Assembly: GCA_950097015.1 (NCBI GenBank)
Contig: CATNEN010000005.1
Span: 4,712,001-4,776,000 of the forward strand
Source: Macrostomum hystrix
Taxonomy: Eukaryota; Animalia; Platyhelminthes
Length of the DNA stretch: 64,000 bases
Reading direction: 5' to 3'
Both the position numbers and the translations under genes were made by a program. Shown piece by piece: positions 1 through 64,000 of the stretch (position 1 is the stretch's first letter; each line of letters starts with the position of its first letter). The notes under the pieces were generated by a model, which was not told the origin of the DNA, made no database searches, and worked only from the letters and a program-made list of their open reading frames with translations.

Positions 1-285
1 CCTGTCGGTCTACGTGCACCAGTGAAATCTCACATTAAATTCCAGACCTCGAGATTAAAAATTACGATTTTTGTCTGTGGTCTATTTACCTGAGAACTTG
101 CTTAGAACTTGAAAACTGCTAATGATGCTGCTGATGCACTCAGCTGCTTCTGATACTGTCTCCGGTGTCTGCTGTTTATGGGCAAAGTTGCCTAGGAATT
201 TTAGTTTTTTAAGCTGCATGGGGCTGCTCAAAATTGCAAATGCTTGACTGAGAGACCTGACTGAAAAGTGCTTTCAAGTGAGACT

Positions 286-1122
286 ATGGAACGACCGAAA
301 GATCATTCAGAAATTGGATCGAAGGAAGGACAACGGCATTTTATCGCTGGTCTGGTTCAACTTGGAAAGAAGCCATGCGATATCGCTCGGGACCTGAACC
401 AGGCATTTGGAGATCAGGCACTATCGCAAGCGCGGGTTTATGCTCACTGCAAGGCGTTCCGCGAGGGTGCTACAGGATGTGGTGACGCGCCGAGGTCAGG
501 TCGCCCCCGCACGTCAACGGATGACAATAGCAAACAGATTGTCCGTGATTACCTCTGCGCCAATCCTTCTGCCACATTGCGTGAAGTTGAGGAGGTCTGT
601 AGCATCTCCATTGCTTCTGTGAGCCGCATCCTCAAGGAAATAAACTGGTCGAGAGTCTGTGCCAAGTGGGTGCCGCGTGAGTTGACCCTGGACCACAAAA
701 GAAAGCGAATTCAATGTGCAACGGAGAACTTGCAGTTGTGGCAGCAACTTGGTGATCAGGAGTTTAAACGACTTCTCATCAGTATTGATGAGACACCACT
801 GCCAATGTTTAATCCACTGACTAAGCAGCAGTCCATGCAGTGGGGGCCCAGGGGCCGTCAGCCGCACACAAAGCCAATGAAGTCGGCATGGACACGCAAC
901 ATCATGTGCACCGTGTGGTTTGACGCCTGTGGGGTTCTGATGGTCGACTACCTGCCAGACAAGGCCACCATCAATGCTGCATACGTGCAAGATCAAGTTG
1001 CTCGTCTGCGTGAAGTCATCCTCCAGAAGCGACGCATCATGCGCGCCAGGTCCTTCATCTTGTGGGACAACGCTCGCCCTCACGTCGCCGCGGCCACCAA
1101 AGTTAAAAAGTTTATCCATTAA
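286..1122 (+). mobile_element. Mariner (Tc1/mariner, D,D34D-type) transposase, C-terminally truncated by internal deletion
   Basis: ORF from ATG 286 has an N-terminal HTH (RSGRP motif), the mariner linker WVPRELT, first catalytic Asp (SIDET) and second Asp (WDNARPH). It then runs abruptly into AT-rich 3' end sequence with no YSPDLAP/third Asp. Confidence 0.9.
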
Positions 1123-1143
1123 AAAGTTATGACTAAATTCTCG

Positions 1144-1166
1144 TTACTTTTGAAACACCCCTCGTA
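1144..1166 (+). mobile_element. Right terminal inverted repeat of the mariner element plus TA target-site dinucleotide
   Basis: TTACTTTTGAAACACCCCTCG|TA; the reverse complement TA|CGAGGGGTGTTTCAAAAGTAA has the form of a mariner TIR. The left TIR is not visible in the window. Confidence 0.7.
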
Positions 1167-1227
1167 CTTTGTCTGCAATCATAATCTTGGCTCGTCTGAA
1201 AATTGTCATGATTTCTTCGGGTAAAAA

Positions 1228-1570
1228 CTTCAGGTCTTCAGTGTCACTACTTCAGGTATTCAGTGTCACTACTTCAGGTCTTCAGTGTCACTACTTCAGG
1301 TCTTCAGTGTCACTACTTCAGGTCTTCAGTGTCACTACTTCAGGTCTTCAGTGTCACTACTTCAGGTATTCAGTGTCACTACTTCAGGTCTTCAGTGTCA
1401 CTACTTAGGTCTTCAGTGTCACTACTTCAGGTCTTCAGTGTCACTACTTCAGGTCTTCAGTGTCACTACTTCAGGTCTTCAGTGTCACTACTTCAGGTCT
1501 TCAGCGTCACTACTTCAGGTATTCAGTGTCAAAACTTCAGGTCTTTAATGTCGAAACTTCAGGTATTCTG
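1228..1570. repeat. Minisatellite, 22-bp unit CTTCAGGTCTTCAGTGTCACTA
   Basis: About 15 direct tandem copies, degenerate at the 3' edge. Confidence 0.95.
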
Positions 1571-1972
1571 TGTCACCTGAAGCTATCGTGACAGCACCAG
1601 TCCTTCAATGCTTCATCAATAATCTTAGATTTCATAAGCAATTTATCGATGCATTTATCTAGTATATAGTAAATAACTATAACCAAATCTGATATAGAAA
1701 CTTTTTCTCATCTCTCTGCCTATACTGATCTAGACCTTGTATTTTGAGCCGGCCATAATGCGACACCATTACCTTTATTCTATCCGACCTCTTTGACTTT
1801 GTCCACAGAATCCTTTGCCTAATTTAGTGCCCTAAAATCTTTAGATAGTTCTGCCTCGTCTCAAAGACTCAAGCTTAAAAATGTGCTCATTTTTGTCCCT
1901 TGATGAGACGCGATGTCACGCACAGTGTGAACTTTTAGAAGGCATTCTTTTTACTGCTTAAAAACTGATCCG

Positions 1973-2381
1973 TCAGGAACTCTCTTCTCACAGATGCTTC
2001 AGGAACTCTCTTCTCACAGATGCTTCAGGAACTCTCTTCTCACAGATGCTTCAGGAACTCTCTTCTCACAGATGCTTCAGGAACTCTCTTCTCACAGATG
2101 CTTCAGGAACTCTCTTCTCACAGATGCTTCAGGAACTCTCTTCTCACAGATCCTTCAGGAACTCTCTTCTCACAGATCCTTCAGGAACTCTCTTCTCACA
2201 GATGCTTCAGGAACTCTCTTCTCACAGATGCTTCAGGTACTCTCTTCTCACAGATGCTTCAGGAACTCTCTTCTCACAGATGCTTCAGGAACTCTCTTCT
2301 CACAGATGCTTCAGGAACTCTCTTCTCACAGATGCTTCAGGAACTCTCTTCTCACAGCTCCTTCAGGAACTCTCTTCTCAC
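1973..2381. repeat. Minisatellite, 26-bp unit TCAGGAACTCTCTTCTCACAGATGCT
   Basis: About 15-16 near-identical tandem copies. Confidence 0.95.
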
Positions 2382-3004
2382 TGGAACTAAATGGGGCATT
2401 GGTTGCCTACTTTAGTTAACCATGTACCAACTTGTTAAACATCAAAATCCAAGTGATTTGTTGTCATTCCAAAGTTAGCAAATCTTTTCAATTTGATGAT
2501 GCCCTCAATAGGCTTAGAATCTGTGTTAGCAATGTTTGTCAGCTCTTAAAAGCAAATTCTTTTTTTTCTCCCAAATCCTCTTTGATTTTTTTTTCCCCTA
2601 AAGGGAGAGTCAAGTGCTAGTTTAATCTGAACCCTATTTGATGTCCTACAGGTCAAATTTTTCAATTTTAGGACAAACTTTTGTTTATGCTAGTTCCCAC
2701 TGTAGATAGTTGAATTTTAGACTACGCAAATAACTTTCAATATTTAACGTTTAGCTCGCTAAATTTGATGCAAATTTGTTCCGAAAGCGGATGACACTAA
2801 TCTAGAACCTAATCCTTGGCTATGACTTTGAAGTACGTAATCAAGTACTGATATATGTGAGAGCATTGTTAATGAGGCTAAGTTTCATCTGAAGGCAACG
2901 ACATCTTTTATAATTAATGGACGACTATAACACTGGTGTACTTTGGTCATACTGTTCACTGTTAAGAAATTAGGTTCTTTTTAATTCTATTCCTACAAAC
3001 CTGT

Positions 3005-4760
3005 TGCCTCCCTACATTCGTGTCTCCCTGCGTTCGTGTCTCCCTACATTCGTGTCTCCCTACATTCATGTCTCCCTACATCCGTGTCTCCCTACATCCG
3101 TGTCTCCCTACATTCGTGTCTCCCTACACTCATGCCTCCCTACATTCGTGTCTCCCTACATCTATGTCTCCCTACATTCATGTCTCCCTTCATCTATGGC
3201 TCCCTACATTCATGTCTCCCTTCATCTATGTCTCCCTACATTCGTGTCTCCCTTCATCTATGTCTCCCTACATCCGTGTCTCCCTTCATCTATGTCTCCC
3301 TACATTCATGTCTCCCTTCATCTATGGCTCCCTACATTCATGTCTCCCTTCATCTATGTCTCCCTACATTCGTGTCTCCCTTCATCTATGTCTCCCTACA
3401 TCCGTGTCTCCCTTCATCTATGTCTCCCTACATTCATGTCTCCCTTCATCTATGTCTCCCTACATTCATGTCTCCCTACATTCATGTCTCCCTTCATCTA
3501 TGGCTCCCTACATTCATGTCTCCCTTCATCTATGGCTCCCTATATTCATGTCTCCCTTCATCTATGGCTCCCTAAATTCGTGTCTCCCTTCATCTATGTC
3601 TCCCTACATTCATGTCTCCCTTCATCTATGGCTCCCTACATTCATGTCTCCCTTCATCTATGGCTCCCTATATTCATGTCTCCCTTCATCTATGGCTCCC
3701 TAAATTCGTGTCTCCCTTCATCTATGTCTCCCTACATTCATGTCTCCCTTCATCTATGTCTCCCTACATTCATGTCTCCCTTCATCTATGGCTCCCTTCA
3801 TCTATGTCTCCCTACATTCATGTCTCCCTACATCCGTGTCTCCCTTCTTCTATGTCTCCCTATATTCATGTCTCCCTTCATCTATGGCTCCCTACATTCG
3901 TGTCTCCCTTCATCTATTTCTCCTTCATCTATATGTCTCCCTACATTCATCTCTCCCTACATTCGTGTCTCCCTTCATCTATGTCTCCCTACATCCGTGT
4001 CTCCCTTCATCTATGTCTCCCTACATTCATGTCTCCCTTCATTCATGTCTCCCTTCATTCGTATCTCCCTTCATCTATGTCTCCCTACATTCATGTCTCC
4101 CTTCATCTATGTCTCCCTACATTCGTGTCTCCCTTCATCTATGTCTCCCTACATCCGTGTCTCCCTTCATCTATGTCTCCCTACATTCATGTCTCCCTTC
4201 ATCTATGGCTCCCTACATTCATGTCTCCCTACATTCATGTCTCCCTTCATCTATGGCTCCCTACATTCATGTCTCCCTTCATCTATGGCTCCCTATATTC
4301 ATGTCTCCCTTCATCTATGGCTCCCTAAATTCGTGTCTCCCTTCATCTATGTCTCCCTACATTCATGTCTCCCTTCATCTATGTCTCCCTACATTCATGT
4401 CTCCCTTCATCTATGGCTCCCTTCATCTATGTCTCCCTACATTCATGTCTCCCTACATCCGTGTCTCCCTTCTTCTATGTCTCCCTATATTCATGTCTCC
4501 CTTCATCTATGGCTCCCTAAATTCGTGTCTCCCTTCATCTATTTCTCCTTCATCTATATGTCTCCCTACATTCATCTCTCCCTACATTCGTGTCTCCCTT
4601 CATCTATGTCTCCCTACATCCGTGTCTCCCTTCATCTATGTCTCCCTACATTCATGTCTCCCTTCATTCATGTCTCCCTTCATTCGTATCTCCCTTCATC
4701 TATGTCTCCCTACATTCATGTCTCCCTTCATTCGTATCTCCCTGCGTTCCTGTCTTCACC
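3005..4760. repeat. Minisatellite, 16-bp unit with variants TGTCTCCCTACATTCA / TGTCTCCCTTCATCTA
   Basis: More than 100 copies of interspersed variants; includes a ~625-bp higher-order duplication. Confidence 0.95.
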
Positions 4761-5574
4761 CTACATTCCTATTCCATTCTCCGTAAATTTTTTCATACTC
4801 TTTTTATACTTTTTTCATACTCTTCATTCAATCTCTAATATATCATATATCCTCATACATACTCTTAAAATTTCTCATATAATCTACGTACATTCTCATA
4901 CATTCTCTGTACATTCCTTATTCATTCTCTGTACATTCCTTATTCATTCTCTGTACATTCCTCATCCATTCTCCGTACATCCCTCATACATTCTCCATAT
5001 AATATTTGACATTTTTCTTTTATTCTGTTCGACCAAAAGCAGAGCTACTCATCAATCACAGACACGTTGACTTTTGACAACAAGACAATTCTAACCAACC
5101 TATAAACTGGTGCAAAACCATACGAATGACAGTTATCAGGGGCCATGTCAAACTATTGGCCATTCGGTCATTCGTCATACCATATTGTCTGTCATCTACC
5201 ATAGGGATTTTTAGCTTTTTAGCTGGCGATTTCAACAAAGCCTGTTGGCGGAGGTTAGGCTGCACAATACACAGTTGAATCCACTCGTACTAAAACTTGC
5301 ACAACTATGCCTGAAAACCTCTTCCGCCAAGCCAACAATCTGTTCGATTTCAAACAAAGTCAAAGAAACCAACTATAGAAAAGGAAGCATAGATTGGACC
5401 AAAACTAAAATCTGTTTTAGTCCGCCGCCTGACAGATTATGCTGCTGGAGGTTGACATTTTGAACGGGAGCCCGTGCTGCCACCGGAACTATGTTTACAA
5501 ATAGTTCCATGGCATACAGGTATATCTACTCGAACTAGAGGATTTTGTATGGATCTGTTTGACCTGTCACTCTC

Positions 5575-6560
5575 CTTCTCCCCTTCTCTCTTATCTCATC
5601 TTCTCTCTTATCTCCATTCTCTCTTATCTCATCTTCTCTCTTATCTCCCCTTCTCTCTTATCTCCCCTTCTCTCTTATCTCCCCTTCTCTCTTATCTCCC
5701 CTTCTCTCTTATCTCCCCTTCTCTCTTATCTCATCTTCTCTCTAATCTCATCTTCTCTCTTATCTCCATTCTCTCTTATCTCCCCTTCTCTCTTATCTCC
5801 CCTTCTCTCTTATCTCCCATTCTCTCTTATCTCCCCTTCTCTCTTATCTCCCATTCTCTCTTATCTCCCCTTCTCTCTTATCTCCCCTTCTCTCTTATCT
5901 CCCATTCTCTCTTATCTCCCCTTCTCTCTTATCTCCCCTTCTCTCTTATCTCCCCTTCTCTCTTATCTCCCCTTCTCTCTTATCTCCCCTTCTCTCTTAT
6001 CTCCCCTTCTCTCTTATCTCCCCTTTTCTCTTATCTCCCCTTCTCTCTTATCTCCCCTTTTCTCTTATCTCATCTCCTCTCTTATCTCCCCTTCTCTCTT
6101 ATCTCCCCTTTTCTCTTATCTCATCTTCTCTCTTATCTCATCTTCTCTCTTATCTCCCTTCTCTCTTATCTCATCTTCTCTCTTATCTCCCCTTTTCTCT
6201 TATCTCATCTTCTCTCTAATCTCATCTTCTCTCTTATCTCCATTCTCTCTTATCTCCCCTTCTCTCTTATCTCATCTTCTCTCTTATCTCATCTTCTCTC
6301 TTATCTCATCTTCTCTCTTATCTCCATTCTCTCTTATCTCCCCTTCTCTCTTATCTCATCTTCTCTCTTATCTCATCTTCTCTCTTATCTCATCTTCTCT
6401 CTTATCTCCATTCTCTCTTATCTCCCCTTCTCTCTTATCTCATCTTCTCTCTTATCTCATCTTCTCTCTTATCTCCTCTTATCTCTCCTTCTCTCTTATC
6501 TCCCCTTCTCTCTTATCTCCCATTCTCTCTTATCTCCCCTTCTCTCTTACCTCTTATCTT
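5575..6560. repeat. Minisatellite, 17-bp pyrimidine-rich unit TTCTCTCTTATCTCCCC
   Basis: Direct tandem copies with CCCC/CCAT/CATC end variants. Confidence 0.95.
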
Positions 6561-6979
6561 ATAAAATGATTTCTGAACAATAAGGCCTGATATAAAACCA
6601 TCAGGGACGCATGATCAAGTTGAAATTCACCAGATAAGCTGCAAAAATATTCACAGTAGTCCGTCCTTATCTAAAAGTACACGAATTGCTATCAAAATGA
6701 GTATACTTTTGATGAAGTTGAAAAAACTGTCAAACTTTGATTAAATGTCACTGGAAACTGTACCCCGATCACAATGCTCGATATCGTTTTCAGAGCAGCA
6801 CTTTTAGTGGGGTCTAAAACTGCTTGATTTTTTTAGAGCAATAAACCTACCGACTTACAAATCGAGATTTATAATCTACTAATCAGGGTTTAAAGGAAAC
6901 TAATTATGGTGTATAGTAAACTATACAGGGTTTGTAGTTAACTAAGTAGGGTTTATAGTAAACTATACCACTAGGCTAG

Positions 6980-7295
6980 AGGTTGTAGCCTAGTGGTTAG
7001 GGCGTCGGACACACGACTTAAAGGTCGCGGGTTCGATTCCTGACTCCACAGGAATAATTTGTGTCCTTTAACAAGACACTCAACTCTGCATTACTTCAGT
7101 TCACCCAGCTGTTAAATGGGTACTGCAGCATCAGGTGGGATAATTGAGGGTGGGTGTGGCGTCCCCCCAGTCCATGGACTGAACAGCCGTACGCAGCCTT
7201 CAGATGCGCCGCGCAATAGCCGCGGCTATGCTGTCGGCTGCACATCTGGCCCAATTGGGACAGGTGTAATAGATTATTATTATTAATTAATTATT
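6980..7295 (+). mobile_element. tRNA-derived SINE (Pol III A and B boxes, central body, (ATT)n tail)
   Basis: A box TAGCCTAGTGG at 6986-6996 and B box GGTTCGATTCC at 7030-7040. Body TGTGTCCTTTAACAAGACACT...TTCACCCAGCTGTTAAATGGGTAC, then an ATT-repeat tail at ~7270-7290. A second diverged copy lies at 54093-54306. Confidence 0.8.
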
Positions 7296-7310
7296 AACTA
7301 CTAAACTAAC

Positions 7311-8494
7311 AAGGGTTTATAGTAAACCAACTAGGGTTTATAGTAAGCCAACTAGGGTTTATAGTAAGCCAACTAGGGTTTATAGTTAACCAACTAGGGT
7401 TTATAGTTAACCAACTAGTGTTTATAGTTAACCAACTAGGGTTTATAGTTAACCAACTACGGTTTATAGTTAACCAACTAGGGTTTATAGTTAACCAACT
7501 AGGGTTTATAGTAAACCAACTAGGGTTTATAGTAAACCAACTAGGGTTTATAGTAAACCAACTAGGGTTTATAGTAAACCAACTAGGGTTTATAGTTAAC
7601 CAACTAGGGTTTATAGTAAACCAACTAGGGTTTAAAGTAAACCAACTAGGGTTTAAAGTAAACCAACTAGGGTTTATAGTTAACAAACTAGGGTTTAAAG
7701 TAAACCAACTAGGGTTTATAGTAAACCAACTAGGGTTTATAGTAAACCAACTAGGGTTTATAGTAAACCAACTAGGGTTTATAGTAAACCAACTAGGGTT
7801 TATAGTTAACCAACTAGGGTTTATAGTAAACCAACTAGGGTTTATAGTTAACCAACTAGGGTTTATAGTTAACCTACTAGGGTTTATAGTTAACCAACTA
7901 GGGTTTATAGTAAACCAACTAGGGTTTATAGTTAACCAACTAGGGTTTATAGTTAACCTACTAGGGTTTATAGTTAACCAACTAGGGTTTATAGTAAGCC
8001 AACTAGGGTTTATAGTTAACCAACTAGGGTTTATAGTTAACCAACTAGGGTTTATAGTAAGCCAACTAGGGTTTATAGTAAGCCAACTAGGGTTTATAGT
8101 AAGCCAACTAGGGTTTATAGTAAGCCAACTAGGGTTTATAGTAAGCCAACTAGGGTTTATAGTAAGCCAACTAGGGTTTATAGTTAACCAACTAGGGTTT
8201 ATAGTTAACCAACTAGGGTTTATAGTTAACCAACTAGTGTTTATAGTTAACCAACTAGGGTTTATAGTTAACCAACTACGGTTTATAGTTAACCAACTAG
8301 GGTTTATAGTTAACCAACTAGGGTTTATAGTTAACCAACTAGGGTTTATAGTTAACCAACTAGTGTTTATAGTTAACCAACTAGGGTTTATAGTAAACCA
8401 ACTAGGGTTTATAGTTAACCAACTAGGGTTTATAGTTAACCAACTAGGGTTTATAGTTAACCAACTAGGGTTTATAGTTAACCAACTAGGGTTT
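7311..8494. repeat. Minisatellite, 21-bp unit CCAACTAGGGTTTATAGTTAA
   Basis: About 56 tandem copies; degenerate units are also present just upstream of the SINE (~6905-6975). Confidence 0.95.
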
Positions 8495-9228
8495 GCATGG
8501 TACACAAACATATTCAACTACTAAGTACAATTAGGAGTCTCCTATAGTAACAAAAGTCAAGCAAAGCGCCCCCTGGCGCAAGCAAATACAGGTTTGAATT
8601 TCTGTCTTATTCGATACTGGAAATGATCCCTTAGGGTGGGCTAAGTGGAGGCCAGAGCCGGGACAGCTGCTGATAGTACAGTTGTGGTCCGTTCACAGCA
8701 CCGCCTAAATGGCAAACAGGTGCAAAATCTGGGCAACATTTTCCCCCAGCTACGGTTGGGAAAAAAATCCTCTATTTCTAGGTATTTCTGTGAAAGAATG
8801 AACCGCTGACGGAAAATGCAAGTAAATCAAGAAGCAGATAAAAGACCAGCGGATTGTCTAGTAACTAAAAGTAGCTTTTATAGAAAGATATTTTAGCGAT
8901 ACGAATGTCTTCATATTACTGCCTGCGTTAACACTGCGCTATTATATTTATTTGTCTTTCCTTTTGCTAACAGTTAAACAGCAACTGCGAGAATTTGCGT
9001 TTTCTTACCTCAACTAAAATATCCCACCTAGTTCCCGCCCCAATGATTCCCGGAAATCACCCTTCAAGAAGATATTTTTAACCAATCGAATGATTTGCAG
9101 CGTGTGATGGAACTGATGCATTTCCTGACTGATATTATTTAGGGATTGACAGAAACACTATAAGGGTGCGCTAAACACCTGTGCGAATGGATGGATTATA
9201 GTTTAATGGCACTGACGAGTAACTCGAT

Positions 9229-10862
9229 AACAGGTGATTCTCTCGTGTCTAACAGGTGATTCTCTCGTGTCTTACGGTTGATTCTATGGTGTCTAACAGG
9301 TGATTCTCTGGAGTCTAACAGGTGATTCTACGGTTTCAAAAAGGCGATTCTCTGGTGTCTAACAGGTGATTCTATGGTGTCTAACAGGTGATTCTATGGT
9401 GTTTAACAGGTGATTCTCTGGAGTCTAACAGGTGATTCTATGGTGTCTAACAGGTGATTGTACTGTGTCTAACAGGTGATTCTCTCGTGTCTAACAGGTG
9501 ATTCTACGGTTTCAAAAAGGCGATTCTCTGGTGTCTAACAGGTGATTCTATGGTGTCTAACAGGTGATTCTATGGTGTTTAACAGGTGATTCTCTGGAGT
9601 CTAACAGGTGATTCTATGGTGTCTAACAGGTGATTGTACTGTGTCTAACAGGTGATTCTCTGGTGTCTAACAGGTGATTCTCTAATGTCTAACAGGTGAT
9701 TCTCTGGTGTCTTACGGGTGATTCTATGGTGTCTAACAGGTGATTCTCTAATGTCTAACAGGTGATTCTCTCGTGTCTTGCGGTTGATTCTATGGTGTCT
9801 AACAGGTGATTCTATGGTGTCTAACAGGTGATTCTCTAATGTCTAACAGGTGATTTTCTCGTGTCTTACGGGTGATTCTATGGTGTCTAACAGGTGATTC
9901 TCTGGTGTCTAGCAGGTGATTCTCTGGTGTCTAACAGGTGATTCTCTAATGTCTAACAGGTGATTCTCTCGTGTCTTACGGTTGATTCTATGGTGTCTAA
10001 CAGGTGATTCTCTGGTGTCTAGCAGGTGATTCTCTGGTGTCTAACAGGTGATTCTCTAATGTCTAACAGGTGATTCTCTCGTGTCTTACGGTTGATTCTA
10101 TGGTGTCTAACAGGTGATTCTCTGGAGTCTAACAGGTGATTCTATGGTGTCTAACCGGTGATTGTATTGTGTCTAACAGGTGATTCTCTCGTGTCTAACA
10201 GGTGATTCTACGGTTTCAAAAAGGTGATTCTCTGGTGTCTTACGGGTGATTCTATGGTGTCTAACAGGTGATTCTATGGTGTTTAACAGGTGATTCTCTG
10301 GAGTCTAACAGGTGATTCTATGGTGTCTAACAGGTGATTCTATGTTGTCTAACTGGTGTTTGTATTGTGTCTAACAGGTGATTCTCTGGTGTCTAAAAGG
10401 TGATTCTCTGGTATCTAACAGGTGATTCTATGGTGTCTAACAGGTGATTCTCTGGTGTCTAAAAGGTGATTCTCTGGTGTCTAACAGGTGATTCTATGGT
10501 GTCTAACAGGTGATTCTCTGGTGTCTAAAAGGTGATTCTCTGGTGTCTTACGGGTGATTCTATGGTGTCTAACAGGTGATTCTCTAATGTCTAACAGGTG
10601 ATTCTCTCGTGTCTTACGGTTGATTCTATGGTGTCTAACAGGTGATTCTATGGTGTCTAACAGGTGATTCTACGTTTCAAACAGGCGATTCTCTGGTGTC
10701 TTACGGGTGATTCTATGGTGTCTAACAGGTGATTCTCTAATCTCTAACAGGTGATTTTCTCGTGTCTTACGGGTGATTCTATGGTGTCTAACAGGTGATT
10801 CTCTGGTGTCTAGCAGGTGATTCTCTGGTGTCTAAAAAGTGATTATTTGGTGTCTAACAGGT
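9229..10862. repeat. Minisatellite, 22-bp unit TGTCTAACAGGTGATTCTCTGG
   Basis: About 74 tandem copies with recurrent variants. Confidence 0.95.
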
Positions 10863-11587
10863 GTTTCGCAAATATCTAAGAATTAATTTCATAGAGTCTA
10901 AAACTTGGCTCTTGTGCTCAACACAAAGGCCCAAATGATAATTTAAAAGTGATTGAGAAAATAACAAATCCTTCAGAGTGGGTTGGATAGTAGACATCCT
11001 TTATTCAGATTCTGTTCAATTGTTAAGATATTATTGTTAAATAAATAGTGAACACAATGCGCACAGACAAGTGGCCAATAATTATTATAGCTTGGAGTTT
11101 GATTGACAGATAGGTAACTGTATCATATGCTCTCATTTCCTCCTAGATTTCGAAGGCAGAAAATATTTTTCATCTCAGAACTGAGTATCTGGCTGCAGTT
11201 TAATGGCCCAAAATATTGATCGATTTGGTCAATAACCTTATCGCCAGTCACGTGACTGACGCTGGAATATTTGTACCCCAGTTTATCTAGCTCGAGTATT
11301 TAAATGTGTGTTGAGGATAAAGTAACCCAACCATTAGACAGAATCGACCAAGCAGTCATACCACTAGTTTAGGCTGCAGCTCTTAGTCTATAGCTATTTT
11401 TCTGCTTAAACATTTTCTATTCATCTTCTTCATCCATCATCATCTCACACGTTTGGAACATGTGGTAATTATCTATTCACTTTTTTAACACTTTTGTCGG
11501 TACGCTGCTCATGTTCCACTTCCCCATCTGCCCTTACATCTGCATCGATGTTCTCTATTCTTGATCCGACTCTATCGGCTCTCTCTT

Positions 11588-12287
11588 CTATCTACCCTCT
11601 GTAACTCTTCTATCTACCTTCTCTACCTCTTCTATCTACCATCTCTAGCTCTTCTATCTACCATCTCTAGCTCTTCTATCTACCATCTCTAGCTCTTCTA
11701 TCTACCATCTCTAGCTCTTCTATCTACCATCTCTAGCTCTTCTATCTACCATCTCTAGCTCTTCTATCTACCATCTCTAGCTCTTCTATCTACCATCTCT
11801 AGCTCTTCTATCTACCATCTCTAGCTCTTCTATCTACCATCTCTAGCTCTTCTATCTACCATCTCTACCTCTTCTATCTACCATCTCTAGCTCTTCTTTC
11901 TACCATCTCTAGCACTTCTATCTACCATCTCTAGCACTTCTATCTACCATCTCTAGCTCTTCTATCTACCATCTCTAGCTCTTCTATCTACCATCTCTAG
12001 CTCTTCTATCTACCATCTCTACCTCTTCTTTCTACCATCTCTAGCTCTTCTATCTACCATCTCTAGCTCTTCTATCTACCATCTCTAGCTCTTCTATCTA
12101 CCATCTCTACCTCTTCTTTCTACCATCTCTACCTCTTCTATCTACCATCTCTACCTCTTCTATCTACCATGTCTAGCTCTTCTATCTACCATCTCTAGCT
12201 CTTCTATCTACCATCTCTACCTCTTCTGTCTACCATCTCTACCTCTTCTATCTACCATCTCTAGCTCTTCTATCTACCCTCTCTACA
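11588..12287. repeat. Minisatellite, 22-bp unit CTCTAGCTCTTCTATCTACCAT
   Basis: About 31 tandem copies. Confidence 0.95.
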
Positions 12288-12582
12288 CTAGAGCGTGTAA
12301 CATATTGTTTTTTTAACCTCCGTGAATGCATTTAGATAGTCAGCCAATAGATATCAATTTTAAATTAACAAGCAGTGCTTCAATTTGTTATTTTTCAAAT
12401 GTTCAAGCGTATATTATCTAATGCATTAGTTTATTCACATGTGCAATTACAACAGAAAACTTACTAACACATCTAGCTGCTATAGTGATTGAAAAAAGCT
12501 GAATTAACAGAATATTTATTCATTTTAAAAACGTTTATGCATAACACTTCTAATTAATTCCGTGTATTTGATCCTAAAGAGA

Positions 12583-13410
12583 TACAAGATGATCCCATAG
12601 ACATCAGGTGATCCCATTAAGATATCAGTTGATCCCATAGATATATCAGATGATCCCATAGAGATGTCAGATGATCCCATAGAGATATCAGAAGATCCCA
12701 TAGAGATATCAGATGATCCCATAGAGATATCAGATAATCCTATAGAGATGTCAGATGATCCCATAGAGATATCAGATGATCCCATAGAGATATCAGATAA
12801 TCCCATAGAGATGTCAGATGATCCCATAGAGATATCAGATGATCCCATAGAGATATCAGATGATCCCATAGAGATATCAGATAATCCCATAGAGATATCA
12901 GATGATCCCAAAGAGATACAAGATGATCCCATAGAGATATCAGATGATCCCATAGAGATATCAGATGATCCCATAGAGATATCAGAAGATCCCATAGAGA
13001 TATCAGATAATCCCATAGAGATGTCAGATGATCCCATAGAGATATCAGATGATCCCATAGAGATATCAGAAGATCCCATAGAGATATCAGATAATCCCAT
13101 AGAGATATCAGATGATCCCATAGAGATATCAGATGATCCCATAGAGATATCAGATGATCCCATAGAGATATCAGATGATCCCATAGAGATATCAGATGAT
13201 CCCATAGAGATATCAGATGATCCCATAGAGATGTCAGATGATCCCATAGAGATATCAGATGATCCCATAGAGATATTAGATGATCCCATAGAGATATCAG
13301 ATGATCCCATAGAGATATCAGAAGACCCTATAGAGATATCAGATCATCACATTGAGATATCAGTTAATCCTATAGACATATCAGATGATACCATAAAGAT
13401 ATCGGATGAT
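12583..13410. repeat. Minisatellite, 21-bp unit GATCCCATAGAGATATCAGAT
   Basis: About 39 tandem copies just 3' of the GPCR stop codon. Confidence 0.95.
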
Positions 13411-13572
13411 CCCAGTGATATCCCATGTGAATTGTCTTTCCTTGCATGTACTTTTATCCTAGCGTGCCTCAGTCCAATTTGCAGCCGAATTAAGCAATTA
13501 CAAGCTAATGATACAAGCTAGACAATTTCATAAGCAGAGAAGCAAAAATAATTTCAGTCGAGTCTTTGCTCG

Positions 13573-16500
13573 TCAAATTTGTGTAACGAATTGGGACACA
13601 CTTGCGCCAGCGACAAGTTGACGATTCTCGGCCAGAGCGTCAGCTTGATCCTCTTCTAGGGGGGCTTGGCTAAGCCGCAGCAACGGAATGGAGGCTGGAG
13701 CGGCGCAACAGTCTCTTTTTACTCGTTCGCCGGACATTTGCTGGCGCCTCTGATTTCCTGCGGCCCTCGAAACAGTCCCTCGGCTAGCGCCTCCACCACC
13801 GTTAGTTAGTTGGCGCTCAGTTCCTGGCTGCCTCTGAAACCTGCTGTGATGACCGTTGTCCCTAGGCCGGCCACAGCAGCTCAACCGCTGGCCAAGGTCT
13901 CTGAGGTCTGCCTGCAGTTTGTAGATAGATAATCAAGGACATTGTCTGCCCTGTAACTCTCCTCTCGTCTCCTCTCCTCTCCTCTCCTCTCCTCTCCTCT
14001 CCTCTCCTCTCCTCTCCTCTCCTCTCCTCTCCTCTCCTCTCCTCTCCTCTCCTCTCGTCTCCTCTCCTCTCCTCTCCTCTCCTCTCCTCTCCTCTCCTCT
14101 CCTCTCGTCTCCTCTCCTCTCCTCTCCTCTCCTCTCGTCTCCTCTCCTCTCCTCTCCTCTCCTCTCCTCTCCTCTCCTCTCGTCTCGTCTCCTCTCCTCT
14201 CCTCTCCTCTCCTCTCGTCTCGTCTCCTCTCCTCTCCTCTCCTCTCCTCTCCTCTCCTCTCCTCTCCTCTCCTCTCCTCTCCTCTCCTCTCCTCTCCTCT
14301 CCTCTCCTCTCCTCTCGTCTCCTCTCCTCTCCTCTCCTCTCCTCTCGTCTCCTCTCCTCTCCTCTCCTCTCCTCTCCTCTCCTCTCCTCTCGTCTCCTCT
14401 CCTCTCCTCTCCTCTCGTCTCCTCTCCTCTCCTCTCCTCTCCTCTCGTCTCGTCTCCTCTCCTCTCCTCTCCTCTCCTCTCCTCTCGTCTCCTCTCGTCT
14501 CCTCTCCTCTCCTCTCGTCTCCTCTCCTCTCCTCTCCTCTCCTCTCCTCTCCTCTCCTCTCCTCTCCTCTCCTCTCGTCTCCTCTCCTCTCCTCTCCTCT
14601 CCTCTCCTCTCGTCTCCTCTCCTCTCCTCTCCTCTCGTCTCCTCTCGTCTCCTCTATTCACCGATGCCAAGTCAACTTACCTTGAACGAGTCGTTCATGA
14701 ATCCGTACACTATCGGATTGACAAAGCAATTGGCCATTGCTGTCCAGTGGAAGATGATGAAGATCCTATCGAGGGTGACTCCGGGCAGCCAGACACTCAG
14801 CTGGGTGTAGTCGGACAGCACGTTGAAGATATGCAGCGGCATCCAGCACAGGGCGAACAGAAGCACGACTACGATAAGCATCTTGACAATCTGGGGGAAT
14901 CGGAATGGGAAAATTATTTTGCTACCCTGTCTGTCATGTTCAATGGATATGACAGTTTTTAGAATCCGTGTCTAACAGGTTTAAAACACGTGTCTAACAG
15001 GTTTAAAACACGTGTCTAACAGGTTTAGAATCAGTGTCTAACATTTTAGAATCCGTGTCTAACAGGTTTAAAATACGTAACTAACACGGTTTAGAATCCG
15101 TGTCTAACATTTTTAGAATCCGTATCTTACAGGTTTAGAATCTGTCTAACAGGTTTAGAATCCGTGTCTAACAGATTTAGAACAAGTATCTAACATATTT
15201 AGAATACGTGTCTAACAGGTTCAGAATCCGTATCTTACAGGTTTAGAATCTGTCTAACAGGTTTAGAATCCCTGTCTAACAGATTTAGAATACGTGTCTA
15301 ACAGGTTTAGAATCCGTATCTTACAGGTTCAGAATCCGTATCTTACAGGTTTAGAATCTGTCTAACAGGTTTAGAATCCGTGTCTAACAGATTTAGAACA
15401 AGTATCTAACATATTTAGAATACGTGTCTAACAGGTTTAGAATCCGTATCTAACAGGTTCAGAATCTGTATCTAACAGGTTTAGAATCCGTGTCTAACAG
15501 GTTTAAAATAAGTGTCTAACATGTTTCGAATCTGTGTCTAACAGGCTTACAATCTGTGTCTAACAGGTTTAGAATACGTGTCTAACAGGTTTAGAACAAG
15601 TGTCTAACAGGTTTAGAATCCGTGTCTAACAGGTTTAAAATAAGTGTCTAATATGTTTCGAAGCTGTGTCTAACAGGTTTAGAACAAGTGTCTAACAGGA
15701 ATAGAATCCGTGTCTAACAGATCTTAAATACGTGTCTAACAGGTATAGAAATCCTTGTCTAACAGGTTTTAAATACGTGTTTAACAGGCTTAGACATTGT
15801 TTACTTCAACGTAAATATAAAGAGTAAACTTGTATTCGGAACGCATAATTTCGCCGCATGAAGCTGGCAGAAAATGAAATCAAGCCTTCTGGAAGCGGCG
15901 AATCTTGTTGTGTCAGAAGTATGCCCCAATCTCGTTGTCAATCTCGCCGAACTGCGCATCTAACTTGGAATTGGCCCATCGGAATTAGTCTTTCGGCTAG
16001 CGAAAAAGTATTCGATCTGAAATTTGCCATCTTTTGTACTCTTGTCTAGAATCCGAGTGATCCAGTTTGACTGAGCTTGGCAAAGCAGAAAATAGACGTC
16101 TCTACTGCTTATCGTCTCATTGGGAAAATCGCGGATTTGCCAAATACTGATCCTGCCTCTCAGTGTGGCTAATGGAAGCTAAATAATTTGATTGCAGAAA
16201 TGCCACATGTCCTGGACAGACACACTCACACACAAATCTGACTTTACTCCGGAATAAAAATAAACCAATCATAGAGTTCAGGATTTCAGATTGGTTTTAA
16301 ATCAAATTGTAATCCCTATTGTTGGATTTCAGATTCGTTTCAAATCCCTATTGTAGGATTTCAGATTCTATTAAAATCCCTATTGTAGGATTTCAGATTC
16401 TTTTCAAATCCCTATTGTAGGATTTCAGATTCTTTTAAAATCCCTATTGTAGGATTTCAGATTCTTTTACAATCCCTATTGTAGGATTTCAGATTCTTTT

Positions 16501-19500
16501 AAAATCCCTATTGTAGGATTTCAGATTCTTTTACAATCCCTAAATTGTAGGATTTCACATTATTTTAAAATCCCAATTGTAGGATTTCACATTATTTTAA
16601 AATCCCAATTGTAGGATTTCAGATTATTTTAAAATCCCTATTGTAGGATTTCAGATTATTTTACAATCCCTATTGTAGGATTTCAGATTGTTTTAAAATC
16701 CCTATTGTAGGATTTCTCCTTGAAGGATTTCTCCCAAACTGACCTATGATTGGCTGTATGTGTAGGTGATACGTGTGAAAGTAGACGAGATTAGTTTTAA
16801 TTAGCTGCTTTGCATCGAAAAAAATGTTACTACAAAAAAAGCAGAAAGGAGAGAAACGCGTTCAAACTGTCCCTTGTGCACTGCAAGTCAGTCATGCTGA
16901 ACTACCGCACTGGACGAAAATTCGGACAGTTAAATGCCGGGATAATTTTTTTCTGCCGACATTTTTGACAGCTTTTCTAGAACAAAGAAAACACCGTAAA
17001 AATTGCCCACTGATTTCCCCCCTTGACCCGCTGGCCAGCAACACAGATCCCAAAAAATCCCCAAAGATCCTCAAAGATTCCAAAATCAGAATGCTAAAGC
17101 TATAGCACAAGACTTTACCGATAAAAATCACGGAACTACCAGGTGTAGAACAAGTTTTCGGACTTGTGAAATAAAAAAAATGTTAACTTTCTCCAATTCC
17201 GTCTTTTATAATCTTTTGTAATCCCTTCTAATGCCCCAATAAAATTTGACGCGTAAATTTTTTGCGTATCGGTCAAAATACAAAGCATGCAACTTTCTAC
17301 AAGTTAATTATTAATTGCCTTTTTTGTCCAAGTTCAACAGCAGCAACTGTACGAACCACTGTCTGTTCTTTTTATAGCCGACAAACACAAGCCAGACACA
17401 TTAATATCTACACTAGCAGAAGCTGGAGCTATATAATTATAAAGCAGGATGTGTTACGCTATTAAAATAGCGTCGACCCCAACCAAACAAGTTGCTCTCA
17501 TTGATTTTTCTTAACGGATTCACTCTAAGGCAACGGTTACACATGTAGTGAATGGGCATATTGAGTGCTTGTGAGAGCACTTTTGCACACACCTGTGCCT
17601 CTAGTAGTGCATTGAATTTGTTCACTGCTGACACGGTGAGAGCGACCACTTGATTAAAATAGATCCGCGACAGTCTTAGACGCTATAGATTGCATATTTT
17701 ACAAGCCAAACCAATTTTTTTACTTAACGTATACTCTTTTTTTTATTAATGTTTTCATGTTTTAAATAAATTTTTGCCATGCTCAGTATTTACTTAAGTT
17801 GCTCCAACAGGCACTCATTATCACTTTATCTGCTTCTGAGCAGGCTTAACTTATCCCTCTCTTCTCTGTCTTCCCCTCTTCTCTCTTCTCTCTTCTCTCT
17901 CCTCTCTCCTCACTTCTCTCTTCTCTCTTCTCTCTCCTCTCTCCTCCCTTCACTCTTTTCTCTCCACTCTCCTCTCTCCTGTCTCCTCTCTCCTCTCTCC
18001 TCTTTGCTCTCTCCTCTTTGCTCTCTCCTCTCTCCTCTCTCCTCTTTGCTCTCTCCTCTCTCCTCTCTCCTCTCTCCTCTCTCCTGTCTCCTCTCTCCTC
18101 ACTTCTCTCTTCTCTTTGCTCTCTTCTCTCTCCACTCTCCTCTCTCCTGTCTCCTCTCTCCTCACTTCTCTCTTCTCTCTCCAATCTCCTCTCTCCTGTC
18201 TCCTGTCTCCTCTCTCCTCACTTCTCTCTCCACTCTCCTCTCTCCTGTCTCCTCTCTCCTGTCTCCTGTCTCCTGTCTCCTCTCTCCAATCTCCTCTCTC
18301 CTGTCTCCTGTCTCCTCTCTCCTCACTTCTCTCTCCACTCTCCTCTCTCCTGTCTCCTCTCTCCTCACTTCTCTCTTCTCTTTGCTCTCTTCTCTCTCCA
18401 CTCTCCTCTCTCCTGTCTCCTCTCTCCTCACTTCTCTCTTCTCTCTCCAATCTCCTCTCTCCTGTCTCCTGTCTCCTCTCTCCTCACTTCTCTCTCCACT
18501 CTCCTCTCTCCCGTCTCCTCTCTCCTCACTTCTCTCTTCTCTCTCCACTCTCCTCTCTCCTGTCTCCTCTCTCCTCTCTCCTCTTTGCTCTCTCCTCTTT
18601 GCTCTCTCCTCTCTCCTCTCTCCTCTCTCCTCTCTCCTCTCTCCTCTCTCCTCACTTCTCTCTTCTCTCTCCACTATCATCTCTCCTCTCTCCTCTCTCC
18701 TCACTTCTCTCTTCTCTCTCCACTATCATCTCTCCTCTCTCCTCTCTTCTCTCTCCTCTCTTCTCTCTTCTCTCGACTCTATCCACGAAATTTTTTGCAT
18801 TCGTATTTCTCTATTATCGATTTTATTCCTTGACACAAAAAACACTTGCAGAGTTCTTTTGTGAAACTTTTTGCGACACAAATATTTCCAAAAGCCTTCA
18901 TCGTTAATGTTTAACAAGCCATATCGGATAAAAAACGCTACCTGAGTGTACTGTTTGGTTGTTTTCTAGTTAATTATTGAAAGACAATTGCGAAGTTGCT
19001 GTCCAACAGTTCTAACAGATTATCAGAACTGTCTAACAGATTATCAGAGCTGTCTAACAGATTATCAGAAATGTCTAACAGATTATCAGAAATGTCTAAC
19101 AGATTATCAGAGCTGTCTAACAGATTATCAGAAATGTCTAACAGATTATCAGAAATGTCTAACAGATTATCAGAACTGTCTAACAGATTATCAGAACTGT
19201 CTAACAGATTATCAGAACTGTCTAACAGATTATCAGAAATGTCTAACGGATTATAAGAGCTGTCTAACAGGTTATCAGAGCTGTCTAACAGATCATCAGA
19301 GCTGTCTAACAGATTATCAGAAATGTCTAAAAGATTATCAGAACTGTCTAACCGATTATCAGAACTGTCAATCAATCAATCAGTTATTTTCTCACCTTTT
19401 TCTTAGCCCTAATGTGCTGATTGTCCCTAGCTTGGTCAGCATTTCCTGGAATGGTTCTCTTCCACAATTGCCTGCCAATGGTGGCATAGGTGACAGACAG

Positions 19501-20088
19501 AACTCCCAGTGGCAGCAGGTAGGTCAATATGAGCACAAACACTGAATAGATTCGCTGGTTCCTATGACTCTCCCAGTGTTCTCGGCACTGATCGGTGTCG
19601 TTCACTCGCTTCTTGCCGCTGACTAGCAGCTGCACGGAGCTCAACAAGAGTGACATTGTCCACAGTGCACAGATGACTAGCTTGGACCGGTTGTAGGTCA
19701 ACCGATGACTCAGCGGATAGGTGACAACCCAGAATCGATCGAATCCAATCACCATGTTGGTGAACACGGACGATGTTACGGCGACTAATTGAAAGTAGCA
19801 AACTAACTTGCACAGCAGGTGTGGCAATGGCCAGCTCTTGGTGTAGACATTCACCAGGGTGAATGGGAGGCAGAAGCAGCCAATGAGCAGGTCTGCCACG
19901 GCTAGGCTGGTCAGAAACCCTCTGAGATCCGTGCGACTTTGCCTACCGAATTTGAACACCGCGATGGCTGTGACATTGCCGACACAGCTCAACAGTACGG
20001 CTGCGGAGTAGAACAATATTGTCAACGATTCTTCCAGACGATGCCGCTGCTGACTATCGTGTAGGCGTTGACTAGAATTCGCTGACAT
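13573..20088 (-). CDS. Class A (rhodopsin-family) neuropeptide GPCR, RYamide/luqin/tachykinin-receptor-like, 3 exons, ~413 aa
   Basis: Exons (minus strand) 20088-19396, 14890-14681, 13911-13573, all phase 0 with GT-AG borders (AAG|GTGAG, CAG|ATT, AAG|GTAAG, CAG|GCA). Motifs: TM1 GN, TM2 SLAVADL, TM3 C..FDRF, TM5 YLLPL, TM6 CWMPLH, TM7 HWTAMANCFVNPIVY. Confidence 0.9.
13957..14655. repeat. Pentanucleotide microsatellite (CTCCT)n with CTCGT variants filling GPCR intron 2
   Basis: About 700 bp of nearly pure 5-bp repeat inside a 769-bp intron. Confidence 0.95.
14955..15790. repeat. Minisatellite, 22-bp unit TGTCTAACAGGTTTAGAATCCG (GPCR intron 1)
   Basis: About 38 variable tandem copies. Confidence 0.95.
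16278..16716. repeat. Minisatellite, 32-bp unit AATCCCTATTGTAGGATTTCAGATTCTTTTAA
   Basis: About 13 tandem copies; each unit has a short internal dyad (AATCC...GGATT). Confidence 0.9.
17856..18778. repeat. Polypyrimidine low-complexity repeat, ~7-bp base unit CTCCTCT with higher-order variants
   Basis: CT-rich tandem array; source of the spurious ORFs at 17779-18907. Confidence 0.9.
19009..19370. repeat. Minisatellite, 21-bp unit TGTCTAACAGATTATCAGAAC
   Basis: About 17 tandem copies ending ~25 bp from the GPCR exon 1 donor. Confidence 0.95.
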
Positions 20089-20364
20089 AGCTATTCAATG
20101 TTGAACGAATTTCGCAAGATGAAGGATTTAGAAAATATTATTCTACCTTCCGTTACAGAATTTTAAAGTGGGCATTTCAGAAGTAACTCGTTTTTTTCTC
20201 TGCCTCCCATTGGCTGAAAATTGCTCTCGACCAATCACGGCTCGTTGCGTGGTATACCAATAGGAAAATAACTCGCTATGTCAGATTTAACTGGCGTTAG
20301 TGGTTTTAATAGCTGGATTGTAATATTCAGCAGTAAGGATATATTGGGGTGTCATTAGATTGAC

Positions 20365-20698
20365 CTGAGTGTCAGCTGATTAACTGGGTTGTCAGCTGAT
20401 TAACTGGAGTGTCAGCTGATTAACTGGGGTGTCAGCTGATTAAGTGGAGTGTCAGCTGATTAACTGGAGTGTCAGCTGATTAACGAAAGTGTCAGCTGAT
20501 TAACTGGAGTGTCAGCTGATTAACGAAAGTGTCAGCTGATTAAGTGGGGTGTCAGTAGATTAACTGGGGGTGTCAGTAGATTAACTGGGGGTGTCAGTAG
20601 ATTAACTGGGGGTGTCAGCTGATTAACTGGGGTGTCAGCTGGATTAACTGGGGTGTCAGCTGAATAACTGGGGTGTCAGCTGATTAACTGTCTTGTCA
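20365..20698. repeat. Minisatellite, 20-bp unit GTCAGCTGATTAACTGGGGT
   Basis: About 16 tandem copies upstream of the GPCR start. Confidence 0.9.
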
Positions 20699-23104
20699 GT
20701 AAAGTCTAGTTATTTATTCTTTCAGACTCCAGTAAGCTTGGTAAACTGTTAATAGATTGTGTAGATGAGATTTTTGTGCACATTATCAAACAAGAGAATT
20801 TCATAGCTCGTCTTATTCCTATTGAAATATCCCAATTCAAGATGAAATATTCAAATATGAAAATTTCTCGCAAACCTCAATGAAATGAACTCAGCCAATT
20901 GTCAAACAAATGAATTTCTTGAGGAATTCAATTAAAAATAGTCTTGAATAGTAGAGTTGACTGTAGCAGACTCTGAATTTATCAAAGGAAAGATTGGTTC
21001 GCAATGAAAGTGTCGGACCAAGCACTGGTTCTGATGTTGACAGAATCAATTCCCACATAGCATAGTGCAATACACTACAGACCCTAGCGCGGGCCCAAAG
21101 CATCCAATAGAAAGATGGTGTTTAGCAATGCTGCCAAAATTGCATATATGTCTAATACTATAGCGCCCCAACAAGTACCCTTAATAATCTCATTCTTGTC
21201 GGCCCTAGCTATATACTATGAGAGTGTTTGTAGGACGGGCGACATGGAGTGAGTCAGTAAAGAGAGACGGGGCGTTGTTAATTAATTGGAATATGTTTCT
21301 TGCTTTTGGCCAGCCTGAGTACAGTGCCCTCTGTTACTGGTCTAATTATTATTCATTTTTTCTATTCCGCTGGGAAACTTTCAGCAACTCTGGGGATCTC
21401 GACATGGACAATGCCCAAATCCCAAGCGGATGAGTCGATATGTATAGCTCATTTCGATAGACTTAGTCTAGAGTTGTGAGTTGTGAGCGTTTTTTCTTAG
21501 AAATTCTTCGATTTCCTAGAAATATCATCGATATTCCGCGATTTCTGAAAACTTAAATCGAAACATTTTCGTTACTTTTTAAAAAAAGATAAACATCTTC
21601 ACGCTTCTTAGAAATTTAGAAGTGCAGTCAATATTTTTTAATAATAATAAAAACGAATGTGCTCGTAGCTTAACATAATTCATACAAGACGTTTATCCAA
21701 AGAAACTATTTTAATAGCGTTAGAATTTACTTATGAGGGCAAATACGAGTTGATATAAATATCGTGGTCAATTATAACAAAATGATAACGATTGCAACAA
21801 GGAGTAGGGTAAATCTCAAAACCAAGTTTAACCCATTATGATATGAATTTTCGGTGAATTTAGGAACAAAAAGGGAAATATGTAGTTAATAAATTCTAAA
21901 TACGTTATCCTATATCTACTTTACATTTAATACAAGCTTTATTTTGCATGGACTTTTATAAAAAAATTTTCGTGCTTCAATCGGTACAATAAAATTACAG
22001 CGTGCTTGTCCGACCACAATTAAAAAAACGAACCAATCGGATTAGCTCACGAAAAGGAAGATTTTTCTGAATCAAATAAGTGAAAATAATCTTAAGAACC
22101 AATTTATTAACTTATTATGGAAATACCACTCACTTGTAAAGCTGTTAATCTATATGTTTGCCCCATTATTACATTCAAACAAGAGTACTTTTGTTCAAAA
22201 AAAACTTGTGGATAATTTTTTTCAAGCAATTCCAATATTTTCAAGCACAAAATGTGATTTTATTAACTCGAATAAAGAAAGAAAAAGTTATTTGTAACAA
22301 GAACATTTTTAAATAGTACTAAATATCATAGTCGCTTTTTAGAAACTAACAAAACAAGCAGTGATTTCCCTTGGAAATCGATAATTTTATACTTTTCGAC
22401 GATTTCCAAGACTAATTTGGTTAATTTCTTAAGCGTAGATACAAATATTTCATATTGATTTCTTTTAAACTTTTAAATGTCTTGTTTTTGGCGCTATTTA
22501 AATTTGACGTGGTTTTCTTGGAAAGTGTCGCATATTCGAATTCGTACGTGGGTTTCTAAAATAATTTGAGGAGACGTAATAAGTAAAATTATAATCATTT
22601 TTTGTTATATTTGTTATAGTAGTCAAAAAAGACTACTGAAAGGCGTTGGAATGAATTCTACGAAAGCATTTGGAAGATTAATCGATGGGTGTAGAAAAGC
22701 GAAAGCTTGCTGGCTTTAGATTATTAAGAAAATGAATATTTCCCAGACATTTCTGTCCGAAACAGATTTATAGAAGTGATTAGCAGTCATAATCTTTCAT
22801 TTGTCTATTTTGTTCAACTTTGCTAAATCATAATTCTTCTAACATGCAGTAGTCTGTAGACAATAGGCCCCTAATTCTGCGGTTGATTGACATGCGATTT
22901 TTTTTGAAGAACACAGATCTTAATTGTTATAAGTACTCGTACATTCTAAAATAAAGTATAAAGTACTAGGTTACTACTAGCTATGTTAAATTAAAAAAAG
23001 CTTTCATTTCGTCAGAGCAAAGTTTTAAAGTTGGGCGACATAACGAGGTTTAAGGAATGACACTGGAGTTGTAAATGAGAGATGATGAAGGATAAAAGAG
23101 ATAA

Positions 23105-24140
23105 TTTAGTGTCAGAAGACATGATGATATGTCAGTAGAGATAATGGGGTGTCAGAAAAGATCATGAGGTGTCAGGAGAGATAATGAGGTGTCAGGATAG
23201 ATAATGGGGTGTCAGGAGAGATAATGAGGTTTCAGGATAGATAATGGGGTGTCAGGAGAGATAATGAGCTGTCAGGATAGATAATGGGGTGTCAGGAGAG
23301 ATGATGAGGTGTCAGGATAGATAATGAGGTGTCAGGATAGATAATGGGGTGTCAGGAGAGATAATGAGGTTTCAGGATAGATAATGGGGTGTCAGGAGAG
23401 ATAATGAGCTGTCAGGATAGATAATGGGGTGTCAGGAGAGATGATGAGGTGTCAGGAAAGATAATGAGGTGTCAGGAGAGATAATGAGTTGTCAGGATAG
23501 ATAATGAGGTGTCAGGAGAGATAATGAGGTTTCAGGATAGATAATGGGGTGTCAGGAGAGATAATGAGCTGTCAGGATAGATAATGGGGTGTCAGGAGAG
23601 ATGATGAGGTGTCAGGAAAGATAATGAGGTGTCAGGAGAGATAATGAGTTGTCAGGATAGATAATGAGGTGTCAGGATAGATAATGGGGTGTCAGGAGAG
23701 ATAATGAGGTGTCAGGATAGATAATGAGGTGTCAGGATAGATAATGGGGTGTCAGGAGAGATAATGAGGTTTCAGGATAGATAATGGGGTGTCAGGAGAG
23801 ATAATGAGCTGTCAGGATAGATAATGGGGTGTCAGGAGAGATGATGAGGTGTCAGGAAAGATAATGAGGTGTCAGGAGAGATAATGAGTTGTCAGGATAG
23901 ATAATGAGGTGTCAGGATAGATAATGGGGTGTCAGGAGAGATAATGAGGTGTCAGGATAGATAATGAGGTGTCAGGATAGATAATGGGGTGTCAGGAGAG
24001 ATAATGAGGTTTCAGGATAGATAATGGGGTGTCAGGAGAGATAATGAGGTGTCAGGATAGATAATGGGTGTCAGGAGAGATAATGAGGTGTCAGGAAAGA
24101 TAATGAGGTGTCAGGATAGATAATGAGGGTCAGGAGAGAT
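23105..24140. repeat. Minisatellite, 20-bp unit GTCAGGAGAGATAATGAGGT
   Basis: About 51 tandem copies with recurring variant blocks. Confidence 0.95.
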
Positions 24141-24774
24141 AAAAAGAATTAAATTTTACACTAACAATGGAGTAGCAGTTCAATTTTGTTATATTATGCA
24201 AGGTTAAGCGGTGCATATTGGTATTTTACCAAAAGCTCTTATGAAAAATGCAAAGAAGCACAAATTAAATTATCTAGATGAGTGGAAATAAAAATAAAAT
24301 CAAATATGAGCCACTCAGAAGTATAGCGATCTGAGACGAATTCTTGAATGTTCGTGAGAAAATTTTGGAGAGGTCTGGTATCGAGTAACTGTCTCTGAAG
24401 GAAATCTATTAAATCAGATTATCAGGTACGTATTGTACTCATGTGTCAAAATATAAGACTTCATAATAATATTTCCATTCAAATATACTAAGTCAATTCA
24501 TTTAAAAAGCAGAAAGTCCTTCAAATACACGCAAAATTTTGAAAACATATTTTAGAATGTGCAATACACTCAGTGCTACGTAAAGTAGTACAATAAGGAC
24601 TTAAAAAACAATAAAATATACTTTTTTTCACCATTTAACTAGCACAATAAAATCCAAGCTTAATATTCCTTATGCTCATGTGGTTCTAGCTTCGATTCCT
24701 GGTCCTTTTCTAGCTTGGATTCCTAATACGCTTCTTTGATTCCTGGTCCGTTTCTAGCTTCGATTCCTGGTCTG

Positions 24775-27240
24775 TGAGAGAGTGACAGTCTCAGCCTTCC
24801 TTATCTGTAAGAGAGTGACAGTCTCAGCCTTCCTTATCTGTGAGTGACAGTCTCAGCCTTCCTTATCTGTGAGAGAGTGACAGTCTCAGCCTTCCTTATC
24901 TGTGAGTGACAGTCTCAGCCTTCCTTATCTGTGAGTGAGTGACAGTCTCAGCCTTCCTTATCTGTGAGAGAGTGACAGTCTCAGCCTTCCTTATCTGTGA
25001 GTGACAGTCTCAGCCTTCCTTATCTGTGAGTGACAGTCTCAGCCTTCCTTATCTGTGAAAGAGTGACAGTCTCAGCCTTCCTTATCTGTGAGTGAGTGAC
25101 AGTCTCAGCCTTCCTTATCTGTGAGTGAGTGACAGTCTCAGCCTTCCTTATCTGTGAGTGACAGTCTCAGCCTTCCTTATCTGTGAGTGACAGTCTCAGC
25201 CTTCCTTATCTGTGAGTGACAGTCTCAGCCTTCCTTATCTGTGAGTGAGTGACAGTCTCAGCCTTCCTTATCTGTGAGTGACAGTCTCAGCCTTCCTTAT
25301 CTGTGAGTGACAGTCTCAGCCTTCCTTATCTGTGAGTGAGTGACAGTCTCAGCCTTCCTTATCTGTGAGTGACAGTCTCAGCCTTCCTTATCTGTGAGTG
25401 AGTGACAGTCTCAGCCTTCCTTATCTGTGAGTGACAGTCTCAGCCTTCCTTATCTGTGAGTAAGTGACAGTCTCAGCCTTCCTTATCTGTGAGTGACAGT
25501 CTCAGCCTTCCTTATCTGTGAGTGACAGTCTCAGCCTTCCTTATCTGTGAGAGAGTGACAGTCTCAGCCTTCCTTATCTGTGAGTGACAGTCTCAGCCTT
25601 CCTTATCTGTGAGTGAGTGACAGTCTCAGCCTTCCTTATCTGTGAGAGAGTGACAGTCTCAGCCTTCCTTATCTGTGAGTGACAGTCTCAGCCTTCCTTA
25701 TCTGTGAGTGACAGTCTCAGCCTTCCTTATCTGTGAGTGACAGTCTCAGCCTTCCTTATCTGTGAGTGACAGTCTCAGCCTTCCTTATCTGTGAGAGAGT
25801 GACAGTCTCAGCCTTCCTTATCTGTGAGTGAGTGACAGTCTCAGCCTTCCTTATCTGTGAGAGAGTGACAGTCTCAGCCTTCCTTATCTGTGAGAGAGTG
25901 ACAGTCTCAGCCTTCCTTATCTGTGAGAGAGTGACAGTCTCAGCCTTCCTTATCTGTGAGTGAGTGACAGTCTCAGCCTTCCTTATCTGTGAGAGAGTGA
26001 CAGTCTCAGCCTTCCTTATCTGTGAGTGAGTGACAGTCTCAGCCTTCCTTATCTGTGAGTGACAGTCTCAGCCTTCCTTATCTGTGAGTGACAGTCTCAG
26101 CCTTCCTTATCTGTGAGTGACAGTCTCAGCCTTCCTTATCTGTGAGTGACAGTCTCAGCCTTCCTTATCTGTGAGAGAGTGACAGTCTCAGCCTTCCTTA
26201 TCTGTGAGTGACAGTCTCAGCCTTCCTTATCTGTGAGTGAGTGACAGTCTCAGCCTTCCTTATCTGTGAGAGAGTGACAGTCTCAGCCTTCCTTATCTGT
26301 GAGTGACAGTCTCAGCCTTCCTTATCTGTGAGTGACAGTCTCAGCCTTCCTTATCTGTGAGTGACAGTCTCAGCCTTCCTTATCTGTGAGTGACAGTCTC
26401 AGCCTTCCTTATCTGTGAGAGAGTGACAGTCTCAGCCTTCCTTATCTGTGAGTGAGTGACAGTCTCAGCCTTCCTTATCTGTGAGAGAGTGACAGTCTCA
26501 GCCTTCCTTATCTGTGAGTGACAGTCTCAGCCTTCCTTATCTGTGAGTGACAGTCTCAGCCTTCCTTATCTGTGAGTGACAGTCTCAGCCTTCCTTATCT
26601 GTGAGAGAGTGACAGTCTCAGCCTTCCTTATCTGTGAGTGACAGTCTCAGCCTTCCTTATCTGTGAGTGACAGTCTCAGCCTTCCTTATCTGTGAGTGAG
26701 TGACAGTCTCAGCCTTCCTTATCTGTGAGAGAGTGACAGTCTCAGCCTTCCTTATCTGTGAGTAAGTGACAGTCTCAGCCTTCCTTATCTGTGAGTGACA
26801 GTCTCAGCCTTCCTTATCTGTGAGTGACAGTCTCAGCCTTCCTTATCTGTGAGTGACAGTCTCAGCCTTCCTTATCTGTGAGTGACAGTCTCAGCCTTCC
26901 TTATCTGGGAGTGACAGTCTCAGCCTTCCTTATCTGTGAGTGACAGTCTCAGCCTTCCTTATCTGTGAGTGACAGTCTCAGCCTTCCTTATCTGTGAGTG
27001 ACAGTCTCAGCCTTCCTTATCTGTGAGTGAGTGACAGTCTCAGCCTTCCTTATCTGTGAGTGACAGTCTCAGCCTTCCTTATCTGTGAGTGACAGTCTCA
27101 GCCTTCCTTATCTGTGAGTGACAGTCTCAGCCTTCCTTATCTGTGAGTGAGTGACAGTCTCAGCCTTCCTTATCTGTGAGTGAGTGACAGTCTCAGCCTT
27201 CCTTATCTGTGAGTGAGTGACAGTCTCTGTCTCAGCCTTC
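24775..27240. repeat. Minisatellite, 29-bp unit GTGACAGTCTCAGCCTTCCTTATCTGTGA with 33-bp (+4 bp) variants
   Basis: About 80 almost invariant copies; the longest array in the window. Confidence 0.97.
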
Positions 27241-27564
27241 CCAGTTAACTGGGTTTTTTAAATTGTGTATTATTTCTAACGAGAGTGGCATATACATATA
27301 ATAGCTAAAAATGCTTAATTTGCAAATATTAATTCTCAAGCAGGTACAACATGGTTAAGATTAATTTAAAATCGCATTATGATTGCAAACTTTACCGGAA
27401 CGTCACATATAACTAGCCAATATTTACGAAGACATTTTAAGGCTGCACTTTTGGTTGGGATAATTTACATTATTTAAATAAAAGTTTTTTAAAGATATTT
27501 ATTTAATCTAAAACTATCCAGAAACCAGAACCAAAGATAAAAAGTACTGAGAACCATATAGATA

Positions 27565-27866
27565 TCCAGACAGACAGATAGACTGACAGACTGACAGACA
27601 GACACAATACAGACAGACAGACAGACAATACAGTCAGACAGGCAATACAGTCAGACAGGCAATACAGACAGACAGGCAATACAGACAGACAGGCAATACA
27701 GACAGACAGGCAATACAGACAGACAGGCAATACAGTCAGACAGGCAATACAGTCAGACAGGCAATACAGACAGACAGGCAATACAGACAGACAGGCAATA
27801 CAGTCAGACAGGCAATACAGACAGACAGGCAATACAGTCAGACAGGCTATACAGTCAGACAGACAG
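27565..27866. repeat. Minisatellite, 17-bp unit ACAGACAGACAGGCAAT grading into (ACAG)n
   Basis: Tandem copies immediately 3' of the EndoG stop. Confidence 0.9.
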
Positions 27867-27888
27867 AAAAAACTCGCAGTCCTGTGTG

Positions 27889-30112
27889 TCACATTGTGGG
27901 CCGTTTATTTACGCGAACAACCCGATCCCGGGGCAGCCGATCGAAGATTAGAAACCCGGCGGCTCGCTCGATGGCATCCAACGGGGTTAGGAACAAATCC
28001 AGGTTCGGCTCGGGATCAACCGGGTGGGCCATGTTTGGCACAAGATAGCTCAGCAACTCGTATTGTTGCTGGGCGGTCTCCAGTAGGACTACTTTAAAGA
28101 AGTGAGTAGGCACAGCTACGGAATTATTGCCTAAAACTTCGTAGTGAACAAATTTCCTTTTCGAGCCAGCCTGTTGAATTGGCAGGAACAGGGGACCGGT
28201 GCACACGTAGACGACTGAATAGTGCTTGGCCAGGCTGCGAATGTACCGCTCCAGACTGTTCCACACGTGACGGTTGAAGCCGTGACCTACCTGGCAGAGT
28301 GGGTGAAGGACTAAAGGATGCCATTATCACTGCTGTTTATACTGCAATGTGGGGAATTCGGGTTCTGAGGTGTGATTAGGAAAATGGGGATATCGGAAGG
28401 TGTGATTAGAAACATAAAGATCTTACCAAAAATAGGTATCTGAGAAAGTGTGATTAGGAAAATGGGGATCTGAGAATGTGTAATTAGGGAAATGAGGATC
28501 TGAGAAGGTGTGATTAGGGAAATGAGGATCTGAAAAGGTGTGATTATGAAAATGGGGATCTAAGAAGGTGTAATTGGGGAAATGAGGATCTGAGAAGGTG
28601 TAATTAGGGAAATGAGGATCTGGGAAGGTGTGATTATGAAAATGGGGATCTAAGAAGGTGTAATTGGGGAAATGAGGATCTGAGAAGGTGTAATTAGGGA
28701 AATGAGGATCTGGGAAGGTGTGATTATGAAAATAGGGATCTAAGAAGGTGTAATTAGGGAAATGGTGATCTGAGAAGGTGTGATTAGGAAAATGGTGATC
28801 TGAGAAGGTGTGATTAGGAAAATGGTGATCTGAGAAGGTGTGATTAGGAAAATGGTGATCTGAGAAGGTGTGATTAGGAAAATGGGGATCTGAGAAGGTT
28901 CGATAAGAAAAATGGGGATCTGAGAAGGTGTAATTAGGGAAATGGGGATCTGAGAAGGTGTGATTAGGGAAATGGGGATCTAAGAAGGTGTGATTAGGGA
29001 AATGGGGATCTGAGAAGTTCGATAAGAAAAATGGGGATCTGAGAAGGTGTGATTATGAAAATGGGGATCTAAGAATGTGTAATTAGGGAAATGAGGATCT
29101 GAGAAGGTGTGATTATGAAAATGGGGATCTAAGAAGGTGTAATTAGGGAAATGAGGATCTGAGAAGGTGTGATTATGAAAATGGGGATCTAAGAAGGTGT
29201 AATTAGGGAAATGAGGATCTGAGAAGGTGCGATTATGAAAATGGGGATCTAAGAAGGTGTAATTGGGGAAATGAGGATCTGAGAAGGTGTGATTATGAAA
29301 ATGGGGATCTAAGAAGGTGTAATTAGGGAAATGAGGATCTGAGAAGGTGTAATTAGGGAAATGAGGATCTGAGAAGGTGTGATTATGAAAATGGGGATCT
29401 AAGAAGGTGTATTTAGAAAATGGGGATCTGAGAAGGTGTGATTAAGAAAAAAGGGGATCTGAGAAGGTTCGATAAGAAAAATGGGGACCTGAGAAGGCGT
29501 GATTAGGGAAATGGGGATCTGAGAAGGTGTGATTAGGAAAATGGGGATCTGGGAAGGAGTCACTAGCTTATCACGAACCTGTGGGCAGATATTGCTGAGA
29601 ATGAAAGTCTGCAGACAGGCAGGCTTGTTAATCTTGTGATTTCCCGCAGCGGCCATGTGACCGCGGTCATAACCGCTGCCAGCGTAGTCAGCATTGCTCG
29701 ACCGAAAATACGGATGCTGGCCAAGATCTTCGTAGAATTCGAACCCGGCTCGATCGACAACGCCGCCGCTAGACTTCGATGGTCGCGTTTCCGGTCCCAG
29801 CCGTTCAAACACCCAGGCCGGCAGACGCAACCTCCGATCGTAGGCCAGAACGAAATCGTCAAAGAATTTCACGCCAGAGTCAGTCGGTGAGCCTTATTGG
29901 AGGATCTGGCGGGCCCGATCGCCAGGAACCGACGGCGTCGGCAGAAGAGAGTTCGACGGAGCCGGCAATGATGCAGCCGCGGCTTGCCAGCGCCTCCTTG
30001 AACTGTCATCATCTTCGCTACAGTCAGGAAATAGACGACGATCACCGATGGTGTAGCCAAGCAAACCGGCTGATAAAAGACTGCCCGCTGCCGCCGCTGC
30101 TTTGAGAAGCAT
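27889..30112 (-). CDS. ENDOG: Endonuclease G (mitochondrial DNA/RNA non-specific nuclease), 2 exons, 311 codons, with one in-frame TAA at codon 73
   Basis: Exon 1 30112-29579 and exon 2 28290-27889, phase 0 (CAG|GTTCGT ... CAG|GTA). Contains catalytic GYDRGHMAAAGNH, TFILSNICPQVGHGFNRHVWNSLE, VYVCTGPLFLP and VAVPTHFFKV. Frame is continuous across TAA at 29896-29894 (ILQ*GSPTDSGVKFFDDFVLAYDRR). Confidence 0.88.
28370..29556. repeat. Minisatellite, 30-bp unit GATCTGAGAAGGTGTGATTAGGAAAATGGG filling the EndoG intron
   Basis: About 39 tandem copies. Confidence 0.95.
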
Positions 30113-30121
30113 TTCTTGAGA

Positions 30122-30628
30122 ACCTACTGAATGACCAAATTGAAGTCGATGACCTACCAAATGACTGAATCGAAGACTATGACCTACTGAATGACCGAAT
30201 TGAAGTCTATGATCTAATTGAAGTATATGACCTATTAAATGGTCAAATCTAAGTATATGACCTACTGAATGACCAGTTGGTGGAGTTTATGACCTACTGA
30301 AGAACCAAAAAGTAAAGTTCATGACCTACTGAAATGACCAGTTGGTTTAGCTTATGACCTACTAAAGACCAAGAAGTAGATTCTATGACCTACTGAATGA
30401 CCAAGAAGTAGATTCTATGACCTACTGAATGACCAAGAAGTAGATTCTATGACCTACTGAATGACCAAGAAGTAGATTCTATGACCTACTGAATGACCAA
30501 GAAGTAGATTCTATGACCTACTGAATGACCAAGAAGTAGATTCTATGACCTACTGAATGACCAAGAAGTAGATTCTATGACCTACTGAATGACCAAGAAG
30601 TAGATTCTATGACCTACTGAATGACCAA
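30122..30628. repeat. Minisatellite, 32-bp unit ATGACCTACTGAATGACCAAGAAGTAGATTCT
   Basis: Pure copies at ~30355-30628, degenerate toward the EndoG start codon. Confidence 0.9.
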
Positions 30629-31310
30629 TAAAAATGACAGTTCGACACAAAGTCAATAATAATTATTAATCTATTAAAGTAGTGTTTTTACAGAGTCAGG
30701 TAAGCACAATTATCGAGGCGGATATATAGTTTAGTATATTTTTATATTACAGGCATAAACAGGTATCTAGGAGCAAATACAGGCAAATACAAAGGTTTGA
30801 CAATATGTGTGCAAGAAAAGTCTAAAAAAGGAAAAATGTATTAGCAAAGCACAATAATTCATCGTTTCATAATAGAGATGAGAAAGCGAACAATTATTCG
30901 CCAATAAACGCAAAAAAACGAGGCCATAAGAGAAAACAAACTAACGCATAAACTACTGTAAGTAGGCATCGAACACAACATTGCAGATTTGGCAAGTCAT
31001 TTTTTATTAAAACAAATAGCTACATATTATTCAACAAAACTGCTATTAGATTTGCTATCTTTAAAGTGACAAATATGAAAATGCATACGTTATTCTTATA
31101 TAAATTAATTATTTGTAATCAATGTTACACAACATATGAACTAACATTTCTCTTGGCGCAGGCAAAATATTGTTTACATAGTAAATTCATTTTAAAAGAT
31201 TACAGTAGAACTAAAGAGAATATAAATTGACATTATGTAGATAAATTTACACATCTACAATATTATGAGACAATCTAGCCTAGACAGGAAAGACTAAGTT
31301 ATGTTGGGTC

Positions 31311-32448
31311 AGATACGGAGAGATAAATGATGAGAAACGGAGAGATCAAGAATGAGTTACGGAGAGATAACTGATGAGATACGGAGAGATAAATGATGAG
31401 ATACGGAGAGATAAATGATGAGATACGGAGAGATCAAGAATGAGTTACGGAGAGATAACTGATGAGATACGGAGAGATAAATGATGAGATGCGGAGAGAT
31501 AAAGAGTGAGAAACGGAGAGATAAAGAGTGAGATACGGAGAGATAAATGATAAGATACGGAGAGATAAATGATAAGATACGGAGAGATAAATGATAAGAT
31601 ACGGAGAGATAAATGATGAGATACGGAGAGATAACTGATGAGATACGGAGAGATAAATGATGAGATACGGAGAGATAAATGATGAGATACGGAGAGATAA
31701 CTGATGAGATACGGAGAGATAAATGATGAGATACGAAGAGATAAATGATGAGATACGGAGAGATAAATGATGAGAAGATACGGAGAGATAAATGATGAGA
31801 TATGGAGAGATAACTGATGAGATACGGAGAGATAAATGATGATATACGGAGAGATAAATGATGAGATATGGAGAGATAACTGATGAGATACGGAGAGATA
31901 AATGATGAGATACGGAGAGATAAATGATGAGATATGGAGAGATAACTGATGAGATACGGAGAGATAAATGATGAGATACGAAGAGATAAATGATGAGATA
32001 CGGAGAGATAAATGATGAGATACGGAGAGATAAATGATGAGATATGGAGAGATAACTGATGAGATATGGAGAGATAAATGATGAGATACGGAGAGATAAA
32101 TGATGAGATATGGAGAGATAACTGATGAGATATGGAGAGATAAATGATGAGATACGGAGAGATAACTGATGAGATACGGAGAGATAAATGATGAGATACG
32201 AAGAGATAAATGATGAGATACGGAGAGATAAATGATGAGATACGGAGAGATAAATGATGAGATATGGAGAGATAACTGATGAGATATGGAGAGATAACTG
32301 ATGAGATACGGAGAGATAAATGATGAGATACGAAGAGATAAATGATGAGATACGGAGAGATAAATGATGAGATACGGAGAGATAAATGATGAGATACGGA
32401 GAGATAAATGATGAGATACGGAGAGATAAATGATGAGATACGGAGAGA
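31311..32448. repeat. Minisatellite, 22-bp unit GATACGGAGAGATAAATGATGA
   Basis: About 51 tandem copies starting ~100 bp 3' of the KLHL20 stop. Confidence 0.95.
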
Positions 32449-32547
32449 ATGATTCTATGAGTTGCGAATCAAAAAATCGGTGGAAAATAAAGACAGGAAA
32501 AGTAAACAAACACCAAAAGAGCATTGTAAATACCAACTGGGCATTAT

Positions 32548-35500
32548 TCACTTCTTGTAACCGCGACCAGTGCCCAAGTGGCCATAGTGCAGCCACTGGC
32601 TGAACAGGTCGTGTCCTGTCACGCCGCCAGGCATCGGTGAAGAATCGTGAGACGCATGAGTAAGCCTGATGACGCCGACACCGCCGCCTAGCCGTCTGGA
32701 GTTCATACTGCCGTAGGATTTCCAACAATTGCAATCGGAATCGTAGATTTCAACGGTTTTCAAATAGGTCGATCCGTCGAAGCCGCCGATGGCCATTAAT
32801 TGATTATTGACTACGGCTAGGCCTACACCGCTTCGTCTGGATGTCATGGCAACCACAGGGCGCCAACAATTCAGCTTAGGATCGAAGCACTCGGCGCTAG
32901 ATAATTCCGTGGTGTCGTCTCGCCCGCCGACACTGTAGATGCAGCCGTTGAATACGGCGACGCCCAGGTGCTTGCGACGAGTGGTCATGCTGGCTACCTG
33001 GCTCCAACGATTCGCTCGCGGGTCATAGCTGCCAGTGTGAAATGGAACGGCTATTTCACATCAGATCATGCCTGAGTGTCTTGGCAACCTTTGTCTAGCA
33101 ATATCAACTACCGGTTTATCTACCCTCTCTACTACCTGTTTATCTACCCTCTCTACTACCTGCTTATCTACCCTCTCTACTACCTGTTTATCTACCCTCT
33201 CTACTACCTGCTTATCTACCCTCTCTACTACCTGCTTATCTACCCTCTCTACTACCTGTTTATTAACCCTTTCTACTACCTGTTTATCTACCCTCTCTAC
33301 TACCTGTTCATCAACCCTTTCTACTACCTGTTTATCTACCCTCTCTACTACCTGTTTATCTACCCTCTCTACTACCTGTTTATCTACCCTCTCTACTACC
33401 TGTTTATCAACCCTTTCTACTACCTGTTTATCTACCCTCTCTACTACCTGCTTATCTACCCTCTCTACTACCTGTTTATCTACCCTCTGTACTACCTGTT
33501 TATCTACCCTTTCTACTACCTGTCTATCAACCCTTTCTACTACCTGTTTATCTACCCTCTCTACTACCTGTTTATCTACCTTCTCTACTAACTGTTTATC
33601 TACCCTCTCTACTACCTGTTTATCTACCCTCTCTACTACCTGTTTATCTACCTTCTCTACTACCTGTTTATCTACCCTCTCTACTACCTGTTTATCAACC
33701 CTCTCTACTACCTGTTTATCTACCTTCTCTACTACCTGTTTATCTACTCTTCAATTTCTCTTTTTCCTCTACAAAATGAAACAAGCCGAACAGTGCGAAT
33801 TCTCGCTGTACTCACCGTTCCACAGTGTGCAGCGGTTGTTGACCATCTGAACCGCCAACAGCGTACAGAATACCGTCCAATACGGCAACGCCAACGCCAA
33901 GTCTCCTAGTGCACATGCTGGCTACTCTAGTCCATCGATTAACACCTGGATCGTATCGTTCGACGTAGTTTAAACAGGAGACACCGTCTTGACCGCCAAC
34001 GGCGAACATTGCACCGTCTAGCACGGCTACGCCAACCGAGGTGCGGCATGAACTAGTTGGGGCAACATCGGCTGACCATTGGTTGGTGTGAGGATCGTAC
34101 CTGGTTGGAGGTGGGGTGAGCTGTTTTTGTGTCAGAGAATCGAAGATCTACAAAACTAACCCACAAAAAAATCGAAGATCTACAAAACTAACCTAGTAAA
34201 AAATCGACGATCTACAAAACTAACCTAGTAAAAGAATCGACGATCTGCAAAACTAACTTAGTAAAATAATCGACGATCTGCAAAGTTAACCTAGTAAAAA
34301 ATCGACGATCTACAAAACTAACCCACTAAAAAATCGACGATCTGAAAAACTAACCTAGTAAAAATCGACGATCTACAAAACTAACCCAGTAAAAAAATCG
34401 ACGATCTGCAAAACTAACCTAGTAAAAGAATCGACGATCTACAAAACTAACCCACTAAAAAATCGACGATCTACAAAACTAACCCACTAAAAAATCGACG
34501 ATCTACAAAACTAACCTAGTAAAAAATCGACGATCTACAAAACTAACCTAGTAAAAAATCGACGATCTACAAAACTAACCGAGTAAAAAATCGACGATCT
34601 ACAAAACTAACCTAGTAAAAAATCGACGATCTACTAAAACTAACCTAGTAAAAAATCGACGATCTAAAAAACAAACTTACTAGAGAGCCGACGATCTACA
34701 AAACAAACTCACTAAAGAGCCGACGATCTACAAAACAAACTCACTAAAGAGCCGACGATCTACAAAACAAACTCACTAAAGAGCCGACGATCTACAAAAC
34801 AAACTCACTAAAGAGCCGACGATCTACAAAACAAACTCACTAAAGAGCCGACGATCTACAAAACAAACTCACTAAAGAGCCGACGATCTACAAAACAAAC
34901 TCACTAAAGAGCCGACGATCTACAAAACAAACACAAAAAAAATGGGCGAACTACACAACTAAACCACTGAAAAATCCTTGAAATACAGAATTAGGTGTTC
35001 AAAAAAAACGGGAGGAAAGGCATAAAAGACTTGCAGCAGACAAACCTCTCCACCGAATTGAGATAGCTTTGGCCGTCGTGACCGCCAACAGCGTACATGA
35101 GGTCGCTAAGAACGGCCACCCCCACGCCGCAACGTCGCTTATTCATTGGAGCAACAAGTCGCCACTCCCCGCCAGACGGGGTAGGGTCAAATCGTTCCAC
35201 AGTGTTGATGGCGTCGCCGGAACACCAGCCGCCAACGGCGAATAGAACCTCGCCGCATCGCAACGGCTTCCTTGGCCGGGTCCTCGGGCCCTGCATCAAC
35301 GGCCGCTCCTGAGGCAGCAGGAGGTAGTTCTTGGCTTCGTCGACTAGATCGCGGCATTGGTCGCTGCCGCGAATTAGCAGGTCTGTTCCGACTGTGTTAA
35401 CTAGGAATTTCGGCGACATCTGCATGGGACATTGGTATCGATTGTGAATGATTAAGTTATTAAAAATAATATTATAGCCTCTTATAATGGACTACTAAGG

Positions 35501-37452
35501 ATTTTATAAAAATACTTCAGGTTCCAGAAAACTGACTATTCATTGCCAAATATTTCATGTCTCTAAAAACAATCAAGGACGTTTTCATATCTTTCAGGTC
35601 TCTGATAACTGAATATTCAGGATTTTCTAAATCCTTCAGGTTCCTCATGAACATACTAATCAGGTTTTTTCTAAAAATCGTTCAGGTAAATAATAAGAGA
35701 CTACTCAGGATTATACTAAATTCTTCAGGCCCCTCATAATGGACTATTCAGGATTATACTAAATTCTTCAGGCCCTCATAACAGACTATTCAGGATTATA
35801 CTAAATTCTTCAGGCCCTCATAACAGACTATTCAGGATTATACTAAATTCTTCAGGCCCTCATAACAGACTACTCAGGATTATACTAAATTCTTCAGGCC
35901 CTCATAACAGACTATTCAGGATTATACTAAATTCTTCAGGCCCTCATAACAGACTACTCAGGATTATACTAAACTCTTCAGGCCCCTCATAACAGACTAT
36001 TCAGGATTATACTAAATTCTTCAGGCCCCTCATAACAGAATATTCAGGATTATACTAAACTCTTCAGGCCCCTCATAACAGACTATTCAGGATTATACTA
36101 AATTCTTCAGGCCCCTCATAACAGACTATTCAGGATTATACTAAATTCTTCAGGCCCCTCATAACAGACTATTCAGGATTATACTAAATTCTTCAGGTCA
36201 CTCATAATAGACTATTCAGGATTATACTAAATTCTTCAGGTCCCTCATAAAAGACTATTCAGAATTATACGAGTACTAAACTCTTCAGGTCCCTTATAAC
36301 AGACTACTCAGAATTTGCCTTTTTCATTCAGGTTCACGATTTTGCTCAGTTTGAGGCTAAACCTTCAAAGGTTTAGCCTGTACAAATGTACAAAGAAGCC
36401 TGAGGTGTGGCACTTACCTGAGGCATCCGTACGTGCGACAGTACCAGAGCCAAATGCTGTCTCCTCTCTGGCAGATTGTGCCTAACCCAAGCCATAACGG
36501 CCTGATATACTTGTTCCTCGTTGCGCACATTCAATTCGTCCGATCCGATCATATCGATCAGCTGATTAACTGGCAGAAGTAGAAATTCTTCAGACTCGGT
36601 GACGTCAACAAAATTGTACTGAGCGAATCGTTCGGCAACTTTTAATAATTCCCTGCAGGCGTGCGTGTCGGCAAATGCTCGAATGCCCAGACAGTTGCTA
36701 GGGTCTAACTGGCGCTTGAGGAACTCGCAGCACACGTCTTGAATCTCTTGCAATTGCAACAGGCACGCGGCTGGCAATAGTGTTTGAACATTGGACTCTT
36801 CGACTGTGATGTGAGCAGTGTAGCAGAATTCTACAAGGCTCTCAACTGCCGACTCGTCCATATCTCGCAGCGTCACTTCCTGTTGACGACTTTCGGCCAG
36901 TTCGCCTGTAAACATGGCTCTGAAATACGGCGAGCCGGCTGCCAGAACAGCTCGATGGGCGTGGATTCGACGACTGCCAACCAGTAGGGCCACGTCGCAC
37001 AGCTCCTGCGGGTGGGAACAGACAACCTGGGTATTGCTTCTCTCCCTTCCTCTCTCACTTGCTTCTCTCCATTCCATCTCTCACCTGCTTCTCTCCCTTC
37101 CTCTCTCACCCTCTACTCTCCCTTCCTCGCTAACCTTCTCTCCCTTTTACTCTTACCTGCTTCTCTCCCTTCCTCTCTCACCCTCTACTCTCCCTTCCTC
37201 TCTAACCTGCCACTGACCTCTTTTGCGTCGCCCTCGCCAGGTTCTTTCCACTCCTTTTCCCCAGTCCCTCATCCAGACCTGCTGTCTGCGCATCCAATGC
37301 AAGGCGTCCAAACTAGCTCTTGGATGCCGCTCGGACTGATAGTGCAGTCGACTGCTCGGCGAGCTGGCACCTCTACCGCCTGCTCCTGTGCCGCCGCCAA
37401 CACCACCACTGCCACTGCCAGAGGTGTCGCCCATGCCAATGTCCACCTCCAT
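32548..37452 (-). CDS. KLHL20: Kelch-like protein 20 / diablo (BTB-BACK-6xKelch CUL3 adaptor), 5 exons, ~633 aa
   Basis: Exons 37452-37279, 37005-36418, 35419-35046, 34100-33816, 33028-32548; phases 0,0,2,2 are consistent with GT-AG borders. Diagnostic strings: [81 protein letters not shown]. Confidence 0.95.
33112..33750. repeat. Minisatellite, 24-bp unit CTACTACCTGTTTATCTACCCTCT (KLHL20 intron 4)
   Basis: About 26 tandem copies. Confidence 0.95.
34137..34932. repeat. Minisatellite, ~32-bp unit around CGACGATCTACAAAAC with two sub-types (KLHL20 intron 3)
   Basis: Sub-type A (AAAATCGACGATCTACAAAACTAACCTAGTAA) to ~34670, then sub-type B (AAAGAGCCGACGATCTACAAAACAAACTCACT). Confidence 0.92.
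35690..36312. repeat. Minisatellite, 42-43-bp unit CATAACAGACTATTCAGGATTATACTAAATTCTTCAGGCCCCT (KLHL20 intron 2)
   Basis: About 14 tandem copies; the unit contains two TTCAGG halves. Confidence 0.93.
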
Positions 37453-38470
37453 TCTAGCTGAACACTCAGTGTTTGATGTCAGGTCTAAGTTTTTTAATGC
37501 GGTAGTTAAAAAATATGTCAAGTCAATTACTTTTTTGACAAATTTTTAAGAATTTTTTAAATGGTCACTATTGTTAAACTTTAATGCAATAAAATACAAA
37601 TAGAAGTTGTGTTGTACATCCAGCCCTTTAAACTGATTTTGTAGTTAGCTAGTCAAACTTGCTTATTTCCAACCGTTGTTTTGCTTGGCTCAATGGATCT
37701 TATAAATATGTTCAAAGCAAATCCACAGATTACCTTTTGTAAGTTTAGGTGAGATTTAATTCTATTTTGAATGTTTTAAAGCAAATCTAGTAATTTTTAA
37801 ATAGTTTATAAAGTAAATAACTAGATCTTTTGATGACATAGCAAAGATTAAGGTATATTAGCAAAATTATAGCATAGAAGGAACCCAATCAATCAGATCA
37901 GAACCCAACCAAATCAAACTTGAGATTAAACTGCTTTTTAGTTTTTAAGGCTATCAAACAATAATTATACTTAAAAAAGTAACACAAAATATAACTTTGG
38001 TAAAGCTGATGTCACATATCACATAAATGTGTCTACTTTCTATATTTTCAAATTATTTTCAAAAGATTAAAAATGAATACTAAATAGACTACTCAAAAGT
38101 ATTATAATCTTTAATGATTACTTAGGCCTATATTTTTCTTATTTGCAACAAAGAAGTACTTCTGACAATAAATGTAAACAGCACATAATGTATATATAAT
38201 CACCTATGCACACTTATATTGGCTAATTTGTGATTAAAGACCAAAATTAATTTACAATTAAGATTTGTATTATTGCTCTATTAATGAGTATAAGTAATAA
38301 TAACAGTAAATATAGTATATATAATCTACTTTTATATAGTATATAATGGATATATTGTATTTTATTATAGTGATAGGCCTACCAAACCAATTTAGGTAGA
38401 TTTACAGAAAAATATGGAAAGTTATCATGTCAAAAAACCATATTAGGGGTTGGACAAGATCCCAATTTTG

Positions 38471-38921
38471 CAGTGGCACAACCAGGGGGGCGGGGTGGCA
38501 GCCCCCCCTTTGGCCCACGGGCAATGTACGCAAAGGGCAAGCCAAGATGCTTCTTAATTTATTACCTTATCTCATTCCGTTCCCCAAGTCCAACGTACAT
38601 AGACCAAAGACCAAGTCCAATACCATTAGTAGGGCCTAATATATTAATTTTCAAGCTTTCATTATAATCGTGCGTGCAATCGGATTTTTTCAACCTTTTA
38701 AATTGTCTGGGCCCTACCCTACCGGCCCTTGAAATTGGCCCAAGAATGGTAGGCAAAAACTGCGAAACCAGGTGGAGCGCGCTCCACCTGGTGCCCCCCC
38801 TTGACCCGCGGGACAATGTATGCAAAGGGCAATGTACGCAAAGGGCAATGTACGCAAAGGGCAATGTACACAAAGACTGCCCCCCCAGGCCCCCCTAAGG
38901 CAAAACCTGGTTGCGCCACTG
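38471..38921. mobile_element. Non-autonomous hAT-type MITE (451 bp)
   Basis: 16-bp TIRs CAGTGGCACAACCAGG / CCTGGTTGCGCCACTG (1 mismatch), flanked by 8-bp direct repeats CAATTTTG / CGATTTTG (7/8). Subterminal GGGCAATGTACGCAAA repeats at both ends. Confidence 0.8.
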
Positions 38922-41282
38922 CGATTTTGGAATCATAATCCCAGCTCTTACAAAGTCAGGAATTGGGATGGGCTCATCTCATGGCCTAATAAATAAATAG
39001 CTTGGCAAAAATCGAGAAACAGATTGAAAAACTTGATGCAGGCTGAACCAAGGAAGAACGAAGGTTTTAACTAATGTTAAAATTTAATAGTAATCCATCT
39101 GCTTTAATGTTTTTGTAAGATTAGGCCTACAAAAAGGAGTCTTGAATCCGACTCTCCACTTAGGTAAGGCATAGGCACCTCCTATCCCAAATCCTGCCTG
39201 ATCACGTGAAGAAATAAATGAAGATCCTGATCCTGCCAATCCTGAAAATCTTGTCCTGTCCAACCCCTAAACCATATGTATTGTTTTTATAAATTTTAAG
39301 ATTTAAGTACAAATGTTAGTTTTATAAAAAAAATGCATACACAAACTTACCAATGCCAAGTGACATTGCAAAAACTCCAGATCTTGAACTTTTGTAAATA
39401 GGCCTAGCTAATAATATGGTAAGCTAGTATTAGGGGCCTAGAGGCTAGAGCAAGCCAATTTGGGGGGGAGTGGATGTGATGACAGGCCTAATATGCCTAT
39501 CACCTAGCTATCAGAAATCAGTTTCAAGACATATAGACTGTAGGCCTAGCTGTGGGTGAATATGTATTATGTATAATAAGTGTAAACAGCTGGAAGAAAA
39601 GCAGAACGTAGGCCTAATCAAATAGTAATGCCCATTAGGGAGACAGAATATTCAAAAGTTGCTAAGAAATTTTCTTTTTGCTTCTTTTGTCAACTGACTT
39701 TAAAATGACAGACTTTAATGCCGCTACCAATATTAAGTTAGGGCCTAAGAAATTAATTATCTACATGAAAAATTAGTACCAGCACTAGAATTATAATTAA
39801 ACTGATTTGTGATACAATATTGCGTAGCCCTTTAGCTTTCCTAGACATATTCCAACTTTTTTTTGTACATTAGAAGAAAAATTAAAACAAAACGAACTAC
39901 TTCATTATGTAATAAAGGTAGTTCTTGTTTAGTATGTACTGAATAATCTGACTGGTGAGTTAACAGAAGTGAATGTCTGTGCTTAAATAAAATATATAAT
40001 AACTAATACAGTAAAGGATAAACAAAAGATAACGTACTCTTGTAATCCTTGAAATACGTTTTTTGCGTTGCTGATGGTACATTGCGTGATCGTCTTTGGA
40101 AATTATTGCTTCTATTATCGATTTTTAACTCGAAATAATTATAAATATCAACATTTTCAAGCGCGTTGCGAAAACAGGAATAGAAACAAGTAAAAGCAAT
40201 ATATCACTTTTGCAGATTCGATCTGAATTATTTAGCCATTTGCTTCTTAGTACCAATAAACCTTGTTTAGCCCTAATTCATTGCATTAGCTGCTGCTAAA
40301 TTAAAAGTGACATGGGTGAGAGATGACAACCATTACATTCTGCGCATTGTCTAACGTTAGAACACCATAGACACGAGACAAGTATAATGTAATAATTGTA
40401 TAACGATGTGTAGAAATCAAGCTGAACTTCATTACTACAAGAACGTAATGAGTTAAGCACTATAACACTTTTTAGGAGAGAAAATAACTATGAAGTCGAC
40501 ACTTGTATTAACTGTCATCGGAATGCTTTCGCAGCGGACCATACATAGCTCAGAAAAAAAGTTCTCTGCGTGCTATATAAATTTTATATAGAATAAAATA
40601 TGCTACCACAACTATACCTGCAGGGTGCAGAGTGATGAACATTTTGAGAAGCTATAATTGTTCATCTGCTGGTAGGCAATCTAAAAGCATTGTGCAAATC
40701 TTCAACTACGACTATATAGACATTACTAGATTTGGCAGAAAATAGAAAAATAAAATGAGTGCGGAAAAGTGCTAGACAAAGTTTTTATTGGTACTAAAGA
40801 AGCATGCAACTATCTACGAGTATATACTGCAATTGAAACTGCAAAAAGAATGTGCTGTTCGTGCTTCAGTTTCCAGTTGCGAGCTTCGAGTTTAATTTCT
40901 ACTTACAAGATCACCTTTCCTTATCAAACAACTGCATTGGATACAGATTTTTAACTTACAATAGGCAATTATAAGACAATGAGTTAGAGTTATGAGACAG
41001 AGAGTTGAGAGTTACATGCAGAAGTACGACAAAAGAAATAACACAGCAGAATGAGCTTTTAGCCGCTAATAAATGGGTGAACGAGTGTAAGTTTGCCTTT
41101 TATAAAGAAGCAAAACGCCAGGCACAAGTTATCTAATCCACACCGTTGTAGCTATAGCTACTATACTGTTTTGGTGACCAATATTGACAAACAGAAGATT
41201 AAATCGCATATGACGTGAGTTAACAGAAACTATGCAGTTATTAAGAAATTATCGAAATAAGCGACAAGCGAAACCCAACACA

Positions 41283-42672
41283 GTGCTACAGACTAACCAT
41301 ACAGATGAACCCTTCAGACTGCTACAGACTAACCCTGCAGAGTGCTACTACAGACTAACCCTACAGAGTGCTACAGACTAAACCTGCAGAGTGCTACAGA
41401 CTAAACCTGCAGAGTGCTACAGACTAACCCTACAGAGTGCTACAGAATAACCCTACAGTATGCTACAGACTAACCCTACAGAGTGCTACAGACTAACCCT
41501 ACAGTAGGCTACAGACTGACCCTAAAGAGTGCTACAGACTAACCCTACAGTATGCTATACAGACTAAACCTGCAGAGTGGTACAGACTAACCCTACAGAG
41601 TGCTACAGACTAACCCTACAGAGTGCTACAGACTAACCCTACAGTATAACAACAACAACAACAACAACAACAAAGTCTGCTAAACCTGCAGACTAACCAT
41701 ACAGATGAACCCTTCAGACTGCTACAGACTAACCCTGCAGAGTGCTACAGACAACCCTACAGTATAACAAAAACAACAACAACAACAACAAAGTCTGCTA
41801 AACCTGCAGACTAACCATACAGATGAACCCTTCAGACTGCTACAGACTAACCCTGCAGAGTGCTACAGACAACCCTACAGTATGCTACAGACTAAACCTG
41901 CAGACTAACCCTACAGAGTGCTACAGACTAAACCTGCAGAGTGCTACAGACTAAACCTGCAGAGTGCTACAGACTAACCCTACAGAGTGCTACAGAATAA
42001 CTCTACAGTATGCTACAGACTAACCCTACAGAGTGCTACAGACTAACCCTACAGTAGGCTACAGACTAATCCTACAGAGTGCTACAGACTAACCCTACAG
42101 TATGCTATACAGGCTAAACCTGCAGAGTGCTACAGACTAACCCTACAGTATGCTATACAGACTAACCCTACAGAGTGCTACAGACTAACCCTACAGTATG
42201 CTATACAGGCTAAACCTGCAGAGTGCTACAGACTAACCCTACAGTATGCTATACAGACTAACCCTACAGAGTGCTACAGACTAACCCTACAGTATGCTAC
42301 AGACTAACCCTACAGAGTGCTACAGACTAACCCTACAGTATGCTACAGACTAACCCTACAGTATGCTACAGACTAAACCTGCAGACTAACCCTACAGAGT
42401 GCTACAGACTAACCCTACAGAGTGCTACAGACTAACCCTACAGTATGCTATACAGACTAAACGTACAGAGTGCTACAGACTAACCCTACAGTATGCTACA
42501 GACTAAACCTGCAGACTAACCCTACAGAGTGCTACAGACTAACGCTACAGACTAACGCTACAGTATGCTACAGACTAAACCTGCAGAGTGCTACAGACTA
42601 ACCCTACAGTATGCTACAGACTAAACCTGCAGACTAAACCTACAGACTGCTACAGAAGAACCCTACAGAGTA
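41283..42672. repeat. Minisatellite, ~23-bp unit GACTAACCCTACAGAGTGCTACA with embedded (AAC)n blocks
   Basis: Variable tandem array ending ~150 bp upstream of the channel ATG. Confidence 0.93.
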
Positions 42673-42820
42673 CCCTACGAGCGGTACAGAGTTAGCTAAA
42701 TTTCCTGTTAAAAGCTTCTACATCAATTTCTTGATGTTAAAGCTTCTACGAAAATTTCTTCTGTCTAATGCAATATTTTAGAGATATCTAGGCTGTCAAA
42801 GGTTCGCCGTTGATCCAGAA

Positions 42821-45800
42821 ATGCTGCTGTATGAAAGGCTTCAACAGGCTATTCGAGCAGAAGACGAGACCAGCCAGGCGAGCCTGATCGACAAGATCAA
42901 ATCAGGCATTCGGTCAGCTGAGAATATATGCGACCCCGAGGTGGCCCACGCGGTGCTTACCTCGGCCACGGATGAAGATCTCACTGTGCTGCAACTCCTC
43001 CTGACACAGCTCGGCTCCGACTGCCTTCTAGTACAGAACGCCGATAATGACACCATCGTCCACATCGCTGCTCGATTGCAAGGCGTTCTCAACGGACCGG
43101 CCGCGCTAGAGATGATGACGGAACACCTGGGCTTCGACTGTCTGCGCTTGGAAGGCTTCAAGAGTCGCAAAGCGGTGCACTGCGCCGCGTGGAATCGGAA
43201 CAGCCCGGCGGCCCTCCTCTGGCTCCTCGACCGGCTGGAACCGCGCGAGTTTACTGATGAAGCGGACGACGAGAACTTCACCGCCTTGCAGTATGTGTTC
43301 GCTATTCAAGACACCAGAACACTGCAGGCTCTGGCTGAGAGGCACAACGGGCTCTACTTGCGAGTCAGAGGCGAAGCCAACAGGACCGCGTTTCACATGG
43401 CAGCGATGAACGAGGAGAGCTCGACAGAGGCAATCATGTGGCTCATCTGCACGCAACAAGAGGCTGAGAACTTTTTGCGGCCGGATGCCAAAGGAGACAC
43501 TCCGGTACACCTGGCTTTCTGGAAGCAAGACGCGTCGGTTGTGAAGACGTTGATTGACAAGCTCGGGGCTGACTGCCTCAATCTACAAGGCGAGCACGGG
43601 CGTACAGCTGCACACTATGCGACACTAAACGACATCAACCACGGCCCGATGCTCTGGCTGCTGGAGACGCAAGATCCGCAAATATTCAGTCAAGCCGACG
43701 CTAATGGCGACACTGCGGTGCATCTGGCCTTCTGGAAGCAATGCGGAACCACAATTAATGCACTTGTAGATAAACTGGGCGTTGATTGTCTACAATTAAG
43801 AGGCGAGAGGGGGCGCACAGCTGCTCATTACGCAGCTCTTAACGATAGAAGCTCAAGCGCGTTGCTCTGGATCATCGCGACGCAGGACAGAGCGATTCTG
43901 CGAACGCCAGATTACAATGGTGACTGCGCCTATCACCTGGCGTTCTGGAAACAAGACGCTCACGTGGCGATGGCGCTTGTTAGCAGACTGGGCAAAGAGT
44001 GCCTGAGATTGCCAGGAGGAAAGTACAAGCGCATTGCGGCGCACTACGCGGCGCTCAATGAACGCAGCGCTAGTACGCTATTGTGGCTGATCGACAACCA
44101 CGATTCGCGCATGTTTCACACGGCAGACGCTGAAGATACAACTGCACTTCACTGGGCCTTTAGAAACCAGACGGCCGATGTTGTAGCTAGACTGGTCGCC
44201 AAGGCTGGCTGGGGACGTCTAAGAGTACAGTTGGAGAACAAGCAGACGGCGGCTCACTTTGCAGCGCTTAATGAGCGCAGCCCTAGCGCGCTGTACTGGC
44301 TTATGGACACCCTGGAGCCCGAGATCTTTCTGACTGGAGTCGAGAAGACAAGCACAGCGATGCACCTGGCTTTTAAGGCGCAAACAGTGGAAACTTTGCA
44401 ACGCTTGGTTGCGAAACTCGGCGTGGACTGTTTGAACCTACCTGGCTTCAAAGGACGCACAGCATTGCACTACGCTGCACTCAACGAGAGAAGCCCGAGC
44501 GCACTGTTGTGGCTGATTGAGAATCTTGAACCGAAGGTGCTGGTAACCCCAGACGCTAATGGAGATACCGCCGTCCACTTGGCATTTCTGAAGCAGGGCG
44601 TCCAGGTGGCAGAATTGCTAGTTAATAGGCTCGGTATCGACTGCTTCAGTATTCGAGGAGGAAAGTATCAGCGCACCTTGGCACACTATGCCGCCAACAA
44701 TGAAAAATCACCTGAGGCGCTGTTGTGGCTCATCGCTAATCACAGCCCGCAGTTGTTCTTCAGCCGTGACACTGACGGCGCAACAGCGTTGCATATCGCA
44801 TTGTTAAAGCAAGACGTTAGCACTGTGGCAAAGCTAGTGCACAAGGTTGGCATCGACGCTCTCGGACTTAAAGGCTACCGAGCTCGCACAGCAGCGCACT
44901 ACGCTGCTCGCAACGAGAGATCAGAGGGCATGCTAGCTTTTGTCTTTGAGTGCGCTCGAGAGTCGGGATCGCTACTGGAAGTTCTCAGATCGCCTGACGA
45001 TGATGGCAGGACTTGCCTGCACGTTTGCACATTGAATCGAGCGCACGGAGTGCCAATGTTCGAGCGGACCTATCCAATGTTTGGACTCTCCGATAAGTCT
45101 GATCCACTAAAGTTGACGGACAAGGATGGCAGGAATCCACTCTTCATAGCCTGTCTGGCTAAGAATTTCAACTTCTTTCATGCGCGCTACATCGACTTGC
45201 GCAAGCACCAGTGCATAGATAAGGACGGCAATACCCTGCTGCACGCCCTGTTTCTCACGCTTGATCCAAGAGTGCGCTTCAGATTTTCAATTGGACAGCT
45301 GGTCATTGTTGCCAAGCAGCTCATCGAAGCAGGCGTTGATTATACCGCCGAGAACAAAGCAATGCGAAACTGCCTGCTAGCCTCAGAGCTTGATGAGGAC
45401 AATCTCAGGTCCATTCTAAAGCGCATCTCGCAGCCCGAACTGAAGAAAGCATTCAGCAAGTTGCAGAGAAACTCGGAAGGAATCCACGCTGTCCACGTGT
45501 TCAGCAGTCGATACAGCATCCCAAATCTTGAGAAGTTGCTCAGTAGATTGTGCGATCTAAGCTCCAGTCAGCTACTGACAATTGGTGTCTCTGATGGACC
45601 GATGAAGGATGCCACTTGTCTACACTTTGCAAGCGAAGCCGGTCACAGAGAGAACATCAGCTATATTCTAAGCCGAGGCCTCAAGCTGTCGGACCAAACT
45701 GTCTCTGGTCAGACTAGCATGGACTTCGCGTGTCAGAGCGGCAAGCTGCACACGCTGTGTGAAGTGGCGGTTTCATGCGGAGTAGACCTGAGCGATGTGC

Positions 45801-48800
45801 TCCGATTGGTAGATCCGACACGGCGTGCCCTGCCTCTGCCGGACAAACAGAGCGCTCGGAATCTGCTCACCCTGTTCTCAGACTTGACTCTGCGCTCCAA
45901 TATCGAGAGAAATCGCAGCTCGCAGCGGATGGTGGACACGGCCGGGAAGCAGACTTCGCCAGGCGAATCACCGGAGGTCCAGATTCTCTACCGAGCTCTG
46001 GAGCTCGATTCGAGTCAAATGCTTCGCAGCTTAATAGTCGCCGGCTTCGCTACTGAAGACATGCGCGACCAGGTAATCAAGTACATTCTAAGACGACAAG
46101 AGGACGTTTCAGAGGCTCAGCTGCGAAGAAACTTTAAGGATTTAGATAAGTTTAGGATGCTGTCGATCGACTTTATAAGTCACTTGTCGCTTATTGAATG
46201 CGCTATTTTCTTTGAGAAGCCAAAGCTTCTAAATGACCTGATGCTTCTGCCACAGTTTGACATCATACCAGAGACACTGCGCTTATTGATCCATCTGAGG
46301 CCGAAGGTTGAGCTGATGAGAAATGAGCAGCTGAGGCGAGTTAGAGACAAGGCACTGAATGTTTTGATCAACGTGCTGGAGCACTTATGTGTTAATGCTC
46401 ACGCCACAGAGCGAAGACTCTTATTCAAATACTTGACGGCCAACTTTACGGACGCTGAAAATGTAGCTGGACCGAAGTTCGCCCGGCCAGTGCCTGTGAT
46501 AGCGGATGACGATGCCGAGGAGACGGACAGCGACGATGACGAGCTCGGCCAGGAAGGCAAAGTGCTCAAGCAGCTCAAGCGACACTCCAAACAGGCTAAA
46601 CGTCTTGAGCAGAAAAGCAAAGCTGAAAAGCTTAAGTTCATGTCGATTATGGACATGGTGGAGACTTTAGACTGCGACGACCTATACGGCACGGAATGTA
46701 TCAGCCAGCTCGTGGAAAGGCAGTGGCGAAAGCCACCGCCGCTGCCATGGGACCAAGGCGTCCAGGTGCAATGCAGCGCTTTCAACAAGCGATCCCAAGT
46801 GTCAGTTGAGCAGAGGTTCATCATTTACTTTATCTTCTACATCGTCTATTTAGTATTCTTCGCTTGGTACGTGACCGACTTTAAAAGAAATACAGAAAAT
46901 TCTGCCGCGGATGTAGTTCTGCTGATGTACACGCTGTCACTTTCGCTTCAAGAGTGGGAAAATGTGTTGAACAAAAGTAATATTAAGGATGTCTACATCA
47001 GACAAAGAAGATTTCATGTGCCCAGATATTTTACGGATCTGTTTAATTACTTTGACATCAGCGGTCTAACGCTAATGTGGGTAGGACTAGTTCTCAAACT
47101 GCTCGGCCGTTTGATAGACCTAACCCTACTTCGAACTTGTCACGTAGTCCTGAGCACCTCATTCTTGCTAATGGCATTCCGCTCTGTCGCTCTGCTCAGC
47201 TACTTCCGTGTGACCGGACCAAAGATCTGCATCCTCAAGTGTCTGATATTCAAGGACCTATTGCCGTTTCTGCTGATCATGCTAGTTCTAGTCTACTCAT
47301 TCGGTGTGTTCTTCTTTAATCTGCTGTTCCCAGCCATCTCCAATGGGACGGATGCACAACCGCTGACAATGATCTTCACGCTTCCTGTGTGGCTGCTGTT
47401 TGGCATGTTCGACAATGCCCAATTTGTGTCGTGTAACTCTAGCGGCCTGGCCAGCGGCTCGGATTGCGCAGATTCCGCCGGCAACAGAGTCTACAACGGC
47501 ATCCTATTGTTCTTCTATCTGATGATTGTCAATCTGGTCATGTGGAATCTGTTGATTGCTCTGTTTAACTACACTGTTAGCCAGATGGCCAGCAAGGCGG
47601 AGGGTCTGTGGCGCAAGAACCTATTCGAGCTGCTGCAGGAGTTCTCGGAGATTAGCGCCATACCGCCGCCGTTCTCGTTCCCCTACTACGCGTGGAAGCT
47701 GCTGAGAAGATTTCCGTGCTTTCTGGCTGTGCCACCATTGCCAGAAGAGGAAGAGGCCGAGGTAAGTGTATCAAATGATGATATTGACTGCAGATGGGCT
47801 GAGGACACTGGCAGAACCACCACTTAATGACATTATACCCGAAGCCAGTGGGAGGCAATTTAGCCCATTCTGCTTAACCTAAGCGCACATTCACTCTGAC
47901 AGGTGTCACATCTGCCCAGACTTTCTCATCATCAGGCAAGAGTGGAGGTTAGCTTCTAAGGGTTAAATTGGGTGAATAGCCCCCAAGCCTTCTCTATACT
48001 CGTAAATGTTATTACGCTCGTATTTGCAGAAATCGAACAGCACTGCCAAGTATTGGTGGCAAAACCGGTCGACGTTTGCGAACTATCCGGATGGCTATAG
48101 GAAATTCCTCATCTACCAGGCGGAGCAGCTGCGGCGATACCGAGCTCAGCTTCGTCGCTCGGTCGAACGGCATCGCGATGACGCCGACACTCTGAAAGCG
48201 CACATGGAGAACCAACTGGCCGAGACTAGCGAGGATGTGCGCCGAGAGCTGCGTGAACAACTCGGCAACCTGGAGGCGGACGTCAAGGCTCAGATCAGCA
48301 GACTGGAGCTAGACGTTGCGAATAGCATCGGCAGGTTAGATGCGGGATTGTCGGAGCAAATGATCAGAGTAGAGAGTATTAAACGAAATGTTTGTCGTCT
48401 AGTCGAAATGCTTGGAGTAAAACTGGACGAAACACATCGACAAAGGAAAGCATCGTCCGATGAACTGGGCGTACCAGTCTTTCAAATGAAAGCATCGAAT
48501 GCTCGACTAGATGCACCCGGGGCCGTTGATCAATCAGCAGGATCAAATGATCGATCGGAAGTATCGATTGATCAAACGGAAAAATCAACCCTACCGTTTG
48601 AAGTGACTATCGATCAAACAGATGGATCTAATTATCGAGCGAAAGTACAAGCACTAGAGCAGGACGCATCGAATGTGCAGTCCGAAATACTAATCGAAAA
48701 ACATCGCGCACTGCAAGTACAATCAGCAGGCAGTTCTCTTACAGAACCGGAAGTTGCCCCTGTGCAGCCCCAAGCGCGGCGGGTTAAACCGGAAGCGCTT

Positions 48801-48935
48801 CTACCACAAAGTCAGACCGAAGTATTGCACGTAGAGCATATTTCATTGTTAAAGAAGGAGAGAATGCAACTGCAGGTAACAGATCGTTCGCCTTCCTCTG
48901 CCTCGTTTGCGTCCAGTCATCGAGCAGGCCAGTGA
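42821..48935 (+). CDS. Ankyrin-repeat TRP cation channel with a TRPM-type 6TM/pore/TRP-helix module and C-terminal coiled coil, 2 exons, ~1948 aa
   Basis: Exon 1 42821-47761 (GAG|GTAAGT) joins in phase 0 to exon 2 48030-48935 (TTGCAG|AAA). About 25 ankyrin-like repeats (e.g. GDTAVHLAF, GRTAAHYAA). S1-S6 region includes YFTDLFNYFD, GPKI...KDLLPF, PVWLLFG, a pore-loop Cys pair, NLLIALFNYT, LW...ELLQEF...IPPPFS, followed by heptad-rich helix. An additional upstream exon cannot be excluded (TCCAG|AAATG). Confidence 0.88.
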
Positions 48936-49271
48936 GTCAACACTTTCTAAACTATAAAATTTCAATGCACATACAGTGTCAAAACTACAAGTATAAGCTA
49001 GCTCAACAACATTATAATTGCAGACAAAGCAAGTTAGGAAAATTGGCAACTCAAGAAATCGGTTCCAGGCGACAGAACTCGGAGTCTAATAAAGAATCTA
49101 GTTGCTCATTCTTGTGAAACTTTAAATGTGGACGTACCGATTTATTGCTTATGCACCTCGGTAATTTTCTGGGTGTTATCTTGTAATGTAGTATGTTGTA
49201 ATTTAAGGCTTGTAATGTAATCTGAGTATCTAGATTCTAGAACGATTCTCGCATCCTTAACAGTAGAACTG

Positions 49272-49678
49272 TACCAAGGCAGGGGAGATTTAACAATTAT
49301 TTCTGCTGCACCCGAACGGAGCAAAGCAAGCACACGAAACTCAGGAACTTTTTGTTGCGCATCTTCTGAAAAAAGCTCAAGTCGCCAGCACTTCGGACCG
49401 TCGAGATATTCATCGGCTCTGGCCGAAGGTAAGATTTTTCAGATTTTTAAGATACACGAATTTGCACTGCGCCTCAATGCAGCCTTGCCAGGCCTTCAAA
49501 CTTTATCTCTGACTCCGACATCTCCGATAGAGGTCATGCACCCTATCTAGACGGAGCTGCAGGACTCTTGACTCTTGTTTCAGAAGATGGGCAACAAAAA
49601 GTTGGTCTGTGTTCATGTGTGCTTTCGTGTGTCGTGTGCTCCGTTCCTGACAAATAATTGCCAGGTGGTAATTTGGTA
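49272..49678. repeat. Diverged long inverted repeat (foldback / MITE-like), ~400 bp
   Basis: 49346-49371 matches the reverse complement of 49578-49603 at 25/26 nt. Similarity extends outward through GAACGGAGCA and CAATTATTT to TACCAA...TTGGTA. Confidence 0.6.
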
Positions 49679-50848
49679 TAAAAACGGGCTGCAAAATGGC
49701 TTGTTAGTCCAACTGTTAACTAGTAATTTTTTGTCTAACGATAGAGAGCTTGTAGCCCAGTACATGGTTAATTGCGAACATCGAGATTCGAGACCGAGTC
49801 GTCAGAAGTTCGAATCTCAGCCAACATTAACAGGAAATGTCCGCATGAAATTCGAAGGCAGAACAAAGTTGACTTGCTTTCTTGAGCTATTCTTGGCCAC
49901 GATTGTCTCAATTAGATAATTTAGACATTATAAGAGATCTAATTATACTTATATTATTTTGAGATACTGACTGTCTGTTTAGTATATTTTCTTAAATTCT
50001 TTTGTACTTAAAATGTAGTTTCGTAGATACGAGTAAATCAAATCTGCTAAAAAAGGTTTAAAAAAGCTTTAAAAAACAATGGTGTTTGGATTAAACAAAT
50101 TGTTATAATTGAATTACAATAGTTTATTAATTAAAGGCAATGAATGGATTTAAATATTTATTATGGTATTGCAATTGAAAGTTTTTCGCACTGAAAAATA
50201 TGTGGGTTTGATACAGATGAAGCTATTTTGATTGTACGAACTATGACTTACTTTGGCTTTAAAAAGTTATAGATTATATAGATAGTTAGGCGTTACAAAA
50301 GATAATAAATACTGAATTAAAGAGCCTGTTGTATTTACAACAGAAAATAATCGGAATAATGAGTATGAGATAAGCAAGGGGATAAATATGCATTTGTAAA
50401 AAATGAAATAGCTTGATAAACATTGTGGCACAACACACATTCAAAGCAAGCGCAGTAGATTTGAACGAGAATTATTCTACTTAGAGTAAGTAGTAAGAAA
50501 AAAAGTAATTAAAAATGCCAACTAAATTGACAGAAATTAAACTTTCGTTTACAAAAATAGCTGAATTATTGATAAGAAAATAGAAAATATTTGAAACACT
50601 GTAAATAAAAATGCTTCATTTGTAAAAGAAAAAAACTAATTAAAATGCCTAAAATTTAATAAAAGCACTTTCGTTTACCAGTCAGCAAAAACTATAAAAG
50701 GACAGAAAAATGAAATGTTCTTGCAAAAATAGCTATTTTAGATGCAATAAATTTAGTAAAATAATTGACAGTAACAAACTTGTTTGTCGCATAACTACTA
50801 TAAGCTACTTTGAGCGGTATTAATAAGAAATTTGTCTGTCATCGCGCC

Positions 50849-53800
50849 TTAACAAACACCGCGACGAGTGCGCACCTGACGAATTGTCGGTTGCGTCTCC
50901 TTAGCAACCTTTGCCTTCGCTGTGGCGTCCTTAGCGACGAAAGGTGTCTCCTTCGGAGCGCCGCGCTTTGACGTGGCCCTGGAGCTGGCAGCTGCGGCGA
51001 CGATGAGAGCCTCGTCAGCAACCGCGGCGGCGGCACGCTTTGCGCGAGCACCGGCCACAGCAACCGATGAAGTGTCCTTAGCAACCGCCTTCGTAGCAAC
51101 GCGACGCGGCTTTTTAACTGGCGAAGCGGCCATGTCAGTTTCAACATCAACGACAGCAGCCGCACGCTTGCCACGTCCTCCAACGCGAGTTGTTGTCGTC
51201 TTGACAGCGGCAGCGTCCTTAGCAACGGGCATTTGAGGTTCAGATGATGCCGTCACCTTGGCGGCGCATCGACGAGGTTTCTTAGACTCAATCGCAACAA
51301 CTGCTGGAGATAGTTCTACTTCAGTTGATTCTGTCAGCGCTTGACGCTTCCTGCGACCAACTGGCGCAGCGTCCTTAGCAACAGTGTCAACCGACTTAAC
51401 AGTTGTTTCTTTAATTGGCTGCTTACGAGCTCGAGTAGCCTTCACAGTCTGAGTCGGGACAATCTCTAATTTACCAATCGACTTGCGCTCTCGCCTCGAT
51501 ACGACCCTAGCAACCGGACTAGCGGCCTTGACAACCTTGGCCTTGACAATAGGCGAGGTGGGTTCCAAAGCGACCGCTTTCTTGGCACGCCCACGCTGAG
51601 GTCTCTTGGGCTCTTCAACGGCTGCCGTGACAATGGCGGCTCGCCTAACTCGACTAGCTGTTGAGTCTTGCTCAGCAACCAAAGAGTCCTTGGCAACCTG
51701 AGAGTCTACAACAACTGGCGCATCGTTGGCAACAGATTTCTCGATAGTTTTATTTGTTGCGTCGCGCCTAGCATTTCTAGCGGGCGCCTTGTAGCTAATT
51801 TTGATGCCAGCTTCAGCCTGGATGGCGTCAGTGGCCAAAATGGCTGCGCGGCGTGTCGATCTCCCAGCGACGCCAGATATCAGTGGTTCGGCCACTTCGA
51901 AGATAACAGCGTTAGCCGCTTCTGCAGTTGGCTTCTTTGTCTGAACGACTTTTCTTCGCAAATTAATCTTTGACGTTGTTGAATCTATAACGGTATCAAC
52001 TGATTTAGCGTCATTAGAAACGACATCTGGCACCTCGGCGCTAACGGGCTTCCTTCGCGAGGCGTTCCTAGCAGTCGCGGTGGCAGAAGCGCCATTGGCA
52101 ACCTGAGTTGTCGGCTCAACGTCAACATCATTAGAAGCTGCGGTAGCTTTAGCTGGTGCTTTATGACGCGAAGCAGCCTTCTTGACGGTGGCTGTCTCCT
52201 TAGGGATGATCGCAGCTTCCATAGCAACGCTAGCTTTAGATTCTACTTTGGCTTTATTGCGTCGCGACGCTACCTTAGTAACGGCCTTAGCAACTATGGC
52301 AGGCGCTTCAGTTACGACTGACATAGCAACGGAATTGACTGTTTGGGTGCTATTAGAGTCAGAAACCTGCTCCGCATCTCCTCTTTTTGTCTTTAGTTCA
52401 TCAGCTACAGAGTTAAGGACTTTTTTAATAATTTGTTCGCCTGGGGCACTGCTAGATGTGACTTTGGAATTTGACTGTCTCAGCGGAGACGAACTTGTTG
52501 AAGAAGAGCGACCTCTGTTTTCGTCCGCCGCATTTGCTTCGTTTTCTCTATCGACCGTAGCGTTTTTGGCTTTGACGTTGCGACTACGCTTACGAGGATT
52601 GGCTCGGTTACGCGTCGATGACGAAGCGGTAGCCGCAGGAGCAGCTGCAGCAGATTCTAAAGCGTCAGCAACAGATTTTGTAGCCTTTTGACTTTCGCTT
52701 GGTGTCATTTTGGGTTTAGGTTTTTTCTGAGCGACTGGTGTCTTAGCTGGCGTCTTCTCAGCGACAGGTGTCTTGGCTGGCGTCTTCTCAGCCACAGGTG
52801 TCTTCGCTGGCGTCTTCTCAGCGACTGGTGTCTTCTCAGCGACAGGTGTCTTGGCTGGTGTCTTCTCAGCGACAGGTGTCTTGGCTGGTGTCTTTTCAGC
52901 GACAGGTGTCTTGGCTGGTGTCTTCTTAGCGACAGGTGTCTTGGTTGGCGTCTTCTCAGCCACAGGTGTCTTGGCTGGTGTCTTCTCAGCGACAGGTGTC
53001 TTGGCTGGTGTCTTCTCAGCGACAGGTGTCTTCGCTGGCGTCTTCTCAGCGACAGGTGTCTTGGCTGGTGTCTTCTCAGCGACTGGTGTCTTGGCTGGCG
53101 TCTTCTCAGCGACAGGTGTCTTGGCTGGCGTCTTCTCAGCGACAGGTGTCTTCGCTGGCGTCTTCTCAGCGACAGGTGTCTTGGCTGGCGTCTTCTCAGC
53201 GACTGGTGTCTTGGCTGGTGTCTTCTCAGCGACAGGTGTCTTCGCTGGCGTCTTCTCAGCGACAGGTGTCTTCGCTGGCGTCTTCTCAGCGACAGGTGTC
53301 TTGGCTGTTGTCTTCTCAGCGACCGGTGTCTTAGCGGGTGTATTATGTGACGTTTTTCTTTCTCTAGAAGCCCCGCGGTCATCGTCAGCGTCAGGGACCT
53401 CGTCAGTGACCGCAGCGGTGCCGCTATCGGTCACCAGGATCTGCCATCTAGCATTGACAATAGCCGGCGCCCTAGACGAGTGCGCCGCTGCTGCGAGGCC
53501 TCCGCCAAAGCTTCTAGCGCGCGATTCGCCGGCACCTGTACGACGTCGCTTAGTAGACGGTGCGGTCAATCGACGCTGCCTTTTTTTAATTGGCTTAGTC
53601 TGCTCCAGCTGATTGTCTACTAGGCCAGTAGCCAATACGACTGGCGAGTCAAACAGCTGCGGCAGGCCAGAATCGCTGGCAATCGAAAGATTATTATTTC
53701 TGCGATTGGAGCTAGACAGACGGGCAAGCTTAGCCGGCGGCGGTTGCACTGTTGTGGGCGCCTGGCGTCGTTTGCCAATAACAATGGTCGGCGGTGACAA

Positions 53801-55389
53801 AGCGTGACCAGTTGAAGCGGCGCCGGCCTGTCTAACGGCTACTGGGGTTTTGTTAGACCGACGACCGGCCATAGATCGGGAACGCTTCTTTCCCTGCTTC
53901 TTTTTATTCCACCAGCTGGTTGCGCTGCCAGATTTCGGCGCAACTCCTCTTGGCATTGGGCCGGCTACGCTTTGCAAAGCCATCGCGAAGGTCAGCTTAA
54001 CTGCCGGCTGTAAGGTGGCATAAAAAGCAAGGATTATTTCTTTTGAACCTTTTGAAATACAGTAACGACGAGCCTCTCTTCTATTTTACCTACAATAGTA
54101 ATAATTAATAACTATTCTGCCCTAATCGGATCGGATGTGCAACCGACAGCAGTCCGTGGACTGTGGTGAGGCCATTAACACAGCTAATGCTGGTACCTAT
54201 TTAACACCTGGGTGAATTTAGTTAAGTCTTGCTAAAATGACACATTTTTCTAGTAGAGTCGGGAATCGAACCTCCGACCTTCAAATCATGAGTTCGAGGC
54301 TCTTAAATATCAACTAGAATCGATTTCTACAAGTATCGTACATTGGGCCTACCTGATATCACTTTTTTCCCATAATAGGACACTTCTTATAGTTTATCAT
54401 AAATAAGCAGGACTTACCCCAGATGCTCTAGGCCTAGCTGCAGCTGTCGAAGATCTACGAGCGCCAGTCGAAGCCCTGCTAACAGTGGCCGGTGATTTAG
54501 TTGCCATAGCAACCACAGCTGACGTTCCATTAGCCAAAGCAACAGCAACAGGCTTAACGGGCGTCAGAACAACAGGCGCCTTGCTTAGCATAGCAACCAC
54601 ATTCGAGTTATTCGCCGAACTAGCCACCGGCGTCTTAGTAACCTTAATCACTGTTGGCGATTTAGTTGCCGTGGCAGCCGGTTTAGGCGAAGCCTGCGCG
54701 CCGAATGCGCGTCTAACTAGAATAGATTTGCGCAGTGTAGATCTCGGAAGCGGATCAGCTGGATTGCCAGCTGGCGGCTGAGCCGCAGGCGAGTGCAGCT
54801 GCTGCGCCCAAGTCATGCGTTTCTTGCGCAACACTGAGGCTGGAGTCGGACAGTCGCCGACATTGGCCGGAGCCTGCGACGTTGTTGGTGGCGCCGGCGG
54901 TGGAGTTTGCCTCGTTGAATCGCTGCTAGCAGAGACGGCAGCTATAGCGGCAGAAGGTGAAGCTTCCACACTTCGACGATTAGTTTTATGAACGATGGCT
55001 TTAGGTCGGATAATAAGGGTTGGTGGCGACAATGCGTGCCCAGTTGACAAGGCGCCAGCCTGACGAACAGCTATGGGAGTTTTGGCTCTATCAGCCAAAT
55101 TGCCAATAGGTCGATAGCTAGATCGACGCGTTGCATTACGCCTTGGCGGCTGCTTGTGATGCCTCTGGCGCCAGATTTCATTATTAGTAGTTTCGGTGGA
55201 ACTCTTTGATGTAGTTGTTGAAGCCAGTTCACCCTGCGGCATGGGACCAACTATGCGCTGCAGAGCCATTGCATAAGTAATCTTAGGCATTGGCACTGGC
55301 TGACCAGATGAATTGCGCTTACTTTTAGAGATGGATAATGACAGACGCTGCTGCTGCTGTTGCTGCTGAGGCTGAGTTTGGGCAATCAT
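50849..55389 (-). CDS. Large basic Ala/Lys/Arg/Thr-rich low-complexity protein of unknown function, 2 exons, ~1376 aa
   Basis: Exon 1 55389-54418 (GGG|GTAAGT) joins in phase 0 to exon 2 54007-50849 (TTACAG|CCG), fusing the ORFs 54397-55389 and 50849-53983. Exons are GC-rich against AT-rich flanks. No recognisable folded domain. Confidence 0.75.
52722..53340 (-). repeat. Coding 30-bp tandem repeat, (TPAKTPVAEK) x ~20
   Basis: In-frame repeat inside exon 2; unit variation is mostly synonymous, and one shortened 18-bp unit keeps the frame. Confidence 0.92.
54093..54306 (-). mobile_element. Second, degenerate copy of the tRNA-derived SINE family, inside the intron of the basic protein gene
   Basis: Minus strand reads GGTTCGATTCCCGACTC (B box, 54272-54262) ... 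TGTGTCATTTTAGCAAGAC ... TTCACCCAGGTGTTAAATAGGTAC ... CAGTCCACGGACT ... GCTGTCGGTTGCACATC ... ATT-rich tail. This is collinear with 6980-7295 apart from an internal deletion. Confidence 0.75.
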
Positions 55390-57212
55390 TTTTTATTCCA
55401 AATGTTGAATTTTTAATTCAACAATTTGCTGAAGTAAAATGGAATAGTAGTGTAAAAATTATTTTGATGAAGCCAAATATAATAGTCATAACAGGTTCTC
55501 TTTAATAAAAAATAAATATTTTAATTTTTGCAAAAACTGAAACATCAACAAAACTATAAAATATTGTTAAAAACCTTGAACATTAGACTAAAGCACATTA
55601 TTTAAAAAAATACTATAGGACATACTTGAAACATGAAACTACAGAAAATGTCCAGCAACTGATACCATAAACATCTAGATATGATTTGCTATTTAAGGTA
55701 AAATAGTCTAATCAATAAATTTCTTAATAAGATAATTTGTATGAACTGAAAAAGAATACACAAATTTTATATGAAAAGTATTTTATAGCTAATTAGTTTC
55801 AAATAATAATAGTTTTTTGGCAATGTTTTACTTTCATTCATTATATTATTTTTTGTTTGAATTCATGCCACACATGCATTCTGAGTTTGAAAAAGTTTTG
55901 CTGACTTGGCTTTGACACTTAGATCTATGTCTATGGCAATCTGGCAAATAAGGGGGAACAGAAGCTAAAGCACAGAAATTCCATAGCTGAAGATTTTGCA
56001 AGACCTTGCTTGCATTCAAATAAATAATTCTTCGCCTTAACTATGGCTGGACAACCTGCAGATGAATAGCATTGGTACTTTCCTCTACTAGATTAGGCAC
56101 TATTACCCGGTTTGAAAGAAGAAAGACTGACCAAGACTTTTCAGAACTGTCTGACCAAACTGCTTACTTTTTGTTACCGTTAAACAATTTTTTTTGTCTT
56201 TATCTGTCGTTTGTAAACAAAAAATAATATATGAATGTAAGAAGAACATTGTTGTTTTTTTACAATGAAGGCTATAATGTATAAATATCTAAGTAAAGTT
56301 TTATAACTGTCTGATAAGTGTTTTTACTTTTTAATTTAATTAAGCAAGCTTTTTAAATATGCTATAAATATATATAAATATATTTTTTGTTCAGTATTAC
56401 CATTGGCAATTAAGCTAACTTTTTTCCAGGAATTTACTTAGAAAAAAACTAAAATCAATTTGAGTAAATTTAGACTTAAGACATATAAAAAGTTTTTCAC
56501 TGTTGCAAATATAAATGAAAGCATATCCAAAAATGTCTAAAAAACAATAATGTGTAAAACTTTGGATATGGAACAAGTAGGGGGCCTAGTTAACGAGATC
56601 TTTGTTTTGATTATTTGTGATGAAAATTTAGTTCTATACAAAATCAAATTAAATAAAGTAAGCAGTTTCCTGTTTCTAGAATTATTATTCATTACTTAGT
56701 TTGAATTTCACCAAATTCCATTTAATCCAAATGTGTGATTCAATTTTAACACTAATTTTTCTAATTATTCATCCCATCCCTAGTTCAGACATGGATCACT
56801 TTTAAACTGTGGAATCAAACAACTCGAAATTTGATTGCACTGATAACTTGTTAGCTCTTTGAAGACTGAGAATGTTCAAGTGATTTTGATAGGACAGAGC
56901 CAGATAGCATGTTATACTTCGAATCTGAATATGTGCTGGGGAACCATTACATTAAATAACACATGTTAAGTGATAAACAAAAATATAATATTAATCAAGG
57001 TAAGTAGGCCTACAAGGGGCTCATCTGAGTAGGCCTAACTTATTTAGAGTTAATACATTCGACAAAGCCCGATTGTATTTCTATAAATAAAAATATAAAA
57101 TGTAATTACATATTTATTCATTTTATCTTAGGCCTAGTATTTAGAGCCCTAAAGGAACCTAACAGGCAAACTAGGCACATCTCCTGAAACGAAACTCTAT
57201 ACAGAGGCTTAA

Positions 57213-57600
57213 CGGAGATTCAAAACATCTCAAACATCTAAACTTAACATTCTTGAAGCTCTGCACATTAAGTTACACAAACCCACTCTCAATGTCCAAC
57301 TATCTGGAGGAGGTGCGAGTGAACAGCTGTTGGTGTTCTAGGCTAGAGTACATTTGGGGCGCTTGCGCCTCATTCTCTCCCTCTCTTTTTCTCTGTTCTG
57401 TCATTCCACAAAAAATATTATGAACATTGCTATACTGTACATTGATCCTTTAGTCCTTTTATATCTTTTCAATACCTGCTTTTGTCGTCTACACTGTATT
57501 TAATAGGTTGAAATAAATTCTGTTCAGATAGTGCCTGAAGATGGCTAGTTTTAGCCGAAACGCGTCGCAAATAATATTGAGTTTTGTCAAAACATCTGTT
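57213..57600 (+). mobile_element. 3' remnant of a Penelope-like retroelement (GIY-YIG endonuclease C-terminus plus 3' terminal region)
   Basis: 57240-57341 translates KLNILEALHIKLHKPTLNVQLSGGGASEQLLVF*, matching the L.ILE.L.I....P.LN.Q pattern of PLE GIY-YIG domains. A hammerhead motif follows ~190 bp later. Confidence 0.7.
57531..57570 (+). ncRNA. Minimal type I hammerhead ribozyme motif (PLE-associated)
   Basis: GTGC-CTGAAGA-T-GGCTA(GTTT)TAGCC-GAAAC-GCGT-C-GCA: core CUGANGA, 5-bp stem II, GAAA, palindromic ACGCGT stem III, GUC cleavage triplet. Stem I is only ~3 bp. Confidence 0.65.
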
Positions 57601-59365
57601 TTTCGTGATTCACATTCTGTTTTATTTCAGATAAAACTAAAAACTAGAATGTACAGTAATGCACAATAAAATTTTCCTAAATTACACAAATGCTCTGTGA
57701 CTGTGTCTGTGGATCTTTTCTTTATGTACGAACGAAACTCTCTGTCTCTTAAAGTCAAAATCACGAAAGTAAACAACATTTAAATTTTATCATGTTAACA
57801 AAAAGTGCTCGCTCTTAAGAACGCGGTATTTCATTTTTTTATATCACAGCATTTTCTCAACCAAATGTAGACAAAAAACTACATCTAGATTTGTACGCTC
57901 TAAATTGTTGCGTTATACAAAACACAAAATCCTGCAACGGCTGCTGCAACCGATATTCGTCATTCAGAATGGCACTAATTCGTATGCGCCAGCAACTCAA
58001 GGACCACTAAGACCTCGCAACAACTGTCAATAACAGAAAAAGGTAAATCAAGTACAGTGACTAAAATTACTTTTGTTTCCAAGAAGTTCTTACTATCTTA
58101 CAATACAAATAGTGAGTCTTAAGTCTTACGTTTATCGTTAAAATAAATCTATGTTTTAACAAAGTTTGTCTAAATCAAACTTACAACTTGAGTAGGTTAT
58201 AAAAGATATATTTTAGAAAAGTATAGAAATAAAATAAAATAGTTATTACAAAACTTGCTACTATTCCTTTTATAACGCATCTTTAAATTGGCGGAAATTT
58301 ATAAATCGTGCCCTGTACACAATGTTCCATTCACGCTATTGATTTTGACCCGTGTAGTATAAGCGATTTTTTATAATATATTTGCTTTGTTTGGGTGAAG
58401 TACTTAAGCTCATGCCATCCCACTATTTTGTGAGGTTTTTTGTCTTTTTTTAACTTTTATAGTAGAAGGCCTGAGTAAAAAAATATTTTTTAATGCAATG
58501 TATGGACTATGGAAACTTTTTTGAATGAAATTCTTTGGTGTTGAATGTGTTCTCTGGCATATGAAATTTATAGAATTCCGAATCGAATGATGAATATGTG
58601 ATATGCCATATATTATTTATATTTTTACCTGGGCTTAACCACTATTCAGATAGTTAAGTTTGCATTGAACTAATCAATATCACACCTTATAAAATATCTA
58701 TTTGTCCAATTTAGAAAGTTATACATTTATTGATTACTATTATGACTTTGTGAAATTGCATCTGCTATGTATTAGCTCAGACAGTTAATTGTTATATTTT
58801 ATATTTATATACAGTTTTTATTTAAATGGATTTCTTTATGTACATGCAATTCTTTTCATACATGTGCCTATGTACATATGAGTACATACATGTTTGCATT
58901 TAGATTACACTTAAATCTGCATTTAATTAATTCATATTGCTGTTTAAGAGGCACAAAGTTGGTAGCTATGATGGATAAAATCGCATACCTCATACTACTT
59001 ATAGCAGTTTAGTTTATGGACAAGGTCCCCAGTTCTATCAATTGAACAGTCTTAAGCTGCTGCCTTCAGGTGCTCAGTAGAATAGCTACGGCTGTGCTCT
59101 CTGCTTCATTTCTGAGCCAATTTAGACATGATAATTAGATTTTTATTTGTTTTTTTATTCCTTGATATAAGAAATATCAACTGATCAACAAAAAATTCTT
59201 TTTAAGCTATAGAACACTTTTTGTTGTAATTTTAACATAGCTGCTATACACATTTCTATTATTCAAGACATAGTGAGAACAAAATTTTAGTTTTTTTATT
59301 AACACGTGTGTACAATTTATTGGTATTTCTACTAAGTAGGATGTGAACACTGGCCATAATTGCAG

Positions 59366-60052
59366 TCGTTCACGAAACCGATCCGCGATCCAAAGGACGC
59401 AATTGTCCGCGGCTACTCGCAACCGTTCAGCCTGTTTCGCCGTTGGCAAAAGGACGCCGCCAGAAGCGAGCAGTTCGGCAATGCGGATACCTTCGTGTTG
59501 GCAACGGCGTGTCCTCTGTCGATGACGCCCTCCCAGAGACCGATGCAGCTGGCTGATGCCTGCAATAACGCTTTCATGTTTCTTTCAACCCTGCACAGTC
59601 GCAAGGGCGGCCAGATGTCGCAGAATAAAAATGTCAGCTTGTACTTTGATTGGCTGCCTATGGGGCGTCACGTGACCGTGTCGGGCGAAGTATCGATCGT
59701 GCGAGATCGTCACGTGATCAACAGCTACTTCCAAAGAATTTTCCCAGCAGATTTGAAGTGCTACTTTAGCGCCATCGACTCAAACCAGAGCAAAGTGATT
59801 GACGCCGAGTTTAAAGAGAAATTTCGTGACTTGCGCATTAGACTTGCCCAGTACAAAGATACTAAGATTCCACCGCCAGACTCCATGCTGCTCTACAAGG
59901 TTGAACCGAATTATTTTGAATTCTACGAGAACTCTAAAGAGGTTGGCAACGTGCGACTCACCTACACCAGATTCGTTGAGGGAACTCCAGTCGACAATCG
60001 GTTCACCTTCTGCGCAAATCCTGACTGGGTTGTTGAACAGATTGCTCAGTGA
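59366..60052 (+). CDS. PNPO: Pyridoxamine/pyridoxine 5'-phosphate oxidase (PdxH/PNPO) family protein, divergent; 5' end unresolved
   Basis: PFSLFRRW, FVLATA...PSQR, SRKG..MSQNKNVSLYFDW...RHV.VSG, YF, NQSKVI, YKVEPNYFEFY, WVVEQIAQ follow the PdxH layout. The ORF opens at TTG right after TAA, and a probable acceptor TTGCAG| lies at 59365, so an upstream exon is likely. Confidence 0.8.
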   Translation, partial: SFTKPIRDPKDAIVRGYSQPFSLFRRWQKDAARSEQFGNADTFVLATACPLSMTPSQRPMQLADACNNAFMFLSTLHSRKGGQMSQNKNVSLYFDWLPMGRHVTVSGEVSIVRDRHVINSYFQRIFPADLKCYFSAIDSNQSKVIDAEFKEKFRDLRIRLAQYKDTKIPPPDSMLLYKVEPNYFEFYENSKEVGNVRLTYTRFVEGTPVDNRFTFCANPDWVVEQIAQ

Positions 60053-60734
60053 ACCAGCTCAACATGCTCCGTAAGAACATACATTTCTGACTCTGCATTT
60101 ACCGACTAAATAGAGATTTCGGTGTAAAAAGTCGCGTTAAAAGGCTATAATGTATCAAAGGCTAGATCACGCAAATGTATCTTTCGTTTCAGAACCCAAC
60201 CCAGGGTCGCTATATGCACTGTCACTAACGCCATTGACGCTAATAGCAATTGGCTTTTGCACTCTATTTATTTATCATATTCGCAGCCAAATACATATGT
60301 GCAGCTAAATGTGTTGCTTATTTTCACTTAGCTAACACAATGTCTAATGCATGAATTGCGGCGGTGAAAAAATAAAGCAGTTTGTGTTTGTAGATGGTTT
60401 TTTTAATCAGATAAAAAAGAGGAATATTTTATTTTAGCTAATTTTAAAATGTAAAGCTCAAATTCAATGATATTTTTATGTAGGTATCGATAGCGTTAGC
60501 AAGTAGAGAGTTTGTCTAGTGGTCATAGTTGACTCAATATCAAACCTGTGATGACAAACCTTTAAAATAATTAATTCGATAAGAAAGTAAAAATTATGCA
60601 AAGTAGAAATAGTATAAGCTAAATAAATAATTAAACAACCTTTAAGTAATAAGAGGACCAATCTACAGTTAAGATAGGTGTCTATTTTACACAATAGTGT
60701 CTATTGCGTCCGGTAGACACTAATTGTCTATGAA

Positions 60735-62687
60735 TCATTCAACAGACACAGGAATGACTGGCAGAGATTGCTGCCCAACCATCTGCAGTGCCACTTCGCG
60801 CAAATCGAATGGTTCGACAATTAAATCGTTTGACAAGCTGAAACTGATCCCGGTTAGATCCGTGGCTGTTCTGCGTTGAAAGTCTTGGATGAGACTGGAG
60901 CGGGCCTGATACATGAGAACGATCGATTGAAACAAAATGGAACTTTATTATAGACTAGTAAATGGATTAAAACTAGCAAGGAGGGGCCTAGCCAATGTAT
61001 GGAGCCCATGGCCCAATAAGAGTCGGACGAAAACTACGTCCGTAGTCTTCGTTTGTGGCCTCCAAAAAACTTCAACTTAGCCCCCCGAGAGCCGTGGTTG
61101 CGCGCCCCAAATCCATGGTAGCGCCCTCACCTAAATCCATGGTAGCGCCCTCACCTAAATCCATGGTAGCTCCTTCACCTAAATCCATGGTAGCGCCCTC
61201 ACCTAAATCCATGGTAGCGCCCTCACCTAAATCTATGTTAGCGCCCTCACCTAAATCCATGGTAGCGCCCTCACCTAAATCCATGGTAGCTCCCTCACCT
61301 AAATCCATGTTAGCACCCTCACCTAAATCCATGGTAGCTCCCTCACCTAAATCCATGGTAGCGCCCTCACCTAAATCCATGGTAGCTCCCTCACCTAAAT
61401 CCATGGTAGCGCCCTCACCTAAATCCATGGTAGCTCCCTCACCTAAATCCATGGTAGCGCCCTCACCTAAATCCATGGTAGCTCCCTCACCTAAATCCAT
61501 GGTAGCGCCGCCGCTAATCCATTGTACACCCCAAAAAACCCATGGTAGTGCCCCAAACACATGGTAGCGCCACAAAAACACAGTGTAGAGACGTCAAAAC
61601 CCACGGTAGCGCCACAAAAACAAAGTGTAGAGACGTCAAAACCCACGGTAGCGCTCCCAAAAATTCACGGTGGCGCCATCAACATTAGCATTTAAGTGAC
61701 ACAGTATTACCTGTTCCTGATACTTGTTGCCAAACACGAATGGCTGAAAATCTTTAATCTGGTTTAGCAGGTAGACAGACTTCACAATGCGTATGAACTC
61801 TTGTTTCATCGCTTCGGAAGCAAGCGGCTTCTGTTGAGTTTAATGCAATATTAAGTTAGCTTTTACTTAAACATTTACAAAGAGTAATTATTCTCTACTC
61901 ACTCTGAAGGCTCGATCGCGTTTAGCAAACTCGTTCCAACGACGCTAAAATTAAACACACTTTTCAAAATGTAAATTCTTGATACTACATTTCAGCCAAT
62001 CAGAATTTGACATTATATGAAACACCATTTCTTTTCGTATCTTTTCCTAGCAAATTAGAATCAGACACGTTAGAAATGAATTTGGCCCCTTTTAAAAAGC
62101 TGGTCTAACCCCAAGCTCAAACTTAGTGGCCGAAAACTTTTCCTCCTCGTCTCAACCAATTAGAATGTGGCACGAGGAACGATTCTACTTTTTCATTCCT
62201 ATCAGCCAATCAGATTCTCGAAGGAGGAGCGAAAAATAAATATTTTCATTCCTTCACTCAGCCAATAAAACTATTACAGGGTGCCTGGAATTTTTACTTT
62301 TTATTGATATCTCACCCGAATCAAATCCATGACATCAGGCTGGTCAGCCATTATCGGAAATTGTACCAGGCACGGCCCATAGACTGGTGCGCAGTCTCGT
62401 TCGACTATTATTTTGTCCTGTCCGAGTTCGCTAGCTAATAATTGCCTATAGATACTGTGCAATTGTAGATGCGCTAAGCTGCCAATCATGGTGCCTGGAC
62501 AGGTGCTAAAATATTAAATAACGATCATCATAAACACTCTTCAAATTTCTACGAAATCTTTAGCGAGACTAGGAGTAATATACTTACTCCATGAACTCTT
62601 TAACTTCACGACTTGGTAAAGTGAATTTTAGCTGCACTCTTGGCTGCTTGCTGCTTTGTCCACGGAATAGACCGCTTGATTGGCTGC
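60735..62687 (-). CDS. 3' five exons of an unidentified protein-coding gene (5' part beyond the 29-bp array or outside the window)
   Basis: Exons 62687-62588, 62505-62316, 61944-61903, 61830-61711, 60905-60735; all GT-AG, phases 2,0,0,0, no internal stops. Translation: ...KQPRVQLKFTLPSREVKEFMDTCPGTMIGSLAHLQLHSIYRQLL...MDLIRRRWNEFAKRDRAFRKPLASEAMKQEFIRIVKSVYLL...KYQEQARSSLIQDFQRR...VIPVSVE*. Confidence 0.75.
61095..61510. repeat. Minisatellite, 24-bp unit CCATGGTAGCGCCCTCACCTAAAT (intronic)
   Basis: About 17 tandem copies with degenerate continuation to ~61680; lies in the last intron of the unidentified gene. Confidence 0.93.
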
Positions 62688-62894
62688 CTAGGTAAATCAA
62701 TAATTAAAGAATACTTACTTTTCATTTCCAGTTGAATAATGTCAATCAGCGAATCGATCATTCAGTCGGTCATAAAACATTTGGTCATTCAGTCGGTGAG
62801 TCATAAACCAAACAAATCACGAGGAACGTGATTGGTCATTCAGCTAGGGATCATTTGGTCATTTTAATGCTGGATCAAGTCTGTGGGTTAAAAC

Positions 62895-64000
62895 CTCTGG
62901 TCATTTAGTTGGTGGGTCATAAACCTTGGTCAATTAGTTGGTGGGTCATAAACCTTGGTCATTTAGTTGATGGGTCATAAACCTTGGTCATTTAGTTGGT
63001 GGGTCATAAACCTTGGTCATTTAGTTGGTGGGTCATAAGCCTTGGTCATTTAGTTGGTGGGTCATAAACCTTGGTCATTTAGTTGGTGGGTCATAAACCT
63101 CTGGTCATTTAGTTGGTGGGTCATAAGCCTTGGTCATTTAGTTGGTGGGTCATAAACCTTGGTCATTTAGTTGGTGGGTCATAAACCTTGGTCATTTAGT
63201 TGGTGGGTCATAAACCTTGGTCATTTAGTTGGTGGGTCATAAACCTTGGTCATTTAGTTGGTGGGTCATAAACCTTGGTCATTTAGTTGGTGGGTCATAA
63301 ACCTTGGTCATTTAGTTGGTGGGTCATAAACCTTGGCCATTTAGTTGGTGGGTCATAAACCTTGGTCAATTAGTTGGTGGGTCATAAACCTCTGGTCATT
63401 TAGTTGGTGGGTCATAAACCTTGGTCATTTAGTTGGTGGGTCATAAACCTTGGTCATTTAGTTGGTGGGTCATAAGCCTGGGTCATTTAGTTGGTGGGTC
63501 ATAAACCTTGGTCATTTAGTTGGTGGGTCATAAACCTTGGTCATTTAGTTGGTGGGTCATAAACCTTGGTCATTTAGTTGGTGGGTCATAAACCTTGGCC
63601 ATTTAGTTGGTGGGTCATAAACCTTGGTCAATTAGTTGGTGGGTCATAAACCTCTGGTCATTTAGTTGGTGGGTCATAAACCTTGGTCATTTAGTTGGTG
63701 GGTCATAAACCTTGGTCATTTAGTTGGTGGGTCATAAGCCTTGGTCATTTAGTTGGTGGGTCATAAACCTTGGTCATTTAGTTGGTGGGTCATAAACCTC
63801 TGGTCATTTAGTTGGTGGGTCATAAGCCTTGGTCATTTAGTTGGTGGGTCATAAACCTTGGTCATTTAGTTGGTGGGTCATAAACCTTGGTCATTTAGTT
63901 GGTGGGTCATAAACCTTGGTCATTTAGTTGGTGGGTCATAAACCTTGGTCATTTAGTTGGTGGGTCATAAACCTTGGTCATTTAGTTGGTGGGTCATAAA
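62895..64000. repeat. Minisatellite, 29-bp unit GGTCATTTAGTTGGTGGGTCATAAACCTT (runs off the window end)
   Basis: About 38 near-identical tandem copies. Confidence 0.96.

What the first reader, a model, noticed from the sequence alone, without database searches (positions are those of the whole stretch)
42821..48935. Chimeric TRP channel: about 25 ankyrin repeats fused to a TRPM-type pore and coiled coil
Seen: a long ankyrin array, a linker with an acidic patch, a complete S1-S6, and a C-terminal heptad region, with 4.9 kb on one exon. Established: GPKI..M..D..F, P...FG, the pore-loop Cys pair, NLLIA.F.YT and W...Y/F.LI.E....PPPF plus a tetramerising coiled coil are TRPM hallmarks, but canonical TRPMs carry MHR/SLOG domains and no ankyrin array. 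Long ankyrin springs typify TRPN and TRPA, and the EWKFAR box of TRPC/TRPN is absent here. Inference: a domain-shuffled, possibly undescribed TRP subfamily that could be a tether-gated or ligand-sensing channel. Best candidate for a novel system in this window.
Basis: partly seen in the sequence, partly recalled or inferred. Interest (0 to 1): 0.75.

Follow-up and report, generated by a model that had tools for sequence, protein, structure and literature searches.

The report
Long-ankyrin TRPM-like flatworm channel gene
This is an intact, strongly conserved gene of a Macrostomum flatworm for an ion-channel subunit that carries about 26 ankyrin repeats in front of a TRPM-type channel body. That layout is already published in shorter form for TRPM_MCLZ, the schistosome target of the drug meclonazepam, so it is an unusually long-armed, very diverged relative and not a new kind of channel.

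Summary
The gene has two coding exons (42821-47761 and 48030-48935, 1948 aa). It encodes an N-terminal cap, about 26 ankyrin repeats, a helical linker with an acidic patch, a TRPM-type S1-S6 with TRP helix, and a C-terminal amphipathic helix.

By sequence and by predicted fold the channel core matches TRPMs best, not TRPC, TRPN, TRPA or TRPV. It has no SLOG/MHR1-2 domain.

The novelty claim holds only in part. Ankyrin repeats on a TRPM-type core without SLOG are already published for the parasitic-flatworm channel TRPM_MCLZ (PMC10788528, PMC11731825, PMC12861061). I confirmed that those orthologues are among this protein's relatives.

This gene sits in a separate, fully supported clade. Its named members are all from Macrostomum lignano; the others are Logan contigs and one contig in a bacterial MAG. 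The clade has much longer ankyrin arrays, a linker Pfam no longer recognises, and only 24% transmembrane identity to TRPM_MCLZ. I found no paper describing it.

The gene is under strong purifying selection against its syntenic M. lignano orthologue (dN/dS about 0.06). The TRPM calcium-site residues are conserved.

Earlier agents of this scan reached the same TRPM_MCLZ reading for other paralogues in this genome. The tree could not be rooted.

The parts
42821..47761 (+). Coding exon 1 (1647 codons): cap helices, ankyrin array, linker, S1-S6, TRP helix
   Evidence: ORF. The orthologue aligns from Met1 at 77% identity. The donor GTAAGT is at 47762. The M. lignano first exon ends at the same position.
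42935..45775 (+). Ankyrin array, residues 39-985. It holds 20 regular repeats (39-755, built from a two-repeat unit of about 71 aa) and about 6 degenerate repeats (773-985).
   Evidence: Pfam Ank_2 1e-54. AF2 model at pLDDT 87.1 with 26 helix pairs. Best Foldseek matches are NOMPC, ankyrin-1 and AnkB. Model residues 1-220 of the second model match ankyrin-repeat proteins at Z about 13.
45836..46762 (+). Helical linker before S1 (residues 1006-1314). It has an MHR4-like fold but no family match by sequence.
   Evidence: No Pfam or PDB sequence hit. The fold aligns with MHR4 plus the transmembrane part of TRPM2, TRPM5 and TRPM7 at Z 19.7-21.4. hhalign gives 91.9% to the pre-S1 region of TRPM_MCLZ orthologues and 3.8% to canonical TRPM.
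46505..46549 (+). Acidic patch ADDDAEETDSDDDEL (residues 1229-1243)
   Evidence: Translation. It is shared with the orthologue P0001 but not with other paralogues.
46805..47650 (+). S1-S6, pore helix and TRP helix (residues 1329-1610). Includes the TRPM-type Ca2+ site E1378/N1381/N1409/D1412/E1607, the filter LFGMFD (1526-1531) and the pore-loop Cys1538/Cys1549.
   Evidence: PDB phmmer: TRPM2-like 6e-19, TRPM4 7e-16. AF2 helices. Column conservation across clades.
47762..48029 (+). Intron (268 nt, GT...AG, phase 0)
   Evidence: Sequence. The orthologue protein bridges it.
48030..48935 (+). Coding exon 2 (301 aa plus stop): C-terminal cytoplasmic tail
   Evidence: In frame with ORF 48006-48935. 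P0001 residues 1653-1929 align at 37% identity, E 3e-43.
48117..48431 (+). Amphipathic helical region with 11-residue periodicity (exon-2 residues 30-134); candidate assembly coiled coil
   Evidence: Periodicity test: 0 of 2000 shuffles reach the observed power. Weak Pfam apolipoprotein-type hits fit 11-mer repeats. This is the best-conserved part of exon 2.

Best explanation
The locus is a functional two-exon gene of a Macrostomum flatworm. It encodes one subunit of a tetrameric, TRPM-like, non-selective cation channel of the ankyrin-bearing flatworm group whose published member is TRPM_MCLZ.

Shown:
- The channel core (S1-S6, pore helix, TRP helix, PPPF turn) is TRPM-type by sequence and by predicted fold.
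- The usual TRPM SLOG/MHR1-2 sensor is absent. In its place are about 26 ankyrin repeats joined to the channel by an MHR4-like helical linker.
- All domains are under strong purifying selection.
- The five residues that bind Ca2+ in the S1-S4 cavity of TRPM2/4/5/8 are kept.

Inferred:
- The channel assembles as a tetramer, probably helped by the C-terminal amphipathic helix.
- It needs or is tuned by cytosolic Ca2+ at the conserved S2/S3/TRP-helix site.
- It is opened by a further stimulus acting either in the S1-S4 cavity, as meclonazepam does in TRPM_MCLZ, or through the ankyrin arm, which would serve as a docking platform or tether.

Its clade most likely arose within flatworms together with the TRPM_MCLZ clade from a TRPM-type ancestor, followed by tandem growth of the ankyrin array and fast divergence.
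For: Gene model and orthology:
- establish the model and the orthologue.
- Synteny with M. lignano scaffold NIVC01000100 covers the BTB-Kelch gene upstream and the repeat-rich gene downstream.
- dN/dS is 0.055-0.074 in the ankyrin, linker and transmembrane parts, with pS about 0.72, and the intron position is conserved.

TRPM-type core:
- PDB phmmer returned 64 hits at E <= 0.01. The 60 shown are all TRPMs plus crTRP1, with no TRPC, TRPN, TRPA or TRPV.
- The nearest ESM Atlas clusters are TRPM2-type.
- The AF2 model has pLDDT 84.6, and the Foldseek top 50 are all TRPMs.
- VIA-align gives Z 21.4-19.7 at rmsd 4.6-4.7 over 446-485 residues for TRPM2, TRPM5 and TRPM7. TRPC scores 18.3-18.6 and NOMPC 17.0.

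No SLOG: Pfam and my own SLOG HMM find none.

Link to TRPM_MCLZ:
- The papers describe ankyrin repeats in place of SLOG.
- P0212 carries H827, H831, Y864, E868, R943, H946, Y1038 and Y1117 exactly as published. P0214 has Y940 and P0211 has Y944.
- In the careful tree, the window clade plus the TRPM_MCLZ-containing clade lie on one side of a 100/97 branch against the SLOG TRPMs.
- The pre-S1 profile matches TRPM_MCLZ orthologues at 91.9% but canonical TRPM at only 3.8%.
- Every named ankyrin-bearing relative is a flatworm protein.

Ca2+ site: E1378, N1381 (D or E in most paralogues, Q in TRPMs), N1409, D1412 and E1607 sit in columns that are nearly invariant across all three clades. Their role is known from TRPM4, TRPM2, TRPM5 and TRPM8 structures (my own knowledge).
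Against:
- The tree is unrooted. Sisterhood with TRPM_MCLZ depends on the root lying among the SLOG TRPMs. Transmembrane identity is no higher to TRPM_MCLZ (24%) than to canonical TRPMs (26%).
- Pfam sees neither the TRPM2-like (MHR3/4) domain nor TRPM_tetra, and Ion_trans scores below its cut-off (21.9 against 25).
- The selectivity filter is atypical (FGM in place of FGE/FGQ) and varies among paralogues, so permeation cannot be inferred.
- Four of the residues named in the TRPM_MCLZ meclonazepam-pocket work differ.
- The C-terminal helix has hendecad, not heptad, periodicity, and its oligomeric state is unknown.
Confidence: 0.75

Rival explanations
1. A convergent NOMPC-like mechanotransduction channel. 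The array of about 26 ankyrin repeats would act as a compliant tether (gating spring) to the cytoskeleton, and force on it would open a TRPM-derived pore. On this reading mechanical force, not Ca2+ or a ligand, is the primary stimulus.
For: - The array length is close to NOMPC's 29 repeats, and NOMPC is the best Foldseek match of the array model.
- The array is as strongly constrained as the pore (dN/dS 0.055).
- Paralogues also carry long arrays: my ankyrin HMM counts 24 in P0004 and 21 in P0008.
- TRPN is reported absent from schistosomes (PMC5196486), which leaves a possible vacant role.
Against: - Long ankyrin arrays are also plain docking platforms. Ankyrin-1, AnkB and latrotoxin match almost as well.
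- There is no evidence of microtubule binding and no expression data.
- Whether Macrostomum itself lacks TRPN was not tested.
- The linker and TRP-helix contacts that carry force in NOMPC were not examined.
- Array length varies widely among paralogues.
Confidence: 0.15
2. An ancient lineage rather than a flatworm innovation. The ankyrin-bearing clades would branch before the SLOG domain joined the TRPM/TRPS ancestor, so the ankyrin array would be ancestral and nothing would have been 'shuffled'.
For: - The midpoint root falls between the window clade and everything else, although this is for drawing only.
- All other group-1 TRP families carry ankyrin repeats.
- Divergent ankyrin repeats are reported inside MHR3/4 (PMC13143021).
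- The transmembrane part is equidistant from TRPM_MCLZ and canonical TRPMs.
Against: - Every named ankyrin-bearing relative is a flatworm protein, so this reading needs losses in all other phyla.
- The long branch of the clade explains the midpoint position.
- The TRPM_MCLZ-containing clade keeps a clear MHR4 (hhalign 98.5-99.3% to canonical TRPM), as expected of a TRPM derivative.
- Himmel et al. infer an ankyrin-free, SLOG-linked TRPM-TRPS ancestor (PMC7306681).
Confidence: 0.1
3. An artefact: a pseudogene, or two adjacent genes (an ankyrin protein and a channel) that only look fused in the genome.
For: Several M. lignano database models of this family are fragments or fusions, for example P0009 with two channel cores.
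Against: - The ORF runs unbroken for 1647 codons across the ankyrin array, linker and channel.
- The syntenic orthologue has the same Met1, the same exon end and the same architecture.
- dN/dS is about 0.06 in every part.
- The same order of parts appears in about 20 paralogue clusters.
Confidence: 0.03

Closest known systems
TRPM_MCLZ (Schistosoma mansoni Smp_333650 and its trematode and cestode orthologues); 'TRPM-like' group of PMC12861061
   Same: - A flatworm channel with N-terminal ankyrin repeats instead of SLOG/MHR1-2, a TRPM-type S1-S6 and TRP helix, and cytoplasmic C-terminal helices.
- Few exons: 3 there, 2 here.
- It lies on the same side of the 100/97 branch against SLOG TRPMs.
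- The pre-S1 profiles match at 91.9%.
- The conserved S2 Glu, S4 Arg and TRP-helix aromatic residue of the drug pocket are kept.
   Different: - The clades are separate (100/100 for this one and 99/91 for the clade holding TRPM_MCLZ), with only 24% transmembrane identity.
- This protein has about 26 ankyrin repeats over about 950 residues. In the 1378-aa Dicrocoelium orthologue the best Pfam ankyrin matches all lie within about residues 130-330.
- Pfam does not recognise this linker as MHR4, whereas that of the TRPM_MCLZ clade matches canonical TRPM at 98.5%.
- Pocket residues differ: H827->Y, H831->Y, Y864->L, H946->A.
- This protein is 1948 aa against about 1380 aa.
Canonical TRPM channels (TRPM2/4/5/8/3/7; Pfam LSDAT_euk + TRPM2-like + Ion_trans)
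   Same: They give the best sequence and fold matches for the linker plus transmembrane part. Shared features are the Ca2+-site residues, the pore-loop Cys pair, the S6 NLLIA motif, the TRP-helix Trp and the PPPF turn.
   Different: - This protein has no SLOG/MHR1-2 and no detectable MHR3.
- True ankyrin repeats stand in their place.
- The TRP box reads WRKNLF, not WKFQRY.
- The filter is FGM.
- There is no TRPM_tetra match.
TRPN / NOMPC (Drosophila, PDB 5vkq)
   Same: A very long N-terminal ankyrin solenoid (29 repeats there, about 26 here), followed by a helical linker domain and a six-helix TRP channel. NOMPC is the best fold match of the array.
   Different: The channel core is not TRPN-like. 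There is no sequence hit at E <= 0.01 among the PDB matches shown, Z is 17.0 at rmsd 21 against 21.4 at rmsd 4.7 for TRPM, and there is no EWKFAR box. Nothing shows tethering.
Macrostomum lignano short-ankyrin TRPM-like paralogues (e.g. BOX15_Mlig012389g1, Mlig022043g1, Mlig030565g1)
   Same: They come from the same genus and have ankyrin repeats before a TRPM-type core. They are uncharacterised database entries.
   Different: They are 1100-1400 aa and keep a Pfam-detectable half of the TRPM2-like (MHR4) domain. They group with TRPM_MCLZ, not with the window clade.

Membership tests
Canonical TRPM | N-terminal SLOG domain (MHR1/2; Pfam LSDAT_euk) | tested here: not met
   No LSDAT hit at E <= 0.1. 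A SLOG HMM built from four TRPM hits finds nothing in this protein or in any paralogue of its clade.
Canonical TRPM | MHR3/4 (Pfam TRPM2-like domain) before S1 | tested here: inconclusive
   No Pfam hit. hhalign to canonical TRPM pre-S1 gives 3.8%. The predicted fold of residues 1018-1314 nevertheless superposes on MHR4 of TRPM2, TRPM5 and TRPM7 as part of Z 19.7-21.4 alignments.
Canonical TRPM | TRPM-type S1-S6 with the S2/S3/TRP-helix Ca2+ site, pore-loop disulfide pair and TRP helix followed by PPPF | tested here: met
Canonical TRPM | C-terminal tetramerising coiled coil (Pfam TRPM_tetra) | tested here: inconclusive
   No TRPM_tetra hit. A 105-residue amphipathic region with 11/3 periodicity is present. 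The oligomeric state was not tested.
Ankyrin-bearing flatworm TRPM-like channels (TRPM_MCLZ type) | Ankyrin repeats in place of SLOG on a TRPM-type core | tested here: met
   against the published description.
Ankyrin-bearing flatworm TRPM-like channels (TRPM_MCLZ type) | Common descent with TRPM_MCLZ to the exclusion of SLOG TRPMs | tested here: inconclusive
   The unrooted split {window clade + TRPM_MCLZ-containing clade | SLOG TRPMs} has 100/97 support. The pre-S1 hhalign is 91.9%. The clade is restricted to flatworms. No outgroup could be obtained, and transmembrane identity is no higher than to TRPMs.
Ankyrin-bearing flatworm TRPM-like channels (TRPM_MCLZ type) | Orthology to TRPM_MCLZ itself, with the meclonazepam pocket | tested here: not met
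   It forms a separate clade. Four residues named in the pocket work differ. Drug response cannot be tested here.
TRPN (NOMPC) | TRPN-type channel core and TRP box (EWKFAR) behind about 29 ankyrin repeats | tested here: not met
   The array length is similar, but the core matches TRPM and the TRP helix reads LWRKNLFELLQEF.
TRPA / TRPC / TRPV | Family-specific transmembrane core | tested here: not met
   None is among the PDB sequence hits shown. Fold Z values are lower or rmsd values much larger than for TRPMs.

The most novel reading that the evidence does not exclude
The window clade is a flatworm-specific family in which a TRPM-derived pore acquired a NOMPC-length ankyrin spring. It would then be an independent, convergent invention of a tether-gated mechanosensory channel in a phylum where TRPN is reported missing from schistosomes (not checked in Macrostomum), expanded to about 20 paralogue clusters (50% identity) in Macrostomum.
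Probability: 0.15. Interest if true: 0.7.

Novelty: new variant of a known kind. Interest (0 to 1): 0.42.

Why it matters
TRPM channels are usually defined by their SLOG/MHR N-terminus, and the TRPM-TRPS ancestor has been inferred to be ankyrin-free (PMC7306681). TRPM_MCLZ showed one exception and is an anthelmintic drug target.

This gene shows that free-living flatworms hold a second, much larger and far more diverged set of such channels, some with ankyrin arrays as long as NOMPC's. That bears on three questions:
- When and how the ankyrin-for-SLOG exchange happened.
- Whether the long arm confers tethering or mechanical gating.
- How the S1-S4 drug pocket of TRPM_MCLZ varies among its relatives.

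Macrostomum is a tractable laboratory animal (my own knowledge), so function could be tested there more easily than in parasites.

Tried and rejected
- **Membership in TRPC, TRPN, TRPA or TRPV:** rejected on sequence and fold.
- **Canonical TRPM membership:** rejected because SLOG is absent.
- **'Architecture unknown to science':** rejected after reading PMC10788528, PMC11731825 and PMC12861061 and matching published residue numbers to database orthologues.
- **Linker as a known sequence family:** there was no PDB hit even at E <= 10 and no Pfam hit. Only profile-profile and fold comparisons gave a signal.
- **Heptad coiled coil:** the 3.5 periodicity is not significant over the region; the 11/3 periodicity is.
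- **Rooting the tree:** no TRPC or TRPN sequence could be fetched by homology. They score too low against this core. A distant outgroup would also probably be drawn to the long branch of this clade, so I left the tree unrooted.
- **First ankyrin HMM:** built from this protein's own repeats, it under-counted repeats in distant relatives. I used Pfam instead for those.
- **Literature on Macrostomum TRPM-like channels with ankyrin repeats:** nothing specific found.
Full report
**The observation**

The finding's coordinates delimit two ORFs on the + strand: 42821-47827 (1668 aa) and 48006-48935 (309 aa). A word search of the channel part found 17 relatives. Sixteen are from Macrostomum lignano, and the best is BOX15_Mlig023275g1 (P0001, 1967 aa).

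P0001 aligns with the first ORF from Met1 at 77% identity, and with the second ORF from WWQN onwards. Where P0001 leaves the first ORF there is a consensus donor (GAG|GTAAGT, 47761/47762). Where it re-enters there is an acceptor (tttgcag|AAA, 48029/48030). Both are in phase 0.

The gene model is therefore exon 1 at 42821-47761 (1647 codons), a 268-nt intron, and exon 2 at 48030-48935 (301 codons plus stop), giving 1948 aa.

One local script concatenated the two translations for domain bookkeeping with hmmsearch. Every number quoted from it lies in exon 1, and later scripts used exon 1 alone.

**Where the window comes from**

The window is collinear with M. lignano scaffold NIVC01000100. A BTB-BACK-Kelch gene lies upstream, the channel gene in the middle, and a repeat-rich gene on the opposite strand downstream. 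Coding identity is about 74% at the nucleotide level. The window therefore comes from a Macrostomum relative and is not the deposited M. lignano sequence.

**Selection**

Against that orthologue, non-synonymous differences are 0.13 per site and synonymous ones 0.72 per site. dN/dS is 0.055 for the ankyrin array, 0.058 for the linker and 0.074 for the channel. The first exon ends at the same codon in both species. This is a working gene, and the ankyrin arm is as constrained as the pore.

**Anatomy**

| Part | Residues | Evidence |
|---|---|---|
| Ankyrin array | 39-985 | Pfam Ank_2 1e-54 and no SLOG. The AF2 model of residues 1-1010 (pLDDT 87.1) has two cap helices and then 26 helix pairs: 20 regular (39-755) in an alternating two-repeat unit of about 71 aa, and about six degenerate (773-985). 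Best fold matches are NOMPC, erythrocyte ankyrin-1 and the 24-repeat AnkB. |
| Linker | 1006-1314 | All-helical, with no sequence match in Pfam or PDB. |
| Channel core | 1329-1610 | Clear S1-S4, S4-S5 linker, S5, pore helix, S6 running into a TRP helix, and a post-TRP helix (model of residues 785-1647 built from a 57-row alignment, pLDDT 84.6, pTM 0.73). |
| C-terminal tail | exon 2 | Residues 30-134 of exon 2 are amphipathic with an 11/3 repeat (0 of 2000 shuffles reach it), not a 7/2 repeat. |

**Which TRP family**

By sequence, the region from residue 1131 matched 64 PDB sequences at E <= 0.01. The 60 shown are all TRPM2, TRPM3, TRPM4, TRPM5, TRPM8, TRPM1 or TRPM7, plus the algal crTRP1 (best 6e-19). 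No TRPC, TRPN, TRPA or TRPV appears among them.

By fold, the top 50 Foldseek matches are all TRPMs. In an exhaustive structural scan, TRPM2, TRPM5 and TRPM7 score Z 21.4-19.7 at rmsd 4.6-4.7 A over 446-485 residues, covering both the linker and the channel. TRPC scores 18.3-18.6 and NOMPC 17.0 at rmsd 21. The linker thus has the fold of TRPM MHR4.

Across 57 aligned relatives, these columns are nearly invariant (numbered in the window protein): the S2 Glu (E1378), the S3 Asn and Asp (N1409, D1412), the S4 Arg (R1454), the S6 NLLIA motif, and the TRP-helix Trp and Glu (W1597, E1607). The S2+3 position is N here, D or E in most paralogues and Q in TRPMs. From published TRPM2/4/5/8 structures (my own knowledge), E, Q, N, D and the TRP-helix E are the Ca2+ ligands of the S1-S4 cavity.

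The pore-loop Cys pair is present here, in 8 of 18 members of its clade, and in 17 of 17 of the TRPM_MCLZ-containing clade. The filter reads FGM and varies among paralogues.

**Relatives**

A profile of linker plus channel was scored against 1.84 billion representative proteins. It returned 1562 hits at E <= 0.001, in three tiers.

- **Tier 1** (about 45 hits above 175 bits) mostly matches linker and channel together; some are shorter fragments. Every named member is from M. lignano. The rest are Logan contigs and one 5.1-kb contig binned into a 'Kangiellaceae' MAG.
- **Tier 2** (about 95-150 bits) matches mainly the channel part and includes ankyrin-bearing proteins of 1100-1400 aa. These come from M. 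lignano, where they keep a Pfam-detectable half of the TRPM2-like (MHR4) domain, and from trematodes and cestodes (Opisthorchis, Dicrocoelium, Schistocephalus, and others).
- **Tier 3**, at similar scores, holds canonical SLOG-bearing TRPMs.

**What is already known**

Park et al. (JBC 2024, PMC10788528) identified Smp_333650 as TRPM_MCLZ, the meclonazepam-activated channel of schistosomes. They describe multiple ankyrin-like repeats in its N-terminus, three exons, and an earlier 'TRPM7-like' label.

The review PMC11731825 states that TRPM_MCLZ lacks MHR1/2 (SLOG) and has ankyrin-type modules instead. PMC12861061 suggests calling the group 'TRPM-like'.

I checked that my tier-2 parasite proteins are these orthologues:
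- P0212 (Schistosoma guineensis cluster) has H827, H831, Y864, E868, R943, H946, Y1038 and Y1117 at exactly the published positions.
- P0214 (S. turkestanicum) has Y940.
- P0211 (S. mekongi) has Y944, as published for S. japonicum.

The combination 'ankyrin repeats plus TRPM-type core without SLOG' is therefore described, and one member has been characterised electrophysiologically.

Neither Himmel et al. 2020 (PMC7306681), who infer an ankyrin-free TRPM-TRPS ancestor, nor the 2026 TRPM evolution paper (PMC13143021) mentions these channels. I found no paper on the free-living expansion.

**Where this gene sits**

A careful maximum-likelihood tree of S1 to TRP helix (65 rows, 328 columns, LG+C20) gives three groups meeting at one node:

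| Group | Support |
|---|---|
| Window clade | 100/100 |
| Clade of M. lignano short-ankyrin channels plus TRPM_MCLZ orthologues | 99/91 |
| SLOG TRPMs, together with a clade whose long N-terminus has no Pfam domain | 100/97 |

The tree is unrooted. If the root lies among the SLOG TRPMs, the two ankyrin-bearing groups are sisters and the ankyrin-for-SLOG exchange happened once in flatworms.

Three things favour that reading: the restriction of both groups to flatworms, the 91.9% profile match between the pre-S1 regions of the window clade and TRPM_MCLZ orthologues (against 3.8% to canonical TRPM), and the clear MHR4 kept by the TRPM_MCLZ-containing group (98.5-99.3% to TRPM).

Against it, transmembrane identity is 24% to TRPM_MCLZ and 26% to canonical TRPMs, and the branch to the window clade is long. 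I could not obtain outgroups, so this step remains an inference.

**Mechanism**

Shown:
- A TRPM-type voltage-sensor-like domain and pore.
- Conserved Ca2+-site residues.
- A constrained 26-repeat ankyrin arm joined through an MHR4-like linker.
- A C-terminal amphipathic helix.

Inferred:
- Tetramer assembly.
- Ca2+ as activator or co-agonist.
- A second stimulus acting in the S1-S4 cavity or through the arm. The residues named in the meclonazepam-pocket work are only partly kept: the S2 Glu, the S4 Arg and the TRP-helix aromatic are present, and four others are changed.
- A NOMPC-like tether role for the arm is possible but unsupported beyond length and shape.

**Relation to earlier notes of this scan**

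After I had reached the TRPM_MCLZ reading, a look-up showed that other agents had reached the same verdict for several paralogues elsewhere in this genome. First readers had also flagged further long-array copies 1.2-1.3 Mb away on the same piece. The scan has therefore found this family before on other DNA of the same genome.

**Verdict**

- The TRPM-type assignment is confirmed.
- The claim of a 'novel architecture' is not confirmed.
- The gene belongs to an undescribed, long-armed, highly diverged branch of a described flatworm channel type.

**Limits**

There is no rooted tree and no functional data.

Noticed in passing
window 1227-42678 and 61109-64000: The window holds more than 25 different minisatellite arrays. 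Units are mostly 17-32 bp, each array is 0.3-2.4 kb, and each has its own unit (for example 3008-4755, 9228-10867, 24780-27227). They fill much of the non-coding DNA and explain the strong local GC-skew swings. One array (41286-42678, 23-bp unit) ends about 140 bp upstream of the channel gene's ATG.
   Followed up: no
window 50849-53983 (-): A 1044-aa ORF with 30/60-nt in-frame tandem repeats (52725-53341). Its only Pfam hits are low-complexity ones (HC2, Extensin). It is collinear with a 1406-aa gene next to the M. lignano orthologue (L001:17777-23132).
   Followed up: partly
window 35044-37486: Blocks of 70-82% nucleotide identity to the BTB-BACK-Kelch gene that lies upstream of the orthologue in M. 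lignano (L001:1-7014). Gene order is therefore conserved around the channel gene.
   Followed up: partly
L002:42-4655 (GCA_036350755.1, JAZBNS010000602.1): A 5.1-kb contig binned into a 'Kangiellaceae bacterium' MAG carries one intron-free 1537-aa member of the window clade (P0016). It is almost certainly eukaryotic (flatworm-like) DNA mis-binned into a bacterial genome.
   Followed up: partly
P0111, P0117, P0140, P0144, P0094, P0106, P0127 (ENA contigs): A well-supported clade (100/100) has TRPM-type channel cores preceded by an 800-900-aa N-terminus with no Pfam domain at all. A weak MHR4 signal appears in only two members, and there is no SLOG and no ankyrin. The source organisms are unknown.
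   Followed up: no
P0009 (M. lignano, 2076 aa): This database protein contains two channel cores (residues 584-918 and 1598-1954). It probably represents two tandem paralogues merged into one gene model.
   Followed up: no
P0056 (Dreissena polymorpha, 1211 aa): A TRPM-like channel with an MHR4 match and a weak Mind-bomb SH3-repeat match in the N-terminus. Only a very weak match (12.6 bits) to my SLOG HMM was found.
   Followed up: no
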